Shown: positions 1 through 64,000, counted from the first letter of the stretch. The stretch: 64,000 nt of DNA from Myxococcales bacterium (GCA_035702105.1 DASSQZ010000235.1:2549-66548), one strand, 5' to 3'. Program-made: numbers and translations. Notes: a model not told the origin generated them from the sequence alone.

Positions 1-77
1 GATCGTGCGGTGCTCCATGGCGCCATCCTTGCAGGCCGCAGGATAGCCCGCCAACGAAATCTAACGCGCGAGGTCGT

Positions 78-1547
78 ATGCCCACTGCGTTCGATCGTCT
101 CAGTCCCCTCGACCGCTACTTCCTCATCTACGAGCGTCCGGCGGCGCCCATGCACGTGGGCGGCGCGCAGATCATCGAGGCGGGTCCGTTGCGCAGGCCG
201 GACGGCGGCCTGGACATCGCCCGCATCCGGGCCTTCATCGAGTCGCGGCTGCCGCGGATTCCCCGCTACAGGCAGATCATCGCCAGGACCCCGTTCGGCA
301 CGCCCATCTGGGTGGACGATCCCAACTTCAATCTCGAGTACCATGTGCGGCATACCGCGCTGCCGCGGCCCGGGGACGATGCCCAGCTCAAGGCGCTGTG
401 CGGCCGCATCTTCTCCCAGGTGCTCGATCGCTCGAAGCCGCTCTGGGAGGTGTGGATCGTCGAGGGGGGCTCCGGAGATCAGTTCGCCTTCGTCAGCAAG
501 ATCCACCACGCCATGGCGGACGGCATCAGCGCGGTGGACCTGCTCGAGGCGCTGCTCACCCACGAGCCCACCACCGGGTTCGAGCCTGCCAGGCCCTGGG
601 TGCCGCGCCCGCGCCCGTCGGCGGCGTTGCTCGCGCGCAAGGACGTGGAGGCGATCGCGGGCGCGGCCGTGGATCTCGCGCGCCGCGTCTCGGCCCTGGT
701 GACCGGCGCGTTTCGCGCCGACAGCGAGGCCCGCGCCGCGGTGCGCGGCTTCCTCGACCTGACCTTCAAGACGCTGCGAAGGCCTTCCGAGACTCCGCTC
801 AACAAGCGCATCGGGCCGCATCGTCGATTCGACTGGCTGAGCGTGGATCTGGCTGACGTCAAGGCGGTGCGGCGGGCGTTCGGCGGCTCGCTCAACGACG
901 TGGTGCTCGCCATCGTGGCGGGAGCCGTGCGCCGGTTCCTCGAGCATCGCGGCACGAGCCCGCAGGGAATCGAGTTCCGGGTGATGGCGCCGGTGAGCAT
1001 GCGCCCGCCGGAGGCCCGCGGCACCCTCGGGAACCAGGTGGCGGCGTGGATGGTCCCGCTGCCCATCGGCGAGCGCGACCCGCGCGAGCGCCTCGCCATC
1101 GTGCAGCGGACCACGGCGAAGCTGAAGGAGGAGAGGAACGCGCTCGGCTCCGGGCTGCTCACCGAGATGGTGGGCTGGACGCCCGCCACCTTGCTCTCGC
1201 TGACCGCGGCGCTGCCCTTCCGCGACCTGCCCTTCAACATGGTGGTGACCAACGTGCCCGGCCCGCAGCGGCCGGTGTACCTGCTCGGCGCGAAGATGAT
1301 CACCGACTACGGCCTCGTGCCCCTGGCCGACTACAACGGGCTCGGCATCGTGCTCTTCAGCTACGAGGGCAAGCTGAGCTGGGGGTTCAACGCCGACTGG
1401 GACGTGGTGCCCGACGTGGACGTGTTCGCGCGCTGCGTCGAGGAAGCCTTCGAGGAGCTGCGCGACCTGGCGCGGCCGCCGCAGCCGGTGAACGTCGCGG
1501 CCGCGGCGCGTGTCGATCTCGTGGACGCTCGTTCGTCGCCACGGTAG
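78..1547 (+). CDS. Wax ester synthase / acyl-CoA:diacylglycerol acyltransferase (WS/DGAT) family
   Basis: 489-aa ORF. N-terminal SPLDRYFL block and the catalytic HHxxxDG motif (HHAMADG, aa 143-149) are typical of WS/DGAT. Strong GC3 bias in this frame. Confidence 0.9.
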   Translation: MPTAFDRLSPLDRYFLIYERPAAPMHVGGAQIIEAGPLRRPDGGLDIARIRAFIESRLPRIPRYRQIIARTPFGTPIWVDDPNFNLEYHVRHTALPRPGDDAQLKALCGRIFSQVLDRSKPLWEVWIVEGGSGDQFAFVSKIHHAMADGISAVDLLEALLTHEPTTGFEPARPWVPRPRPSAALLARKDVEAIAGAAVDLARRVSALVTGAFRADSEARAAVRGFLDLTFKTLRRPSETPLNKRIGPHRRFDWLSVDLADVKAVRRAFGGSLNDVVLAIVAGAVRRFLEHRGTSPQGIEFRVMAPVSMRPPEARGTLGNQVAAWMVPLPIGERDPRERLAIVQRTTAKLKEERNALGSGLLTEMVGWTPATLLSLTAALPFRDLPFNMVVTNVPGPQRPVYLLGAKMITDYGLVPLADYNGLGIVLFSYEGKLSWGFNADWDVVPDVDVFARCVEEAFEELRDLARPPQPVNVAAAARVDLVDARSSPR

Positions 1548-1585
1548 AGGGAGGGAAAGCCCCTCCCGACCCCGAGGAGACGACG

Positions 1586-2008
1586 ATGCGATTCATGGTG
1601 ATCGTGAAGGCGAGCAAGGAGTCCGAGGCGGGCGTGCTGCCGGACGAGAAGATCCTCACCGAGATGGGCAGGTTCAACGAGCAGCTCGTCAAGGCGGGCG
1701 TGATGCTCGCCGGCGAGGGGCTCCACTCCAGCAAGCAAGGCGCGCGGGTGCGCTTCGAAGGCAAGAAGCGCACCGTCATCGACGGACCCTTCGCCGAGAC
1801 CAAGGAGCTGATCGCGGGCTTCTGGCTCTGGCAGTGCAGGTCGAAGGAAGAGGCCATCGAGTGGCTCAAGCGCGCGCCCTTCGACGGAGGCACCGAGGTG
1901 GAGATCCGCCAGGTGTTCGAGACGGCGGAGTTCGCGGACAGCGACCCGAGCGGCGAGATCCGCCGGAGGGAGAACGAGCTGCGCAGGACGCTCGAGTCGC
2001 GGAAATAG
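1586..2008 (+). CDS. YciI-like (YCII/DGPF domain) small protein
   Basis: 140 aa from ATG 1586, preceded by a GAGGAGA RBS. The listed 1046..2008 ORF is just an in-frame upstream extension overlapping the WS/DGAT gene. Signature VIDGPFAETKELIAGFWLW is typical of YCII-related proteins. Confidence 0.75.
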   Translation: MRFMVIVKASKESEAGVLPDEKILTEMGRFNEQLVKAGVMLAGEGLHSSKQGARVRFEGKKRTVIDGPFAETKELIAGFWLWQCRSKEEAIEWLKRAPFDGGTEVEIRQVFETAEFADSDPSGEIRRRENELRRTLESRK

Positions 2009-2020
2009 TCCGCCGGGCCG

Positions 2021-2791
2021 TCAGGGCGTCTGCGCGAACTGCTGCGCCGCGGTGAACTGGCCGCAGGTGGTGGTGACGGTCGCGGTGAAGGTGACCGTGC
2101 CGTTGGTGGGCGTGGACGCGGTGGCCGGGCCTACCGCCACTCCCAGCACCTGGGTCGCCACCGTGACCGTGGCGACGGCGTTGGCCGTCGGGGTGGCCTG
2201 GCTCGTGGCCACCACGTGGTAGGTGCCGGGCGTGGTCGGCGCGGTGTACTTGCCCGTGGTGTCCACGGTGCCGCCCGCGGCTCCCTCCTGCACCGACCAG
2301 GTGACGGTGGAGTTCGCCGCGTTCGCCACGGTGGCGGTGAAGGTCTTGGAGGTGCAGCCGCTCACCGACGCGGTGGCCGGCAGGATGGTGACCGTGGTGG
2401 GCGGCGGCGGCGGCGGCAACTGCACGGTGACGCTGGCCGACCCGGTGCGCGTCGGATCGGCGACGCTGGTCGCCACCACGTGGAACGTGCCGGCGGCTGC
2501 CGGCGCGCTGTAGACGCCGGTGGCGCTGACGGTGCCGCCGCCCGCCTCGGTCACCGACCAGGTGACCGACGTGTTGCTGGCGGCGGTGACGGTCGCGGTG
2601 AAGGCCTGCTTCGCGCCTGCGGCGACCGCGGCGGTGGCGGGCTCGACCGCCACGGCAACGGCAGCCGGCGGGTTCGGCGGCGGGTTCGCCGCGGGCGGGT
2701 TCGCCGTGGCGGTCGTGTATCCGCCGCTGCAGGCAACGGCGAGCAGCGCGGGCACGACGAGTCTGCTTCGAACGAGGAAACGCTGATTCAT
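2021..2791 (-). CDS. Lipoprotein with tandem bacterial Ig-like (Big_2-type) repeats
   Basis: Start taken at MNQRFLV (ATG 2791). Signal peptide with lipobox LLAVAC-SGG. Two ~65-aa repeats (K.FTATV..N..VTWSV.E..GGTV...G.Y.AP...GT.HVVATS) plus a partial third, separated by a PPPPPP linker. Confidence 0.7.
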   Translation of the reverse strand: MNQRFLVRSRLVVPALLAVACSGGYTTATANPPAANPPPNPPAAVAVAVEPATAAVAAGAKQAFTATVTAASNTSVTWSVTEAGGGTVSATGVYSAPAAAGTFHVVATSVADPTRTGSASVTVQLPPPPPPTTVTILPATASVSGCTSKTFTATVANAANSTVTWSVQEGAAGGTVDTTGKYTAPTTPGTYHVVATSQATPTANAVATVTVATQVLGVAVGPATASTPTNGTVTFTATVTTTCGQFTAAQQFAQTP

Positions 2792-2993
2792 GATCTCTCC
2801 GGGGGGCCTGGGGGATCGCCCGACTCCCCGAACCATGACCCATCCGGCGATCGCTTGCCCGCTATTTCGCTGGAGCGGGAAAATGCGAGTGAGTCATTGT
2901 GCTCACGGGGCGCACATCGTGTGCGCGTGCAAGCGCGCAGGTCGATACATTAAATGCGGAAAGTTACCGGCACCTCGAAGCGCGGGGCGCCCG

Positions 2994-5072
2994 TCACTCT
3001 GCGCGGATGTGGATGGCTGCCGCCGCCGCCGTGGAAGAGGTATTCGGCGAGGCATAGTATTCCCAATCCACGTGGTAGTTCCAGTGCTGGATTGAAAGGT
3101 CATTGTTGTAATAATGGGCCCGGCAGTCGGCGTTGTCCATGCGGCTGGCGTCGGTGATTCCGGTGTACCAGACGTAGTCCCAGACGGCGCCGGCGGGAGC
3201 CCCGGCCGCGAATCCGTCGCTGGGCCCGGTTCCGAACGAACAGCTGGCGATGGTCAGCCCGGGTGAGACCGGCGTGAGCGCCGGGAAGTCCGAGATGGTC
3301 GTGGTCGGGCAGGTGTTCGCGGGAACGGTGCAGTCCACGCCCTGGCCGGAGACGAACTGCCGGCCGTCGACCGGAGCGGCCGCCGCCGCGCCGGAGATGT
3401 CGTACCAGAGCACGGTCGTGTTCACCTGCGATCCGGCGCGGTTCACCGTCACCATCAGGTCAGGGCCGGTGATCGCGTTCGCGGCGTACCAGAACTGCGG
3501 CGTGTCGCCGGCAGGCGCGTAGCTGGACCAGAGGTTCCCCTTGTTGTCGGTGATGCTGGAGATCGTCACCACGTTCGGCTCGTTCGGAGCCATCACGATC
3601 AGGTTGCCGCTGCCTGGCACCTTGAACTTCCAGGTCGCAGGCGGCGTGGCGTTGGTCGTGTGCAAGATGCGATTGACATGAATCCCTGCCACAGGGGGCG
3701 TGGTTCCAGTCGCGGCTGCTCGAAGAGCGACCGCCACGCCCATGTAGTTCTGCGGCCCTCCGGCGGTCAGCGTCATTGCCGGCGTCACCGATGCCGATGC
3801 GGTCTGCACCAGGTACATCGAGGCGTGCGCGTCCATGCTCGTCGTGCGGCTGCTGGCGATGTCCGCATCGAGCAGCGTGAAGCCGCCGCCTGGAACCCAG
3901 TCATCCGGCGGGACCTGGAATGCATCGCCGGTCTGGCTGAAGAGGGCCCAGATCAGGTTCCCGCCGCCGGCGTCGTTGTTGGCCGGCGTGAAGGTGCCGG
4001 CGTTGATGCTGCCGCCGCCGTTCCTGACGTTGGAGCTCGTGCCCGCCGACGTCCCATCGGTGCCGGCGAATTCAGAGACGGTGTACTGGAAGACCGCCGG
4101 GCTCACCGAGGTGTGCACCGTGACGGTGTGGGTGGCGGCGGTGGCGTTCGCCAGCACGAAGACCGCCTGCACCGGCGTGCTGGTTCCGTTCCCTGCGGTG
4201 ACCCTCGGAGTCGTGCTCCAGGCGTCCCCGGAGCTGTCGGTGATGCCGGTCACCGAGATTGCCGCTCCCGGATCGGGCTGCAGGGTGACTCCCAGGATCA
4301 GCGTATTCCCGGGGAGCGTCGGGTTGGGCAGCGTGAACCGGAAATGGTTCCTGCCGGTGGAAGAGCTGCCGTCCCGGGTCCCCGAGTTCACCTCGTTGCT
4401 GTTCGAGGACAGGTGCTGCACCAGCGAGGGGACCGCCGGCGCGCCTCCGCCGCCGCTGATGACGATGGTCGTGCTCCGGGAATCGCTGAGGCCCCTCGCG
4501 CGCGCGGTCACGGTGACGACGCAATTGCCTGCCGCGGCGGCGGTGAAGGTGGTCGACGCGGAGGCGGATGGCGAGAAGGAGCCGCACGATGCCGGCGCCG
4601 CCGTCCATGAATAGGAGATGGCATCGCCGTCGGAGTCGATGGCGATCGCCGAGAGCGAGATCGGGTCGCCCACCGCGGCGGCGCTGGCCGAGGCCGCGAG
4701 CGAGGTGATCACCGGCGAGTGATCGGGCTGCGGCGGCGCGCCGGTCGCGTCGAGGACGGTGATGGAGAGGTGCGCCGTCTGTCCCTTCACCACCGTCACC
4801 GCCGCGCTCGCGCTGCCCGCGGCGGTGGGGCCCGCCCACGCGGTTGCGGTGACCGTCTGCGGGCCCACCGGGACGGCGAGCGTGCCGGAGAAGGTCCCGG
4901 CGGGGTCGCGGGCCAGGTCCGCCGAGACGCCGGCCGGCGCCACCTGCACCGAGACGCGGGTGATCTGGGCGGCCGTGACCTGGGCGGCGACGGAAACGGT
5001 CAGGAGCGATCGTTCCGCCGCCGGTCGGGACCCGCAGGCGCAGAGGCAGAGAGCGAGCCAGGCCCAGCGCAT
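2994..5072 (-). CDS. Large lipoprotein of unknown function: Ig-like N-module plus duplicated C-terminal domain
   Basis: Start taken at MRWAWLALCLCAC-GS (ATG 5072); the 5201 start would overlap the upstream gene, whose stop is at 5077. The N-terminal ~190 aa are paralogous to the neighbouring gene 5077..6081. The C-terminal part has an internal duplication (F.F.LP..GN.LI ... I(T/S)D..G..WS). Confidence 0.7.
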   Translation of the reverse strand: MRWAWLALCLCACGSRPAAERSLLTVSVAAQVTAAQITRVSVQVAPAGVSADLARDPAGTFSGTLAVPVGPQTVTATAWAGPTAAGSASAAVTVVKGQTAHLSITVLDATGAPPQPDHSPVITSLAASASAAAVGDPISLSAIAIDSDGDAISYSWTAAPASCGSFSPSASASTTFTAAAAGNCVVTVTARARGLSDSRSTTIVISGGGGAPAVPSLVQHLSSNSNEVNSGTRDGSSSTGRNHFRFTLPNPTLPGNTLILGVTLQPDPGAAISVTGITDSSGDAWSTTPRVTAGNGTSTPVQAVFVLANATAATHTVTVHTSVSPAVFQYTVSEFAGTDGTSAGTSSNVRNGGGSINAGTFTPANNDAGGGNLIWALFSQTGDAFQVPPDDWVPGGGFTLLDADIASSRTTSMDAHASMYLVQTASASVTPAMTLTAGGPQNYMGVAVALRAAATGTTPPVAGIHVNRILHTTNATPPATWKFKVPGSGNLIVMAPNEPNVVTISSITDNKGNLWSSYAPAGDTPQFWYAANAITGPDLMVTVNRAGSQVNTTVLWYDISGAAAAAPVDGRQFVSGQGVDCTVPANTCPTTTISDFPALTPVSPGLTIASCSFGTGPSDGFAAGAPAGAVWDYVWYTGITDASRMDNADCRAHYYNNDLSIQHWNYHVDWEYYASPNTSSTAAAAAIHIRAE

Positions 5073-5076
5073 CGGC

Positions 5077-6081
5077 TCAGGGCGCCGGCAGCACCACCAC
5101 GAAGAGGCTGTCGCTGAGCGTCTCGCGGGTGACGGTTGCGACGACGACGCAGGCGCCGGTGTCCACGGTCGGCGTCCAGGTGGCCTTCGCTGAGGTCGCA
5201 TTGGCGGTGAATACCGGCTGCACGATGGTTCCCCCGCACGAGTCGGTCAGCGCAGCGGTGCCGGTCGACCAGGGGTCGAATGACAGGGTGACGGTATACG
5301 CCGTGCCCTTGTGGAAGGGAACGCGAATCGTGGCGTCTGCGGCATTCCGCGCCACGGTCGCGAGCGTGGTCGTGCCGGAGGAAAAGGCGATCGACGAGAT
5401 CACCGGCTGCGGAACGAAGGTCACCACCACGTCGATTGAACCGGTGGCCGCGGCGATCTGGATGGGGGCACTCTTGCTGTCCGACTTTGCGTTCGCCGTC
5501 ACCGTGAAGGTCACCGTGCACGTGCCCAGCAGGCTGCCGGCGATGAAGGTCGTCGACGAGGCGGTGGGCGCGGCGAAGGTGCCGCAGCCCGCCGGCGAGG
5601 CCGTCCAGGCGAAGGTCATGGGGGTCTGGTCCGCGTCCATGGCGGTCGCGTTCACGGGCACCTGATCGCCCACCTGCGCGGCGGCCGGAGTCACCAGCGA
5701 GGTGACGACCGGCGAGTGGTCCGGTCCGGGCGCCGGACCGGTGGAATCGAGGATGCGGATCTGCGCCTGGACGGTGGCGTTCTTCTGCACCGCGACCGTC
5801 GCGGTCCCCCTGCCGACCGAGGTCTCGCCCGCGGCGAACGCCTCGACGGAGACGATCTGCGTTCCCACCGGCACGGAGAAGGTGCCGGCGAATCGGGTGG
5901 GATCGGCTGGATCCACCGTGAGGTCCCGGGTGACCGCCGCGGGCGTGATGGTCACCCGCACGTGCGTGATCTGCGGCGCCGCCGTGGCCGCCTGGGCAAT
6001 GACGACGACGCTGCCGAGATCCTGGTTGCCGGCGCATGCGACGGCGAGCGCCAGCGCGCAGCTGAGCCTTGACGTCTTCAT
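5077..6081 (-). CDS. Lipoprotein, paralogue of the N-terminal module of 2994..5072
   Basis: Start at MKTSRLSCALALAVAC-AG (ATG 6081) behind a GAGGGGAGGG RBS. Shares the blocks ITxVxV..PA.V..DL..DPA...F.G...VPVG.Q.V...A, PDHSPV(V/I)TSL and W(T)A(S/A)P(A)(G/S)CG(T/S)F with the downstream gene. Confidence 0.7.
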   Translation of the reverse strand: MKTSRLSCALALAVACAGNQDLGSVVVIAQAATAAPQITHVRVTITPAAVTRDLTVDPADPTRFAGTFSVPVGTQIVSVEAFAAGETSVGRGTATVAVQKNATVQAQIRILDSTGPAPGPDHSPVVTSLVTPAAAQVGDQVPVNATAMDADQTPMTFAWTASPAGCGTFAAPTASSTTFIAGSLLGTCTVTFTVTANAKSDSKSAPIQIAAATGSIDVVVTFVPQPVISSIAFSSGTTTLATVARNAADATIRVPFHKGTAYTVTLSFDPWSTGTAALTDSCGGTIVQPVFTANATSAKATWTPTVDTGACVVVATVTRETLSDSLFVVVLPAP

Positions 6082-6262
6082 GATTGGCCCTCCCCTCGGG
6101 CAGGCGCTCGATAGCACGCCGCTGCCGGGGGTGCACCTCCATGATCGGGCATGGACACCATGCCGCGCGTGTCTCTACGCCTCGAAAGGGCAGACGCAAG
6201 AAAGCGGCGCCGCCCTCCCGGGCAGCGCCGCATTTGCGCAACGTGGAATGGTGAACGCGCAG

Positions 6263-6859
6263 CTACCGCGCTGCCGTCTGCGGCTTCCGCTCGACCCCTT
6301 CGATGTCGAGGGTGATGGCGACGTCGTCGCCCACCACCGGGCCCGCCTCCACCGCCTTGTTCCAGGTGAGTCCGAAATCCTTGCGATGAATGATGGTGCT
6401 GGCGGAGAAGCCCCGGCGCGTCTCGCCGTACATGCCCTTCACCGGAGGCGTGGTGGTGACCTCGAGCTTGACCGGCCGGGTGACCCCGTGAAGCGTCAGG
6501 TCGCCCTTGACCTCGAGCTTGTCCTTGCCCGCGCTGGCGACGCCCGTCGACTTGAACGAGAGGGTCGGGTACTTCGCGACGTCGAAGAAGTCGGCCGACT
6601 TGAGGTGCTCGTCGCGCTTGGGGTCGCGGGTGTCGATGCTGGCCGCGTCGACTGTGGCCTCGACGGTGGAGCGGGCCGGGTTGGCCTCGTCGTACTGGAT
6701 GGTGCCGCTGGTCTTGTCGAACTGCCCGCGCACGGTGGAGATGACCAGGTGCTTCACCGCGAACGAGGTGGCGCTGTGGCTGGCGTCGATGTCCCAGGTG
6801 GTGGCGGCGAAGGCCGGCGCGGCCAGCGCGGCGGCGACCAGGGCGATGAGCTTCTTCAT
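6263..6859 (-). CDS. yceI: YceI family periplasmic protein
   Basis: 198 aa with a signal peptide (MKKLIALVAAALAAPAFA). Has the W.ID...S...F.VKHL.IS.V.G.F and KGDLT(L)HGVT.PV blocks characteristic of YceI-like polyisoprenoid-binding proteins. Confidence 0.9.
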   Translation of the reverse strand: MKKLIALVAAALAAPAFAATTWDIDASHSATSFAVKHLVISTVRGQFDKTSGTIQYDEANPARSTVEATVDAASIDTRDPKRDEHLKSADFFDVAKYPTLSFKSTGVASAGKDKLEVKGDLTLHGVTRPVKLEVTTTPPVKGMYGETRRGFSASTIIHRKDFGLTWNKAVEAGPVVGDDVAITLDIEGVERKPQTAAR

Positions 6860-6974
6860 GTGTGCTTCCTTCCTTGTGGGGCGGCGAGGGGCCGCGCGTC
6901 GGGTGTTCTTTTGCTGCTGTTCCCATATCCGTGCAATGATGGTTGCGGCAATTCACTGTTCCTGAGGTGGAACG

Positions 6975-7916
6975 ATGGATCTGAACCTCCTTCCCCTCTT
7001 CGAGGCGGTGGCCCGCACGGCCAGCTTTTCCTCGGCCGCGCGCGAGTTGCGCATGCCCAAGTCGTCGGTGAGCCGGGGCATCGCGCGGCTGGAGGCGGAG
7101 CTTGGCGTCCAGCTCTTCTTCCGCACCACCCGGCGGGTGACGGTGAGCGCCGCCGGGAAGGAGCTCTACGATCGGGTGGCTCCGCTGCTCGGCTCGGTGA
7201 AGACGGCGCTGGGCGAGCTGCCCGAGCGCGCGGAGCAGCCGGCCGGAGAATTGCGCGTGACGGCGCCGGTGGACCTCGGCGTGCTCTTCCTCGCTGAGGT
7301 GGTGACGCGCTTCACCGCGCGGTATCCCGCGGTCTCCGTCTTCATGAACCTCACCGGGCGGCCCGTCGACCTGGTAGCGGAGGGGTTCGACGTGGCGCTG
7401 CGCGTGGCTCCCCGGCTGGCCGACTCCACGCTGGTGGCGCGGAAGGCGGCGCCGATGTGGGTCGGCCTCTTCGCCTCGCCGCTCTACCTGGCGCGGCGGG
7501 GCACGCCGCGCGACGAGCGCGATCTCGCCGCGCACGACTGGGTCGCCTTTCGCGGCCAGGGAACGCCGCGCGGCCGCGCCCCGGAGATGGAGGAGCGGGC
7601 TTCGCCCGCGACGGGCGGAGGTCGCGAGGCCGGAGCATCGGGGGAGGGTCGCGCCCGCATCGTCTGCGACGACCTCCTCTTCGCCCGCGACGTGCTGCGC
7701 TCCGGCGCGGGAGTGGGGCTCTTGCCCGCGTTCGTGGCCGAGGCCGACCTTGCCGCCGGCACACTGGTCCACGTGCTGCCCCGCTACCACCGCCTGGCGG
7801 GGCACCTGTACGTCGTCTCCCCGTCGGTGCGCCACGTGCCGGCGAAGGTGACCGCCTTCCGCGACCTGGTGCTCGAGCTGCTGCGCGCGCGGCCGCTGGG
7901 TCCTGCCGGCATTTGA
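6975..7916 (+). CDS. LysR-family transcriptional regulator
   Basis: 313 aa. N-terminal winged-HTH LLPLFEAVARTASFSSAARELRMPKSSVSRGIARLEAELGVQLFFRTTRRV. Divergent from yceI across a 115-nt intergenic region, the classic LysR arrangement. Confidence 0.9.
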   Translation: MDLNLLPLFEAVARTASFSSAARELRMPKSSVSRGIARLEAELGVQLFFRTTRRVTVSAAGKELYDRVAPLLGSVKTALGELPERAEQPAGELRVTAPVDLGVLFLAEVVTRFTARYPAVSVFMNLTGRPVDLVAEGFDVALRVAPRLADSTLVARKAAPMWVGLFASPLYLARRGTPRDERDLAAHDWVAFRGQGTPRGRAPEMEERASPATGGGREAGASGEGRARIVCDDLLFARDVLRSGAGVGLLPAFVAEADLAAGTLVHVLPRYHRLAGHLYVVSPSVRHVPAKVTAFRDLVLELLRARPLGPAGI

Positions 7917-8211
7917 TGCGGGATGGAGGGCGCCGCGCGCAAAAAAAACCGATGCCGTTGCGCCACCGCGCAATGAACGCGCCTGCATTCATGTGGGTGG
8001 AAAAGTGTGCGGGGGCGCAAATCTCGCGGCACCGCCTTCCGCGGGTGCGCGATCGGAGCTGCGGAAGGTGCCGCCATCACTCTGGGAGGCGGGTTCCCGG
8101 CTGCCGGCCATGCCCCCGGAACCGGCGCAAGATTCGCGCGAACGGCGCGATCGGCCGCGTGGTGCGCTGGTTGCAGCGGGCGCGTTCAGACCCTCTTCCG
8201 AGGACACCAAA

Positions 8212-11200
8212 ATGCCGCAGCATCCCCGGCGAAACCGGCTCTCGACGCACTCCCTGCACCTGCTCTGTATCGTCGCCCTCGCCGCCTGCGGCAAGGGCGC
8301 GGAAGGACCGAAAGGCGCCACCGGCGCTCCGGGCGCGCCTGGCGCGAACGGCACCTCCTGCTCGGCACAGAGCAACAACGACGGCACCACCACCATCACC
8401 TGCACCGACGGAACCTCCGGAACGGTGAGCGACGGCGCGCCGGGCACTCCGGGCGCAAGCTGCACCGTCACCGACAACGGCAACGGCACCCGCACCATTA
8501 CCTGTGGAACGAGCGGCATCACGGTGAGCGACGCGGTGGTGAACTTCTCCCTCCTGTCGGCGGCGGAGCAGGCCGACGCGAATCCCAGCGCGGTGGTCAC
8601 CGGGGTGACCTTCCCCGCCGACGGACGCCCGGTGGTGACGCTCAAGGTCAGCGACCGCAAGGGCAACGGCATCAAGGGAATCCCCGCCGCCTCGCCGGTG
8701 AGCTGGCGCTTCTCGCTGCTCAAGCTGGTGCCGGGATCGGAGACGGCGCTCGGCGTCAACGGCAGCTCCCTCGACACCTGGGTGAGCTACATCGCCAACA
8801 ACGCCACCTCGACCGCCAGCACCGAGAGCCCGGGCACCAGCGCAACCAGCGGCACGCTCACCGACAACAACGACGGCACGTACACCTACCGGTTCGGCAA
8901 GGTGATCACCAACGCCGCTGCCGCCGGCACCACCTTCGAGGCGGACAAGGTCCACCGCCTGGTCGTGCTCCTGACCGCCTCCGGCAACCCCTTCCAGCCC
9001 ATCAACGTCGCCAAGGATTTCATCCCCTCCACCGGCGCCGACGTGAGCGGCCAGAACGACAAGGTCGACCCGGCCGCCTGCCTGCAGTGCCACGGCAGGT
9101 TCCGCGCCCCCGCCGGGGGCACGGGCGCGTTCCACGGCGGGACGCGCTACAACGTGCAGGTCTGCGTCGCCTGCCACAACGACCAGCGCCGCTTCACCCC
9201 GGTGCCGGGCACCGGCACGACGCCGATGGCGAACGACGACAGCATTGCCGCCGACGGCACCTGGACGGGCACCATGGCGGTGCTCAACGGCGAGGCGGTC
9301 ATGAACCTGCCGGTCTTCATCCACAAGATCCACATGGGCGAGGACCTCAAGCTGACGGGCGGAAGCTACATGGCGGTCCAGTTCCCCGAGATCACCTATC
9401 CCCAGGACGCGCGCAACTGCACCAAGTGCCACCGCGCCCCCGCCGCCAAGGCCGACAACTGGATGAACAAACCCAGCCGCCGCGCCTGCAACGCCTGCCA
9501 CGACAACGTCAGCTTCGAGCGCACCATCCCCGCGGGCCGCGTCACCCACACCGGCGGCGCCTGGGGCGACGACAAGTGCACCGTCTGCCACGGCGCCAGC
9601 ATGATCGACGGCACCAACGAGGTGGCCAACTGGCACGTCGCGGTGGCCCCGCCCGACCCGAACAGCACCTGGGCCGGGGGCACGAACTCCAACACCAACG
9701 CGGCGTACCTGGCCGCGGCCAACGCGCTGCCCAAGGGCGCAAGCAGGTTCGTCTCGGTGGTGAAGAGCGTCTCGCGCGACTCCAGCAAGCACCCGGTGAT
9801 CGTCTTCAAGCTGCAGAAGGACGGGACCGACGTGGTCTTCAACAGCTTTGGCGCCAAGACCGAGCTGATCGACAACTTCGTCGGGTCTCCCACGCTCTAC
9901 TTCGCCTGGGCCATTCCCCAGGACGGCATCGTGGCGCCCGCCGACTTCAACATGAGCGCGAGCGGCTACCTGAAGCGCATCTGGAACGGCACCGCCACCG
10001 GCAGCGGCGCGGGCACGCTGAGCGGGCCTGACGCGACCGGCTTCTACACGCTCACCCTCACCGGCGTGACCGTCACCGATACCGCCACCATGCTGACGGG
10101 CGGCGTCGGTTACGCGTACAGCCTGGGCAACGGCACCGCGGCGGCCACCGTGGGCAGCACCAACCAGCCGCTCACCCAGACGAACCTCGCCGCCTACCCG
10201 GTGGCAGCGAACGGCACCGGCGGCCTCATCGTCCCGACGGCCGACGTCTGGATGGTTGCGACCGGCTACACCGGCCGGCGCTCGACACCGGGAAAGACGC
10301 CTCCGGAGACGCAGCCGGCGATCGTCGCGACCTCGAAATGCAACGCGTGCCATGAGGCGCTGGGCGCCGCGCCGACCTTCCACGCCGGCCAGCGCAACGA
10401 CGCCCCCACCTGCTCGTTCTGCCACAGGCCCAACCAGACCAGCAGCGGATGGTCGGCCGCGTCGAGCAGCTACATCCACGCCATCCACGGGGGCTCGAAG
10501 CGCGTGAACGCGTTCAACTGGCACGCCTCTACGCCGGGCAAGACCTTCGCAGAGGTGACCTTCCCCGGCGTGCTGAACAACTGCGAGACGTGCCATGTGC
10601 CCGGCGGCTACGACTTCAGCACCGCCGCGCAGCTGTCCGCCTACCCGAACATGCTCTACAGCACGGTCGGCCAGGGCCGGTACAACAGCAACCCCACCAC
10701 CAACCCCACCGGCTATTTCAGCATCTCGCCCTTCGTCGCCTCCGACAACCAGACCGACTACGGGTACGGGTTCTCGACCTCGAACGTCAGCGCGACGCTG
10801 CCCAACGGCCTGAGCGGCACCCAGACCATCGGCGGCAACACCGTGGCTTGCACGCCGTCCACGCCCTGCGTCTGCAGCGCGGCCAATCCATGCAGCGTCG
10901 ACGTGAGCGCGCCCTACACCGTGAACAACGTGGCGGTGACGTTCACGCAGAAGATCGGCACCGTCGTCACCACCTGCAACGCGACGACGCCCTGCACCTG
11001 CACCACGGCGCAGACCTGCACCGGAGTGGTGGCCACCTGCTCGGCTGCGGCGCCGTGCGACGCCCAGCCCACCACGCTGGTCAACTCGCCCATCGTCGCG
11101 GCCTGCACCGGCTGCCACGACAGCCCGATGGCCATCGACCACATGCAGGCCAACGGCGGGTCGTTCTACGAGCCGCGCGCCACCGCCTTCAGCAAGCCGC

Positions 11201-11271
11201 AGAAGGAGCAGTGCCTGCTCTGCCACGGCGAAGGCAAGATCGCGTCGATCCGTGACATGCACATGAAGTAG
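8212..11271 (+). CDS. Decahaem c-type cytochrome lipoprotein (OmcA/MtrC-like size class) with a collagen-like N-terminal linker
   Basis: Start at MPQHPRRN (ATG 8212); lipobox VALAAC-GKG. Ten CxxCH motifs: CLQCH, CVACH, CTKCH, CNACH, CTVCH, CNACH, CSFCH, CETCH, CTGCH, CLLCH. Seven GXY triplets follow the lipobox directly. A Cys/Thr-rich insert sits between haems 8 and 9. Confidence 0.9.
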   Translation: MPQHPRRNRLSTHSLHLLCIVALAACGKGAEGPKGATGAPGAPGANGTSCSAQSNNDGTTTITCTDGTSGTVSDGAPGTPGASCTVTDNGNGTRTITCGTSGITVSDAVVNFSLLSAAEQADANPSAVVTGVTFPADGRPVVTLKVSDRKGNGIKGIPAASPVSWRFSLLKLVPGSETALGVNGSSLDTWVSYIANNATSTASTESPGTSATSGTLTDNNDGTYTYRFGKVITNAAAAGTTFEADKVHRLVVLLTASGNPFQPINVAKDFIPSTGADVSGQNDKVDPAACLQCHGRFRAPAGGTGAFHGGTRYNVQVCVACHNDQRRFTPVPGTGTTPMANDDSIAADGTWTGTMAVLNGEAVMNLPVFIHKIHMGEDLKLTGGSYMAVQFPEITYPQDARNCTKCHRAPAAKADNWMNKPSRRACNACHDNVSFERTIPAGRVTHTGGAWGDDKCTVCHGASMIDGTNEVANWHVAVAPPDPNSTWAGGTNSNTNAAYLAAANALPKGASRFVSVVKSVSRDSSKHPVIVFKLQKDGTDVVFNSFGAKTELIDNFVGSPTLYFAWAIPQDGIVAPADFNMSASGYLKRIWNGTATGSGAGTLSGPDATGFYTLTLTGVTVTDTATMLTGGVGYAYSLGNGTAAATVGSTNQPLTQTNLAAYPVAANGTGGLIVPTADVWMVATGYTGRRSTPGKTPPETQPAIVATSKCNACHEALGAAPTFHAGQRNDAPTCSFCHRPNQTSSGWSAASSSYIHAIHGGSKRVNAFNWHASTPGKTFAEVTFPGVLNNCETCHVPGGYDFSTAAQLSAYPNMLYSTVGQGRYNSNPTTNPTGYFSISPFVASDNQTDYGYGFSTSNVSATLPNGLSGTQTIGGNTVACTPSTPCVCSAANPCSVDVSAPYTVNNVAVTFTQKIGTVVTTCNATTPCTCTTAQTCTGVVATCSAAAPCDAQPTTLVNSPIVAACTGCHDSPMAIDHMQANGGSFYEPRATAFSKPQKEQCLLCHGEGKIASIRDMHMK
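8296..8358 (+). repeat. Collagen-like (Gly-X-Y)7 tract inside the cytochrome gene
   Basis: Translated GAE GPK GAT GAP GAP GAN GTS, immediately after the lipoprotein Cys. Followed by two copies of a (D/N)GT.TITC..GTSG.(T)VSD motif. Confidence 0.7.
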
Positions 11272-11296
11272 TCGCAACCAGGTCCGGCAACGTGGA

Positions 11297-11330
11297 GGGC
11301 GGGCCCTTCGGGGTCCGCCCTTCGCATTTC
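11297..11330 (+). terminator. Rho-independent terminator candidate after the cytochrome gene
   Basis: GGGCGGGCCC-TTCG-GGGTCCGCCC: a 10-bp stem with one G-U pair and a UUCG loop (11297-11320), followed by TTCGCATTTCC. Begins 26 nt after the stop codon. Confidence 0.55.
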
Positions 11331-11414
11331 CGGCCGGCCGCGCACGGCTTGCGCGCGAGCCGCCCCCGCCGCTGGTGGCGGTCAGGGCACGATTGGTGCA
11401 GTTTGCCCCTCTCG

Positions 11415-12443
11415 ATGGGCTTCCTGAAGGCCACCGCCGCGCGGTTCGACATCGCGGTGGTGAGGTTTGCGCAGGGCCTCGCAAGGCGTGCGGCAGGCGA
11501 CGGCCCGCCCCACGACGAGCGCCTGCGCCGGCTGGAGGAGACCGCGCGCATCTACCAGTCGGTCGACCCCGCGGCGTTCTTCGCCGAGCCGCCGGAGCCC
11601 CGCATGGAGGCGACCCGGGTCCGCTCGCTCCGCGGCGGCGGCGAGGTGGTGGACCTGAGCTGGCAGAGCGGCTGGGTGCCCCACGACGTCACCGGCCGGG
11701 AGCAGTACCTCCGCTTCCAGGAGAACCGGGTCGCGCAGGCGCGGCTGCTCTGCCATCCGCGGCCGGCGCCGGCCATCGTCTGCCTGCACGGGTACCGCGC
11801 CGGCGTGCACCGCTTCGAGGAGCTGGCCTGGAACGCGCGCTGGCTGCACCGGCGGCTGGGGCTCGACGTGGCGCTGCTCACGCTTCCCTTCCACGCGCTG
11901 CGCGCGCCGCGCGGCCGGCTGGCGCCGGTGTTCCCGTCGATGCGCACCGGCCGCACCGTGGAGGGCTTCGGCCAGGCCGTCTGGGACACGCGCGCGCTGA
12001 TGCGCTGGCTGCGGGCGAGGGGCGCGCCGAGGCTGGGCGTCGCGGGCATGAGCATGGGCGGCTACACCGCCGCGCTGCTCGCCACCGTGGAGCCGAGGCT
12101 GGACTTCGCCGTGCTCTTCATTCCCCTGGCCGACCTGACCGAGGTGGCGTTCGAGCACGCGGCGCTGCGCGGCGAGCCGGTCCCCGAGATCCTGCGCGAG
12201 CCGGGAAAGCGCGCGCTGCAGCTGGTGCGCCCGCTCGGGCGCGCCCCGCTCGTGCCCGGGGACCGCATGCTGGTGATCGCCGCCGAGGCGGATCGGATCA
12301 CCGCCACCGACAACCACGCCGAGCGGCTGGCGGCGCATTTCCACGCGCCGCTGGTCCGGTTCGAGGGCGGGCACCTGCTGCAGTTCGGAAGGCGCGCGGG
12401 CCTCCTGGCGATGGCGGCGCTGATCCGTTCGCGCATCGGCTGA
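11415..12443 (+). CDS. Alpha/beta-fold hydrolase
   Basis: 342 aa from MGFLKAT (ATG 11415). Oxyanion HG (CLHGYRAG) and nucleophile elbow GMSMGG (G-x-S-x-G). Substrate unknown. Confidence 0.7.
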   Translation: MGFLKATAARFDIAVVRFAQGLARRAAGDGPPHDERLRRLEETARIYQSVDPAAFFAEPPEPRMEATRVRSLRGGGEVVDLSWQSGWVPHDVTGREQYLRFQENRVAQARLLCHPRPAPAIVCLHGYRAGVHRFEELAWNARWLHRRLGLDVALLTLPFHALRAPRGRLAPVFPSMRTGRTVEGFGQAVWDTRALMRWLRARGAPRLGVAGMSMGGYTAALLATVEPRLDFAVLFIPLADLTEVAFEHAALRGEPVPEILREPGKRALQLVRPLGRAPLVPGDRMLVIAAEADRITATDNHAERLAAHFHAPLVRFEGGHLLQFGRRAGLLAMAALIRSRIG

Positions 12444-12727
12444 AAAGCGGCCGCGCCGTTAACGAAAATTTGGAAACGCGGCAATCCGACGATGGTCGGT
12501 ATCGAGATTGTACGGCCGCGCAGCCGCGAAGGCAGGCCGGGCGGCCATTTTACGTATGGGCGTTCGTGCATTTAGGCGTCGGTCCGCGCGGCGGGCGCGG
12601 TGCGGCATCTTGACGCCGGCGCTGCGCTCGTGTGTGTTGGCGACGACTCCGGCAATCACTGCGGAGCTGCAGTGCACAGGGGGAGAAAGGGAGCCCGCAG
12701 AAACAGGAAACGAGAGGAACACACACA

Positions 12728-15028
12728 ATGACGAAGTACCGAACTGCGTTGCTGTCGGTGTCTCTTGCGACATCGATGTGCATGGCCATGGCCGGCTGCG
12801 GAAGACAAGCCGCAGCACCTGCCGAGAAGAAGACCACCAACCTGGCGTCGTCGCTGGTGCAACTGCAGACGCCCCTCAACGGCAACAGCCTGCCGAAATT
12901 CGTCGATCCGCTTCCGGTCCTTTCCGGCAGCAGGGTGGACGGCACCAGGCCCCTCCAGGTGGACATGGAGGAGTTCCAGCAGAAAGTCCTGCCCGCGTCC
13001 GTCTATGCCGGCCTGGGTTCGCCCTTCAACAAGGGAACCTATCTCTGGGGCTACAACATCAACGGCACCGGCGCGAGCTGGCCCGCCCGCACCATCGAGG
13101 CGCGCCAGGGCGTGACCACCACGGTGAGCTACACCAACAGCCTGGTGAACACGCGGCTGCAGAACCTGCTCACGGTGGACCAGTCGCTGCACTGGGCCGA
13201 CCCGCTCGGCACCACCGCCGCCAACAACTGCGTCAACGGCCCGCCGCTCGCCGAGCCCTGCACCGAGCCTTACGCCGGCCCCATCCCGGCGGTGGTGCAC
13301 CTGCACGGCGCCGAGGTGCTCTCGCAGTACGACGGCCATCCGGACGCGTGGTTCACGCCCGACGAGACCCTGAAGGGCCGCGGATTCGTGAGCAGCACCT
13401 ACAACTACGGCAACACCCAGGAAGCGACCACGCTCTGGTACCACGATCACTCGCTCGGCGCGGTGCGCACCAACGTCTATGCCGGCCTCGCGGGCTTCTA
13501 TTTCATCCGCGACAACCGCGACACCGGCCTGGCCAGCAACCCGATCACGCTGCCCTCCGGGCCCCAGGAGGTCGAGCTCCTGCTCCAGGACCGGCAGTTC
13601 GACACCAACGGGCAGCTCTACTTCCCCAACTCCGACAACCCGGCCAACCTGAACGGCCCGCCCGGCAACCCGGACAAGCACCCGTTCTGGATCCCCGAGT
13701 TCTTCGGCGACGTGATCACCGTCAACGGGAAGAGCTGGCCGGTGATGCAGGTCCAGCCGCGCCGCTATCGCTTCCGCATGCTCAACGGCAGCAACGCGCG
13801 CTTCTTCATCATGGAGCTGTTCGACCAGACCGGCGTCGACATGCACGTCAACGGCGCTCCCGGCCCGGCCATCTGGCAGATCGGCTCCGACGGCGGACTC
13901 TTCGACGCTCCGGTCAAGCTGACCGATCCGGCGAACGGGCCCGACGCCTGCTCCGGCACGCCGATGGGCAGCAACTCCGACATCCGCGCGGGCCAGAAGT
14001 GCCTCTTCCTGGCGCCGGCAGAGCGGGCCGACCTGATCATCGACTTCGCCGGGATGGCGGGCAAGACCTTCACGCTGAAGAACTTCGCCGTCATTCCCTT
14101 CCCCAGCGGCGGGCCGGTGGGCTTCGGCGCGCCCGACGCCACCTCGGACGGGCTGGTGATGCAGTTCAAGGTGTCGCTGCCGATGAAGGGAACCGACACG
14201 AGCTTCAATCCCGCCTCGCCGGGCCATCCCGCCCTCCGCCCCGCGCCGATGGTCGACCTGGCCTCCATCCAGCCTGACCTGAAGCGCCAGCTCATCCTCG
14301 TCGAGGAGGAGGGCAACACCGCCAACCCGGACGGGCCCGGCGCGCCCAACGCGGACGGGGATCCGGTGCAGAGCCTGATCAACAACACCAAGTGGAACGG
14401 CAACATCGAGGGAACCACCACCCAGGTGCCGGGCTCCACCTCGAACGGCCGCGGCATCTCGGCCACCGAGACTCCGCGCCAGGGGTCCACCGAGCTGTGG
14501 GAGGTGGCCAACCTCACCGGCGACGCGCATCCCATCCACATCCACCTGATCCAGTTCCAGGTGATCTCGCGGCAGCCGTTCGACCTCGATCGCTACCTGG
14601 CCGACTGGATCGCCGCGTTCCCGGGAGGGACGTTCAACGGGTTCAACTTCGCGCCCGGCGTCTACATCCCCGGATTCGGGCCACCGCTGCCGTACAACGT
14701 GCCCAACTCGGCCGGCGCTCTCGGCGGCAATCCCGACTTCGACGCCGCCAGGTACACGAAGGCGGGGGCGTGCGCCGGAAACGCCTGTCCGTCGCGGGCG
14801 CCTGACGCGCTGGATTCGGGCTGGAAGGACACCATCAAGATGTTCCCCGGCGAGATCACCCGGCTCGCCGTGCGCTGGGCGCCGCAGCACCTGGACGCCA
14901 ACGCGGTGGTGGCGGGGCAGGACGCCTTCCCGTTCGATCCGACCCTGGGGCCGGGGTATGTGGAGCACTGCCACATCCTCGATCACGAAGACAACGAGTT
15001 CATGCGCCCGTTGCTGATCGCCCGGTAG
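12728..15028 (+). CDS. Multicopper oxidase (CotA/bilirubin-oxidase-like), lipoprotein
   Basis: 766 aa from MTKYRTALL (ATG 12728); lipobox AMAGC-GRQ. All four copper-ligand blocks are present: HLHG, WYHDH, HPIHIHL, HCHILDHEDNEFM. N-terminal LPKFVDPLPV is typical of the CotA clade. Confidence 0.9.
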   Translation: MTKYRTALLSVSLATSMCMAMAGCGRQAAAPAEKKTTNLASSLVQLQTPLNGNSLPKFVDPLPVLSGSRVDGTRPLQVDMEEFQQKVLPASVYAGLGSPFNKGTYLWGYNINGTGASWPARTIEARQGVTTTVSYTNSLVNTRLQNLLTVDQSLHWADPLGTTAANNCVNGPPLAEPCTEPYAGPIPAVVHLHGAEVLSQYDGHPDAWFTPDETLKGRGFVSSTYNYGNTQEATTLWYHDHSLGAVRTNVYAGLAGFYFIRDNRDTGLASNPITLPSGPQEVELLLQDRQFDTNGQLYFPNSDNPANLNGPPGNPDKHPFWIPEFFGDVITVNGKSWPVMQVQPRRYRFRMLNGSNARFFIMELFDQTGVDMHVNGAPGPAIWQIGSDGGLFDAPVKLTDPANGPDACSGTPMGSNSDIRAGQKCLFLAPAERADLIIDFAGMAGKTFTLKNFAVIPFPSGGPVGFGAPDATSDGLVMQFKVSLPMKGTDTSFNPASPGHPALRPAPMVDLASIQPDLKRQLILVEEEGNTANPDGPGAPNADGDPVQSLINNTKWNGNIEGTTTQVPGSTSNGRGISATETPRQGSTELWEVANLTGDAHPIHIHLIQFQVISRQPFDLDRYLADWIAAFPGGTFNGFNFAPGVYIPGFGPPLPYNVPNSAGALGGNPDFDAARYTKAGACAGNACPSRAPDALDSGWKDTIKMFPGEITRLAVRWAPQHLDANAVVAGQDAFPFDPTLGPGYVEHCHILDHEDNEFMRPLLIAR

Positions 15029-15041
15029 GCAACGCGCGCGT

Positions 15042-15077
15042 GCCACCCCGGGCCCGGACATGCGGGCCCGGGGTGGC
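15042..15077 (+). promoter_or_regulatory. Strong GC-rich intercistronic hairpin between the oxidase and the efflux genes
   Basis: CCACCCCGGGCCCG (15043-15056), loop GACATG, CGGGCCCGGGGTGG (15063-15076): a perfect 14-bp stem, extendable by g15042-c15077. No U-tract follows, so it is not a canonical intrinsic terminator. Confidence 0.45.
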
Positions 15078-15103
15078 GGTGCCATCTCGCCGAGATCAAT
15101 CCC

Positions 15104-15991
15104 ATGCACAATGAATCGGAAACGCCGCGGAACGCGCCGGAGCTGCCTCCGGTGTCGCGCCGCTTCATCTTCGCTTCCCGCCTGCTGCTGCTCCTCGCTG
15201 CCGCCGGCGCCGCGACTGCCGCCGCGCTGATCGCGGTGCGCGATCCTGCCGCCGCGGTCTCGGGCGTGCGCTACGTCTGCCCGATGCACCCGGAGGTGCG
15301 CTCCGGCGCGGCCGGGCAGTGCCCGATCTGCCGGATGGCGCTGGAGCCGGTGGGCCGCGACGTGGCCGCGACCGCGGGCCGCGCCGCCGCCGCCGACACC
15401 AGCGCCGTCGAGAACGTGCGCAAGCACCGGATCATGGACTTCGTGAGAAAGCGCGCGCTGCTGTTCGAGGTGCGCGAGCTGCGCGGGCCGGCCTGGGTGG
15501 AGAGCGACGGCACGGTAACCGCGCTGTTCTACGACGACCAGATCGCCGTCATTCCCCCCGGCGAGCGCGGCTCGTTCACTCCCACCGACGCTCCCGGCAC
15601 GGCCATCGGCCTGCGGCGGATCGACGAGGAGGCGGTGCGCTGGGACGACTCCACCTCGCGGATCCGCTTCCGCCCCGAAGGCCGCGGGGCCCCGCTCGCC
15701 CCGGGCCTGGTCGGGTGGCTGGAACTCCCGCGCAAGCCGCGGGAAGTGGTGGCGGTTCCCGTTTCCGCAATCGTGAACAGCCCCGAGGGCCCCTACGTGC
15801 TGGCGGCCGCGGGCGCGGGCTTCGAGAAGCGGCCCATCGAGATTGGAGAGACCTTCATGAAGCAGGGATTCGCCGTGGTGCGTTCGGGGCTGCGCGCCCA
15901 GGATCGGGTGGTGGCGAAGGCCACCTTCTTCCTCGATGCGGACCGCAGGCTCGACCTGCCCGGCGACGAGGAAGGGAGGAGCGAGCGATGA
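15104..15991 (+). CDS. Heavy-metal-binding domain (HMBD) fused to a shortened RND periplasmic-adaptor C-terminus (CusB-like)
   Basis: 295 aa. N-terminal membrane anchor, then YVCPMHPEV...GQCPICRMAL (the HMBD seen at the start of Cu/Ag efflux adaptors). The C-terminal VVAVPVSAIV..EGPYV...FEKRPIEIGE...VVRSGLRAQDRVV resembles adaptor beta-barrel / membrane-proximal domains. The stop overlaps the pump start (ATGA, 15988-15991). Confidence 0.7.
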   Translation: MHNESETPRNAPELPPVSRRFIFASRLLLLLAAAGAATAAALIAVRDPAAAVSGVRYVCPMHPEVRSGAAGQCPICRMALEPVGRDVAATAGRAAAADTSAVENVRKHRIMDFVRKRALLFEVRELRGPAWVESDGTVTALFYDDQIAVIPPGERGSFTPTDAPGTAIGLRRIDEEAVRWDDSTSRIRFRPEGRGAPLAPGLVGWLELPRKPREVVAVPVSAIVNSPEGPYVLAAAGAGFEKRPIEIGETFMKQGFAVVRSGLRAQDRVVAKATFFLDADRRLDLPGDEEGRSER

Positions 15992-18900
15992 TCGCGCGCC
16001 TGGTCTCGTGGTGCGCCCGCCATCACTGGATCGTGATCGGCGCGGCCCTCCTGGTCTCGCTGGGCGGCGAGCTCGCCCGGCGCAGCCTTTCCGGGGACGT
16101 GATCCCGGACCTGTCCGATCCGCAGATCGGCGTCGTGGCCGACTGGATGGGCCACTCCGCGCCGGAGGTCGCCTCCAGGGTGACCTCGGTGCTCACCAGC
16201 GCCCTTCAGGATCTGCCCGGAGCCAAGGCGGTCCGCGGCTCGACCATGACCGGGATGGCCTACGTCGACGTCATCTTCGAGTCGGTCTCCGGCATCGAGG
16301 CCGCCCAGCGCGCCGTGCGCGACCGGGTGGACGGCGTCCGCGCGAGGCTCCCGCGGAATCTACGATTGCAGATCGGCCCGGCCGCCTCGAGCACCGGCTG
16401 GGTCTTCGAATACGCGCTCACCGACCCTTCGCTGGTCTCCTCGCTCCTCGACCTGCGCCGCTTCCAGGACGACGTGCTCCGCCCCGCGCTCCTCGCGATT
16501 CCCGGCGTGGCAGAGGTGGCTTCGATCGGCGGCGACGTCCGCGAGGTGCGGGTGGACGTGAAGCCGCGCGAGTTGCGCGAGCGCGGGCTCGCGTTCACCG
16601 ACGTGATCTCCGCGCTGCAACCCGTCTTCGCGAAGGGCGGGGGCGTCTCGAAGGCCTCGCTCTCCGACCTGCGGGAGGTGAAGGTCGGGCCGCAGCAGGG
16701 AACCGAGGGTGCGCGGCTCGGAGAGGTGGCGCTGGTGCGGCTCGGCGAGGACATGCCCACCGGCATGGCCGACCTCGCCGGGGTGAAGGCGGTGGGAGGC
16801 ATCGTCATCGCCCGCCGCGACGCCGACCTCGGCAAGCTGGTCGCGCAGGTGAAGGAGACGCTCGCGCGCGAGTGCCGGAAGTTGCCCCGCCGCGCCGCCG
16901 ACCGGGAGCGCATGGACTCCGGGGCCGCGGCCGAAGTCCACGTCAACACCACCTACGACCGCACCGACCTCGCGGCCCGCGTGCGCCACACGCTCCTGCA
17001 TGCGCTGGGAGAGGAGGTGGGCGTGGTGGTGCTGGTCATCCTCGCCTTCCTGCTCGACGCGCGCAGCGCGCTCGTGCCCATGGCCACCCTGCCGGTGGTG
17101 CTGCTGCTCACCTTCGGCGCGATGTGGATCCTGGGTGTCCCGGCCACGATCATGAGCCTGGGCGGCATCGGTATCGCGCTGGGCATGGCGGTGGACGCCG
17201 ACATCGTGGCGCTCGAGGCCTCGCACCGGCGGCTGGAGACGGTGGACGCAAAGGCGTCGCCCGCCGGGCGGCGCAGGCAGATCGTCGCCGCGGCCCAGTC
17301 CTTCGCTCCTGCCATCCTCACCTCGCTGCTGATCACCGCGATCTCCTTCCTGCCCGTCTTCGCCTTCACCGGCGAGACCGGCCGGCTGCTTCGCCCGCTC
17401 GCGCTCACCAAGACGCTGGTCGTGGCCTCCGCCGCGCTGGTGACGGTGACGCTGGCGCCGGCGATCCGCGATCGCCTGCTGCGGGGCAAGGTGATCCCGG
17501 AGTTCGACAATCCGCTGACCCGCGGGCTGGTGCGGATCTACCGGCCGTTCGTCCATTTCGCCCTCAGCCGGCCGGCCCTGACCCTGACCACGGCGGCGCT
17601 TGCGCTCGCCTCCTGCATTCCCATCCTCTCCCGCCTGGGCGGCGAGTTCCTGCCCCGCGTGGAGGAGGGCGACCTGCTCTACATGCCCACCACGCTTCCG
17701 GGGGTGCCTCCGGATCAGGCCTCGGTGCAGCTCTTCTGGCAGGACCACGCCATGAGCCGGTTCCCCGAGGTGGCCAGCGTCTTCGGCAAGGTAGGGCGGG
17801 CGGAGACCGGCACCGATCCGGCGCCGTACTCGATGGCGGAGACGACCATCCGCCTGCGCCCCCGCGAGGAGTGGCCGAAGGTGCCGCGGACGCGGTGGTA
17901 CTCGGGCTGGGCGCCGGCGCCCCTCCACCGGATGCTCGCCGCCTTCTGGCCGGACCGGACGCCGCGGACCACGGCGGAGCTGGTGGAGGAGCTGGACAAG
18001 GCGGTCCGCCTGCCGGGATGGATCAGCTCCTGGACCACGCCGGCCCGCGCGCGCATGGACATGATGGCCACCGGCATCCGCACGCCGGTGGGCATCCGCA
18101 TCGTCTCCCCCGATCCGAAGCGGCTCGATGCGCTGGGCACGGCGTTGCGCTCGGCGGCGGCGCGGATTCCCGGGACGCGCAGCGCCGTCTTCGAGTCGCT
18201 GGGAGGCGAGACGCGGCTGGCCTTCGACGCCGATCCCGCGGCGCTGGCCCGCCACGGGGTCGACGCCGCCACGGTCAAGTCCACCGTCGATCTCATCGTG
18301 AACGGCGGGCAGGTGGGCGAGTTGGAGCAGGATGGGCGGCTCTTGCGCGTGCGGGTCGCGCCCGAGGCGCCCGACGTGCAGCCGCGCGGTCCCGCGGACC
18401 AGCTCCGAGAGATCACCGTGCGCGCGGGCCGGCCGGTGCCGCTGGCGCTGGTCGGCCACCCAACCTGGGTCCGCGAGCCGGCGCAACTGCGCACCGAAAA
18501 GGGCGAGCTCATCGCCTACGTCTACGTCGATCTCGCCGACGGGGTGGGACTGCGCGATTACGTGGAGCGGGCCCGGCGCGAGGTCGATGCGCTGGTCGCC
18601 TCCGGCGAGGTCCGGCTGCAGCCGGGCGAGCGCATCGAGTGGACCGGCCAGTACCCGCTCCTGATGGCGGGCGAGAAGCGGCTCGCGTGGATCGTTCCCA
18701 TCGTGGTGCTCTCCATGCTCGGGCTCCTCCTGCTCCAGTTCCGCAGCCTGATCGAGGCGCTGCTTGTGCTGGCGTCGGTGCCGTTCGCGCTGGTGGGAAG
18801 CTTCTGGACGCTCTACCTGCTCGACTTCCCGCTCTCCGCGCCGGTCTGGGTGGGGCTGCTCTCGGTGGTCGGCCTCGCCATGCAGACCGGCGTGGTCATG

Positions 18901-19260
18901 GTGGTCTACATCGACGAGGCGTTCTACCGGCGGGTGCGGGAAGGACGGCTGCGAACGCGCGAGGACATCGTCGCCGCCCATGCCGAAGGAACGGTGCAGC
19001 GGCTGCGGCCGAAGATCATGACCATCACCACCATGGCGGCGAGCCTCTTGCCGCTGCTCTGGACCGAAGGGGCAGGCGCGGGAATCATGCGGCGGGTGGC
19101 GGCGCCCATGCTGGGAGGGCTCCTCACCAGCGCCTTTTTGACGCTGGAGGTGCTGCCGGTGCTCTACACCATCTGGCGCTACCGGCAGCTCAAGCAGGCG
19201 GAGCGCGCGGTGGTGCCGATCGCGGCCATCGTCGGCACCGCAAGGGCTGCGGCGCAATAA
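15988..19260 (+). CDS. cusA: Heavy-metal efflux RND permease (CusA/CzcA family)
   Basis: 1090 aa. N-terminus MIARLVSWCARHHWIVIG...VIPDLSDPQIGV is typical of HME-RND pumps. Two large periplasmic loops alternate with TM bundles. The listed 15319..19260 ORF is an upstream in-frame extension. Confidence 0.9.
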   Translation: MIARLVSWCARHHWIVIGAALLVSLGGELARRSLSGDVIPDLSDPQIGVVADWMGHSAPEVASRVTSVLTSALQDLPGAKAVRGSTMTGMAYVDVIFESVSGIEAAQRAVRDRVDGVRARLPRNLRLQIGPAASSTGWVFEYALTDPSLVSSLLDLRRFQDDVLRPALLAIPGVAEVASIGGDVREVRVDVKPRELRERGLAFTDVISALQPVFAKGGGVSKASLSDLREVKVGPQQGTEGARLGEVALVRLGEDMPTGMADLAGVKAVGGIVIARRDADLGKLVAQVKETLARECRKLPRRAADRERMDSGAAAEVHVNTTYDRTDLAARVRHTLLHALGEEVGVVVLVILAFLLDARSALVPMATLPVVLLLTFGAMWILGVPATIMSLGGIGIALGMAVDADIVALEASHRRLETVDAKASPAGRRRQIVAAAQSFAPAILTSLLITAISFLPVFAFTGETGRLLRPLALTKTLVVASAALVTVTLAPAIRDRLLRGKVIPEFDNPLTRGLVRIYRPFVHFALSRPALTLTTAALALASCIPILSRLGGEFLPRVEEGDLLYMPTTLPGVPPDQASVQLFWQDHAMSRFPEVASVFGKVGRAETGTDPAPYSMAETTIRLRPREEWPKVPRTRWYSGWAPAPLHRMLAAFWPDRTPRTTAELVEELDKAVRLPGWISSWTTPARARMDMMATGIRTPVGIRIVSPDPKRLDALGTALRSAAARIPGTRSAVFESLGGETRLAFDADPAALARHGVDAATVKSTVDLIVNGGQVGELEQDGRLLRVRVAPEAPDVQPRGPADQLREITVRAGRPVPLALVGHPTWVREPAQLRTEKGELIAYVYVDLADGVGLRDYVERARREVDALVASGEVRLQPGERIEWTGQYPLLMAGEKRLAWIVPIVVLSMLGLLLLQFRSLIEALLVLASVPFALVGSFWTLYLLDFPLSAPVWVGLLSVVGLAMQTGVVMVVYIDEAFYRRVREGRLRTREDIVAAHAEGTVQRLRPKIMTITTMAASLLPLLWTEGAGAGIMRRVAAPMLGGLLTSAFLTLEVLPVLYTIWRYRQLKQAERAVVPIAAIVGTARAAAQ

Positions 19261-19381
19261 CGCAGATTCCCTGGCATTGCGCCGCAGCGAGCGGGAAGGG
19301 GAATACGGGGCGATTGACGAGGACCGTGACAATGATTGATGCTGCGTCACGTCCGCCCCGATTCCTTCTCCCGGAGAATCC

Positions 19382-21859
19382 ATGCCCTTCTTCTCGCGCG
19401 CCCTTCCTGCGGCTGTGATTGGCCTCGCCTGCGCTTGCGGAGGCTCGGCCGGAGTGAGCCCCGGCGCCTGCGGCGCCGCCTCGCTTTCCGCCGGGGTCGG
19501 CCCTGCCCAGGCGGTCGCAAAGCACGCCACCGTGCAGCTCGAAGGCAGCGCCAATGGCGCGCGCGGCGACGTCTCGTACCTCTGGCGGCTCGATGCAGTG
19601 CCGGCGGGCAGCGCGGCATCGCTCTCCTCGACCAGCATCGCCCGGCCCACCTTCACCGCCGATCAGCCCGGCGTCTACGTCGCATCGCTGGTGGTCAGGG
19701 ATGGCTGCGGCAGCGCGGCGGCATCGGCGGTGATCACGGCGGCGAACCGCGCGCCGGTGGCCTCGGGAGGGCCGGATCTTCACGCCATGCCGGGAGACGT
19801 GGTCACTCTCGACGGGGGCGGCAGCAGCGACCCCGACCAGGACGCCCTCTCCTTCAACTGGGCGCTCGTCTCCAGTCCGCCGGGGAGCAGCGCGGCGCTC
19901 TCCAGCGCCTCGGCTGCGGCGCCCGTTTTCGTGCCCGACCGGTTCGGCACCTACGTCGCATTGCTGACCGTGAGCGACGGCTCGGCGAGCAGCACGCCGG
20001 TGGCCGTGGTGGTGCAGGTCGGCGTCACCGGCCCCGCCGGCAATTGTGCTCCCGCCGCCGCACCGTTGGCCTCGCCCGGATCCGACCAGACCGTCTCCTT
20101 CTCGTCGGTCGTGCAACTGGACGGGACGCGGAGCACCAGCGGCCGCGCCAGCCCTTTGACCTACAGATGGAGCCTGACCTCCGCGCCAACCGGGAGCACG
20201 GCGTCGCTCAACAATCCGGCCAGCGCGCAACCGTTCTTCTTCATCGACCGGGTGGGCGTCTACGTCCTCACGCTGGTGGTGAACGACGGGTGCGTCGACA
20301 GCGCTCCGGCCACCGTCAAGGTGACGCGCCTGAACAGTCCGCCCACCGCTGGCGTCTTCATCTCCAGCTCGACGATTCCGATTCTGGTGCCGGTCACTTT
20401 CCAGACCTTCGTGAACGACGCCGACAACGATCCGCTCACCTTCCGCTGGCAGGTGGTCAACGCTCCGCCCGGCAGCGCCGCTTCGTTCACGGACGCCACG
20501 CGCATCGATCCGGGCTTCACGCCCGACGTCGCAGGCTCGTATACGCTCTCACTGGTTGTCAGCGATCCGGTCTCCTCGAGCGCGCCGGCGGTCATCACCT
20601 TTCCTGCGGCGAATTTGCCTCCGGTCGCGGCGGTCGGGCCTGATCAGGCCGGTACGCTCGGCGTCACGGTGACGCTCGATGGGTCTGCCAGCCTGGACCC
20701 CAGCCGGCGCCTGCTCGGCTTTTCCTGGACGCTCCAGGGTCCGCCGGGAAGCGCGGCCGCACTGGTCGGCTCGACGACTTCGAAGCCCACCTTCGTTCCC
20801 GACGTGACGGGCACGTATCTCGCGCAGCTCACCGTCAGCGCCGGCGGCCTCAATGCCCAGGCCAGGGTCTCCGTGGCGGTTTGGCCGGGTGTGGCGCGTC
20901 TGACCTACCGGGTGATCGATGCCGACTATTCCACCGCCCTGGACCGGCTCGTCGCCGTGGCGGCGGATCCGAACGCGCTTCATCTCTACGATCCGCGCAC
21001 CGCGACCGACACGGCCGTCGCCCTGCCGCTCACGCCCGAGAGCGTGAGTCTGAGCGGCGACGGGCTCTTCGCCGCCGTGGCGCACGACGGCGCCGTCTCC
21101 TATGTGGATCTGGCGGGGGCGGCGGTGGTGAGGACGCTCCCCTTCGTCGGAGACCAGGCGTTCGCCCTCCTGGGCGACAACGCGTTCGTCTATACCGCCC
21201 AGCGCGGCCCGGCCGGCGATCACGTCCGTCTGCTGGCGCAGCCGGTGGCGGGTGGCGCGATCACCACCGTCATCTCGTCGCTCACGGGCCCGGCACACGC
21301 GCGCGTCCGCAACGGTGCCGGCGCGTTGTATCTGGCCAGCGACTCGCAGTTCTTCGGCGGCATCGAGAAGTACGCGCTTTCCGGCGGGACGCCCGCGCTC
21401 GTGACGCCGGCGAACAGCGTCTTCACCAGCTCGTGCGCCAACCTCTGGTTGTCCCAGGCCGGCACGCGACTCTTCACTCGCTGCGGTGCGGTCTTGCACG
21501 CTTCCAGCGCGGCGATCGAAGATCTCACCAATGCGGGGACGCTCGCGCACGCGGCGAGCAGCCAGTTGTTCCTGCGCCACCTCTCCGACTCGACCGCGGC
21601 CGGGGAGATCTCCGCCATCGCCACCGCGGACTCGCAGTTCTTCAATACGACGGACGACCAGACCCTTCGGCGCTGGGACTCGAACGGCCTCGTGCTTCGG
21701 GAGTCGGTGCCGTTCCCGTTGGAGGCCGTGGGGACCGGGTCCTTCAAGTGGAGCGGCCGGTTCGTCTTCTACCGATCCGACGGGAGCGAGCGCTACGTCG
21801 TCCTCCAGCTCGACCCCGCAGCGGCGGTGCTGCAGGACTTCGGGGTGGCGATCTTCTAG
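19382..21859 (+). CDS. Lipoprotein with five PKD-like repeats and a C-terminal ~320-aa domain of unknown fold
   Basis: 825 aa; lipobox IGLACAC-GGS. Five ~93-aa repeats have the consensus L(S/T)(F/Y)xWxL...P.GS.A.L......P.F.PD..G.Y...L.V.DG. Confidence 0.75.
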   Translation: MPFFSRALPAAVIGLACACGGSAGVSPGACGAASLSAGVGPAQAVAKHATVQLEGSANGARGDVSYLWRLDAVPAGSAASLSSTSIARPTFTADQPGVYVASLVVRDGCGSAAASAVITAANRAPVASGGPDLHAMPGDVVTLDGGGSSDPDQDALSFNWALVSSPPGSSAALSSASAAAPVFVPDRFGTYVALLTVSDGSASSTPVAVVVQVGVTGPAGNCAPAAAPLASPGSDQTVSFSSVVQLDGTRSTSGRASPLTYRWSLTSAPTGSTASLNNPASAQPFFFIDRVGVYVLTLVVNDGCVDSAPATVKVTRLNSPPTAGVFISSSTIPILVPVTFQTFVNDADNDPLTFRWQVVNAPPGSAASFTDATRIDPGFTPDVAGSYTLSLVVSDPVSSSAPAVITFPAANLPPVAAVGPDQAGTLGVTVTLDGSASLDPSRRLLGFSWTLQGPPGSAAALVGSTTSKPTFVPDVTGTYLAQLTVSAGGLNAQARVSVAVWPGVARLTYRVIDADYSTALDRLVAVAADPNALHLYDPRTATDTAVALPLTPESVSLSGDGLFAAVAHDGAVSYVDLAGAAVVRTLPFVGDQAFALLGDNAFVYTAQRGPAGDHVRLLAQPVAGGAITTVISSLTGPAHARVRNGAGALYLASDSQFFGGIEKYALSGGTPALVTPANSVFTSSCANLWLSQAGTRLFTRCGAVLHASSAAIEDLTNAGTLAHAASSQLFLRHLSDSTAAGEISAIATADSQFFNTTDDQTLRRWDSNGLVLRESVPFPLEAVGTGSFKWSGRFVFYRSDGSERYVVLQLDPAAAVLQDFGVAIF

Positions 21860-21895
21860 TTCGTCCGGAAGGGGAGTGCGCGATATCATCCGCGC

Positions 21896-22723
21896 ATGGG
21901 CTTGCGGGGAGCAATGGCGGTGGCGCTGGCGGCGGCATTCGCGCTGCCTGCGCGGGCATCGGAGCATGACGTGCGCGCGCAGTTGCAGGTCGTGGCGGGC
22001 CGGAGCGTCTTCTTCGGGCACCAGTCGGTGGGCATGAACCTGATCGAGGGCCTGCGCGAGCTGTCGGCGGAGCAGGGCGTGCCGCTGCGGGTGGTGGAGG
22101 CAAAGGGCCGCCTCGACGTTACCGCCGGCACCTTCGCGCATTCGTACATCGCCGAGAACGGCGACCCGATGCACAAGCTGCGCAGCTTCGCCCAGGCGCT
22201 CGACGGCGCCGCTGCCGAGCCCGCGCTCGCCCTGATGAAATTCTGCTTCGTCGACTTCCGCCCGGACACCGACGCGCGGGCGCTCTTCGCCAGCTATCAG
22301 GAGACGCTCGCGGGGCTGAAAGCGCGCCATCCCGGCATCGCCTTCGTCCACGTCACCACGCCGCTCACCACCGTGCAGGGCGGGATGAAGGGCGCGCTGA
22401 AGCGCCTTCTCGGCAGGGCGCCCGCGGGATTGCTCGAGAACGAGCGCCGCGAGGAATACAACGCGCTCCTGCGCGCGGCGTACCGCGGGCGCGAGCCCTT
22501 CTTCGATCTCGCGGAGGCGGAGTCCACGCGCCCCGACGGTACCCGCGAGACGGCCGAGTGGCACGGCGCGGCGGTGCCCGCGCTGGTGCCTGCCTACACC
22601 GTCGATGGAGCGCACCTGGCCGGCGATGGCCGGCTCCGGGTCGCGCGAAGGTTCCTCGCCGTGCTCGCGTCGGCGCCGGTGGGTGCCGGTGTGGCTCCGC
22701 CCCAGGCCTCGCGCCAGCCCTGA
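21896..22723 (+). CDS. Secreted hypothetical protein
   Basis: 275 aa; signal peptide MGLRGAMAVALAAAFALPARA-SE. Good GC3 coding signal. I recognise no diagnostic motif. Confidence 0.6.
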   Translation: MGLRGAMAVALAAAFALPARASEHDVRAQLQVVAGRSVFFGHQSVGMNLIEGLRELSAEQGVPLRVVEAKGRLDVTAGTFAHSYIAENGDPMHKLRSFAQALDGAAAEPALALMKFCFVDFRPDTDARALFASYQETLAGLKARHPGIAFVHVTTPLTTVQGGMKGALKRLLGRAPAGLLENERREEYNALLRAAYRGREPFFDLAEAESTRPDGTRETAEWHGAAVPALVPAYTVDGAHLAGDGRLRVARRFLAVLASAPVGAGVAPPQASRQP

Positions 22724-22761
22724 AACCGGAGGCGCAGCGGTCCTGTGGTATTTGGAATTCC

Positions 22762-23730
22762 ATGATCAGTCCGGACGTCCTGCGCCTCGATCCTGCAGCC
22801 TCGGTGGAATCCATCGCCGCCATCCTCCGGCGCCAGGTGATGGGAGATCTGCACCGCCGCGGGGCGGTGGTTGGCGTCTCGGGCGGGGTGGACAGCGCGG
22901 TGGTGGCGGCGCTCTGCGCCCGCGCCCTGGGCAAGGAGCGCGTGCTGGCGCTGTTCATGCCCGAGCGCGACTCCTCCGCCGACTCGCTGCGCCTGGGCCG
23001 CATGCTCACCGAGCGCCTCGGCATCCCTTCGCTGGTGGAGGACATCGCCCCGGCGCTGCAGGGCATCGGCTGCTATGCGCGCCAGGTCGCCGCCATCCGC
23101 GAGGTCTTTCCGGCGTACGGAGAGGGCTGGCGCTGCAAGCTCACGCTGCCGCCGATCCTCGATTCCGAGCGGCTCAACGTCTTCCAGCTCACCGTGCAGA
23201 GCCCCACCGGCGAGCAGCACACCTCGCGCATGCCGGCGGCGGCCTATCTCGCGCTGGTGGCCGCCACCAATCTCAAGCAGCGCGTGCGCAAGACCATCGA
23301 GTACACCCACGCCGACCGCCTGCAGTACGCGGTGGCGGGCACGCCCAACCTGCTCGAGTACGACCAGGGCTTCTTCGTCAAGCAGGGCGACGGCGCCGCC
23401 GACGTGAAGCCCATCGCCCACCTCTACAAGACGCAGGTGTACCAGCTGGCGGAGTACCTGGGCGTTCCCGAGGAGATCCGCAGCCGCCCGCCCACCACCG
23501 ACACCTACTCGATGGAGCAGACGCAGGAGGAGTTCTACTTCGCGCTTCCCTGGAACCGCATGGACCTCTGCCTCTGGGCCCACGACCACGGCGTGCTGCC
23601 GGTGGACGCGGCGCCGGCGCTGCAGATCACCGAGGCGCAGGCGGCGCGCATCTACAAGGACATCGACAACAAGCGGCGCACCACCCGCTACCTGCACCAG
23701 CCGCCGCTGATGATCGCGGAAGACGGCTGA
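22762..23730 (+). CDS. nadE: NAD+ synthetase (PP-loop ATP pyrophosphatase)
   Basis: 322 aa from MISPDVLRLD (ATG 22762). PP-loop SGGVDS in VVGVSGGVDSAVVAAL. Overall NadE-like layout. Confidence 0.85.
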   Translation: MISPDVLRLDPAASVESIAAILRRQVMGDLHRRGAVVGVSGGVDSAVVAALCARALGKERVLALFMPERDSSADSLRLGRMLTERLGIPSLVEDIAPALQGIGCYARQVAAIREVFPAYGEGWRCKLTLPPILDSERLNVFQLTVQSPTGEQHTSRMPAAAYLALVAATNLKQRVRKTIEYTHADRLQYAVAGTPNLLEYDQGFFVKQGDGAADVKPIAHLYKTQVYQLAEYLGVPEEIRSRPPTTDTYSMEQTQEEFYFALPWNRMDLCLWAHDHGVLPVDAAPALQITEAQAARIYKDIDNKRRTTRYLHQPPLMIAEDG

Positions 23731-23808
23731 GCCCGCCCGCAGATCCAGCCGTCCAGAACGGGTGAGGGAGGTGACGCCGCCGCGCACCGCCCAAAGAAGG
23801 AGCCGGAG

Positions 23809-25044
23809 CTACTGGATGACGGCGCTCCGATCGGCGCTCGACGAGTAGCGGTTCTCGACCGCGGGATCTCCCGCGGCCACCCAGATGGTCGACCACCGGC
23901 ACGCCGTCCCCGGTGGAATGGACACCCCCGGGATCGCCGGCAGGGACGCCTCGGTCCCGGCGCTCTCCACGCCGCGATAGTGAATGCCGCGGGTGACCGC
24001 GCCGTCCTTCCATTCATCGCACTCCATGTCGAGCAAGTACTTCCCGCCCGGCAGGACCGGGGTCCAGCGAAAGACGGTGGATGGACCGATCGCCGCGCCC
24101 TCCAAAGGCTCGAGCAGCGACGGGGCCCCAGGGAGATCGAAGCTCAGCCCGCTCGCCGGAGCGGCGACACCGCGCGCGTGACCGGCGAATGCCGGATGAC
24201 GGGTTCCGCCAGCCACGGCGGTTGCCGAGAACGTGATCCAGGGCTGGCTGCCGTCCACCCGCGGCACCGGGTAGTCGAATTGCGCGGGCCGCCCGGAGAC
24301 GGTTCCGGCCCCGACGCCATACAAGTCATAGCGACCGAACCGCAACGCCACGGAGGAGTGCAGCTCCGCCTGCGCGAACGCGTCCGCCGCGAACACCTGC
24401 CCGCTGACCCGCGCCTCGGAGACAGGGGCGAGCTGGAGGGTCACTCCGGTCAAGCTTCCCCCGGAGCCGAGAAAGCCGGTCGTGTCGGTGGCCGTCACCC
24501 GGCGCGACGCGAAGCGGAGGTAACGTCCGGGCGGGCTGGCGGCATCCGTCTCCAGCGCGCGCAGATCGAACGGGTAGGTTGGCCCTCCCTCCCACCAGAT
24601 CCCCTGGGAATCGCTGAAGGTCCCGTCCGCAGCCGCAAGGACGCCCCCGATCCGCACAACCGTGTCCGGTTCTCCCGAGCGCCCCGTCACGGTCCCGGAG
24701 ACGCTGGACTTGTAGATCTGGGCGAGCGACCCGTCGACCTCGGCGACGAGCGGGTTCGCGGTCTGCCCGATCAGGCGCCAGATCTTGTCGTTCTGGTGGG
24801 CCACGCCATGGCTGTCCGTGAACCTCATCGGCTGGTGGATGAGCACGGTGTACGGCGCTGCGGTGGCGGCAAATCGCGCCTCGCCGCTGCTACCCGTCGT
24901 GACCCAGCGCTGATCGCCCACCTGGACCTCGACGCCGGCGATCGACGTGCCGCCGTACTCCGAGACCGTCCGGACGATCAATCCCTCGTCGCCGGCGCAT
25001 CCAACCGAGGCGACGATCGTGAGGGCTCCGATGGTTGCGCGCAT
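23809..25044 (-). CDS. Lipoprotein with N-terminal carboxypeptidase-regulatory-like domain
   Basis: 411 aa from MRATIGALTIVASVGC-AGD (ATG 25044). GLIVRTVSEYGGTSIAGVEVQVGDQRWVTTGSSGEARF matches the CarboxypepD_reg pattern. The remainder is unknown. Confidence 0.65.
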   Translation of the reverse strand: MRATIGALTIVASVGCAGDEGLIVRTVSEYGGTSIAGVEVQVGDQRWVTTGSSGEARFAATAAPYTVLIHQPMRFTDSHGVAHQNDKIWRLIGQTANPLVAEVDGSLAQIYKSSVSGTVTGRSGEPDTVVRIGGVLAAADGTFSDSQGIWWEGGPTYPFDLRALETDAASPPGRYLRFASRRVTATDTTGFLGSGGSLTGVTLQLAPVSEARVSGQVFAADAFAQAELHSSVALRFGRYDLYGVGAGTVSGRPAQFDYPVPRVDGSQPWITFSATAVAGGTRHPAFAGHARGVAAPASGLSFDLPGAPSLLEPLEGAAIGPSTVFRWTPVLPGGKYLLDMECDEWKDGAVTRGIHYRGVESAGTEASLPAIPGVSIPPGTACRWSTIWVAAGDPAVENRYSSSADRSAVIQ

Positions 25045-25223
25045 CGACAGACCCCGGATTCTCGGGATTGCATACGCGATACCGACCAATGGCGTCAAAC
25101 CGCCCGCGACCCGGCGTCCTGCCTTCGACGACCGCTTCCGGGACGGCCCGTCCCGGATCCGGGCAGTTTCCCGGCGCGCCACCCCGGCAAAGGCTGGCAT
25201 GCGGTTCGCTACCTGCCGGAAAG

Positions 25224-27635
25224 ATGGAAGACCTTCTCAGCGATCTGCGCCTCGCGGTCCGCGGCATGTTGCGCGCACCCGCCTTCACCGCCGCCGCCGT
25301 CGCCGCGCTCTCCCTTGGCATCGGTGGGAGCAGCGCCATCTTCAGCGTCCTCGACGGCGTGGTGCTGCAGCCGCTGAAAGCGCCTCATGCGGCCGAGCTG
25401 GTGCGGGTCTACGAAACGTTCCCGTCGGGAGAGCCGGACAGCTTCTCGCCCGCGGATTTCCTCGACCTGGCGGCAGAGAACGGCTCGCTGCAGGCGGTCG
25501 CCGGCATCCGCCCGGCGAGCCTGACCATGACCACTTCGGCGGGTCCGGTGCAGATCACCGCCGCCCGCATCACCTCCGGCTTCTTTCCGGCACTGGGCAT
25601 CAATCCCGCGCGCGGGCGAGGTTTTTCGCCCGAGCTCGACAAGTCAGGCGGCCCGCACGAAGTCGTCCTCACCGACGTTCTCTGGCGGCGCGAGTTCTCC
25701 GCCGACCCGCGGATTCTCGGCCAGGCGGTCACGCTCGACGGCCAGCTCTGCACGGTGGTCGGCGTGATGCCGCCCGGCTTCCGCTTTCCCATGCTCAAGG
25801 GCGCCGAGGCGCTGGTGCCGATGGCGTGGAGCCAGGAGGACCTCGCCAACCGCGGCATGCACATGTTCAACGGCTTCGCCCGGCTCAAGCCCGGCGTCTC
25901 GGTCCAGCAGGCGCGCGCGGAGCTGGCGACGGTGGGCAAGCGCATCGCCTCGCGGCTGCCCGAGCACGTCGGGAGATCGATGACGGCCAGGCCGCTGCTC
26001 GACGACCTGGTGGGGCCGGTGAAGCCGCTGCTCCAGGCGCTGCTCGGCGCGGTGATGTTCGTGTTGCTGATCGCCTGCGCCAACGTGGCCAGCATGCTCC
26101 TGGCGCGAGGTGCGGCGCGGCAGCGGGAGATGGCCATCCGCGCGGCGTTGGGCGGCAACCGGCGGCGGCTGGTCCGCCAGCTGCTCACGGAATCGCTCCT
26201 GCTCTCGCTCCTGGGCGGCGCGCTCGGGGTGGCGCTTGCGACCTGGGGAGTGGACGCGCTGGTGGCGCTCGCGCCCAGGGACATTCCGCGCATCGACGAA
26301 GTGAGGCTGAACGGCGCCGTGCTGGCGTTCGCGCTGGCGGTTTCCATCGGCGCGGGCCTCCTGGCGGGCCTGTGGCCTTCGTTGCAGTCGAGCCGGCCCG
26401 ATCTCGCCGAGGCGCTCAAGGAGGGCTCTGGCGGCGCAACCTCGCGCGGTCGGGCGCGGTCGGTGCTGGTGGTCGTCGAGGTCGCTCTCGCCCTCGTCCT
26501 GGTGGTGGGCGCCGGACTGATGATCCGCACGCTGCAGCGCCTTCTCGACGTTCCGGTCGGGCTGGCAGACCCGGCCCGCGTGCTGGTGGCCGACGTCGAC
26601 CTGCCGCCTCAGAAGTATCCCAGGGACGACCAGGTCAATGCCTTCCAGACCGAAGTGCTCCGCCGCGTGCAGGCGCTGCCGGGCGTATTCTCGGCGGCCC
26701 TCGCCAGCAACATTCCGCTCGATGGGCGCTATTTTGCGATCCTCGGTTTCCAGATCGCCGATCAGCCGCGGCCGCCGCCCGGTCAGGGTCCGGAAGCGGA
26801 GACGGTCTGGGCCACGCCCGGCTATCTCAAGACGCTGGGCATTCCCCTTCTGAGCGGCCGCGAACTCGCTTCCACCGACACGGCGAAATCGCCGCGCGTG
26901 GTCCTGGTCAACGAGGCTTTCGTCCGCAAGTATCTTCCCGGCGGCGACGCCATCGGCAAACGCCTCGACCACTTCCAGGGCAAGGACGAGGACGCGTGGG
27001 AGATCGTCGGCGTCATCGGCCAGGTCCATACCAGCGGGCTCGACAAGGCGCCGGAGCCGCAGATCGTCGTGCCCAATGCGCAGTCCGGTGTGCCCTTCAT
27101 GCGCTTGGCCGTGCGCGCGTCGTCGGGCCGCCCGATGGACCTGGCCGGTCTCGTGCGCACCGAGATCGCCGCGGTCGATCGCGACCAGCCCTTCGCCCAT
27201 CCGCGCACGCTGGAATGGGTGGTGAGCCAGTCGGTGGGGCAGCGCCGCTTCCAGATGCTCGTGCTCACGATCTTCGGCGTGGTGGCGGTGACGCTGGCCG
27301 CGCTCGGCATCTACGGCGTGATCGCGTACTCGGTGGAGCAGAGGGCGCGCGAGTTCGCCATCCGCATGGCGCTGGGCGCGCAGGCCTCCGCTGTCATGCG
27401 GATGGTGGTGGGCGGTGGGCTGCGCCTGGCGCTGATCGGCGTCTTGCTCGGCCTGGCCGGTTCGCTGGCCCTGACCAAGGCGATCGGCGCCTCGCTCTGG
27501 CAGGTGAGCGCCACCGACCCGCTCACCTTCACGCTGGTCGCCGCGCTGGTGCTGGCGGTCGCCGCGTTTGCCAGCTGGGTCCCGGCCAGGCGGGTCACGC
27601 ACGTCGACCCCATGGGCCCGCTGCGCGCGGAGTAG
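25224..27635 (+). CDS. Duplicated MacB/FtsX-type ABC permease (ADOP-like orphan permease)
   Basis: 803 aa from MEDLLSDLRLAVRGMLRAPAFTAAAV (ATG 25224), the conserved N-terminus of this family. Two FtsX 4-TM modules, each preceded by a large periplasmic domain. No ATPase gene is adjacent. Confidence 0.85.
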   Translation: MEDLLSDLRLAVRGMLRAPAFTAAAVAALSLGIGGSSAIFSVLDGVVLQPLKAPHAAELVRVYETFPSGEPDSFSPADFLDLAAENGSLQAVAGIRPASLTMTTSAGPVQITAARITSGFFPALGINPARGRGFSPELDKSGGPHEVVLTDVLWRREFSADPRILGQAVTLDGQLCTVVGVMPPGFRFPMLKGAEALVPMAWSQEDLANRGMHMFNGFARLKPGVSVQQARAELATVGKRIASRLPEHVGRSMTARPLLDDLVGPVKPLLQALLGAVMFVLLIACANVASMLLARGAARQREMAIRAALGGNRRRLVRQLLTESLLLSLLGGALGVALATWGVDALVALAPRDIPRIDEVRLNGAVLAFALAVSIGAGLLAGLWPSLQSSRPDLAEALKEGSGGATSRGRARSVLVVVEVALALVLVVGAGLMIRTLQRLLDVPVGLADPARVLVADVDLPPQKYPRDDQVNAFQTEVLRRVQALPGVFSAALASNIPLDGRYFAILGFQIADQPRPPPGQGPEAETVWATPGYLKTLGIPLLSGRELASTDTAKSPRVVLVNEAFVRKYLPGGDAIGKRLDHFQGKDEDAWEIVGVIGQVHTSGLDKAPEPQIVVPNAQSGVPFMRLAVRASSGRPMDLAGLVRTEIAAVDRDQPFAHPRTLEWVVSQSVGQRRFQMLVLTIFGVVAVTLAALGIYGVIAYSVEQRAREFAIRMALGAQASAVMRMVVGGGLRLALIGVLLGLAGSLALTKAIGASLWQVSATDPLTFTLVAALVLAVAAFASWVPARRVTHVDPMGPLRAE

Positions 27636-27640
27636 CCAGT

Positions 27641-27704
27641 CTCACCTCCCGCCGCGGCGGCCTTCTTGCGTGAGACGCAGGCGGCCATCTGGGCGATGGA
27701 GCCC
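27641..27704 (-). pseudogene. Ghost copy of the 3' end of the acyl carrier protein gene found at 47392..47652
   Basis: By my manual alignment, 64 nt match 47386-47449 at 56/64 positions, in the same orientation. Encodes ..SIAQMAACVSRKKAAAA versus ..SIAQVAAYVSRKKAAAA. The TGA stop has become GGA. No ACP-like sequence lies upstream of it. Confidence 0.6.
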
Positions 27705-27819
27705 GCGGGGTGAGCCCGGCGGAACGAATTGAACCCCGCTGCGGATTGGCGCATCCTTCCCGCCGCGGCGTCGTCGTCCCGCGAGCGGTCTCCCCTCGAG
27801 GCGCCCAGGCGAGGTCCCC

Positions 27820-28281
27820 ATGCGGCTGAACGTGAACGGCTCGGAACGGCAGGTCGATGCGCCGGACGACATGCCCCTCCTCTGGGTCCTGCGCGATCTG
27901 CTCGGACTCACAGGGACGAAGTACGGGTGCGGGATGGCCCAATGTGGCGCCTGCACCGTGCACCTCGACGGGCAAGCGGTGCGGTCCTGTGTCCTGCCCA
28001 TCTCCGCCGTGGGCAACCGGAAGGTCACGACGATCGAAGGGCTGTCGCCGGACGGATCGCATCCGGTGCAGAAGGCCTGGGTGGACCGGGACGTGGTGCA
28101 GTGCGGCTATTGCCAGCCCGGACAGATCATGTCGGCGGCGGCGCTGCTCGCGCAGAAACTGGACCCGACCGACGCGGAGATCGATCTGGCGATGGCCGGC
28201 AACATCTGCCGCTGCGGAGCGTACCAGCGCATCCGCGAGGCGGTGCGCGAGGCGGCAGCGAAGAAGAGGGCGGAGAAATGA
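27820..28281 (+). CDS. [2Fe-2S]-binding small subunit of a xanthine-dehydrogenase-family molybdoenzyme (IorA/CoxS-like)
   Basis: 153 aa. Both Fe-S cysteine clusters are present: [12 protein letters not shown] ... C, and QCGYCQPGQ ... NICRCGAY. Confidence 0.9.
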
Positions 28282-30419
28282 CTCCCCTGACGCGACGCGA
28301 GTTGCTGCGCAGGTCCCTCCTCTCCGGAGCCGGACTGTTCGTCGCTTTCCACGTCCCACGCAAGGCAGGCGCGGTGCCGCAGCCAGCCGTCAGGACGCTG
28401 CCCGCTCCGAACGCCTTCGTTCGGGTGGCGCCCGACGGGTCGGTCACCGTCCTGCTCGCCCATTCCGAGATGGGGCAGGGGATCTGGACCGGGTTGGCGA
28501 TGATGATCGCCGAGGAGCTGGACTGCGACTGGTCGAAGATCCGCGTCGAGCACGCGCCGGCGGCTCCAGTCTACGCGCACCCGGCGTTCGGCATGCAGAT
28601 GACCGGCGGGTCGAGCAGCAGCTGGTCGGAGATGGAGCGGTATCGCACCGCAGGGGCGATGGCGCGAGAGATGCTGGTGCGCGCCGCCGCGTCGCGCTGG
28701 AAGACCGACGCGAAGAAGCTGCGGACCGAGAACGGGTTCGTGGTGCGCGGCAGGCAGAAGATCTCCTACGGCCAGCTCGCGGTCGCGGCGCAGGCGCTCC
28801 AGCCGCCGAAGTCGGTCGAGCTCAAGGATCGCAAGGACTGGAAGATCCTCGGCAGGCCGACGCGCCGGCTCGACTCGCTGGAGAAGGTCACCGGCAAGGC
28901 GCGGTTCGGCATCGACGTGCATTTCCCCGGCCTGCGCACCGCCCTGGTCGCCAGATCGCCCGTCTTCGGCGGAACGGTGAAGTCGTTCGACGCGGGCAAG
29001 GCGATGGCGATCCAGGGCGTCGAGAAGGTGGTGCAGGTCCCCTCTGGCGTGGCGGTGGTCGCGGGCAACTTCTGGAGCGCGAAGCTCGGCCGCGAGGCGC
29101 TTCGAATCGACTGGGACCTCGGGCCCGGCGCGACCCTGGACAGCAAGCAGATCCTCGACGGCTACCGGGCGCTGGCGCGCAGCCCGGGACCGGTTGCGGT
29201 GGAAAAGGGTGACGCCGACTCCGCCTTCACCAGCGCGGCGAGGCGGATGGTCGCCGAATACGACGTGCCCTACCTCGCGCACGCCACCATGGAGCCGATG
29301 AACTGCGCGGTGAAGATCGAAGGCGGGGCTTGCGAGATCTGGACCGGGACGCAGTTCCAGACGGTGGACCAGGTGTCGGCGGCGAAGATCGTCGGTGTCC
29401 CGCGCGAGAAGGTGTCGATCCACACGCAGTTTCTCGGCGGCGGATTCGGCCGCCGCGCGGTTCCGGCGTCCGACTTCGTCAGCGAGGCGGTGCATGTCGC
29501 CAAGGCGGCCGGCGTGCCGGTCAAGGTCGTCTGGACGCGCGAGGACGACATGCACGGCGGCTACTACCGGCCGCTCTTCCTGCACCGCATCGAGGCCGGG
29601 GTCGACGGCAAGGGCCATCCGGTCGCCTGGAGGCACAGCATCGTCGGCCAGTCCATCCTCGCCGGCACGCCGTTCGAGAAGGTCCTGGTCAAGAACGGCA
29701 TCGACGGGACCTCGATCGAGGGCGTGGTCGACTCGCCCTACCTGGAGGCGGTGCCCGACCGGCGGGTGACCCTCCACTCGCCGCGCTTCCCGGTGACGGT
29801 GCTCTGGTGGCGCTCGGTGGGCAACACGCATACCGCCTTCGCCATGGAGAGCATGATCGACGAGTTGGCCTGGGGGGCGGGGCGCGACCCGCTCGAGCTC
29901 CGCTGCGAGCTGCTGGCCGGCAAGCCGCGCCACCTGCGCGTGCTGAGATCGGCGGCGGAGAAAGCCGGCTGGGGGACGCCGCCGCCCGCCGGCCGCGCTC
30001 GTGGTCTCGCCGTTCACGAGTCGTTCGGCAGCATCGTCGCGCAGGTGGCGGAGGTGTCCGTCGACGAGGCGCGGGAGATCCGCGTCCACAGGGTCACCTG
30101 CACGGTGGACTGCGGGATGGCGATCAACCCGCTGGGCGTGGAGGCGCAGGTGCAGGGCGCGATGGCGTACGGGCTGTCGGCCGTGCTGCGCAGCGAGCTG
30201 ACGCTGAAGGGCGGCCGCGTCGAGCAGGGCAACTTCCACGATTACCAGGTGCTCCGCCTGCCGGACATGCCCGAGGTGTCGGTGACCATCCTGGAATCGG
30301 ACGCGAAGATGGGCGGCATCGGCGAGCCCGCTGCCGCACCGATTTCCGCCGCCGTGGCCAATGCCGTCTACGCGCTCACCAGGCAGCGGCTGCGCTCCCT
30401 GCCTTTGCGTCTGGCGTGA
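28278..30419 (+). CDS. Molybdopterin-binding large subunit (IorB-type aldehyde/isoquinoline oxidoreductase), Tat-exported
   Basis: 713 aa. Twin-arginine signal [22 protein letters not shown] 28278 overlaps the stop of the 2Fe-2S gene (ATGA). Sequence style matches the aldehyde oxidase/xanthine dehydrogenase Mo-binding family. Confidence 0.85.
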
Positions 30420-30562
30420 GTGGGCGGTGAAGGCGCTGCGCTGCTCCTGCGCGCACGTCCCGCGGCCTTCCTTGCGCGGCGCGCCCTGCGGCATCGCGTC
30501 CATGCCGTGCTTTGCACCACCCGGAATGATCGCAGTTGCCCGGCGGGAAAGGAGTGGATGCC

Positions 30563-31749
30563 ATGCGCGTCTCGTCGGCTGTTCGCGCAGCGCTCCTCGC
30601 CTCCACGGTCTTGATCGCATGCGGCGGTGGCGGTGGCGGCGGCGGCGGCAGCGCCGGGGATGGGCCCGCGGTTCCCCCCGACTACACCGGCCTCTCGACG
30701 GTGAACCTCCCGGCCTCCAAGCTGCTCGACGTTCCGCTGCGCTGGGGATACGGCGCGTTCTGCTACATCCAGTCGATGTCGATGTCGCTCGCGTACCTCG
30801 ATCCCTCGAGCACCGAGGCGGAGGTGTTCACGTATACGGGATTCGGCGCCCCCATCTCCTACGCAGCGCCGTATGGGTCGGCTCCCCGCGGATTCGTGCC
30901 GGCGCCGCCGGGCACGTTCCTCGCGGTGGAGACGCTCCTCGCCAATCACGGGGCACGGCACGTCATCGGGACCGGCGGCGGATTCGGCAGCGGCTTCTGG
31001 AAGGATGCCGGCGCGGGGTCCTCCGCGCGGCGATGGGCAGGATCAGCTTCCGGTCCTCCGACGACGCCCTCGTCTCGCTGAAGGCCGCGGTGAGCTCCGG
31101 GCGGCCGGTCCAGGTCCATCTCGACGTGAGCTACCTGCCCACCTGGTGCCGCGCGCTCAACGAGCATCCGGCGGATTGCGACAGGATGGTGGCGGGGTTC
31201 AGCCATGCGCTGATCGTCACCGGGTACGATCCTTCATCCATCTACCTCAACGATGCTCCCTGGCCCGACGGCTGGGGACACCCGACCAGCCGCGACGATC
31301 CGCGCTTCAAGGACATCAAGGTCCCGGTGGCCGAGTTCATGGTCGCATGGGACCAGGCGAAGTACATCGGCCCCTGGGGCACCGAGAAGTACGGCCCCTA
31401 CGGCCCGTACTGGATGGTGTTCATCGAGCAGACGAGCGGCGCGCAGCTGCGCAAGAAGTCGGTCGAAGAGATCCTGGCGATCCAGAAGGACCTGTCGCGG
31501 AACGTCGTCGCCGACATCGATCAGAACGCCGGCGGGGACCTCTCGGGGACGTCCTGGGACGGCATCGCCAAGACGAGAGCGCTCTTCGGCGACTATCTCG
31601 CCGCCCACGGCCATGGCGAGGCGGCCGCAGTCTACCACTCTCTGGCGGGCGATTGGGATCGCGGCGAGTCCATGACGACGGAAGAGGCCCGCGCGATGAT
31701 CAGGGGCGTGATCAGGGCGAAGGAAATCGAGGCACGCTCGAAGTTCTGA
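30563..31749 (+). pseudogene. Lipoprotein with suspected papain/C39-like (BtrH_N-type) fold, interrupted by a -1 frameshift in a G4 run
   Basis: N-terminal part is in the frame of ORF 30536..31081 (MRVSSAVRAALLASTVLIAC-GGGGGGGGGS, candidate Cys in GAFCYIQS). C-terminal part is in the frame of ORF 30361..31749 (..ISFRSSDDALVSLKAAVSSGRPVQVHLDVSYLP.., candidate His in FSHALIVTGYD). One extra G at GGGG 31015-31018 would join them as ..KDAGAGVLRAAMGRISF... The frameshift is seen directly; the family call is tentative. Confidence 0.55.
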
Positions 31750-31804
31750 GCTCGGAGTCGACCTCGGACCTCAGGGGCGATCCTGAAGAACGCGGGGGCG
31801 CAGC

Positions 31805-32256
31805 ATGTCGGCCTTCACAATGGGTGGCGGAGCGGCATCGAGATGGCGGATTCGTCGGTGGATCGCGCTGCTCGGATTCCTGGCCTGCGGCGGCGATCGA
31901 CGGGTTGAGCTGGTGGATCTCTCTCAAAGACCGGGAATCAGCGGGTACATCCGGTACGAGAATGGCAAGGTGGTGGCGCCGTTTCGCCTACCGGTATCGC
32001 GGATGCCGTGATTGACCTGCACTTCACGTTGGAAGGAGACGGCGGGGTGGGAGTCACGAACGTTTCGTTGACGGGCGATCATGTCCGCTTCACGGCGCCT
32101 TCGTTTTCTGGAACCGGCCTCGACTGTTCGGGCGGCGGATGTCCTGCGGTGCTGACGGTTGTCCTCAGCATGGTCCCGTTCTGCATCGATGACTCCCCCT
32201 GCCCGTACGCGGGAACCCCGCAGTTCAGCACGGACTTCTCCGTCACCGTCCAGTGA
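31805..32256 (+). CDS. Two overlapping small ORFs (68 and 82 aa), possibly one disrupted lipoprotein gene
   Basis: 31805..32011 has a lipobox (LLGFLAC-GG). 32008..32256 (GTG start) continues in the -1 frame with 4-nt overlap. GC is lower than the surroundings. No recognisable domain. Confidence 0.3.
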
Positions 32257-32370
32257 AGGGCCTCACTTCGCCCCCACCCATCGCGCCCAGCCCGGCCGCA
32301 GCGCAGGGAACGCAACGGCGGTAGCCGAGGCTCCATTCACGAGCTAGTCTCGGGTCCCGTTCTCGCCCTG

Positions 32371-32781
32371 GTGAAGGGGTGTGAATCGACGGCCATGAAG
32401 ACGCCGAGAACCTACAGCGCCAGTTGCCACTGCGGCTCGGTGCGTTTCAGCTTCGCGTGCCCGGAGATCACCACCGGCCGGAGATGCAACTGCTCCATCT
32501 GCATCCGCAGAGGGGCCGTCATGTCCTCGCGCTACTTCCGCCCATCGGACGTCAGGGTCGAAGGAACCGACCATCTGGAGCTGTACCAGTTCGGGGACAA
32601 GGACCTGAATCACTTTTTCTGTCGCACCTGCGGAATATTTCCGTTCAGCACGGTGGCTTCCCTGCCCGCTGACTATCAAGGCCCCGCGAGGCCGGGGGAC
32701 TATCGGATCAACCTCGGATGCGTTCATGACCTCGACGTGCTCTCGCTGGCAATCGACGTCATCGACGGCAAGGCACTCTAG
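32371..32781 (+). CDS. GFA family protein (glutathione-dependent formaldehyde-activating / CENP-V-like zinc protein)
   Basis: 136 aa. Cys pattern CHCGSVRF ... CNCSIC ... FCRTCG is typical of GFA. The start may be the internal MKTPRTY (32395). Confidence 0.8.
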   Translation: MKGCESTAMKTPRTYSASCHCGSVRFSFACPEITTGRRCNCSICIRRGAVMSSRYFRPSDVRVEGTDHLELYQFGDKDLNHFFCRTCGIFPFSTVASLPADYQGPARPGDYRINLGCVHDLDVLSLAIDVIDGKAL

Positions 32782-32952
32782 GGCGGCGATGATGGGACGG
32801 GCGCGGTGGGCCATCCTGCCGCGATTGTGACGCGCTCACGCGCGTGCAGGAGCACCCGACCACCCCGCCAGCTTTCTCCACAGTTCCCTGGAAGACAGAT
32901 CGGTGCACCCGGGTTGAGCAGCGACCCGAGAGGTGCTTCAGTCTCGGGTCAG

Positions 32953-34077
32953 ATGTCGACCCGAGAAACACAGGAACAGCCCGGAGCTCCTGGCGGGGAC
33001 GCGGGAGGCCGAAACCCGGTGCAGGAAACGGAGAAGCGGAGGCAGCTCGCGATCGCGATCCTCACCATCGCGGCCGCAGGGGTACCAGCGGTGGAGCAAG
33101 CTCAGCGGGCATCTGCGCCGGCGCAAGCAGTGGCGCAGGCGAAAAGAGCGCCACTCGCCGCAGCCACCGTCTTTCGCGATTGCCGCGCCTGCCCGGAGAT
33201 GGTCGTCCTCCCCGCCGGCAGCTTCACCATGGGCTCATCAGCCGAGGAGAAATCCTGGGCTGCCCGCCACGGTGGCAGCATGGGTGCCGTTGCCGACGAG
33301 GCTCCGCAACATCGAGTCTCATTGCCGTCATTCGCCCTGTGCAAATACGACGTCACTCGTGGCGAGTACGCGGCATTTGCCCGGGAGACGGGATACCCGG
33401 CCGGTGATGGTTGCGGCCGCGGCCGCGCGATCTTCAAATGGGAGAAGGATCCGAAGTTGACCTGGGAAGATCCCGGCCACGCGCAGACTGGCCGCGATCC
33501 AGTCGTGTGCGTGAGCTGGCAGGATGCGCGCGCGTAGATCGCGTGGTTGAACCGCAAGGCGCGTCGCGGCGGCGCTGCCTCGCCAGACGGGCCTTATCGG
33601 CTGCCCAGCGAAGGGGAATGGGAATATGCCGCACGCGCCGGGACGACAACCAGGTTCTACTGGGGCGACGACGACGCTGCCGCTCTCACTCAGGCCTGGT
33701 TCAATGCCAATTCGGGCTGCCAGAACATCGACGGTCTTTTCTGCGACCACGGCCAGGCACATCCGGCGGGCGAGAAGCCGCCGAACGCATTCGGCCTTTA
33801 CGACATGGCAGGGAACGTCTGGAAGTGGACCGAGGACTGTTACGACAACAGCTACACCGCGGCTCCCACGGATGGGCGCGCAAACGAGGACCCTTCGAGC
33901 GACCCCAAGGCGAAGGACGTCCAAGGCAATTGCCTCCGGGTCGATCGCGGCGGCTCATGGATGTTTCCGGCGTGGCTGCTGCGACCGGCCACCCGGGAAC
34001 GCAATCCTGCTGCCTACCGCAATGACATCATGGGTTTTCGAGTCGCGAGGACGCTGCCCTGGAAAGAGGGCGGCTGA
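32953..34077 (+). pseudogene. FGE-sulfatase (SUMF1/formylglycine-generating-enzyme-like) domain protein with an in-frame TAG
   Basis: ORFs 32806..33537 and 33547..34077 are in the same frame, separated by TAG at 33535-33537: ..VCVSWQDARA*IAWLNRKA...YRLPSEGEWEYAARAG... The stop sits where the family has a conserved Tyr (VSW.DA.AY..WL), so TAC/TAT to TAG is a one-base change. The C-terminal GLYDMAGNVWKWTEDCY and RGGSW blocks are intact. Confidence 0.8.
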
Positions 34078-34205
34078 CTCGAAGAGCCGCCGCGCAGATG
34101 GGCTGACCGGACGGCGGATCCCCCGAAGAGACCAGGCGCCGTCAGTCTACGTTCTACAGAATACGCCACCCGAGTCGCCGCACGTTCGAGACAGCCGGTC
34201 TCGGC

Positions 34206-35525
34206 ATGGCCGTTGCGAGTTGCCGCCGCATGCTTTCCAGCTTGCGCGATTCCGTGCTCCTTCGATTCCTGGGCAGCGGCCTGCTCGTGCTCGTCCTGCA
34301 GATCCCCATCGGCCTCATCGCGCGCACGATCGACGAGCGCCGGGCGACGCGCGATTCCGCGCTTGGAGAGGTCGCGAAGACGTGGGGAGCCGCGCAGGAG
34401 ATCACCGGGCCCATCCTCACCATCCCGGTCGTGCAGCGCTGGGTCGACGAGCAGAAGCAGCCGCACGCGACGACGGCGCTGCACCGCTTCCTTCCCCGAG
34501 CGCTGAACGTCCGTGGGCGCGTGGACACCGAAGTGCGCCGCCGCGGCATCTTCGACGTGCCGCTCTACACGGCGAAGCTCCATGTGGAGGCCGCCTTCGC
34601 CGTGCCCGAGGCGGCGGAGATCGCCCCTCTCGGTGGTGAGGTGGCGTGGAACCGCGCCGTGCTCGCGTTCGGGATCAGCGATCCAAAGGCCATTCGCGCA
34701 GTGGCGGGGCTTGCCTGGGAACCAGGGCCGGGCGACGCCGATCTCTTCGCCACAGGGCTGCACGCCGCGCTTCCCGCGACGAAAGCGGGGCCGGCGATCT
34801 TCGCGTTCGACGTCGCGCTCGCCGGGAGCGGAAGGCTCGCGGTCGTGCCGGTGGGAGACGAGACCGTCGTCTCGCTCAGCTCGCCATGGTCCGATCCAGG
34901 GTTCGACGGCGCGTGGCTTCCGATCGAACGTCACCTGGGCGCGGGAGGCTTCGAGGCAACCTGGCGCGTCCTCGACCTCGCGCGCAACTTCCCGTCGCGC
35001 TGGATCGATCGGCAGATCGATCAGCGCCAGCTGTCCCCCAGCGCCCTGGGCGTGAGCTTCCTGTCGCCCGTCGACACGTACCGGACCAACGAGCGCGCGG
35101 TGAAGTATCAACTCCTCTTCCTCGGGCTCACCTTCGTCTGCTTCACGCTCATCGAGTTGCTCGCGGCGTTGCGCGTCCATCCGGTGCAGTTCCTGCTCGT
35201 CGGCCTCGCGCTTTGCGTCTTCTATCTGCTCTTGCTCTCGCTCTCCGAGCACATCGGGTTCTCCCCCGCCTATGCCATCGCGTCCGTCGCGGTCGTCGGG
35301 TTGATCACCGTCTACGTGCGCAAGGCGCTGTGCAGGCCGCGGCCGGCGATGGCCGTCGGCGGCTTCCTCTCCGGGCTCTACGGCTTTCTGTACGTGCTGC
35401 TCCAGATCCAGGACTATGCGCTCCTGGTCGGATCGATCGGGCTCTTCGCGGTGCTCGGCGCGGTGATGTGGCTGACGCGCGACGTCGACTGGTACGCGCT
35501 CCGGTCGGGGCCGGTGGAGCCCTGA
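34206..35525 (+). CDS. creD: Inner-membrane protein CreD family
   Basis: 439 aa. N-terminal TM, a large periplasmic region, and a C-terminal cluster of TM helices (YQLLFLGLTFVCFTLIELL..VHPVQFLLVGLALCVFYLLLLSLSEHIGF) as in CreD. No creABC genes nearby. Confidence 0.7.
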   Translation: MAVASCRRMLSSLRDSVLLRFLGSGLLVLVLQIPIGLIARTIDERRATRDSALGEVAKTWGAAQEITGPILTIPVVQRWVDEQKQPHATTALHRFLPRALNVRGRVDTEVRRRGIFDVPLYTAKLHVEAAFAVPEAAEIAPLGGEVAWNRAVLAFGISDPKAIRAVAGLAWEPGPGDADLFATGLHAALPATKAGPAIFAFDVALAGSGRLAVVPVGDETVVSLSSPWSDPGFDGAWLPIERHLGAGGFEATWRVLDLARNFPSRWIDRQIDQRQLSPSALGVSFLSPVDTYRTNERAVKYQLLFLGLTFVCFTLIELLAALRVHPVQFLLVGLALCVFYLLLLSLSEHIGFSPAYAIASVAVVGLITVYVRKALCRPRPAMAVGGFLSGLYGFLYVLLQIQDYALLVGSIGLFAVLGAVMWLTRDVDWYALRSGPVEP

Positions 35526-35563
35526 GCAGGCGGCCAAATCGTCGCGCCCGCCGCCTGTTCAGT
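35525..35563 (+). terminator. Terminator-like hairpin after creD
   Basis: CAGGCGGC (35527-35534), 15-nt loop, GCCGCCTG (35550-35557), then TTCAGTT. Starts at the creD stop codon. Confidence 0.35.
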
Positions 35564-35645
35564 TGCCGGCCGGCCGATCCCGTGGCTTGGTGCGGCAGCG
35601 CGGATAGCGAGGTGCTCCGGGCACCCTCAGCTCGAGGAGGAATGC

Positions 35646-35975
35646 ATGCGGATCGTTCTTGGAGTCGTCATCGGCGTCGGTCTTTGCAGCCTTTCCGTGC
35701 AGGCCGTGGACAAGAAGGCCGAGCGCACCTGGAAGGCGAAATGCGCCTCGTGCCATGGCGCCGATGGGAGGGGCGACACCGACCAGGGCAAGAAGATGAA
35801 GCTCAAGGACATGACCAGCGCCGACTGGCACAAGAGCATCACCGACGCGAAGATTCGCGACGCGATCCTCAACGGAGCGAAGACCGGCGAGGGCGAGATG
35901 CAGGCCTACAAGGACTCGCTCTCCAGCGACCAGGTGGACGCCCTCGTGAACTACATCCATACCTTGAAGAAGTAG
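35646..35975 (+). CDS. Monohaem class-I c-type cytochrome, periplasmic
   Basis: 109 aa; signal peptide. Single CASCH haem site and a distal Met region (GEGEMQAY). RBS GAGGAGGA lies 5 nt upstream. Confidence 0.85.
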   Translation: MRIVLGVVIGVGLCSLSVQAVDKKAERTWKAKCASCHGADGRGDTDQGKKMKLKDMTSADWHKSITDAKIRDAILNGAKTGEGEMQAYKDSLSSDQVDALVNYIHTLKK

Positions 35976-36025
35976 GCGGCGTGGCGGGGCCGGCGCGTCC
36001 CCTTCGGCCTTGACCAGGTTCTCCG

Positions 36026-36073
36026 GCAGATCACCGAGGCGCAGGCGGCGCCGCATCTACAAGGACATCGACA
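36026..36073 (+). pseudogene. Ghost copy of part of the nadE 3' region
   Basis: gcagatcaccgaggcgcaggcggcgc(c)gcatctacaaggacatcgaca equals nadE 23622-23668 (47/47 identical) apart from one inserted C. Same orientation. Corresponds to ..QITEAQAARIYKDID... Confidence 0.65.
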
Positions 36074-36100
36074 GAGCCGGCCCACCTCCCGGAGGTCTTC

Positions 36101-37912
36101 GTGCCCCAGACTTCGCCCGACCGCAGGCATGAGTGCGATCTGATCATGAAGGGCGGCATCACCAGCGGAGTGGTCTATCCGGAGGCGGTGCTGAAACTCC
36201 ACGAAAAGTACGACTTCAAGTGCATCGGAGGGGCGTCGGCGGGCGCGATTGCGGCGGCAGCGACGGCGGCAGCCCAGTACGCCGGCGTCACTACGCCCGC
36301 GGGGCCGGCCGCGCGGCCGGGCTCCGGTTTCGCGGGGCTCGCCGCGCTCAACGGCGAACTGGGCCAGCGGGGAAAGATTCTCGAGCTGTTCCAGCCGACC
36401 GGGAACGCCCGGGCGCTGCTCGAGGTGTTCCTGGCGGGACTGCGCGGCGCGCACAAAGGCAAGGGGTGGAAGAAGGCCGCCTGGGCCGCCCTGCACGTAT
36501 CGTGGGCGCTCGTGGCGCAGACGCCGCTCGCCCTGCTCCTCGGAGCTGCAGCGGGTATCCTGATCCTCAGCGTTCTGGCCTGCGCGGTGGACGGCTCGGG
36601 GCGTTCCGCGCCGTCTCTCTGCGCGGCGGCGGCGATCGCCGGAGCGCTCCTCGGAGCGCTCGTCCAGCTCCTCTCGATCCTGTTCCTCACCTTGCCGCGG
36701 CAGGGCTTCGGCATCTGCCGGTTGCACGTGCCAGAGACCACCGACCCGGCGGCGAAACTCCCTCTCACCGATTGGCTCTTCAGGCGTTTCGACGAGATCG
36801 CCGGATTCTCTGCCGGGCGGCCGCTCACCTTCGGCGATCTCTCCGAGAGGGATCTGCGGCTCGAGCTCATCACCACCAATCTTTCGGAGCTGCGCCCGTA
36901 CACCGTTCCCCTGCAGACGCATCGTTTCCTCTTCCGGCGCTCCGAATTCGAGGACTACTTTCCCGCATACGCCGTCGAGCACATGGTGAAGACGAGCTAC
37001 CAGAGCTCGAGCGTGGTGCCGCCTGCGGGCTTCTTCTTCCTTCCGCCCGCCCGGGACCTTCCCATCGCTTTCGGGGCGCGGTTGAGCCTCAGCTTCCCGG
37101 TCTTGATCAGCGCCGTGCCGCTGTACTCGATCAAGGCGGCGGCGTTCAGCCGCAAGGCGGGAACGGCGCCGCTGGCGCTCGAGGACAGCGATCTGAAGAG
37201 GAACTGGTTCAGCGACGGGGGGATCTGCAGCAATTTTCCCATTCATTTCTTCGACCACTGGCTGCCAAATCGACCCACCTTCGGGATCTCGCTGGGAACG
37301 ATCCCCGCGGAGCAGGTCACCACCGTCACCAGGCCCCTCGAGGGCATGCAGGAGGGCACCACGGTGGCGGTGCGCAGGCCCGAGGAGGACGTCCATCTGC
37401 CCAAGGCGAACCGGCCGGAAGCGGCGGCCTGGCACGACTTCGCCAGCCTCGCCGGTTTCTTCTCCAGCATCTTCGACACGATGATGGAGTATCGCGACAC
37501 CATGCAGAGCGAACTGCCGGGCTTTCGCGAGCGCATCGTGGAGATCCGGCTGACGCCCGACGAGGGCGGGTTGAACCTCGACATGGAGCCGACCCGGATC
37601 GAGAAGCTCGCGGACAAAGGCAGAAGGGCGGGCGCTCTGCTCAAGGACACGTTCGATTTCGAGGAACATCGCTGGGTCCGCCTGCAGGTGCTGATGCCGC
37701 CACTGGCGGCGGAGCTCGAGCGGCTGCTCGTGCAGAAGCAGGGAGGATGGCCGGCTGCCGGAAAGCCCTATCCGCGGCCACAGAACTGGACCGCCGCCAT
37801 GCAGTCCTGCCTCGACGCATTGGCGCAGACGGCTGCCGGCGGCGCGCTGCGGCCGCTCGAGCGCGACGACCCCAGGCCTCCCGTGACCCTGCGCGCGACA
37901 CCCAGGATTTGA
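36101..37912 (+). CDS. Patatin-like phospholipase with an internal two-helix membrane insertion
   Basis: 603 aa, GTG start. Oxyanion GG..G (MKGGITSG), lipase Ser in G-A-S-A-G (IGGASAGAI), catalytic Asp in DGG (WFSDGGICSNFP). Two hydrophobic helices lie between the Ser and Asp motifs. Confidence 0.85.
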   Translation: MPQTSPDRRHECDLIMKGGITSGVVYPEAVLKLHEKYDFKCIGGASAGAIAAAATAAAQYAGVTTPAGPAARPGSGFAGLAALNGELGQRGKILELFQPTGNARALLEVFLAGLRGAHKGKGWKKAAWAALHVSWALVAQTPLALLLGAAAGILILSVLACAVDGSGRSAPSLCAAAAIAGALLGALVQLLSILFLTLPRQGFGICRLHVPETTDPAAKLPLTDWLFRRFDEIAGFSAGRPLTFGDLSERDLRLELITTNLSELRPYTVPLQTHRFLFRRSEFEDYFPAYAVEHMVKTSYQSSSVVPPAGFFFLPPARDLPIAFGARLSLSFPVLISAVPLYSIKAAAFSRKAGTAPLALEDSDLKRNWFSDGGICSNFPIHFFDHWLPNRPTFGISLGTIPAEQVTTVTRPLEGMQEGTTVAVRRPEEDVHLPKANRPEAAAWHDFASLAGFFSSIFDTMMEYRDTMQSELPGFRERIVEIRLTPDEGGLNLDMEPTRIEKLADKGRRAGALLKDTFDFEEHRWVRLQVLMPPLAAELERLLVQKQGGWPAAGKPYPRPQNWTAAMQSCLDALAQTAAGGALRPLERDDPRPPVTLRATPRI

Positions 37913-37916
37913 ACCG

Positions 37917-38438
37917 ATGCGCCATCCCTTCTTCCTTCTTCCGTTGCGTGCGCGATGGGTCCTCCTCGCGCTCATGCTGGCGCTCTTCCTCTTCACCGCG
38001 ATGAAAGCGGACGGCGGCATCCGCAAGAAGAAGCTGGGATCGATCGTCGACCTGGAACTGGCGGGCACGCGGGCCCGGGCAGAGGCCGTCCTCGCGCGCT
38101 GGCGCGAGAACGGCGCGATCGCGGGAGCGGTCGCAGGCGTCCATTGGGACTTCCTCTTCATCGTCGCTTATTCGTGCGGGCTCTCCCTCCTCTGCACGAT
38201 GGCGGCCGGCGCCAGGGCCGGCCTCTGGGCGCGAGCGGGGAACGGCCTCGCCTGGGCAGCCACGCTCGCCGGGGCCTGCGACGTGGTGGAAAACGGCGGA
38301 CTCCTGGCCATGCTGTCCGGAACCGTGGCGCAGCCGGTGCCCGCGGCCACTGCGGCATTCGCCGCGGTCAAATTCACGCTCGCCGCCGCCGCCCTGGCTT
38401 ACGCCATTGCCGGCCCGGTGGTGTGCGCGTGGAGGTAG
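37917..38438 (+). CDS. Small integral membrane protein (about 4 TM), unknown function
   Basis: 173 aa. Starts 5 nt after the patatin stop. Hydrophobic segments throughout. No motif recognised. Confidence 0.6.
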   Translation: MRHPFFLLPLRARWVLLALMLALFLFTAMKADGGIRKKKLGSIVDLELAGTRARAEAVLARWRENGAIAGAVAGVHWDFLFIVAYSCGLSLLCTMAAGARAGLWARAGNGLAWAATLAGACDVVENGGLLAMLSGTVAQPVPAATAAFAAVKFTLAAAALAYAIAGPVVCAWR

Positions 38439-38481
38439 TGGCCGAAGGCAGGCGCCGGCGGCGACCCGCCGGGCCGAAGCT

Positions 38482-39774
38482 TCAGCGATCCTCCCGCGCA
38501 ATCCGCGCCTCGCCGCTGCGCACCAGGGCCGCGCGATAGACCACCGGGGCGATCAGCTCGTTGATTGCGACGCTGACGACAATCAGGGTTGCCGCCTCGC
38601 GAAGCTCGGGAAAGGTGCGACGGAACAGCAGCGCAAGGGCCAGGGCAAGCCCCGCCTGGGGAAGCATTCCTGCTCCCGCGAACCGCTGTACGCTCGGCTC
38701 CGCACCGCCTGCGCGGGCCCCCAGCCGCGTGAGCACCAGGAAGGACAATGCGCGAAGCGCCACCAGCACCACCGCCGCCGCGCCGATCGACGGCAACGCA
38801 CCGAGCTCGATGCCTGCGCCGGTGAGGGAAAAGAACGCGACGTAGACCGGCAGGGAGGCGGTGCTGATCTCGCGGTGGAGCCGGTCGGCGGTGGCGCTGG
38901 CGTTGCGGACCGTCATCCCGGCTCCGAGGCCGAGCAAGAGCGGATCCAGCTCGATACGTTGTCCGATCTCGGCGAGCACGAAGCAGACCACGACGATGAA
39001 CAAGGCGCCACCGCCCTCGATCTTCGCCAGGTACAGCGAAATGAGGGCACCCACCGCCACTCCGATGCCGGCGGAGCCGAGCAGCTCCCATGCAAGCCGC
39101 AGCGCGGTGTCGGCCGCATCCGCGGATCCGCCCAGGGCGGACTTCGCGAAGAGCGATGCCGCCGCGAAGAGGACGATGAGGAGGAGATCGGAGAGCACGA
39201 CGACGGCAAGGACCGTTTTCGAGACTGGACCGTCCGCCGAGAGCTCGTCGCGGAGCGCGACGACGACGGCCGGCGATTGCGCCGCCATGGTGACGCCCAG
39301 CACCACCGCGACGGCGACCGCCGACCCGGGTGGCAGGGAGGTGAGGAACGGCAGCCATCCTCTTCCCGCCCAGGCTGTGGCGGAGATGCAGGCGGCCGTG
39401 CCGAGCACGCCCACGAGGCAGATCGCCACCACCACCTTGATGCGGGGGCGCAATTCCCGCAGGTCGATGTCGCTGCCTGCCGTCAAGGCGATGAGGGCGA
39501 TCGCCACGCCGTTGAAGACGCGCAAGTTGCGGACCATCGGATCGGAGACGAAACCGACGACCTGCGGTCCCGCGACCAGGCCGGCGACGAGATAGCCGGT
39601 CAAACGCGGCAGTCCGATCTGCTTCACCGTCTCGCCGAAGAGAAAGCCGGCCAGCAGCAGAAAGCCGCAGGCGAGGGCAGTTCCCGCGGCGGCGCTGCCG
39701 ATTCCTGGTTGAGGGGCGAAGGATCGCGCAGCGTGCATCAGTCCGCAGAGAAGGACGAGCAGGAGAAGCCTCAC
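38482..39774 (-). CDS. Cation:proton antiporter (CPA/Kef-NapA-like Na_H exchanger fold)
   Basis: 430 aa from GTG 39774 (VRLLLLVLLCGLMHAARS). ..LPRLTGYLVAGLVAGPQVVGFV.. is typical of CPA2 N-termini. 10-12 TM. The start overlaps the stop of the upstream gene (GTGA, 39771-39774). No KTN/TrkA domain. Confidence 0.8.
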   Translation of the reverse strand: MRLLLLVLLCGLMHAARSFAPQPGIGSAAAGTALACGFLLLAGFLFGETVKQIGLPRLTGYLVAGLVAGPQVVGFVSDPMVRNLRVFNGVAIALIALTAGSDIDLRELRPRIKVVVAICLVGVLGTAACISATAWAGRGWLPFLTSLPPGSAVAVAVVLGVTMAAQSPAVVVALRDELSADGPVSKTVLAVVVLSDLLLIVLFAAASLFAKSALGGSADAADTALRLAWELLGSAGIGVAVGALISLYLAKIEGGGALFIVVVCFVLAEIGQRIELDPLLLGLGAGMTVRNASATADRLHREISTASLPVYVAFFSLTGAGIELGALPSIGAAAVVLVALRALSFLVLTRLGARAGGAEPSVQRFAGAGMLPQAGLALALALLFRRTFPELREAATLIVVSVAINELIAPVVYRAALVRSGEARIAREDR

Positions 39775-41021
39775 GGCGCGAATCCCGCCGCCGCGCGCAG
39801 GGTGGCCTGCGCGACGATCTCGGTCAGCATGGTGCCGCCGATCACGGCGGTGACGATCCACGGGATGCTCGGTCCGAAATACAGGTCCTGCGCAGTGACG
39901 ACCACGGCGATGGACAGGGCCCCCATCGGCGCAACCGGTAGCTCCCAGGGGGCGCTCGCGGCCTCGCCTTCGATGACGACCAGCGGTCGGACTCGCTGCG
40001 CCAGCCAGCGGCCCGCGACCCGCGCCACGAAGAAGACGACCATGAGCGTCCACCCTTGCCATGCGCGCACCTGCCAGAGGGCTCCGGCAATGGCAAGAAA
40101 CACCAGGTAGACGGGCCTCTCGAGATGGCCGAGCGCCAGGCGCGCGGGTTCCTTCCAGCGTCCGGGAAGATTGGCGAGGATCGCGCCCGCGATGAAGCAG
40201 ACCGCGACCGGTGAGAGACGAAGATAGCTCGCGGTTCCCGCGGTGAAGCAGATCGAGCCGAGCAGGAGAACGATGAACTCCCGCTCGACGCGTGCGACCG
40301 AGACGATGCCGTAGACCACCAGGCCGACCGCGACGCCCATCCCGACGGTGATGAAGAGCCAGGCCGTGCCCGGAAGCTGCCATGCCACCGTCGCCTCGGG
40401 TGGCCTGAAATAGGCTCCGATGAGCAGGACTCCCAGGACGGCGGCGAGCTCCTCGAGCTGCAGCACCAGGCGCGTCCGCTCGACCGCGGCGTCGTCGGCA
40501 CCGCGCAGCCTGAGGAGATCGGCGCTTCCGCGCGCGGCCATGCTGCCGGCGGTTCCGAGGAGCAGCGCATCCCGCAGGAACGACGCGCCGGAGAGCCCGG
40601 TCGTGCGCGAGAGCAAAATCAAGGCGGCCCCGACGATGAGAACGAAAGGTGCGGCGATTGCCAGTGCCGCGACCCGGACCGCCGAGCGGGACAACCCCTG
40701 GAGCGCGCTGGCCTCGAAGCGGTACCCGACGACGAATCCGATCCATCCGAGACCGATGGGAAGAATGGGCCGGATTTCGTACAGCACCGCGTCGCTGAGG
40801 ATGCCGACGGCGGGAAGGGAAGCGACGAGCCCGACGAGCACGAACCCGAATCCCGCCGCCACCACCTCGGAGAGCAGCAGCTTGCGCTCGAGCTGCTGGA
40901 TGCGTCGATGCCCCGCCAGATAGGCGAGGGCGAGGATGCCGACCAGTCCCGCGATGATCTTGACGACCTGTAGCCGCTCGAAAGACGGCGGTACCACGTC
41001 GGCGGCGACGGCCAGTCCCAT
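39771..41021 (-). CDS. Second, more divergent cation:proton antiporter-like membrane protein
   Basis: 416 aa from ATG 41021 (MGLAVAADVV); GTG 41033 is an alternative start. Polytopic, same general layout as the downstream gene. The listed 908-aa ORF is an artefactual upstream extension through chrA. Confidence 0.65.
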   Translation of the reverse strand: MGLAVAADVVPPSFERLQVVKIIAGLVGILALAYLAGHRRIQQLERKLLLSEVVAAGFGFVLVGLVASLPAVGILSDAVLYEIRPILPIGLGWIGFVVGYRFEASALQGLSRSAVRVAALAIAAPFVLIVGAALILLSRTTGLSGASFLRDALLLGTAGSMAARGSADLLRLRGADDAAVERTRLVLQLEELAAVLGVLLIGAYFRPPEATVAWQLPGTAWLFITVGMGVAVGLVVYGIVSVARVEREFIVLLLGSICFTAGTASYLRLSPVAVCFIAGAILANLPGRWKEPARLALGHLERPVYLVFLAIAGALWQVRAWQGWTLMVVFFVARVAGRWLAQRVRPLVVIEGEAASAPWELPVAPMGALSIAVVVTAQDLYFGPSIPWIVTAVIGGTMLTEIVAQATLRAAAGFAP

Positions 41022-41044
41022 GACGAAGCTCACGATCCGGGTGC

Positions 41045-42436
41045 CTACAACCCCATCGTCCTCAGGGCAAAGCGCGCGAGTCCGGCGACGAGGAGGACGA
41101 CCGCGGGATTCAGTTCGAAGCGCGAAAGCGTCAGCGTGACCGCAGCCGCAAGGCCGATCTCCGCATCGCCGTTCAACGTTCCTCCCAGCGTCACGGCGGC
41201 GGCCGCCATCAGTCCGAGAACGGCCGGCGTGAGGCCGCGCAGGGCGGAACGGACGGGCCGCCTCGAGCGCAGGCGATCGAGCCAGGTGCCTGCCATCACC
41301 ACGAGCCCGAACGGCGCGGCGAAGATGGCGACGGTCGCGACGAGCGCGCCGATCGGCCCCTGCTGGACGTAACCGATGAACGTCGCGAGCAGGAGCACCG
41401 GACCGGGAGTGAGCTTGCCGATCGCCACCGCATCGGCGAACTGCCGCGTCGTCAGCCAGTGATTGCGTTCCATCACCAGCTTCAGGTGCGGCACGATCGC
41501 AAAGCCCCCGCCGTACGAACCGAGGCCGGTTCGAAAGAAGACGGTGGCCGACCGGGCGAGCTCTCGCCAATTCATTGCGATTGCGCCGGTGGCGGCGATT
41601 GCGAGGACCACCGTGAGCGAGGAAACGCGCAGCCCGCCATCGCGCGGTGGCGCCGGCGGGCGGTGTTCCGGCAAGCTTGCTTCTTCGGGAAGGCTGAGTG
41701 GATGGCGCTGCCGCGCAAGCCGGGCGCGCTTCGTCCCGAGGTCGACGGCGATTCCGGTCACGATACTGAGCAGCGCCACCTCTCCAGGAGGAGCGTTTCC
41801 GGCCACGGTCATGAAGAGCGCGCCCGCGGCCACCGCCATTTGCCACAGGCGGCCAACGCTGGTCCTCACCATCTTGATGGTGATGGCAGCGATGATCCCG
41901 ACGACTGCCGCATTGAATCCGCCCAGGATCGTTTCGACGTCCGGCGTGGTTCCGAAATGAACGTACGCCCAGGCGAGCCCCATCACGCACGCCCAGCCCG
42001 GGAAGATGAAGCCTGCGTAGGCTGCCAGCGCGCCTCGCGCGCCGTGGAAGCGCAGGCCGATGTACGCGAGCGCATTTGCGGCGGCGCCCCCCGGCAGCAT
42101 CTGGGAGACGGTGACGGTGTTCGCGAACTCGCGTTCCGTGAGCCATCGGCGCCGCTCGACCACGAGCGCGCGGATGTTCGCGAGAACGCTCAGGCCACCG
42201 CCGAACCCGAGAACTCCCAGCCACAGGGACGCGCGGACAATCCGCTGCAGCGCCGGCCGTGTGCGGGCCGGCTCCGTACGACTTGTCAGGGGAATCTGGA
42301 CGGTTGCGGGCAGTCTCTCTCCGGCGTGGGAAAGAGTGACAAGCAACGCAGAGGCCAGGAGCGCGGACCGCGTCAAGGGAGCTGCCTGCGCCCTCGGTGG
42401 CGCGTGGCAATTCGCGACATCGTCGCAATCTGCCAC
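41045..42436 (-). CDS. chrA: Chromate ion transporter ChrA (bipartite CHR), copy 1
   Basis: Two CHR halves, each with the (L)G...FGGG signature (WLGVLGFGGGLSV and FFRTGLGSYGGGFAIVP) and the W(L)T..EF / W(L)T..QF blocks. The ~60-aa N-terminal extension from GTG 42436 is doubtful. Codon third positions are visibly less GC-rich than in copy 2. Confidence 0.8.
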   Translation of the reverse strand: MADCDDVANCHAPPRAQAAPLTRSALLASALLVTLSHAGERLPATVQIPLTSRTEPARTRPALQRIVRASLWLGVLGFGGGLSVLANIRALVVERRRWLTEREFANTVTVSQMLPGGAAANALAYIGLRFHGARGALAAYAGFIFPGWACVMGLAWAYVHFGTTPDVETILGGFNAAVVGIIAAITIKMVRTSVGRLWQMAVAAGALFMTVAGNAPPGEVALLSIVTGIAVDLGTKRARLARQRHPLSLPEEASLPEHRPPAPPRDGGLRVSSLTVVLAIAATGAIAMNWRELARSATVFFRTGLGSYGGGFAIVPHLKLVMERNHWLTTRQFADAVAIGKLTPGPVLLLATFIGYVQQGPIGALVATVAIFAAPFGLVVMAGTWLDRLRSRRPVRSALRGLTPAVLGLMAAAAVTLGGTLNGDAEIGLAAAVTLTLSRFELNPAVVLLVAGLARFALRTMGL

Positions 42437-42609
42437 GCCCCCCGGGGCCGCCGGTCACGTCCCATTCGAGCACTTCCGGCGGGCATGCCCCATGCACTCT
42501 GCCGCAGCGCTAGCGCGACCTGGTCCTCGCGCTTCTGGCTGGCGCGCCAGTTCCCCCGCGCTGACGGCCGCCGTGCGGCGAACATGACTCCCGCCGCACG
42601 GCGACTGCC

Positions 42610-43368
42610 CTATGGCGCAGCCGCGACCGGAAACGCGAGCGCCACTTCGAGTTCGTGCGCTTTCTCTTGCAGCAGGCGCGTGTTGCGAGGACCCATCCGC
42701 AAGAGATGCTTCTCGATCGGGCCGAGGGCTTCGAGCTTCGCGTCGACGAAGTGGTACACGGCGCCGCGCTTGCGCAAAGGAACGGAGCCCTCCACGAGCG
42801 GCGCGCGCTGAATGCGCTGGAGAGCGGCGACGAGAAGCTCCCGGAAGCTCTTTTCGCGATAGCCGACCTGCTCCCAGGCGGCGTCGAGCCATGGCAAGAG
42901 CGTACGCACCTTCTCCGCCACTGGAGCTGCATCGATGCTGGCGATCATCGTTGCGAACCGGTCGAAACGTGAATAGCTCCGGGGCCCCATCGTTGACGTC
43001 CCTGCGGTCGCAGAGGCAAACGACCGCGCCGGCTGCGCGAATTCGAGGGGATCCCTCGGGCATGCGTCGTCGGCGATATTCGCGACGGCGAGGACGATCC
43101 TCGTCAGCAGATCGGTATGCCGCAGCCAGGACTGCCCACGCCCCGCGACGGGCCGCAGGAGCTCGCGGATCCGCGCGTCGCTCTCGGACACGGGCGGGAG
43201 CGGCGCCAGAGAGGTGCGTGGGGGCATCGGGTGGACGACGCGAACCGCCTCGGATGAGGCGCGGGTCAGGCTCTGGTCGAGAATGCGCACGGCGGCAAGC
43301 ACCCCGACGAATGCGATGCCCGCAGCGCCGAACATCGGCAACCGGGATGACGCCATCCTCACTCCCAT
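42610..43368 (-). CDS. DUF3014-like membrane-anchored protein
   Basis: 252 aa from MGVRMASSRLPMFGAAGIAFVGVLAAV (ATG 43368). One N-terminal TM. The C-terminal ..YHFVDAKLEALGPIEKHLLRMGPRNTRLL.. resembles my recollection of DUF3014. Confidence 0.5.
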   Translation of the reverse strand: MGVRMASSRLPMFGAAGIAFVGVLAAVRILDQSLTRASSEAVRVVHPMPPRTSLAPLPPVSESDARIRELLRPVAGRGQSWLRHTDLLTRIVLAVANIADDACPRDPLEFAQPARSFASATAGTSTMGPRSYSRFDRFATMIASIDAAPVAEKVRTLLPWLDAAWEQVGYREKSFRELLVAALQRIQRAPLVEGSVPLRKRGAVYHFVDAKLEALGPIEKHLLRMGPRNTRLLQEKAHELEVALAFPVAAAP

Positions 43369-43420
43369 CGTCCTCTCCCGAGTCGTTCCTCTTGCGAGCC
43401 GCATGCCGGGGACCGAGGGT

Positions 43421-43436
43421 GGGAGCGAAGGTTGCA
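43421..43436 (+). promoter_or_regulatory. Candidate sigma-54 (-24/-12) promoter upstream of the kinase-regulator pair
   Basis: gGGagcgaaggTTGCA: GG (43422-43423), N10, GC (43434-43435), with a perfect TTGCA -12 element. About 65 nt upstream of ATG 43501. The -24 half is weak. Confidence 0.25.
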
Positions 43437-43500
43437 GGGAAGTCGCTGATGCGCTGCGCATGTGGCGACGAGCGTCCACTCTCTGCATGATCGGGCGGCC

Positions 43501-44949
43501 ATGAATCTGACCCGCAAATTCATCCTCGCGCTCACGCTCGCAATGCTCGGAGTTCTCGCGTTGAGCGCTGCCATCCGGATCCGCCGCGACTTGCGCAGAT
43601 TCGACAGCCAGCGCCGCGCCTCGAATCACCTGCTCGGCCGCGCGGTGGCCGGCGCGGCATCCCGGATCTGGGCCACGGTGGGATTGAAGCAGGCTCTCGA
43701 TCTGGTCGCCGATGCGAATGAGCGGGAGAGCGCGATCAGCCTCCGGTGGGTCTGGCTCGACGCGTCCGCCGGCGATCCGCATGCCCCCGATCTCGACGTC
43801 GAGCGCGTCCGGGCGCTTGCACCAAGCGCAGACGTGCGCGCGCGGACTCCGTCGGGCCGGGCCGTCTACACCTACGAGTCGATCCCGGGTGGCAGGCCGG
43901 CGGCCCTGGAGCTGAAGCAGTCGCTCGCCGACGAAGAGGCGCACGTGCGGGATGCGCTGCTGCAGGCAGTGCTCGTCACCCTGGCGCTCGCCGTCGTCTG
44001 CGGACTCCTCATTGCGGCGCTCGTGCACCTGCTGATCGGCAGGCCGATGCGCCTGCTCGTCGAGAAAGCGCGGCGCGTCGGCAGGGGAGATCTGACGGGA
44101 GACCTTCACCTTCCACAGCGCGACGAAGTCTCCGAGCTGGCGGGGGAGATGAACCGGATGTGCGCGCGGCTCGCCGAGATGCAGCTGCGTGCCTCGCAGG
44201 AAACGGAGGCCCGGCTGCAGGCGCTGGACCAGCTCCGGCACGCCGACCGCCTCACTACCGTGGGAAGGCTCGGCGCGGGCCTCGCGCACGAGTTGGGCAC
44301 GCCGCTCAACGTGATCAGCGGCCGCGCCGAGATCGTTCTCAGAACGGGCGTGGACCAATCTCCGCTGGTCCAGTCGAGCGCCAGGGTCATCCTCGATCAG
44401 GCGGCGAAGATGACCGACATCCTCCACCAGCTCCTCGACTTCGCCCGCCGCCGGCCGGCACAGAAACTGGCCACCCACCTTGCGTCGGTGACGCGCCAGG
44501 CGGTCATGCTGCTCGATGCGCTCGCGCGGAAAAGAGGTGTTCGCCTTTCCCTCGAGGAGGGCAGGGACGCCGAAGTCCATGTCGATGCCGCGCAGATGCA
44601 GCAGGCTCTCGCGAATCTGATCGTCAACGCCATCGACGCGATGCCCGCAGGGGGCGCCGTGACTGTGTCGGTAGGGCGGGAGCACGCGCGCGCCCCGGCG
44701 GACGCGGGCGGCATCGAGGCCGACTGCGCGCGGATCGACGTCGTCGATCGTGGCGAGGGTATCGCCCCTGAAACGCTGCCGCACATCTTCGAGCCGTTCT
44801 TCACCACCAAGAAGGTCGGAGAAGGAACGGGCCTCGGGCTCTCGGTGGCGTACGGCATCGTCAAGGAACACAAGGGGTGGATCCAGGTGGACAGCGCGCC
44901 CGGAAACGGCAGCCGGTTCTCCATCTTCCTTCCTGCGGAGGCGGCGTGA
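43501..44949 (+). CDS. Sensor histidine kinase (2 TM, periplasmic domain, HAMP, HisKA, HATPase_c)
   Basis: 482 aa from MNLTRKF. H-box GAGLAHELGTPLNVI. N, G1 and G2 boxes (LIVNAIDAM, DRGEGI, GTGLGLSV). Confidence 0.85.
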   Translation: MNLTRKFILALTLAMLGVLALSAAIRIRRDLRRFDSQRRASNHLLGRAVAGAASRIWATVGLKQALDLVADANERESAISLRWVWLDASAGDPHAPDLDVERVRALAPSADVRARTPSGRAVYTYESIPGGRPAALELKQSLADEEAHVRDALLQAVLVTLALAVVCGLLIAALVHLLIGRPMRLLVEKARRVGRGDLTGDLHLPQRDEVSELAGEMNRMCARLAEMQLRASQETEARLQALDQLRHADRLTTVGRLGAGLAHELGTPLNVISGRAEIVLRTGVDQSPLVQSSARVILDQAAKMTDILHQLLDFARRRPAQKLATHLASVTRQAVMLLDALARKRGVRLSLEEGRDAEVHVDAAQMQQALANLIVNAIDAMPAGGAVTVSVGREHARAPADAGGIEADCARIDVVDRGEGIAPETLPHIFEPFFTTKKVGEGTGLGLSVAYGIVKEHKGWIQVDSAPGNGSRFSIFLPAEAA

Positions 44950-46310
44950 ACTCGAGGGCGCTCGTGGTCGATGACGACACCGAGATGGTGTCAATGCTCG
45001 AGGTTGGACTCTCGTCGTGCGGCATCCAGGTCACCCCGTGCACGACCGGTCGAGCCGCGCTCGACGAGATCGCCGCGCATGAATTCGACGTCGTGGTCAC
45101 CGACTTGAACATGCGGGGGATGAGCGGGATCGAGCTCTGCGAGCACATTTGCGCCAGCCGGCCGAACCTGCCGGTCGTCGTGATCACGGCGTTCGGCTCG
45201 CTCGACACCGCGGTCGGGGCACTCAGGGCCGGCGCATACGACTTCATCGCCAAGCCATTCCAGCTCGACGTGCTGCGGCTGACGTTGGAGCGCGCGGTGC
45301 GGCACCGCGCCCTCCGGAACGAGCTGAAGGTCCTGCGCTCGGCCCTGTCTACGACCCGCCGCTTCGAGGAGTTGCTGGGAAACAGCCCGGCGATGCGCCG
45401 TGTCTACGACACGCTGACGCGGATCGGCGATGCGGATGCGAGCGTGTTGGTCACCGGTGAAAGCGGCACGGGCAAGGAACTCGTCGCGCGGGCGCTCCAT
45501 CACTGCAGCAGACGGAGCCGCGGACCCTTCGTCGCGGTCAACTGTGCCGCGGTTCCCGAGGCGCTGCTGGAGAGCGAACTCTTCGGTCACGCGCGCGGGG
45601 CGTTCACGGACGCGAAGGCCGCCAAGGATGGCCTCTTCCTGCAGGCGAACGGTGGCACCCTCCTCCTCGACGAGATCGCCGAGTTGCCGCTGGGTCTGCA
45701 ACCGAAGCTGCTCCGGGCACTGCAGGAGCGCACGGTGCGGCCGGTCGGCGCCGACCGCGAGATTCCCTTCGACGTCCGGCTCGTCACCGCGACGAACCGG
45801 GACCTGGAGTCGGCCGTCGAGGAGAGACGGTTCCGGGAGGATCTCTTCTATCGCGTGAACGTCATCCACGTGGCGCTGCCTCCCCTGCGTGACCGCGGCA
45901 ACGACGTCCTGCTCCTGGCGCAGCACTTCCTCGAGCGCCTGGGCGGGCCGAAGGCGGGGCTGACCGGCATCTCCGCCGGGGCGGCCGCCAGGTTGCTGGC
46001 CTACTCATGGCCCGGGAACGTTCGCGAGTTGCACAACTGCATGGAGCGGGCGGTCGCCCTGGCGCGCTTTTCGGAGATCACCGTCGAAGATCTCCCTGAG
46101 CGCGTGCGCGACTACACGCCGGCACGCATCATCCCGGAGGGCGACGAACCGCTCGTCACCATGGAGGAGATGGAACGCAGGTACCTGTTGCGGGTCCTGG
46201 ATGGGGCGGGTGGGAACAAGACGCTGGCCGCCCAGATCCTCGGCCTGGACAGGGCGACGCTCTACCGCAAGCTGGAGAGGTACCTGAGGCTCAAGCCCGC
46301 TGACGTCTGA
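44946..46310 (+). CDS. Sigma-54-dependent response regulator (NtrC family enhancer-binding protein)
   Basis: 454 aa from GTG 44946, overlapping the kinase stop (GTGA). Receiver domain (VVDDD...DLNM). AAA+ Walker A GESGTGKE and the sigma-54 contact motif ESELFGH. C-terminal Fis-type HTH (LAAQILGLDRATLYRKL). Confidence 0.9.
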   Translation: MNSRALVVDDDTEMVSMLEVGLSSCGIQVTPCTTGRAALDEIAAHEFDVVVTDLNMRGMSGIELCEHICASRPNLPVVVITAFGSLDTAVGALRAGAYDFIAKPFQLDVLRLTLERAVRHRALRNELKVLRSALSTTRRFEELLGNSPAMRRVYDTLTRIGDADASVLVTGESGTGKELVARALHHCSRRSRGPFVAVNCAAVPEALLESELFGHARGAFTDAKAAKDGLFLQANGGTLLLDEIAELPLGLQPKLLRALQERTVRPVGADREIPFDVRLVTATNRDLESAVEERRFREDLFYRVNVIHVALPPLRDRGNDVLLLAQHFLERLGGPKAGLTGISAGAAARLLAYSWPGNVRELHNCMERAVALARFSEITVEDLPERVRDYTPARIIPEGDEPLVTMEEMERRYLLRVLDGAGGNKTLAAQILGLDRATLYRKLERYLRLKPADV

Positions 46311-46322
46311 GCTCCGGCCACC

Positions 46323-46414
46323 CCTCCCGGGAGCCGCCGCGTCCTCCACGGGATCCTCGGCGACGCGAAGCCCGGGAGGTCGCTCCGGAAGAGGGACGAT
46401 CCTCCCGGGAGAGG
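46323..46414. repeat. Three copies of a CCTCCCGGGAG(G) palindromic motif forming alternative hairpins
   Basis: CCTCCCGGGAG at 46323-46333 and 46401-46411; CCCGGGAGG at 46371-46379. CTCCCGGGAG is itself a perfect 10-bp palindrome. The 46371-46383 / 46397-46409 arms pair over ~12 bp with one bulge. Lies between the convergent regulator gene and a minus-strand gene fragment. Confidence 0.4.
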
Positions 46415-46438
46415 TGTCGCGCCCGCCTACAGACCGCC

Positions 46439-46650
46439 TTAGCCTCCGCCGCCCCGGCCACCCCCGCCGCCCTGGACGGACGTGGTCTCGACCACCGAGT
46501 CGTTGCCCGGGTTGACGTCGAACTGCGCCGCCGCCGTCGCCGTCCAGGTGACGGTCGTCACGTAGTTCACGCGGAAGGCCTCGGTCACCGCCTGGCTGGT
46601 CCCCGGGAGCAGCACGAACGACCAGCTCCGCGGGAACGTCGGGATCGTTG
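46439..46650 (-). pseudogene. C-terminal gene fragment (beta-rich, ends in a Gly-rich tail), no credible N-terminus
   Basis: Frame ending at TAA 46439-46441 reads ..IPTFPRSWSFVLLPGTSQAVTEAFRVNYVTTVTWTATAAAQFDVNPGNDSVVETTSVQGGGGGRGGGG* with near-uniform G/C third positions. The only start is GTG 46615 (58 aa). The coding signal stops near 46650, where a plus-strand fragment begins. Confidence 0.4.
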
Positions 46651-46698
46651 CTCCGTTCGAATCGGGGCGCGTGGGGCGCCGAGACGAAGTCGGCCGTG

Positions 46699-47325
46699 AT
46701 GCAGTGCCCGGACGACGGCAACAAGGCCCGGCGCGCGTTCTGCCGCCAGAACTACCCGGCGGGCTTCACCGCCATTGTCCCCATCCATCAGGGGATCTTC
46801 GTGCACGACACCCGCACCGGACAGACCAGGGCGGTCGCGACCGCGCCGAAGGACTTCGATGACTTCGTCTACTGGAACTTCTCCGGCATGGTCCCCGGCA
46901 CCGGCGAGTCCGACGAGACCGGCGAACCGGCGCGCTGGCGCTCCGCCGCGTTCGTTGCCGTCTCCGGCCTGGTGGACGGTCAGCTCCAGGACGCGACCGC
47001 GCATACGGTATTCAAGGCGCGGACCGGCCCGATCGTGAACGGCACGTGGATGAACCCCGTCGACGGCATCTACCTGGGGCAGAGCCCGGGCCGGTCGCCG
47101 CTGCGCACCGTGGTCGAGAGCGGGATGGCGGGCACGCTGTTCGATCCCGCCGCCACCTACCTCGACGAGCTCACCGGCGAGGTCCGGGTGTTGCCCGTCA
47201 CGGCGATGGGGATCGAGCGCGACGGGTTCCGCGGCAACACGCTCGCGGTCACCATCAGCATGGGGACGGAAGAGGCCGGCTGGGCAGGCATCTACCTGGC
47301 CACCGTCGTTCCGCTCGCGGACTGA
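46699..47325 (+). CDS. Probable N-terminally truncated repeat protein (GIF/GIYL ... AF-type beta-propeller-like repeats)
   Basis: Listed ORF 46648..47325 (TTG); first ATG at 46699. No signal peptide. Repeated ..GI(F/Y)(V/L)......G......V... blocks look like the C-terminal part of secreted repeat proteins. The coding signal does not continue upstream in this frame. Confidence 0.45.
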   Translation: MQCPDDGNKARRAFCRQNYPAGFTAIVPIHQGIFVHDTRTGQTRAVATAPKDFDDFVYWNFSGMVPGTGESDETGEPARWRSAAFVAVSGLVDGQLQDATAHTVFKARTGPIVNGTWMNPVDGIYLGQSPGRSPLRTVVESGMAGTLFDPAATYLDELTGEVRVLPVTAMGIERDGFRGNTLAVTISMGTEEAGWAGIYLATVVPLAD

Positions 47326-47391
47326 GCGAGGCTCTCGGCGGGGTCCGCGGAGCGATGGACGGGCGCGGGTCGGCGGCGACTCGCGCTCACC

Positions 47392-47652
47392 TCACGCCGC
47401 GGCGGCCTTCTTGCGCGACACGTACGCCGCCACCTGGGCGATGGAGTCCAGGTTCTCCGGCACCATCTCGTCGTCCTCGACGTGGACGCCGAACTCACGC
47501 TCGATGAAGCCGATCAGCTCCAGCACGCCGGTGGAATCGATGATGCCCATGTCGAGCAGCGAGCTCTGGTCGGCGAGCGCGGCTGCGTCGGCGACGTAGA
47601 AGTTCTCCACGATGTACCGGCGAACGCGCGCTGCGATGTCCACGTCGCTCAT
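47392..47652 (-). CDS. Acyl carrier protein
   Basis: 86 aa. Phosphopantetheine attachment motif LDMGIIDSTGVLELI (DS). The start overlaps the stop of the upstream methyltransferase gene (ATGA). Confidence 0.85.
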   Translation of the reverse strand: MSDVDIAARVRRYIVENFYVADAAALADQSSLLDMGIIDSTGVLELIGFIEREFGVHVEDDEMVPENLDSIAQVAAYVSRKKAAAA

Positions 47653-48359
47653 TCCTTCTTCCTGGTCGCCACGACCACCCGCGGGTTGCCCTCGGCGTCG
47701 TTGCGGGTTGAGGGAGTCTCGAATGCGGGGGCGCGCGAGAAAAGTAGCATCACCTGGCGCTCCTGCGCGAGGCCGATTTCGAAGGCGAGAACGCCGCCGG
47801 TGCGGAGGAACGCCGGCGCTTCACGGATGACGCGCTGGTGCACGGTCAGTCCGTAGGGACCGCCGTCGAAGGCCTCGCGCGGCTCGTGGGCGAGCAGGCC
47901 CGCCAGCTCGCCCGCCAGCCGGTTGCGGGAGATGTAGGGCGGGTTGCAGACGATGGAATCGAAGCTTCCTTCGAGGCCCAGGCCGGCGAGGGGCGCGAAG
48001 AGATCGCCCTGGAAGACCTTGACCCGATCCCCGAGGCCCAGTTGCTCCACGTTGTCGCGGGCGATCCGCACCGCGTCCGCCGTGACGTCCGACGCCCACA
48101 TCTCCAGATCCGGCAACCTCGCGGCGATGCCGCAGGCCAGGTTTCCCGATCCGCAGCACATGTCGAGTGCGCGGAGCCCTCTGCCGCTGGCGCTGCGCGC
48201 CCGCAGGAGCTCGACCGCGGTCTCGCCGAGCAGCTCCGTTTCCGGGCGCGGCACCAGCGCGCCCGGCGCGATGCGGAGCGAAAGCCCCATGAAGGCGGCG
48301 TGGCCCTCGAGGTAGGCGCGGGCGACGTCCAGGCCTCCGGCGGCTTCGCGGCGGCTCAT
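47649..48359 (-). CDS. HemK/PrmC-like class I SAM-dependent methyltransferase (NPPY type)
   Basis: 236 aa from ATG 48359. PRPETE, SAM motif LDMCCGSGNL, and catalytic NPPY (IVCNPPYI). The start overlaps the stop of the ligase gene (ATGA, 48356-48359). Confidence 0.8.
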   Translation of the reverse strand: MSRREAAGGLDVARAYLEGHAAFMGLSLRIAPGALVPRPETELLGETAVELLRARSASGRGLRALDMCCGSGNLACGIAARLPDLEMWASDVTADAVRIARDNVEQLGLGDRVKVFQGDLFAPLAGLGLEGSFDSIVCNPPYISRNRLAGELAGLLAHEPREAFDGGPYGLTVHQRVIREAPAFLRTGGVLAFEIGLAQERQVMLLFSRAPAFETPSTRNDAEGNPRVVVATRKKE

Positions 48360-49912
48360 GCCAGCCCCGTCTTCTTGATCTTGCCGCTGGTGGTCTTGGG
48401 CAGCTCGGGCAACAGCTCGACGAATTTCGGCACCATGAAGTTCTCCAGCCGCTTCTGGCATTCGCGCTGCACGTCCGCGGCGGTCAGCGTAGCCCCCTGC
48501 TCCAGCACGACGAAGGCCTTCACCGCCTGCCCGAGGATCTCGTCGGGAACGCCGATCACCGCCGCTTCCTTCACTCCGGCGATGACGTAGCGCGCCGCCT
48601 CCACTTCCTTGGGCGCCACCTTCTCGCCGCGGGACTTGATGATGTCGTCCATGCGGCCCACGAAGTAGAGATATCCCTCCTCGTCGAGGCGGCAGAGGTC
48701 GCCGGTATAGAGCACCTGCTCGCCGGGCAGCGGTCCGGGCCTGAGCTTCTTCGCGGTCTCTTCCGGCTTCTCCCAGTAGCCCTTCATCACCGTGGCGCCG
48801 CGGATCACCAGTTGCCCGACCACGCCCGGTCCCGCCCGCGCATCGTTCTCGTCCACGATCCAGAGCTCGGTGTTGGGGATGGCGATGCCCACGCTGTCGG
48901 GCTTGCGGGCCAGGTCCTGGGGCGGCAGGTACGTGCAGCGCTTGCACTCGGTGAGCCCGTACATGCTGAAGATGCGCGCGCGCGGAAAGATGCGCCCGAG
49001 CGCGGTGATGTGCTTGACCGGCAGCGCCGCCGCCGTGTTGGTCACCGCGCGGATGCGGGAGAAGTCGAAGCTGCCCAGCGTCTTCAGCTCGGCGAGGATG
49101 GCGAAGATGGTGGGGACGCCGGGAAAGAAGGTGACCCCTTCCTCGACCACTTGCGAGAGCACCTGCGCAGGATACGTGAACGAGCGCTCCAGCACGAGCC
49201 GCGCTCCCTGCCGGAAGGAGAGGATCATCTGGTAGAGGCCGTAGTCGAAGGCCAGCGGCAGGACCCCCAGCACCACGTCGTCCTCGCGCAGGTCCAGGTA
49301 CTCGGAGATGGAGGCGGCCGCGGTGAGCATGTTGCGGTGGGTCAGCATCACGCCCTTGGGATCGCCGGTGCTCCCCGAGGTGTAGATCAGCGCGGCGAGA
49401 TCGATGTCGATGCAGGCCCTGCGCGGGGCAAGGCTCCTTTCGCCGCCCGCCAGCGCCTCGTCCCACGAGCAGAGGCCGGGCAGCCCGCGGCAGCGCTCCG
49501 CGTCGAGCGCGCCGGAGACGATCACGCAGCCCAGGTGCGGGCTCTTGCGCGCGGCCTCGGCCCACGCCGGCGTGAGGTGCCCGTCGGTGATGAGCGCCCT
49601 GGCGCGGCAGTCGTTGAGGAGCCAGGCGAGCTTGTCGGCCTTGGTGAGCGGGTTCACGACCGAGACCACCGCGTTGGCCTTGAGCACGCCCCAGAACGAG
49701 ACCGCCGCCTCCACCGTGTTGTCGGCGAAGACGATGACGCGGTCGCCGCGCCGCACGCCTCGCGCCTCCAGCGCATGGGCCAGGGCGTTGGAGCGCGCGT
49801 CCATCTCCCGGTAGCTGACGCGGCTCTTCCGATGGGTCAGCGCCTCCTTCGCCGGGAGGCGCCGCGCGGTGTCGGTAAGCAGGTCGTGGAGCAGGGGAAC
49901 GGCGCCGGGCAT
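48356..49912 (-). CDS. AMP-dependent acyl-CoA/acyl-ACP ligase (adenylate-forming enzyme)
   Basis: 518 aa from ATG 49912. Core motifs YTSGSTGDPKG, YGLTE, YTGDL...GR.DD.IKSRGEKV and PKTTSGKI. Confidence 0.9.
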   Translation of the reverse strand: MPGAVPLLHDLLTDTARRLPAKEALTHRKSRVSYREMDARSNALAHALEARGVRRGDRVIVFADNTVEAAVSFWGVLKANAVVSVVNPLTKADKLAWLLNDCRARALITDGHLTPAWAEAARKSPHLGCVIVSGALDAERCRGLPGLCSWDEALAGGERSLAPRRACIDIDLAALIYTSGSTGDPKGVMLTHRNMLTAAASISEYLDLREDDVVLGVLPLAFDYGLYQMILSFRQGARLVLERSFTYPAQVLSQVVEEGVTFFPGVPTIFAILAELKTLGSFDFSRIRAVTNTAAALPVKHITALGRIFPRARIFSMYGLTECKRCTYLPPQDLARKPDSVGIAIPNTELWIVDENDARAGPGVVGQLVIRGATVMKGYWEKPEETAKKLRPGPLPGEQVLYTGDLCRLDEEGYLYFVGRMDDIIKSRGEKVAPKEVEAARYVIAGVKEAAVIGVPDEILGQAVKAFVVLEQGATLTAADVQRECQKRLENFMVPKFVELLPELPKTTSGKIKKTGLA

Positions 49913-49920
49913 TTCGCTTC

Positions 49921-51948
49921 CTAGCGTTGGGGATGCACTCGATCGACGAGCGTGCGCAGGGTCAGGGCGGGAAGGCTTCCGGGAGCGCGCCGGATCATCT
50001 GCTCGTAGAGGAGCTGGGTGGAGAGCACCCCCACGAGGCCCATGTTGTCGGCGTTGGAGAACTGCCCGGTCCCTCCGGTGGCCCGGCACTTCTTCCAGAG
50101 CTGGAGCACGGTCGGGGGATCGAAGACTCCGGCGTCGCGCAGCGAGCGCTCCGAGAGGCACGCCTCGATCCAGTCGGGCGGGGCCGAAGGGCCTCCCACG
50201 AAGGCGAGCGCGTCCGGGGCGCGGTAGGGCTGCTTCTTGCGCGCGACGATCTCGTCGGGCACGAGCCCCCGGGAGATCTCCTTGAGCACGCGCTTCTCGT
50301 CGAGCCCCTGCAGCTTGTACGAGGCGGGGAGCGAGTTGGCGAGCTCCACCACCTCCGCGTCGAGGAAGGGAAAGCGTCCCTCCACGCTCCACTGCATCAG
50401 CATCCGGTCGCCCTGCGATGAGAGCAGGTACCCGGCGAGCAGCGTGCGCACCTCGAGGTACTGGTCCTGCGCCAGGTCGCTCCAGCGCGCGAACGCGGGC
50501 GGCAGCTCGCCCAGGACGGAGTCGCGCGGGTCGGCCCTCGATGCCGCCTTCAGCTCGCGCGAGAAGAGCCGCTGGAGCGCTTCCGCCGACGACCAGCGCG
50601 GCTCGTGCGAGAACCCCGGCTTGCGGGAATCTGCCAGCCCGCGGCCGAAGAACTTCTGCGCCATGGCGCGCTGGGCGACCGGAGAGCGGGAGAGGTAGGG
50701 ATAGAGCCGCTCGAGCAGGCGCGGCCGCCATTGCGACTGCGGCTGCCGCGCCCAGAAGCGCCGCACCCGCGCCTCGCGGAAGAGATCGTAGCCGGCGAAC
50801 ATCTCGTCGGCCCCTTCGCCGGTGAGCACCACCTTGATGCCGCTCTCGTGCACCAGCCGCGAGAGCAGCGAGAGGGGCGCGGGCGCGGTGCGCAGGATGG
50901 GCCGCTCGGCGTGGAGGATCACGTCGGGAAAGACGCGGGCGATGTCCCTGCGCGAGACCACCACCTCGGCGTGCTCGGTGCCGAGCCGCGCCGCCATCTG
51001 CCGCTGGAAGGGAGTCTCGTCGTACTCCGCGTCCTCGAAGCGCAAACTATAGGTCTGGAAGCGTTCGCCCTTCACCTCGCGGCCCAGCGCGGCGACGAGC
51101 GAGCTGTCGAGGCCGCCGGAGAGATAGCTGCCCACCGGCACGTCGGAGCGGAGCATCCGCTGCTCCACCGCCCTGGTGAGCGCGCCGCGGACGGCCTTCG
51201 CCGCGTCGGCGAACGAGCCCGCGAAGAGTCCCGGCGTGCCCTCGGCGCGCGACTCCGGGAAGGACGGACTCCAGAAGATCTCCTCGCGCACCGCCCCGGA
51301 GCGCGCATGGGTCCGCACGTGTCCCGGGGGCAGCTCCTCCACGCCGGCGAATGCGGTGCGGGGCGCCACCGGCGACCAGAGGCAGAACGTCTGCCGCAGC
51401 CCTTCGGGGTCGAGGGCGCGCGGGATCGCGGGATCGGCCGCGAAGATGGCCTTGGCCTCCGAGGCGAAACGCAACCTGCCGCCGTACGTGCAGAGGTGGA
51501 GAGGGCGCACGCCGAGCCGGTCGCGCGCCAGCACCAGCTCCTCGCGGCGCGAGTCCCAGAGGGCCACCGCGAACTGGCCGTTGAAGCGCGAGAAGCACTG
51601 CGAGCGCCACTCCTCGAAGGCGTGGACGATCACCTCGGTGTCCGAGCGCGTGCGGAAGCGGTGGCCGAGCGCTGCCAGCTCCTCGCGCAACTCGAGGTAG
51701 TTGAAGATCTCGCCGTTGAAGGAGATCCAGATGCTTTCGTCCTCGTTGCAGAGCGGCTGCTGGCCGCTCTTCACGTCGATGATGGAGAGGCGCGCGTGCG
51801 CGAGCCCGCAGCGCGCGTCGCGGTAGATGCCGAACTCGTCGGGTCCGCGGTGGCGCAGCGCGGCGGCCATGCGCTGGAGCGCGGCCAGGTCGGGAGCGGA
51901 TCCGCTCCCCCCGCCCGGAAGGACGAGCTCCCCGGCAATGCCGCACAT
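49921..51948 (-). CDS. asnB: Asparagine synthase (glutamine-hydrolysing) family amidotransferase
   Basis: 675 aa. N-terminal nucleophile Cys2 (MCGIAG). Synthetase-domain PP-loop-like SGGLDSS. Longer than housekeeping AsnB, like polysaccharide- or lipid-associated paralogues. Confidence 0.9.
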   Translation of the reverse strand: MCGIAGELVLPGGGSGSAPDLAALQRMAAALRHRGPDEFGIYRDARCGLAHARLSIIDVKSGQQPLCNEDESIWISFNGEIFNYLELREELAALGHRFRTRSDTEVIVHAFEEWRSQCFSRFNGQFAVALWDSRREELVLARDRLGVRPLHLCTYGGRLRFASEAKAIFAADPAIPRALDPEGLRQTFCLWSPVAPRTAFAGVEELPPGHVRTHARSGAVREEIFWSPSFPESRAEGTPGLFAGSFADAAKAVRGALTRAVEQRMLRSDVPVGSYLSGGLDSSLVAALGREVKGERFQTYSLRFEDAEYDETPFQRQMAARLGTEHAEVVVSRRDIARVFPDVILHAERPILRTAPAPLSLLSRLVHESGIKVVLTGEGADEMFAGYDLFREARVRRFWARQPQSQWRPRLLERLYPYLSRSPVAQRAMAQKFFGRGLADSRKPGFSHEPRWSSAEALQRLFSRELKAASRADPRDSVLGELPPAFARWSDLAQDQYLEVRTLLAGYLLSSQGDRMLMQWSVEGRFPFLDAEVVELANSLPASYKLQGLDEKRVLKEISRGLVPDEIVARKKQPYRAPDALAFVGGPSAPPDWIEACLSERSLRDAGVFDPPTVLQLWKKCRATGGTGQFSNADNMGLVGVLSTQLLYEQMIRRAPGSLPALTLRTLVDRVHPQR

Positions 51949-52111
51949 GGCTGCGGACTATAACCGCAAGAGCGGAATTGTTCGGAAACATCTCACGGGT
52001 CGTTGGTCGTAGTCCGGGGCACCTTGTCGCACCCGGTGTGGGAGGAAGTGCGTTCTCGATCCGGATTGCGCGCAATGCGCGGCGCGCGCGGCGTGGTGAT
52101 AAAACCGGGGC

Positions 52112-52639
52112 ATGCCGATCCGTTGGCTCCACGCGGTGGCGGCGTTCCTGCGGCTGCAGTGGCTGCGGCTCCGCGCCGAGGTCGCCCCTGGGGTCAAGGT
52201 CGCCGGGCGGGTCTGGCTTCCGGGCACCGGCCGGGTGGCGATCGGGGCGCGCGCGCGCCTGAGCGGACCCTGCGCGCCCATCGAGCTGCGCGCCGAGCAC
52301 ACGGCGGAGCTGCTGCTCGAAGACGACGTGGTGGTGGAGGACGGCTGCTCCATCGAGGCCACGGAACAGGTGCGCATCGGAGCGCGCAGCCGGCTGGGCG
52401 CCTTCTGCAAGGTGCTCGACAACCACCTGCACGGGGGCGCCGGCGACTTCTCCCGGCGGCCGCCGGGGCGGCCGGTGGTGGTCGAGGAGGACTGCATCAT
52501 CGGGCCGCATGCCATCCTGCTGCCCGGCGCTCACGTGGGCCGCGGCAGCCAGGTGGGCCCGGGCACGGTGGTCTCGAAGCGGATTCCGCCCGGCTCGCAC
52601 TTCGCCGGCATGCCGCCCATCCTCCGGAGCCGCACATGA
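52112..52639 (+). CDS. Hexapeptide-repeat (left-handed beta-helix) acyltransferase
   Basis: 175 aa. Imperfect [LIV]-G-x4 hexads ([36 protein letters not shown]). Confidence 0.75.
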
Positions 52640-53229
52640 GCGAGACCGCCGCCGTGCTGCCCGCCTCTTCGCCCGGCCGCAGGCAGCTCACGCCCGCCCT
52701 GGTGACGAACCGGCTGCTCTCGCTCCTGCGCGCGCGCTGGTACCTGCGCGGGGCCGCGCTCTCGGGCCGGGTCTACTCCATGGGCAGGCTGGTCGTGAGC
52801 GGGGCCCGGCAGATGCGGGTGGCCCACCGCGCCTTCTTCCTGCGCGGAATGCTGCCGACCGAGCTTCGCTGCTCCCCGGGCGGATGCCTGGAGATCGGCG
52901 AGTCGTCCGGCTTCAACTACGGCGTATCGCTGGTCGCGACCGAGCGGATCAGCATCGGCGAGCGCTGCAACTTCGGCGCGATGGTGAGGGTGCGCGACGA
53001 CGACGGCCTGCGCCGGGCGCCGGTCACCATCGGCAATGACGTCTGGATCGCGCACGGGGCGATGATCGAGCCGGGCGTGAGCATCGGCGACGGCGCGGTG
53101 GTCTCGGCGGGAGCGGTGGTGACCTCCGACGTTCCCGCGCGCATGCTGGCGGCGGGAAACCCGGCGAGGTGCATGCCGCTGCGGGCGCGGGCGGGAATGG
53201 CGCAGCGCGGGGACGACTCAAAATCCTGA
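52636..53229 (+). CDS. Second hexapeptide-repeat acyltransferase
   Basis: 197 aa from ATG 52636, overlapping the previous stop (ATGA). [42 protein letters not shown], and a C-terminal ..AGNPAR.. block as in WcaF/maltose-O-acetyltransferase-like enzymes. Confidence 0.8.
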
Positions 53230-53282
53230 GACGCTGCGCCGGGCCTCCAGCCGCCGGGGACGGCGCGGCGCAGATTCGCGCT

Positions 53283-54482
53283 TCATCCGTGCGCCTGGCG
53301 CAGCACCAGGCCGGCCACGCCCGCAGCCACGATCACCAGCGGCTCGGGGACCTTGCGCAGCTTCCAGAGCGCGAGCAGCGTGAAGAGGAAGATCAGCACG
53401 GTGGGCAGGTCGAGGATGGCGCGCCGGCCCAGCACCCAGGTCGCCCCGGCGATGGCGCCGGTGGCCGCGGCGGTGACGCCGTCCACGAACGACTTGATCT
53501 GGGAGACCCTGGCCCAGCGCCGGTAGTAGGGCGCGGGGATGATGACGAACAGGTAGCAGGGAAGGAAGACGCCGACGGCGGAGACGATTGCGCCGCCCAG
53601 GCCGGCGACGAGGTAGCCGATGAAGGCGACCGTGATCACTACCGGTCCCGGCGTGATCATCGCCACCGCCACGGCGTCGAGGAACTGGCGCTCGTCGAGC
53701 CAGCGCATCTCGGTGACCACGCCGCCATGGAGGAAGGGGACGATGGCGAGGCCGCTTCCGAAGACCACCGCGCCCGCCACGGCGAAGAACCAGAAGATCT
53801 TCCAGACCAGCGCGGCGCCGGCCGGCTCGCCCAGGCCGCCGAGCACCCAGTGGGGAAGGGCCGCGAGCATGGCCGCGGACGCGCCCGCCCGGAAGGGCGT
53901 GCGCACGAGCATGACCAGCACGCCTCCGGCGAGGAAGATCCAGAGGATCTCCTTTTCGGTGTAGCCGGTGACCGCGGCGCTGACGGCGAACACGATCCAG
54001 AGCAGGCTGTCGCGCGCCAGCGTGAGCCGCACCAGCTTCACCGCGCTGCGCGCGATGATCGCGATCACCGCCGCGCCGATGCCGTAGAAGGCGCCCTGCA
54101 TCCAGGGCAGGCCGCCGTACTTCACGTAGAAGGCGGAGATGGCGAGCACCATCAGGAAGGAAGGGGAGATGAAGGCGAGGCTCACCAGCGTCGCGCCGGC
54201 GACCCGGGCGCGCACCCAGCCGAGGTAGATGGCGAGCTGGGCGGCGAGCGGACCCGGCGCGAGCTGCGCCAGCGCGAGGCCCTCCACGTAGTCCTGCCGG
54301 GAGATCCAGCGGCGCCGCTCCACCAGGTCGCGCTGCATGTAGCCGGCGAGCGCGATGGGCCCGCCAAAACCAAACGTGCCGAGCCGGAGGAAGTAGAGGA
54401 GCAGCTCGCGGATGGAGCAGGGGACCAGGGCTTCCGCGGCGGCCTCGGGAGCGGTGGATTCCGGCGCGCTGGAAGCTTTCAT
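53283..54482 (-). CDS. chrA: Chromate ion transporter ChrA, copy 2
   Basis: 399 aa. FLRLGTFGFGGPIALAGYMQRDLVERRRWISRQDY and a second CHR half (..VFGSGLAIVPFLHGGVV..RWLDERQFLDAVA..). High GC3, like the bulk of the window. Confidence 0.9.
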   Translation of the reverse strand: MKASSAPESTAPEAAAEALVPCSIRELLLYFLRLGTFGFGGPIALAGYMQRDLVERRRWISRQDYVEGLALAQLAPGPLAAQLAIYLGWVRARVAGATLVSLAFISPSFLMVLAISAFYVKYGGLPWMQGAFYGIGAAVIAIIARSAVKLVRLTLARDSLLWIVFAVSAAVTGYTEKEILWIFLAGGVLVMLVRTPFRAGASAAMLAALPHWVLGGLGEPAGAALVWKIFWFFAVAGAVVFGSGLAIVPFLHGGVVTEMRWLDERQFLDAVAVAMITPGPVVITVAFIGYLVAGLGGAIVSAVGVFLPCYLFVIIPAPYYRRWARVSQIKSFVDGVTAAATGAIAGATWVLGRRAILDLPTVLIFLFTLLALWKLRKVPEPLVIVAAGVAGLVLRQAHG

Positions 54483-54506
54483 CGGATTCAGTTGCGCGAG
54501 GGCTCG

Positions 54507-54534
54507 TTGACAGCGGATACGGCTGCACTATAAC
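54507..54534 (+). promoter_or_regulatory. Near-consensus sigma-70 promoter for chrB, implying a leaderless mRNA
   Basis: TTGACA (54507-54512), 16-nt spacer, TATAAC (54529-54534). Only 6 nt separate the -10 from GTG 54541, and there is no Shine-Dalgarno sequence. Confidence 0.5.
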
Positions 54535-54540
54535 GCACCG

Positions 54541-55539
54541 GTGGCGGAAAGCGAGAAGAGCGCGCGCGAGCCGGGCTGGCTCCTGCTCATCCACCAGATT
54601 CCGCCCAGGCCCAACTACTTCCGGGTGAAGATCTGGCGCAGGCTGCAGAAGCTGGGCGCCATCGCCATCAAGAACTCGGTCTACGCCCTGCCCGCCGGCG
54701 AGCAGGCGCAGGAGGACCTGAACTGGATCCTGCGCGAGATCGTCGAGGGCGGCGGCGACGCCTCGCTGGTCGAGGCGCGGCTGGTCGAGGGTCTCGACGA
54801 CGAGCAGGTGAGGGAGATGTTCCGCGCCGCGCGCGATGCCGATTACCAGGCGGTGGCGGAGGAGGTGCGGAAGGCGGCGCGCGGCCTTCCCCGCAAGGGA
54901 GAGATGTCGGAGGAGAAGCGGGCGGAGCTTTCCGCCGCGCTGGCGAAGCTGCACAAGCGGCTGGGCGAGATCGCCGCCATCGATTTCTTCCACGCGCGCA
55001 GCAGGGAGGCGGTGGACGGGCTCCTCCGCGAGCTGGAAGAGAAGGCCGCGGCGCGCGCGCCTGCGGGGCCGGAGGCGGACTCGCTGCCGCCGCAACGGCC
55101 GCGCGGCGCCACCTGGGTGACCCGCACCGGCATCCACGTCGACCGGATGGCGAGCGCATGGCTCATCCGCCGCTTCATCGATCCCCAGGCGAAGTTCAGG
55201 TTCGTGGCGGCGCGCGAGCATCGGCACCAGTCCGGCGAGCTGCGCTTCGACATGTTCGACGGCGAGTTCACCCACCAGGGCGAGCTCTGCTCGTTCGAGG
55301 TGCTGTTGGCCCGCTTCGAGATCGCCGATCCGGCCCTGCGGGCCATCGCCGAGATCGTCCACGACATCGATCTCAAGGACGAGAAGTACGGCCGGGCCGA
55401 CAACGCCGGGTTCGAGCACCTGGTCAACGGCATCGCGCTGGCCCATCCGGAGGACGAGGCGCGGCTCGAGCGCGCCTGCGCGGTGCTCGACGACCTCTAC
55501 GAATATTTCCGGCGCAAGCGGCGGGGAGGGGAGGCCTGA
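54541..55539 (+). CDS. chrB: Chromate resistance protein ChrB
   Basis: 332 aa, GTG start. N-terminal WLLLIHQIPPRPNYFRVKIWRRLQKLGA..KNSVYALP and a C-terminal rhodanese-like half (..HVDRMASAWLIRRFIDP.A.F.F..) as in ChrB. Divergent from chrA copy 2. Confidence 0.85.
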   Translation: MAESEKSAREPGWLLLIHQIPPRPNYFRVKIWRRLQKLGAIAIKNSVYALPAGEQAQEDLNWILREIVEGGGDASLVEARLVEGLDDEQVREMFRAARDADYQAVAEEVRKAARGLPRKGEMSEEKRAELSAALAKLHKRLGEIAAIDFFHARSREAVDGLLRELEEKAAARAPAGPEADSLPPQRPRGATWVTRTGIHVDRMASAWLIRRFIDPQAKFRFVAAREHRHQSGELRFDMFDGEFTHQGELCSFEVLLARFEIADPALRAIAEIVHDIDLKDEKYGRADNAGFEHLVNGIALAHPEDEARLERACAVLDDLYEYFRRKRRGGEA

Positions 55540-55570
55540 CGCCGCGGCGCGAAGAGGGGCAGGCGGGAGG

Positions 55571-56434
55571 TCACTTCCTGGTGAGCGCGGCCAGCTCTCC
55601 TGGATACGCGTGCAGCAGCGTCCCGGGGACCTTCACCTTCCCGCCCGTGACCTGCGCTTCCAGCATCAGCGCGTTGGCCACCGCCTGGCCGGCGAAATGG
55701 TTGTTGTTGACCGCGTAGACGTCGGTGACGCCCGGCTCCTGCGCCAGCGCCAGGGTGCGCTCCGCCCAGGGCTTCAGCTCCGCCGCCGAGTAGAGGTAGT
55801 CGTAGCGCTCGTCGCGCCCCGCCGCCTTGCGGAACCAATCCTTGTAGTTGCGGCCGTGGACGCGGATGTAGCCCACCTTCGACGTGGCGCGGGCCGAAGG
55901 CGGCAGCGAGTTGCGGAACATGGGCTGGTCGAGGTTGACGATGCCGATGCTCTCCTCGGCCAGCCCGGCGTAGAAGTCCGGCTCGTTCCAGGAGAGGTGG
56001 CGCACCTCCACCACCAGCGGGTAGGCGCGGAAGGCGCGGGCCAGGTCGCGCAGCCACTCGCGGTTCTGCTCCTGGTTGCGGAACGACCAGGGGAACTGCA
56101 GCAGGAGCGCGCCCAGCCTGCCTGCGTCGGCGAGCGGATCGAGGCCTGCCCGCACCGCGTCCACCTCCTCGCGCGTCCAGGCAAGGGTCCGCTCGTGCGT
56201 GAAGCGGCGCCAGAGCTTGGCGGTGAAGCGGAAGTCCGGATGGTCCTTCACCCGCTCGTTCCAGGCGCGGGCGGCGGCGGGCGAGGGCGGACGGTAGAAG
56301 GTGGAGTTGATCTCGACGGTGCGGAAGTAACCGGCGATGTATCGCAGCGGGTCGAATCCCTTCGGCCTGGGCTTCGGGTAGACCTTGCCCGCCCAGTCGG
56401 GATAGTCCCAGCCCGCGGGCCCGAAGCGGATCAA
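55571..56434 (-). CDS. DUF72 (YecE/UPF0759) family protein
   Basis: 287 aa from TTG 56434 (LIRFGPAGWDYPDWAGKVYP...YFRTVEINSTFY), the canonical DUF72 N-terminus. The start overlaps the stop of the upstream gene (TTGA, 56431-56434). Confidence 0.8.
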   Translation of the reverse strand: MIRFGPAGWDYPDWAGKVYPKPRPKGFDPLRYIAGYFRTVEINSTFYRPPSPAAARAWNERVKDHPDFRFTAKLWRRFTHERTLAWTREEVDAVRAGLDPLADAGRLGALLLQFPWSFRNQEQNREWLRDLARAFRAYPLVVEVRHLSWNEPDFYAGLAEESIGIVNLDQPMFRNSLPPSARATSKVGYIRVHGRNYKDWFRKAAGRDERYDYLYSAAELKPWAERTLALAQEPGVTDVYAVNNNHFAGQAVANALMLEAQVTGGKVKVPGTLLHAYPGELAALTRK

Positions 56435-58872
56435 GCGGAGAGCGCCTCGTGGACGCGCAGCGCCACCAGCGACGGTCCGGAGAGATCGATCCACTGCTTG
56501 AGCAGCGAGCGCCCGGGCTCGTAGGCGATCCGTCCGGCGGAGAGGCGGGTGAGGAAGGGCGCGTCGCTGGTGAACCACTGCTCCACGCGCAGGAGCGATC
56601 CGTCGCCCGCGCCACCGGCGAAGGTCCTCCACCACGGATCGGGCGGGTGCGGCGAGAGCCCGGAGTCGAGCGCGTCGGGAACTCCGAACCAGCGCTGGCG
56701 CAGTTCCTGGGCGTCCGCGGCGTCCACGCCCTGCAGCTCCACAGCCGCGTCGTCCTCCACGGGCCCGACCTCCGCGCGGAGCGCCCCTTCGCAGAGGCGG
56801 CGCTTGTCCATGCGCTGGATCTGCACCGGTACGCCGGCGAGCAGCGGCTCGCGCGAGAGCCAGGCTTCGATGCGCCGCAGGGTCTCGCGCTCGCGCTCGG
56901 GGTTGGGAGCATCCAGCGCGGCGAGCTTCCACCCTTCGCCGAGCAGGTAGAGCCGCAGCCCGGCGCCGCGCAGTCCGCTGCCGTCCGGCGCCGCGCGGCG
57001 CAGGGTCCCGTCGAGCTGGCGGCGGACGAGCGAGAGCACCGTGCCGAGAATGGCCTTCTGCGCCGCCTCCGCCGCCTTGCGCTGGCTCGCGTCCAGGTGC
57101 CCTCCCTCGGCGATGAGCGTGCGCCAGCGCCGCGCGTTGGCGGAGAAGGCCTCGCGCAGCGCGCCGCCGCCCAGCGCCGCCGCGGCGAAGGCGGCGGAGT
57201 CGATCAGGCGCTCGCCGCCGAGCAGGTAGCTCATCGAGGAGCCGGCGATGAAGGGCGCGGGCCGCCCCTCGCCGCGCGGCAGCCGCACGGTCATCTGCAG
57301 CGTCAGGCCGCCGAAGTCGGCGAAGGCCTCGATCGGGTGGCGGTCCTCGTCGCCGGTGGCGCGAGCCGCCTTCGCGGCCACCGGGTCCGCCACCAGGCGG
57401 TGGCTGGCGCTCGCCCAGGCGGAGCGGAGGCCGGCGCAGATCTCGTCCGCCACTCCGGTGAAGACCGCGCTGAACGGCTCGCCCGAGGCGGCGCTCCACG
57501 GGCAGGGCGGGAACGTGACCACCGTCTCCACGGCGCCGAGCCGCGGCGCGCGCAAGGTCCAGCGCCCCCCTTCGGGGGCCACCAGCGGAGTGGCGTGGGC
57601 GGCGGCGAGAGCGCGGCCGAGGAGCAGGCCATACGCCTCGAGCAGCCTGCGGCTCGCGCGCGACGGGTCCGCGTCGGGGACGGCGGCGAGCCAATCGGAG
57701 AGCATCATCAAATCGGGCGACTTGAAGCGGTCGGCCCGGACCGGGTCGCGGGCGGGCTCCGGCCCGGCCTGCGGCAGCCAGAGCTGGTCGGCGGAGGCCT
57801 GGCCCGCGAGCACGCGGCGCAGCGCGGCTGCGTTCGCGGCCACCAGCGCGGTGGGGAGCTGTCCGCCCGGCGCGAGCAGTTGCTCGCCGCAGCCGAAGAG
57901 ATGCGCAGTGGCCGGGTCTCCGGCGAGCCGGCAGAAGCCCGAGGGCGCGGCGTCGCGCTGCGGCTCGTGCAGCAGCTTCTTGCCCAGGGCGCCGGAGGAG
58001 GCGGTGTCCTCCTCCACCACCACCGTGGAGGTGCTGCCGATGTCCACCGCGATGCGGAGCGAGACGGGGACCGTGGGCGCCAGCGCGGCGCGCCCGGCGG
58101 GCGCCATTCCCCTGCGCGCCTGCCAGAGCGCGTCGAGGTCGAAGAGCGCCTGCGGCTCGCGCCCCTCCTGTGCCCGGAGCACTGCCCATCGCGGAGGCGA
58201 GGCCGTGGTCCAGGTGGCCACCGATTCCCCAGCCGCCCCCGCGTCGCTCCCGGCTGAAGGCGTGGCGGGCGGGCCCAGCCAGAGCGGCACCGGCCGACCC
58301 GCCGCGGTGCGGTGCGCCGCCGCCCGCAGCGACACCGGGCCGCGCCATCCCTCGCTGGCGAAAGGCGGGGAGAGCGCGAGGTGCACGTGCATCGACGCCG
58401 CGCCGGAGGCGAAGCGCGCGGCAAAGGTGACCGGGAAGCACTCGACCGCGGCAAGCTCGGTCTCGCGGACCACCGCGAGGAACGCGCGCAGCACCGCGCG
58501 GCCGCCCTCGAGCACGGGGGCGCCGTCCGGCACCAGCACGCCGGCATCGATCAGCCAGGCGCACCAGGACGGCACGGGCAGCGGAACCAGCGCCTTCTCC
58601 GCAGAGGGCCCCTGGGCATTGGCGGGCACCAGCACCGGGTCGGCGCACCCCACCAGGTCGCGCCAGTCCGCCAGGGCCGGCCCGAGCAGCGACTGCGCGG
58701 CCTGCTCGGTGAGTCCAAATCCCATGCCCATGGCCGCGAGCAGCGCGTCGATGGCGAGTTGCGGCTTCAGCGGGTTGGACCGGTCGTGCGCCAGCAGCGG
58801 CGAGCCGCGGCGGCGCAACCCGCGCAGCACGGAGCCGGCTGCGCGGCGGAGAACGAGCGGATCGGACTCCAC
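56431..58872 (-). CDS. 813-aa protein with an actin/Hsp70-like (ASKHA) ATPase core flanked by unknown N- and C-terminal domains
   Basis: GTG 58872 behind a GAGGAGG RBS. Motifs: RIAVDIGSTSTVVV (phosphate-1, ~aa 273-286), AVETVVTFPPC (compare Hsp70 AVITVPAYF, ~aa 447-457), FADFGGLTLQMTV (phosphate-2 DxGGxT, ~aa 517-529), LRLYLLGEGWKL (adenosine-motif-like, ~aa 639-650). The CDS call is firm; the functional call is tentative. Confidence 0.65.
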   Translation of the reverse strand: MESDPLVLRRAAGSVLRGLRRRGSPLLAHDRSNPLKPQLAIDALLAAMGMGFGLTEQAAQSLLGPALADWRDLVGCADPVLVPANAQGPSAEKALVPLPVPSWCAWLIDAGVLVPDGAPVLEGGRAVLRAFLAVVRETELAAVECFPVTFAARFASGAASMHVHLALSPPFASEGWRGPVSLRAAAHRTAAGRPVPLWLGPPATPSAGSDAGAAGESVATWTTASPPRWAVLRAQEGREPQALFDLDALWQARRGMAPAGRAALAPTVPVSLRIAVDIGSTSTVVVEEDTASSGALGKKLLHEPQRDAAPSGFCRLAGDPATAHLFGCGEQLLAPGGQLPTALVAANAAALRRVLAGQASADQLWLPQAGPEPARDPVRADRFKSPDLMMLSDWLAAVPDADPSRASRRLLEAYGLLLGRALAAAHATPLVAPEGGRWTLRAPRLGAVETVVTFPPCPWSAASGEPFSAVFTGVADEICAGLRSAWASASHRLVADPVAAKAARATGDEDRHPIEAFADFGGLTLQMTVRLPRGEGRPAPFIAGSSMSYLLGGERLIDSAAFAAAALGGGALREAFSANARRWRTLIAEGGHLDASQRKAAEAAQKAILGTVLSLVRRQLDGTLRRAAPDGSGLRGAGLRLYLLGEGWKLAALDAPNPERERETLRRIEAWLSREPLLAGVPVQIQRMDKRRLCEGALRAEVGPVEDDAAVELQGVDAADAQELRQRWFGVPDALDSGLSPHPPDPWWRTFAGGAGDGSLLRVEQWFTSDAPFLTRLSAGRIAYEPGRSLLKQWIDLSGPSLVALRVHEALSA

Positions 58873-58884
58873 CAGGCGGCCTCC

Positions 58885-59160
58885 TCAGCGCAGGTAGCTG
58901 CGCGCTTGTTCGACGGCCGCCGCGGGCGGCTCTTCATCGCCGCGCCCGGGCTTGCGCGCCGACAGCCGCGCGATCGATGCGGTGAGCGCGAAGAGCGCCC
59001 CGAGCGCGATCCAGAGGTTCCGGTCTCCCAGCGCCGCCGCGGCGTCGAGCAACTCGGGGGGAAGGAGGAGCGCGAGCGCGCTGGGAACGAGCAGGGTGAC
59101 GCCGCCGGCCACCACCAGTGCGAGCAGCCAGGGCCGTCTCTCGAGCGCCGCGAGCTTCAT
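58885..59160 (-). CDS. Small membrane protein (91 aa, 2 TM)
   Basis: MKLAALERRPWLLALVVAGGVTLLVPSALALLL ... NLWIALGALFALTASIA. The start overlaps the stop of the ABC fusion gene (ATGA, 59157-59160). Its own stop overlaps the RBS of the next gene. Confidence 0.55.
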   Translation of the reverse strand: MKLAALERRPWLLALVVAGGVTLLVPSALALLLPPELLDAAAALGDRNLWIALGALFALTASIARLSARKPGRGDEEPPAAAVEQARSYLR

Positions 59161-61631
59161 GCAGAACCCCCCTCGATGGTCCACTCCACGGCCGGCACGC
59201 CCAAGCCATGCGCGAGCCCCAGGTCCACCAGTGGACTGTGCGAGACCAGCACCGCCGCCCGCGGCTCGGCCTCGCCGAGCCAGCGCAAGAGAGCGTCCAT
59301 CAGCCGCAGGTGCGCGGGCGGATCGAGGGCGCCGAAGGGCTCGTCGAGGAGCAGCAGCCGCAGGCGGGAGCGGGGTGACGCCTCCAGCCGCAGCACCTCC
59401 GCCGCCAGGAGCACGCGCTGCCTCTCCCCCTCGGAGAGCACGCCGATGGGCCGGGAGAGCAGGGCATCGTCGATGGGGCCGAACCAGTGGCGCACCCGGT
59501 CGGTGCGGGGCCGCGCCCCCAGCACCTCCCGGACGGGCATCTCCAGCGGGTAGGCGCGCGCGGTGTCCTGCATCACGTAGCCCATCGCCACCGAAGGGAG
59601 CGGGCGCGCGGCCACGGCGCGCAGCAGCGTGGTCTTGCCGCAGCCCGATGCGCCCGAGAGCACCACCAGCTCGCCCGGCCGCACCTGCGCGTCCGGGGAG
59701 ATCAGGTGCGCCCTGCCCGCGATGGAGACGCGCGGGCCGAGGACGCGAATGCCGCCGGTCGAGTCGCCGGGCCCGGCAGGCGCGGCGCAGGCGCGGGCGG
59801 CCAGCATCTCTCCCGAGGCGTCGAGGTAGCGCTGCAGCGCCGGCGGCCGGGGCGGGCCTTCCCAGCGGAGCCGCGCATGCACCGCGAATTCGTGCGCGCG
59901 GCCGCCCTCCAGCCAGAGCACGTGATCGGTCACCGCCTCCGGCGCGCGGTCGCCGAGGAGGGCGTCCACCGCCTCGGGATCGTGCGAGGGGAGCACCACC
60001 GACCCGGCGCCCGCGAACTGCGGCGGGAGGAGCTCGCGCAGGCAGTCGAGGAGCGCGTGCGTGCGCGCGGGGTCCTGCGCGGAGGTGGGCTCGTCGAGGA
60101 GCAGCGTGCAGTCGGCGTCGCAGCGGACCCGCGCCAGCGCCAGGCAGAAGAGGAGCCGCTGCCGTTCGCCGCGGGAGAAGGCGGAGACCGAGGTAAAGGG
60201 ATCGAGGAGCCGGCTGCGGATGCGGTCGTCGTCGACGCGGCCGAGCAGGTCCCAGACCGCGCGCGCCTCCTGCGGGCGGGCCATGGAGGCGACGTCGGAA
60301 GCGGAGAGGGCCGCGGGCAGGGCCTCGTCGGGATCCTGGGGCACGAGCAGCGCGTCGGGAAGCTGCGCCGCCCACGCCCGCAAGAGCAGCGTCTTGCCCG
60401 CCCCCGAAGGACCGAGCACCCATTGCAGCGCGGGGCGCGGGGAAAGGCCGTGGGCGCCGGCGACCCCGCGGAACAGCTCGGCGCCGCCCAGATGCAGCGC
60501 GCCGTCGCGCAGGATCGAGCGGAGCCCGCGGCGGGGGAAGGCGTGCGCCAGCACCAGCAGCATGGCGGCGGCCACCACCGCGACGTGCGCCGAGCTCCAC
60601 GAGCCTGGAAGCGGCGTGGGCGCGCCGTCGGCGCCGATGCCGCGGAGGAAGAGCGCGGCGCCGAGCGAGGGATAGAGGGGAAAGCCGGGCGGCCGGAAGC
60701 TGTCGATGAGCGTGTTGGAGAGGATGTCGATGAACACCGCGGCTGCCATCCCGCCCAGGAGCAGGCCGCCAAGCTCGCGCCGCCGGCGCAGCCAGAGGCC
60801 GTGCCGGAGCAGGATCTCCCAGGGAGCGAGACCGCGCACCCGTGCCGCGACGAACGAGTCGCTGCCCTCCTCCGCAAGGCGCACCTCCTCGAGCCAGCTG
60901 ACGAGGCCGCGCGCGATGGCGAGCCCCAGCAGGAGCGAGGCCGAGAGCAGGCCCGGCGCCATGCCGAAGAGCGACGCGTAGGCGAGGCGATCGTCGGGAC
61001 GCAGCGCGAGGAAGCGCCCGGCGGCGAGGAACGCGGCGGGGCGGCAGAGGAGCGCGCGCATCACCAGCGCGAAGGCCACGTAGGGCACCGCGCCGGCGAA
61101 GGCGAGCAGGGCGTCCAGGGCGCGGCGCTCGCCGCCCAGACGGCGCGCATAGAGCCAGAGCCAGAGCGCCCCGAGCAGCGCCGCCGTGGCGCCTGCGCCG
61201 AGCGCCAGGACCGAAGTGCCGGCGAGCATCATGGGAAGGGCCGGCTCGAAGAGGCGGTCGGTGAGGGGGCCCTGGGTGAGCACCGCCATGCGCAGGGGAA
61301 AGAAGATGCCGCTGCTCCAGGCGAGGTAGAGCGCCTCGGCGATCATCAGAGCGAAGGCGAGCCCGACGAAGACGTCGGGCGCGGCAGGCGGCGGAGCCGA
61401 TGCGGCCGGGTCGGGGTTGCGGCGCGGCAGCGCGGCGCCGGCATTGCGTCGCACGAAGGCGGCGACCACCAGCCCGCCGCCCAGGAGCAGGAGCGCCAGC
61501 AGCGCCGCCGCGATCGGGTGCGGCTCGTCGCGCCAGGGCAGCGCGCAGAGCTGGGCAACTCCCGCCGCCGCGGAGAGCAGGGCCACCCCTGCCATGGCGC
61601 GGAACCCGGGCGGAAGCAGCCGCGCGATCAC
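59157..61631 (-). CDS. ABC transporter fusion: BPD-type permease domain plus two ATPase domains (TMD-NBD-NBD)
   Basis: 824 aa from GTG 61631. Degenerate EAA loop FVAARVRGLAPWEILLRHGLW (OppC/DppC-like). NBD1: GPSGAGKT, FSRGERQR, LLLDEPTSAQD. NBD2: GASGCGKT, LSEGERQR, LLLDEPFGALD, VLVSHS. Confidence 0.85.
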   Translation of the reverse strand: MIARLLPPGFRAMAGVALLSAAAGVAQLCALPWRDEPHPIAAALLALLLLGGGLVVAAFVRRNAGAALPRRNPDPAASAPPPAAPDVFVGLAFALMIAEALYLAWSSGIFFPLRMAVLTQGPLTDRLFEPALPMMLAGTSVLALGAGATAALLGALWLWLYARRLGGERRALDALLAFAGAVPYVAFALVMRALLCRPAAFLAAGRFLALRPDDRLAYASLFGMAPGLLSASLLLGLAIARGLVSWLEEVRLAEEGSDSFVAARVRGLAPWEILLRHGLWLRRRRELGGLLLGGMAAAVFIDILSNTLIDSFRPPGFPLYPSLGAALFLRGIGADGAPTPLPGSWSSAHVAVVAAAMLLVLAHAFPRRGLRSILRDGALHLGGAELFRGVAGAHGLSPRPALQWVLGPSGAGKTLLLRAWAAQLPDALLVPQDPDEALPAALSASDVASMARPQEARAVWDLLGRVDDDRIRSRLLDPFTSVSAFSRGERQRLLFCLALARVRCDADCTLLLDEPTSAQDPARTHALLDCLRELLPPQFAGAGSVVLPSHDPEAVDALLGDRAPEAVTDHVLWLEGGRAHEFAVHARLRWEGPPRPPALQRYLDASGEMLAARACAAPAGPGDSTGGIRVLGPRVSIAGRAHLISPDAQVRPGELVVLSGASGCGKTTLLRAVAARPLPSVAMGYVMQDTARAYPLEMPVREVLGARPRTDRVRHWFGPIDDALLSRPIGVLSEGERQRVLLAAEVLRLEASPRSRLRLLLLDEPFGALDPPAHLRLMDALLRWLGEAEPRAAVLVSHSPLVDLGLAHGLGVPAVEWTIEGGSA

Positions 61632-62650
61632 GGCGCGAACCTCGCGGCGCCGAGCGCATTGCGCATCTCCAGCACGAAGCGGTGTCCGGCGAACCAGAGC
61701 AGCACCACCGCGCCCGCCACCAGCGCGCAGGAGGAGAGCCGCTCGCCGGCCGCGGCCTCGCCGAGCGCCGCCCGGATCAGCGCGCCGAGTCCGCTGCTCG
61801 AGCCTTGCACCCGCGGGTCCTGGTCGGCCCTGGCGCAGACGAAGAGCGCGGCTCCCGCGAGCGCCGGCACCATGGGCACCAGCCAATCCGCCGCTTCCAG
61901 GGCGGCCACCCGCGCCGCCCGCCCGAAGGCGGGGTGTCCACCGGAGCGGGCGAAGCGCGCCGGCCCGAACAGGGCGCGCGCGGCCACCGCCGAGAGCGTG
62001 CCTGCGAATGCCGCCACGAAGAGGGCGGCGCCGAGACCTGCGCCGGCGGACCGCGTGCGGTCGTAGAACAGCGCCGGATCGAGCAGCGCCCAGAGGGGAT
62101 GGACGACGAGGGCGTAGCAGCCTGCCGCGAACGCGAGCCGTCCCCCGGTTCCCGCGTTGCGAAGCCTGGCCAGCGCGCCGCCGGCGGCCGCCGCCAGGAG
62201 CGAGAGCCCGAGGCCTCCGACGACGAAGGGAAGCGCGTCCGCCGCTCCGCGCGCTGCGGTGCGGAACCGGCTCTTGTCGGACGAGGCCGCGGCCCATGCG
62301 TCGCGCAGGGAGGCGAGGCGCAGCCCTTCGCCCGGCGCGGCGGGCAGCTCCCAGTCGGGGCGGCGCGCCCAGAGCCGCAGGAGGGCCGCCTGATCCGTGC
62401 CGGCGAGGCCCCGGTCGGCGGCGGCGCGCAGCACGGCGAGATCGAAGTCGAGGTACGCGGCCGCCGAAGTCTCCGCCGCAGGCCCGGCGCCGGAGCGATC
62501 GAAGGCGGCGAGGCCCAGCGCTAGCAGCAGGAGGCCGGCAAACCCGCACGCGCAGGCGGCGGCCCAGCGAAGCGCGCCCGCCGCGAGCCGGCTGGCCAGC
62601 GCAGCGGCGGCCAGCGCGCGCACGCCATCGGTCGGGGCCGGGCCGGTCAT
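61628..62650 (-). CDS. Polytopic membrane protein, probably the second (OppB/DppB-like) permease, highly divergent
   Basis: 340 aa from ATG 62650. N-terminal TM, a ~100-aa extracytoplasmic segment, then five or more TM. Weak EAA-like stretch FARSGGHPAFGRAARVAALEAADWLVPMV. Overlaps neighbours by 4 nt at both ends. Confidence 0.55.
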   Translation of the reverse strand: MTGPAPTDGVRALAAAALASRLAAGALRWAAACACGFAGLLLLALGLAAFDRSGAGPAAETSAAAYLDFDLAVLRAAADRGLAGTDQAALLRLWARRPDWELPAAPGEGLRLASLRDAWAAASSDKSRFRTAARGAADALPFVVGGLGLSLLAAAAGGALARLRNAGTGGRLAFAAGCYALVVHPLWALLDPALFYDRTRSAGAGLGAALFVAAFAGTLSAVAARALFGPARFARSGGHPAFGRAARVAALEAADWLVPMVPALAGAALFVCARADQDPRVQGSSSGLGALIRAALGEAAAGERLSSCALVAGAVVLLWFAGHRFVLEMRNALGAARFAP

Positions 62651-63702
62651 GGCGGTGCCGCCGGCGAGCATTCGCCGCTGAGGGCGGCAGCGCAGCCGAG
62701 CTGGCGCTCCAGGGCGGCGCGCAGCACGTCCAGCTCCTGGCAGTGGCCCGACCACGCCGCGGCATCGAGGGAGAACGAGGCGCGGTCGAGGGAGGGCGAA
62801 GGGGAGCCGCGGATCTCGCGGTCCCACTGATCGAAGCGATCGAGGGTCGCGGAGCGCGACCTCGCCGCCTCCCCGCAGGGCCGGGGAGGAGGATTGGGAT
62901 CGGGTTCGCGCGCGGGTTCCGGTGCGAGCGCGGGACGGGATTCGGCTGCAGGCGGCGGTTCGGGTGCGTGCGGGGGTTCGGCCGCGGCCTGCGATGTGCG
63001 GGCGGAATGGCGCAGGAGGGCCTCCTCGATCGGGAGGGCGGGGTCGAAGGCCGCCGCCCATTGCCGATCGGTTGCCGCAAAGGGCTTGAGCGCGATGGGG
63101 AAGGATGCGCCGGAAGGGTCGGGTTCGCCGGTGTCGGGCCTGACCGCGAGCAGCCACCACTCGCAGGCGTTCGCCTTCTCCAAGGTTGCGCGCGCCTCGG
63201 TCGCGGCCGCGGGCCATGGCCAGCCTTTTTCCCCCGGCCAGCAGAGGAGCGCGGTGCGCAGCGCCGTGCGGTCGGGCGCCCCCGCCGCCACAGCAGCCGG
63301 CTTGCGGGACCTGCGCGGCCAGCCGGAAACCCCGGGCCCGAGCGCCACCTGTTCCAAGAGCGCGGGCGGCGGCGGCGCGGGCGCCATGCGGATCGCGGCC
63401 AGCTCCACCGGGCTGCGCGCGCCGAAGAGACCGCGCGCGGAGACGGCGCAGTCGGGATCGGCGTTCGAGCGCAAGAGCTTGATGCGCCCCGGCGCCGGCC
63501 AGCGCTGCCGCGCGTAGTCGTCGAGAGCCCGCACCTGCACGCCGGCGCGCACCTCGCAGGCGTCGTCCGGCTCGCCCTGGCACTCGGCGCATCCGCGCAG
63601 CACCGTGGCGGCGGGCGCGTACTGCACGGCGCGGAACCAGTCTGCCGGCGCGGCGGCGGCCGCGGCGAGGAGCAGCAGGAGCGTCACGGCTGCGCGCTCC
63701 AC
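62647..63702 (-). CDS. Secreted protein of unknown function (Cys pairs, Pro-rich linker)
   Basis: 351 aa from GTG 63702. Signal peptide VERAAVTLLLLLAAAAAAPA. CAECQGEPDDAC, a central PEPPPAAESRPALAPEPAREPDPNPPPRP linker, and a C-terminal Cys-containing domain. Confidence 0.6.
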   Translation of the reverse strand: MERAAVTLLLLLAAAAAAPADWFRAVQYAPAATVLRGCAECQGEPDDACEVRAGVQVRALDDYARQRWPAPGRIKLLRSNADPDCAVSARGLFGARSPVELAAIRMAPAPPPPALLEQVALGPGVSGWPRRSRKPAAVAAGAPDRTALRTALLCWPGEKGWPWPAAATEARATLEKANACEWWLLAVRPDTGEPDPSGASFPIALKPFAATDRQWAAAFDPALPIEEALLRHSARTSQAAAEPPHAPEPPPAAESRPALAPEPAREPDPNPPPRPCGEAARSRSATLDRFDQWDREIRGSPSPSLDRASFSLDAAAWSGHCQELDVLRAALERQLGCAAALSGECSPAAPP

Positions 63703-64000
63703 GCCTGCAGGACGCGCGCGAAGTACCAGGGGCTGCGCGCCGGCTCCGCCTGCGAGTCGGGAATGGCCAGCGTGCCGGGATGCAGGAAGGCGAGCGGGAA
63801 GATGGGCGCCGGGCCGTTGCGCGCCACGTCCTCCTCCAGCATCCGCAGGCTCTCGCTCCGCGCCGGCGGCGCGCCGGCGGGCGCCCCGAGCCAGGCCGGC
63901 GGCGGGAAGACGATGGACGACTCGTACGCGGTCAAGAGCGCGCGGCCGGGGTTCTCGCTGACCGCCTGGCCGCCGCTCAGGTTCTGGTTGCCGGCCGGAT
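63684..64000 (-). CDS. 3' end of a gene continuing beyond the window (first gene of the operon as seen here)
   Basis: The frame is open to the window edge with strong GC3 (..PAGNQNLSGGQAVSENPGRALLTAYESSIVFPPPAWLG...WSAQP*). The listed TTG 63935 start is probably internal. Its position fits a solute-binding component, but no motif supports that. Confidence 0.5.
   Translation of the reverse strand, partial: PAGNQNLSGGQAVSENPGRALLTAYESSIVFPPPAWLGAPAGAPPARSESLRMLEEDVARNGPAPIFPLAFLHPGTLAIPDSQAEPARSPWYFARVLQAWSAQP

Follow-up and report, generated by a model that had tools for sequence, protein, structure and literature searches.

The window, by which we mean the whole 64-kb stretch of Myxococcales DNA that was analysed, carries a block of minus-strand genes that runs into its edge. 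Seven open reading frames are joined there over six junctions, one of the frames being truncated by the window edge; the first-pass annotation had spoken of eight, but six junctions join seven. All six junctions that it had listed were found at their positions when the sequence was inspected. The genes and features are given below, with letters that follow the gene order in related genomes.

63684..64000, minus strand: last 104 codons of gene F; tblastn finds 76-97% identity to the F C-terminus in three relatives (L002, L021, L031)
63684-63702, minus strand: F/G junction, 19-nt overlap
62647..63702, minus strand: gene G (g2), 351 aa, secreted, conserved cysteines, variable Pro-rich linker
62647-62650, minus strand: G/H junction, ATGA
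61628..62650, minus strand: gene H (g3), 340 aa, multi-pass membrane protein, immediately upstream of g4
61628-61631, minus strand: H/I junction, GTGA
60468..61631, minus strand: gene I (g4), residues 1-388, transmembrane domain with EAA-type coupling loop SDSFVAARVRGLAPWEILLRH
59160..60449, minus strand: gene I (g4), residues ~395-824, tandem ABC ATPases (NBD1 ~395-590, NBD2 ~640-824)
59157-59160, minus strand: I/J junction, ATGA
58885..59160, minus strand: gene J (g5), 91 aa, two-helix membrane hairpin with a cytoplasmic acidic/Pro-rich linker
58873-58884, minus strand: J/K junction, 12-nt spacer CGCTGAGGAGGCCGCCTGGTG, the sole junction without overlap
56431..58872, minus strand: gene K (g6), 813 aa, cytoplasmic, three parts
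56773-58080, minus strand: predicted ASKHA (Hsp70/ParM-like) ATPase core of K, from AlphaFold2 and Foldseek
56431-56434, minus strand: K/DUF72 junction, TTGA
55571..56434, minus strand: DUF72 gene, 287 aa, Pfam DUF72 E=1.7e-56

The minus-strand frames have GC3 values of 0.87-0.97 and GC2 values of 0.48-0.65, as is typical of coding sequence in a genome with 75% GC, and they are genuine coding frames. In the J/K spacer, TGAGGAGG spans the stop codon of g5, and a GGAGG Shine-Dalgarno sequence starts within that stop codon; 7 nt separate GGAGG from the GTG start of K. An alternative start with a 4-nt GTGA overlap is available at the F/G junction (63684-63687), and 4-base overlaps at F/G, G/H and H/I also occur in relatives. 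Neither terminator-like nor promoter-like sites were found on the minus strand within the block. In bacteria of high GC content, overlaps of stop and start codons are the usual operon layout. They demonstrate co-transcription only, and the earlier proposal that the ASKHA and DUF72 proteins are synthesized stoichiometrically with the transporter is not upheld.

The 824-aa product of g4 had been described as a permease joined to two ABC ATPase domains, and this was borne out by Pfam, AlphaFold2, Foldseek and hhalign. The AlphaFold2 model of its membrane domain (pLDDT 91.1, pTM 0.90) retrieves type I importer permeases as all of its best 15 Foldseek matches (PstC, DppB/C, OppB/C, SugA/B and MetI), with TM-scores up to 0.53 and Dpp/Opp as the best; the E-values are weak (6e-3 to 0.1) and the match list is uniform. 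The EAA loop aligns to the OppB type (hhalign E=0.0069) and the membrane domain to the OppC type over 118 columns (hhalign E=0.024). At the sequence level, the Pfam model BPD_transp_1 fails to recognise this domain. According to the structural model, the g4 membrane domain has the predicted fold of a type I (BPD-type, Opp/Dpp-like) ABC importer. A type VII mechanotransmitter of the FtsEX/MacB/LolCDE kind was considered and set aside, because the MacB-type four-helix membrane domain with its large periplasmic domain is absent from the 50 Foldseek matches listed for the membrane domain of g4. The gene directly upstream of g4 is always H, which is fused to it in P0188/L047, and H is presumed to be a putative second transmembrane subunit of the transporter; it has no PDB match, and hhalign against OppB/OppC types gave no support (E 0.3-0.4), which leaves the BPD-type permease fold that the first-pass annotation had suggested for it putative.

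The ATPase half of g4 has two Pfam ABC_tran matches (E=1.3e-19). Of 41 family members, 90% or more keep the Walker A, Q-loop, signature, Walker B and H-loop histidine in both domains, with SRGERQR and LSEGERQR as signatures and LLLDEP as Walker B, and by these motifs both ATPase domains are predicted to keep their catalytic competence. The best NCBIfam models are those of heme, zinc (AztA), CydD and B12 (BtuD) types, all far under their cut-offs, and an Opp/Dpp ATPase model is absent among the NCBIfam matches listed; classification of these domains as OppD/OppF type was rejected in view of this resemblance to heme/zinc/B12-type ATPases.

Upstream of H-I, genes E, F and G encode exported proteins: a lipoprotein, a giant protein and a cysteine-rich protein, respectively. 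In relatives, F is a periplasmic protein of about 740 aa with a signal peptide. A weak resemblance to family-5 solute-binding proteins is seen in its last ~140 residues: hhalign places F 589-731 against positions 378-506 of OppA, DppA, NikA, GsiB, SapA and YejA over 126 collinear columns, with an E-value (0.025) that is below significance, and Pfam SBP_bac_5 gives a faint match to the same region of the L006 homologue (E=0.26). A PDB profile search with F returned no match, and the N-terminal ~570 residues match nothing that was searched. The view of g2 as an unclassifiable protein with a Pro-rich linker holds, as G has no match in Pfam, NCBIfam or PADLOC; its syntenic homologues in the main clade share 45-72% identity, those of L045 and L046 about 30%.

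The 813-aa protein K consists of an N-terminal beta-rich domain (~1-260), an ASKHA core (~265-700) and a C-terminal extension whose final helix is conserved. That it contains an actin/Hsp70-fold (ASKHA) core, as the first-pass annotation had suggested, agrees with its AlphaFold2 model (pLDDT 81.8, pTM 0.87), for which Foldseek lists 189 PDB matches at E<=1e-3, led by Hsp70 nucleotide-binding domains (E=4e-7), with ParM at 2.5e-6. Among 31 sequences, down to 35% identity, the residues D277/G279, D519/G521/G522/T524, G552/G553/E554 and G645 are invariant; we infer that D277/G279 would form the phosphate-1 motif (DxG), D519-T524 the phosphate-2 motif (DxGGxT) and G645 the G-rich adenosine motif. 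An exhaustive profile search of 1.84 billion protein representatives yielded only 56 relatives of K and reached no Hsp70; neither K nor 10 divergent relatives matched Pfam or NCBIfam, and a PDB profile search with K was also negative. Membership of the Hsp70 (DnaK) family proper was dismissed, given the lack of an HSP70 model match and the outcome of the profile search. The small hairpin protein J ends in an invariant YLR/HLR-COOH motif in the main clade (alignment of 24 homologues), and in the deep clades its tail contains an aromatic residue (FFT, EYF, DEW, PIY). The motif is kept wherever K is present and is missing from the K-less paralogous cluster of L051, whose J ends in TQRTQG; because of this pattern of conservation, the J tail is probably a dock or tether for K.

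Comparison with related genomes shows that the window contains only a part of the system. The conserved unit comprises B-C-D-E-F-G-H-I-J-K together with the divergently transcribed HExxH gene A (about 15 related main-clade loci), whereas the window holds the tail of F through K, the operon being interrupted by the window edge. At least five further co-directional genes lie upstream of the window portion in relatives, and what was taken for a self-contained eight-gene unit makes up the 3' half of an operon with ten genes or more, itself set in a neighbourhood of about 20. Distant loci with a K identity of 25-32% (L006, L045, L046 and L047) still keep the gene order; the neighbourhood check thus found that synteny of the ABC and ASKHA genes holds for each lineage examined, even at these identities. 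The claim that no described family accounts for the set also stands: Pfam, NCBIfam, PADLOC and PDB sequence searches gave no family that would explain it, and 10-14 of the neighbourhood proteins have no detectable homologue. The cluster is large and previously undescribed, and a clade of Myxococcota from soil, all uncultured, shares the operon.

Natural variants show that either part, ABC or ATPase, can be retained when the other is missing. In the L015/L017 clade G-H-I are lost and J and K are intact, with F decaying and, in L017, devoid of its SBP-like C-terminal region, in keeping with F as a binding protein; in the paralogous L051 cluster E-J are present and K is missing. These two variants contradict the idea that the ASKHA protein must be coupled to the transporter. 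Since J and K stay intact after the loss of G-H-I, K appears to be independent of the transporter, and its persistence fits a scaffold role better than processing of cargo.

Further indications on function come from the flanking genes. In every lineage with enough flanking DNA, the cluster has two cell-wall enzymes beside it, a GT51 glycosyltransferase (Pfam Transgly, E=2.4e-16) and an M23 peptidase (Pfam Peptidase_M23, E=7e-25), together with five uncharacterized proteins. These genes adjoin the cluster in three arrangements (L031/L037, L046 and L047), and in L006 an M23 gene adjoins K. In L031 an SLT-like protein is present as well, and the motifs of both enzymes are intact (EDRGFF and GGSTIPQQLAK in GT51; HRGVD and HLHF in M23). 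None of these peptidoglycan-module proteins is encoded within the 64 kb of the window. The neighbourhood in relatives suggests a link to peptidoglycan, and a peptidoglycan-derived cargo or context is proposed as the most likely because GT51, M23, SLT-like and the five envelope proteins stay adjacent across deep divergence.

Taken at a little under even confidence, our preferred reading is that the cluster specifies an importer with a tethered ASKHA protein, predicted to take up a ligand via F and H-I in a peptidoglycan context, with DUF72 outside the system. A ligand in the periplasm would be handed over by the SBP-like C-terminal lobe of F to the H-I transporter and imported at the expense of ATP. 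The J tail would hold K at the membrane, where K may act as an ATP-driven enzyme or scaffold beside the transporter. The cargo or context would be peptidoglycan-derived, either through uptake of muropeptides or cell-wall peptides or through coordination of wall remodelling, and our best guess for the function is cell-wall peptide uptake or handling. The DUF72 gene may have been captured recently at the 3' end of the operon.

It is also conceivable, although we consider it unlikely, that the cluster does not encode an importer but a cell-wall machine, in which the ABC part drives E, F and G, a J-tethered K serves as scaffold, and GT51, M23 and SLT take part in building or remodelling a specialized peptidoglycan structure. 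The analogy is with FtsEX, which controls EnvC and amidases by ATP-driven conformational change, and with FtsA, MreB and PilM, which are tethered by FtsN, RodZ and PilN. The conservation of GT51, M23 and the five envelope proteins beside the cluster in three arrangements and the intact enzyme motifs in L031 speak for such a machine, as do the survival of J and K after G-H-I loss, the co-occurrence of the J tail motif with K, and the resemblance of K to ParM as well as Hsp70. However, the membrane domain of g4 has a type I importer fold instead of the MacB/FtsX type VII fold of known mechanotransmitters, F has a weak binding-protein-like lobe, polymerization of K is putative, and the ABC part survives without K in L051. 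At its widest, and held with equally low confidence, this reading predicts an envelope-spanning machine of about 20 genes, in which an importer-fold ABC module, a tethered ASKHA protein, its own GT51/M23/SLT enzymes and about a dozen proteins of unknown fold would build, repair or remodel peptidoglycan. If true, the cluster would represent a novel type of cell-wall machine and not an importer of nutrients.

Much less probable is the original proposal of a self-contained eight-gene uptake and processing operon, whose ASKHA and DUF72 proteins, produced in stoichiometric amounts with the transporter, act on its cargo. The synteny of the ABC and ASKHA genes would agree with it, and so would the stop/start overlaps, which continue up to DUF72 in the window and include a K-DUF72 overlap in L021 as well. 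The last gene is indeed a DUF72 member, as annotated (192 bits against a gathering score of 25.3), but it comes after K in just four loci (L001, L007, L008 and L021), all with a K identity of at least 73%. More than 12 other loci in which DNA beyond K is available lack it at this position, one of them having a rhomboid gene and another an opposite-strand MFS gene instead. No relative under ~73% K identity has it there, which removes it from the system. Beyond DUF72 the genes diverge even at 86% identity (ChrB/ChrA in the window, Peptidase_S51/OCD in L021); DUF72 is a recent 3'-end neighbour in one sub-lineage, outside the conserved system. The presence of seven frames instead of eight, the extension of the operon by at least five genes upstream, and the separability of the ABC and ASKHA parts in natural variants argue further against this proposal. 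It is highly improbable that the cluster is a defence system against phages, or the cargo of a mobile element, with ABC-type or STAND-like ATPases at its centre, since the PADLOC matches (mad3, AriA, PtuA) and faint Pfam nSTAND/AAA matches that suggest it all fall on the g4 ATPase domains and are generic P-loop/ABC matches, the other cluster proteins having no PADLOC match, while the g4 ATPase is fused to a transporter membrane domain, the partners are mostly exported envelope proteins, and the chromosomal synteny is stable throughout the clade with a divergence that looks vertical.

The cluster can be compared with several known systems. With Opp/Dpp-type (PepT) importers, such as E. coli DppBCDF and OppBCDF and M. 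tuberculosis OppABCD, it shares the predicted membrane fold and EAA loop of g4, two ATPase domains per transporter, and an upstream gene (F) for a large periplasmic protein with a weakly family-5 SBP-like C-terminal lobe. OppBCDF imports murein tripeptide together with the binding protein MppA, and the gene neighbourhood of the cluster suggests a possible cell-wall peptide link of the same kind. Unlike Opp/Dpp systems, the cluster gives no meaningful Pfam match to BPD_transp_1, SBP_bac_5 or oligo_HPY, fuses one permease and both ATPases in a single chain (g4) with ATPases nearest to heme/zinc/B12 types, and has additional exported (E, G) and cytoplasmic (A-D, J, K) partners; F also exceeds OppA by about 200 residues and, for the most part, cannot be aligned with it. 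The DUF72 gene is a clear member of the DUF72/YecE family (PF01904), but a lineage-specific neighbour of the cluster; we know of no established function for this family, and a literature search on it gave nothing useful.

The position of the ASKHA gene K beside a small membrane protein gene recalls the membrane-tethered actin/Hsp70-fold proteins of envelope machines, namely PilM-PilN, FtsA-FtsN, MreB-RodZ and the cytoplasmic domain of GspL; shared features are also a short conserved cytoplasmic peptide (in J) and an association with peptidoglycan enzymes. Unlike the ASKHA proteins of these systems, K has 813 aa, with an N-terminal beta domain of ~260 aa and a C-terminal extension, and it has no sequence match to MreB, FtsA, PilM or HSP70 models. 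The putative docking peptide of J, through which it would bind K, is C-terminal on a two-helix hairpin, whereas in the known systems it is the N-terminus of a single-pass protein. Finally, the cluster resembles FtsEX-EnvC in that an ABC ATPase complex is genetically linked to an M23 peptidase and peptidoglycan synthesis genes, although FtsX has a type VII, MacB-like fold and the membrane domain of g4 a predicted type I importer fold. EnvC, an M23/LytM-domain factor, is catalytically dead, whereas the M23 protein of the cluster keeps the catalytic HxxxD/HxH motifs in L031.

The genes of interest form a co-directional minus-strand block at 55571-64000, for which the first-pass annotation had claimed eight translationally coupled open reading frames (ORFs). 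The co-directional arrangement stands, with seven ORFs counted:

63684-64000, minus strand: C-terminal fragment of gene F, 104 codons, cut by the window edge
62647-63702, minus strand: g2 (gene G), 351 aa
61628-62650, minus strand: g3 (gene H), 340 aa
59157-61631, minus strand: g4 (gene I), 824 aa
58885-59160, minus strand: g5 (gene J), 91 aa
56431-58872, minus strand: g6 (gene K), 813 aa
55571-56434, minus strand: DUF72 gene, 287 aa

The junctions described earlier between these genes were all found in place, including a GGAGG Shine-Dalgarno sequence that begins within the stop codon of g5. Third-position GC of the minus-strand ORFs is 0.87-0.97 and second-position GC 0.48-0.65, the signature expected at a genome GC of about 75%, which indicates that the ORFs are real genes. 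Four-base stop/start overlaps are the usual operon arrangement in high-GC bacteria. Relatives have them at the same junctions, and they thus argue for a single transcript, although alone they are no argument for stoichiometric production. No terminator-like or promoter-like site was found inside the gene block, and an Rfam scan of the whole window (1-64000, both strands) gave no family at gathering score. Pfam and NCBIfam matches among the block proteins in the window are restricted to g4, with two ABC_tran domains, and DUF72.

Loci fetched around K homologues and around an upstream gene share a conserved order, in which a divergent gene A is followed by B-C-D-E-F-G-H-I-J-K. The upstream genes are:

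A: 555 aa, divergently transcribed, with an invariant HEALH motif
B, C and D: about 408, 309 and 303 aa, without signal peptide
E: lipoprotein of about 808 aa
F: about 742 aa, with signal peptide

The fragment at the window edge is the C-terminus of F (76-97% identity to relatives), and its place in the B-K order means that the window shows under half of the operon. The same gene order occurs in the distant loci L006, L045, L046 and L047, where K is 25-32% identical. Protein A (L031 5983-7647, minus strand, and homologues) carries an invariant ARHEALHLLLAA segment with a HExxH zinc-protease-like motif, and matches no family or solved structure. The variable linker of g2, which is Pro/Ala-rich in the window, is a KEKEPT-type tandem repeat in the homologue at L004 5449-6402. 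In L021, the closest long relative (633-12443 on a 225-kb contig, K 86% identical), E, F and K look split in mechanical calling, which suggests assembly frameshift errors and not true pseudogenes.

DUF72 (Pfam E=1.7e-56) is not kept in this order, and its proposed role as a component of the system has to be abandoned. It follows K only in the window, L007, L008 and L021, in which K identity is 73% or more, and is missing after K in all other loci, in which a different gene takes this position (e.g. a rhomboid gene in L002 or an opposite-strand MFS gene in L004). Beyond DUF72 the genes differ even at 86% identity, with ChrB/ChrA in the window versus Peptidase_S51 and ornithine cyclodeaminase in L021. 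Judged from these gene orders, DUF72 is a recently captured gene at the edge of the conserved block. A literature search on DUF72/YecE function gave nothing relevant. The chromate-resistance pair at 53283-55539, just downstream of DUF72, consists of:

53283-54482, minus strand: ChrA (Chromate_transp 2e-81)
54541-55539, plus strand: ChrB (ChrB_C 1.5e-46), convergent with DUF72, the two stop codons lying about 31 nt apart

In the transporter part of the cluster, a homologue search with the membrane domain of g4 gave only 16 matches, most of them partial, and the full-length query was used instead; the alignment for modelling was assembled from exact substrings of homologue search matches. The resulting AlphaFold2 model of the membrane domain (residues 1-388) has a pLDDT of 91.1, and its best 15 PDB matches in Foldseek are all type I ABC importer permeases, including PstC, DppB/C, OppB/C (E. 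coli, M. tuberculosis), SugA/B and MetI, at TM-scores of at most 0.53 and with weak E-values. An FtsEX-like fold was rejected, the 50 Foldseek matches listed containing no structure of the MacB type. In profile-profile comparison (hhalign), a conserved SDSFVAARVRG...LLRH segment matches the EAA coupling loop found in permeases of the OppB/OppC type (E 0.007-0.024) when six-sequence references and more diverse queries are used, three-sequence E. coli references being too weak. In both ATPase domains the catalytic motifs are all conserved in at least 90% of the 41 homologues. The nearest named relatives of these domains in NCBIfam are heme/zinc/B12-type ATPases, not OppD/F. For g3, a PDB profile search gave no credible match and hhalign no class assignment; it is a putative second membrane subunit from its position and from a distant homologue in which it is fused to g4. 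This homologue, P0188 (L047 10001-14065, 1354 aa), from a deep-branching lineage, joins g3-like and g4-like parts as TMD-TMD-NBD-NBD, a complete transporter in one polypeptide. The type I importer fold of g4, which forms part of an unusual TMD-NBD-NBD fusion, has diverged too far for sequence models to recognise it, and helps to calibrate how much transporter diversity sequence-based annotation misses.

An extracytoplasmic partner may be provided by F. In hhalign, its C-terminal 140 or so residues are collinear over 126 columns with the C-terminal lobe of solute-binding proteins of family 5 (E 0.025, against 0.5 in a control comparison), and Pfam SBP_bac_5 faintly matches the same region in a distant homologue. 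The rest of F had no match in a PDB profile search. These similarities are suggestive that F may be a solute-binding protein.

The earlier assignment of the 813-aa protein K to the actin/Hsp70/sugar kinase (ASKHA) superfamily proved correct. The AlphaFold2 model (31 homologues; pLDDT 81.8, pTM 0.87) is confident, the core at about 265-700 matches Hsp70 nucleotide-binding domains (E 4e-7) and ParM (2.5e-6) in Foldseek, and no variation is seen in the DxG, DxGGxT and G-rich motifs among sequences down to 35% identity; together these support the actin/Hsp70 fold, and on this evidence K probably binds ATP. By sequence (Pfam, PDB profile search) it is not Hsp70, MreB, FtsA or PilM. Only 56 relatives, about a dozen of them full-length, emerged when 1.84 billion representative proteins were searched exhaustively with a profile. 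The sources of the K homologues are solely uncultured Myxococcales or Deltaproteobacteria MAGs and metagenomes (one labelled farmland). A Pfam scan of ten relatives found no matching domain; the sole positive, the distant relative P0228 (1177 aa), carries at 956-1151, towards its C-terminus, an FGE-sulfatase (formylglycine-generating enzyme-like) domain that is regarded as unrelated. Since P0228 matches K at profile positions 65-387, in the N-terminal part, the N-terminal domain of K may be a separable module.

The adjacent gene encodes J, whose two helices form a hairpin that is flanked by positive residues on each cytoplasmic side and continues into a variable tail rich in acidic residues and proline. 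In the main clade the last three residues are always (Y/H)LR; deep clades have FFT, EYF, DEW or PIY instead, with an aromatic residue at or beside the C-terminus. The tail resembles a short peptide on which the cytoplasmic K, encoded next to J, could dock, and J is a plausible membrane tether for K. The K family is a new and very small addition to the actin/Hsp70 superfamily, in which natural deletion variants already show what parts depend on each other.

In the sister loci L015 (558-5154) and L017 (4774-11148), whose K proteins are 74% identical to each other, G, H and I are lost, whereas E, an intact K and the YLR/HLR tail of J are kept. F is decaying, with 642 residues left in L015 and 447 in L017, in the latter with loss of the binding-protein-like region. 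The reverse is found in L051 (2898-14518 on the 51.9-kb ENA contig k141_6015131), a paralogous E-F-G-H-I-J cluster without a K of its own, in which g4 is 46% identical to that of the window and the J sequence closes with TQRTQG, which lacks an aromatic residue; a main-type K gene lies on the same contig (19946-22541, minus strand). Two large sensor histidine kinase genes stand upstream of this cluster, and an Amidase-family lipoprotein gene follows J. In view of its lipoprotein signal peptide and the intergenic gap from J, it was rejected as a functional replacement of K, and it is probably an unrelated neighbour. The variants support a link of F to the transporter and of J to K, and indicate that transporter and ASKHA ATPase are separable, which contradicts the obligatory stoichiometric coupling that had been proposed for them.

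A further indication of function comes from a set of genes that travels beside the cluster in relatives, and of which the 64 kb of the window contains none: a GT51 transglycosylase (Pfam 2.4e-16) in which no transpeptidase domain can be recognised, an M23 peptidase (7e-25), and also five small unknown envelope proteins. The set lies downstream of K and co-directional in L046 and L047, and upstream of A in another arrangement in L031 and L037, with identities of 27-56% across versions. In L006 an M23 gene adjoins K. The catalytic motifs of GT51 and M23 are intact in L031, which also encodes an SLT-like protein slightly under the Pfam threshold.

Pfam, NCBIfam and PADLOC searches with the in-window and upstream proteins gave only ABC_tran, DUF72, Transgly, Peptidase_M23 and the sub-threshold SLT, and PDB profile searches with alignments of K, F, g3, the g4 membrane domain, B, E, A and C gave no credible match. 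A literature search found no described system of this composition, in agreement with the first-pass annotation: none of the family models, solved structures and publications searched describes the set. For about 14 of the roughly 20 proteins in the conserved neighbourhood, no family, structure or defence model gave a match. As the set is stably inherited throughout a clade of bacteria abundant in soil, it counts as a well-defined piece of functional dark matter and not as annotation noise.

In the best supported reading, one module would be an Opp/Dpp-like type I ABC importer of very divergent sequence, an unusual permease-ATPase-ATPase fusion with extra periplasmic partners, and a second the cytoplasmic ASKHA ATPase K, kept at the membrane by J; around both would lie a wider set of envelope genes, with its link to enzymes of peptidoglycan. 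As to function, uptake or handling of cell-wall-derived peptides is tentatively favoured. The main rival is a machine for wall building or remodelling, with the ABC part as a motor instead of an importer and K as a scaffold. The GT51/M23 linkage would fit such a machine, and so would J and K persisting where the transporter is lost. The importer fold seen for the membrane domain of g4 and the binding-protein-like lobe of F speak against it, and we consider a categorically new cell-wall machine an unlikely, though by no means negligible, outcome. A defence system has no specific support and is rejected, since the PADLOC matches are generic and confined to the ATPase domains of g4. If the cell-wall link is real, the cluster would point to a new way in which Myxococcota take up peptidoglycan fragments, or to a new complex that remodels their wall.

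In E. coli, MppA-Opp imports murein tripeptide, and the role tentatively favoured here would resemble that import. Those parts that can be recognised vary known themes, namely a type I ABC importer, an ASKHA ATPase with a membrane tether, GT51 and M23; their combination is undescribed, as are the about 14 proteins that accompany them.
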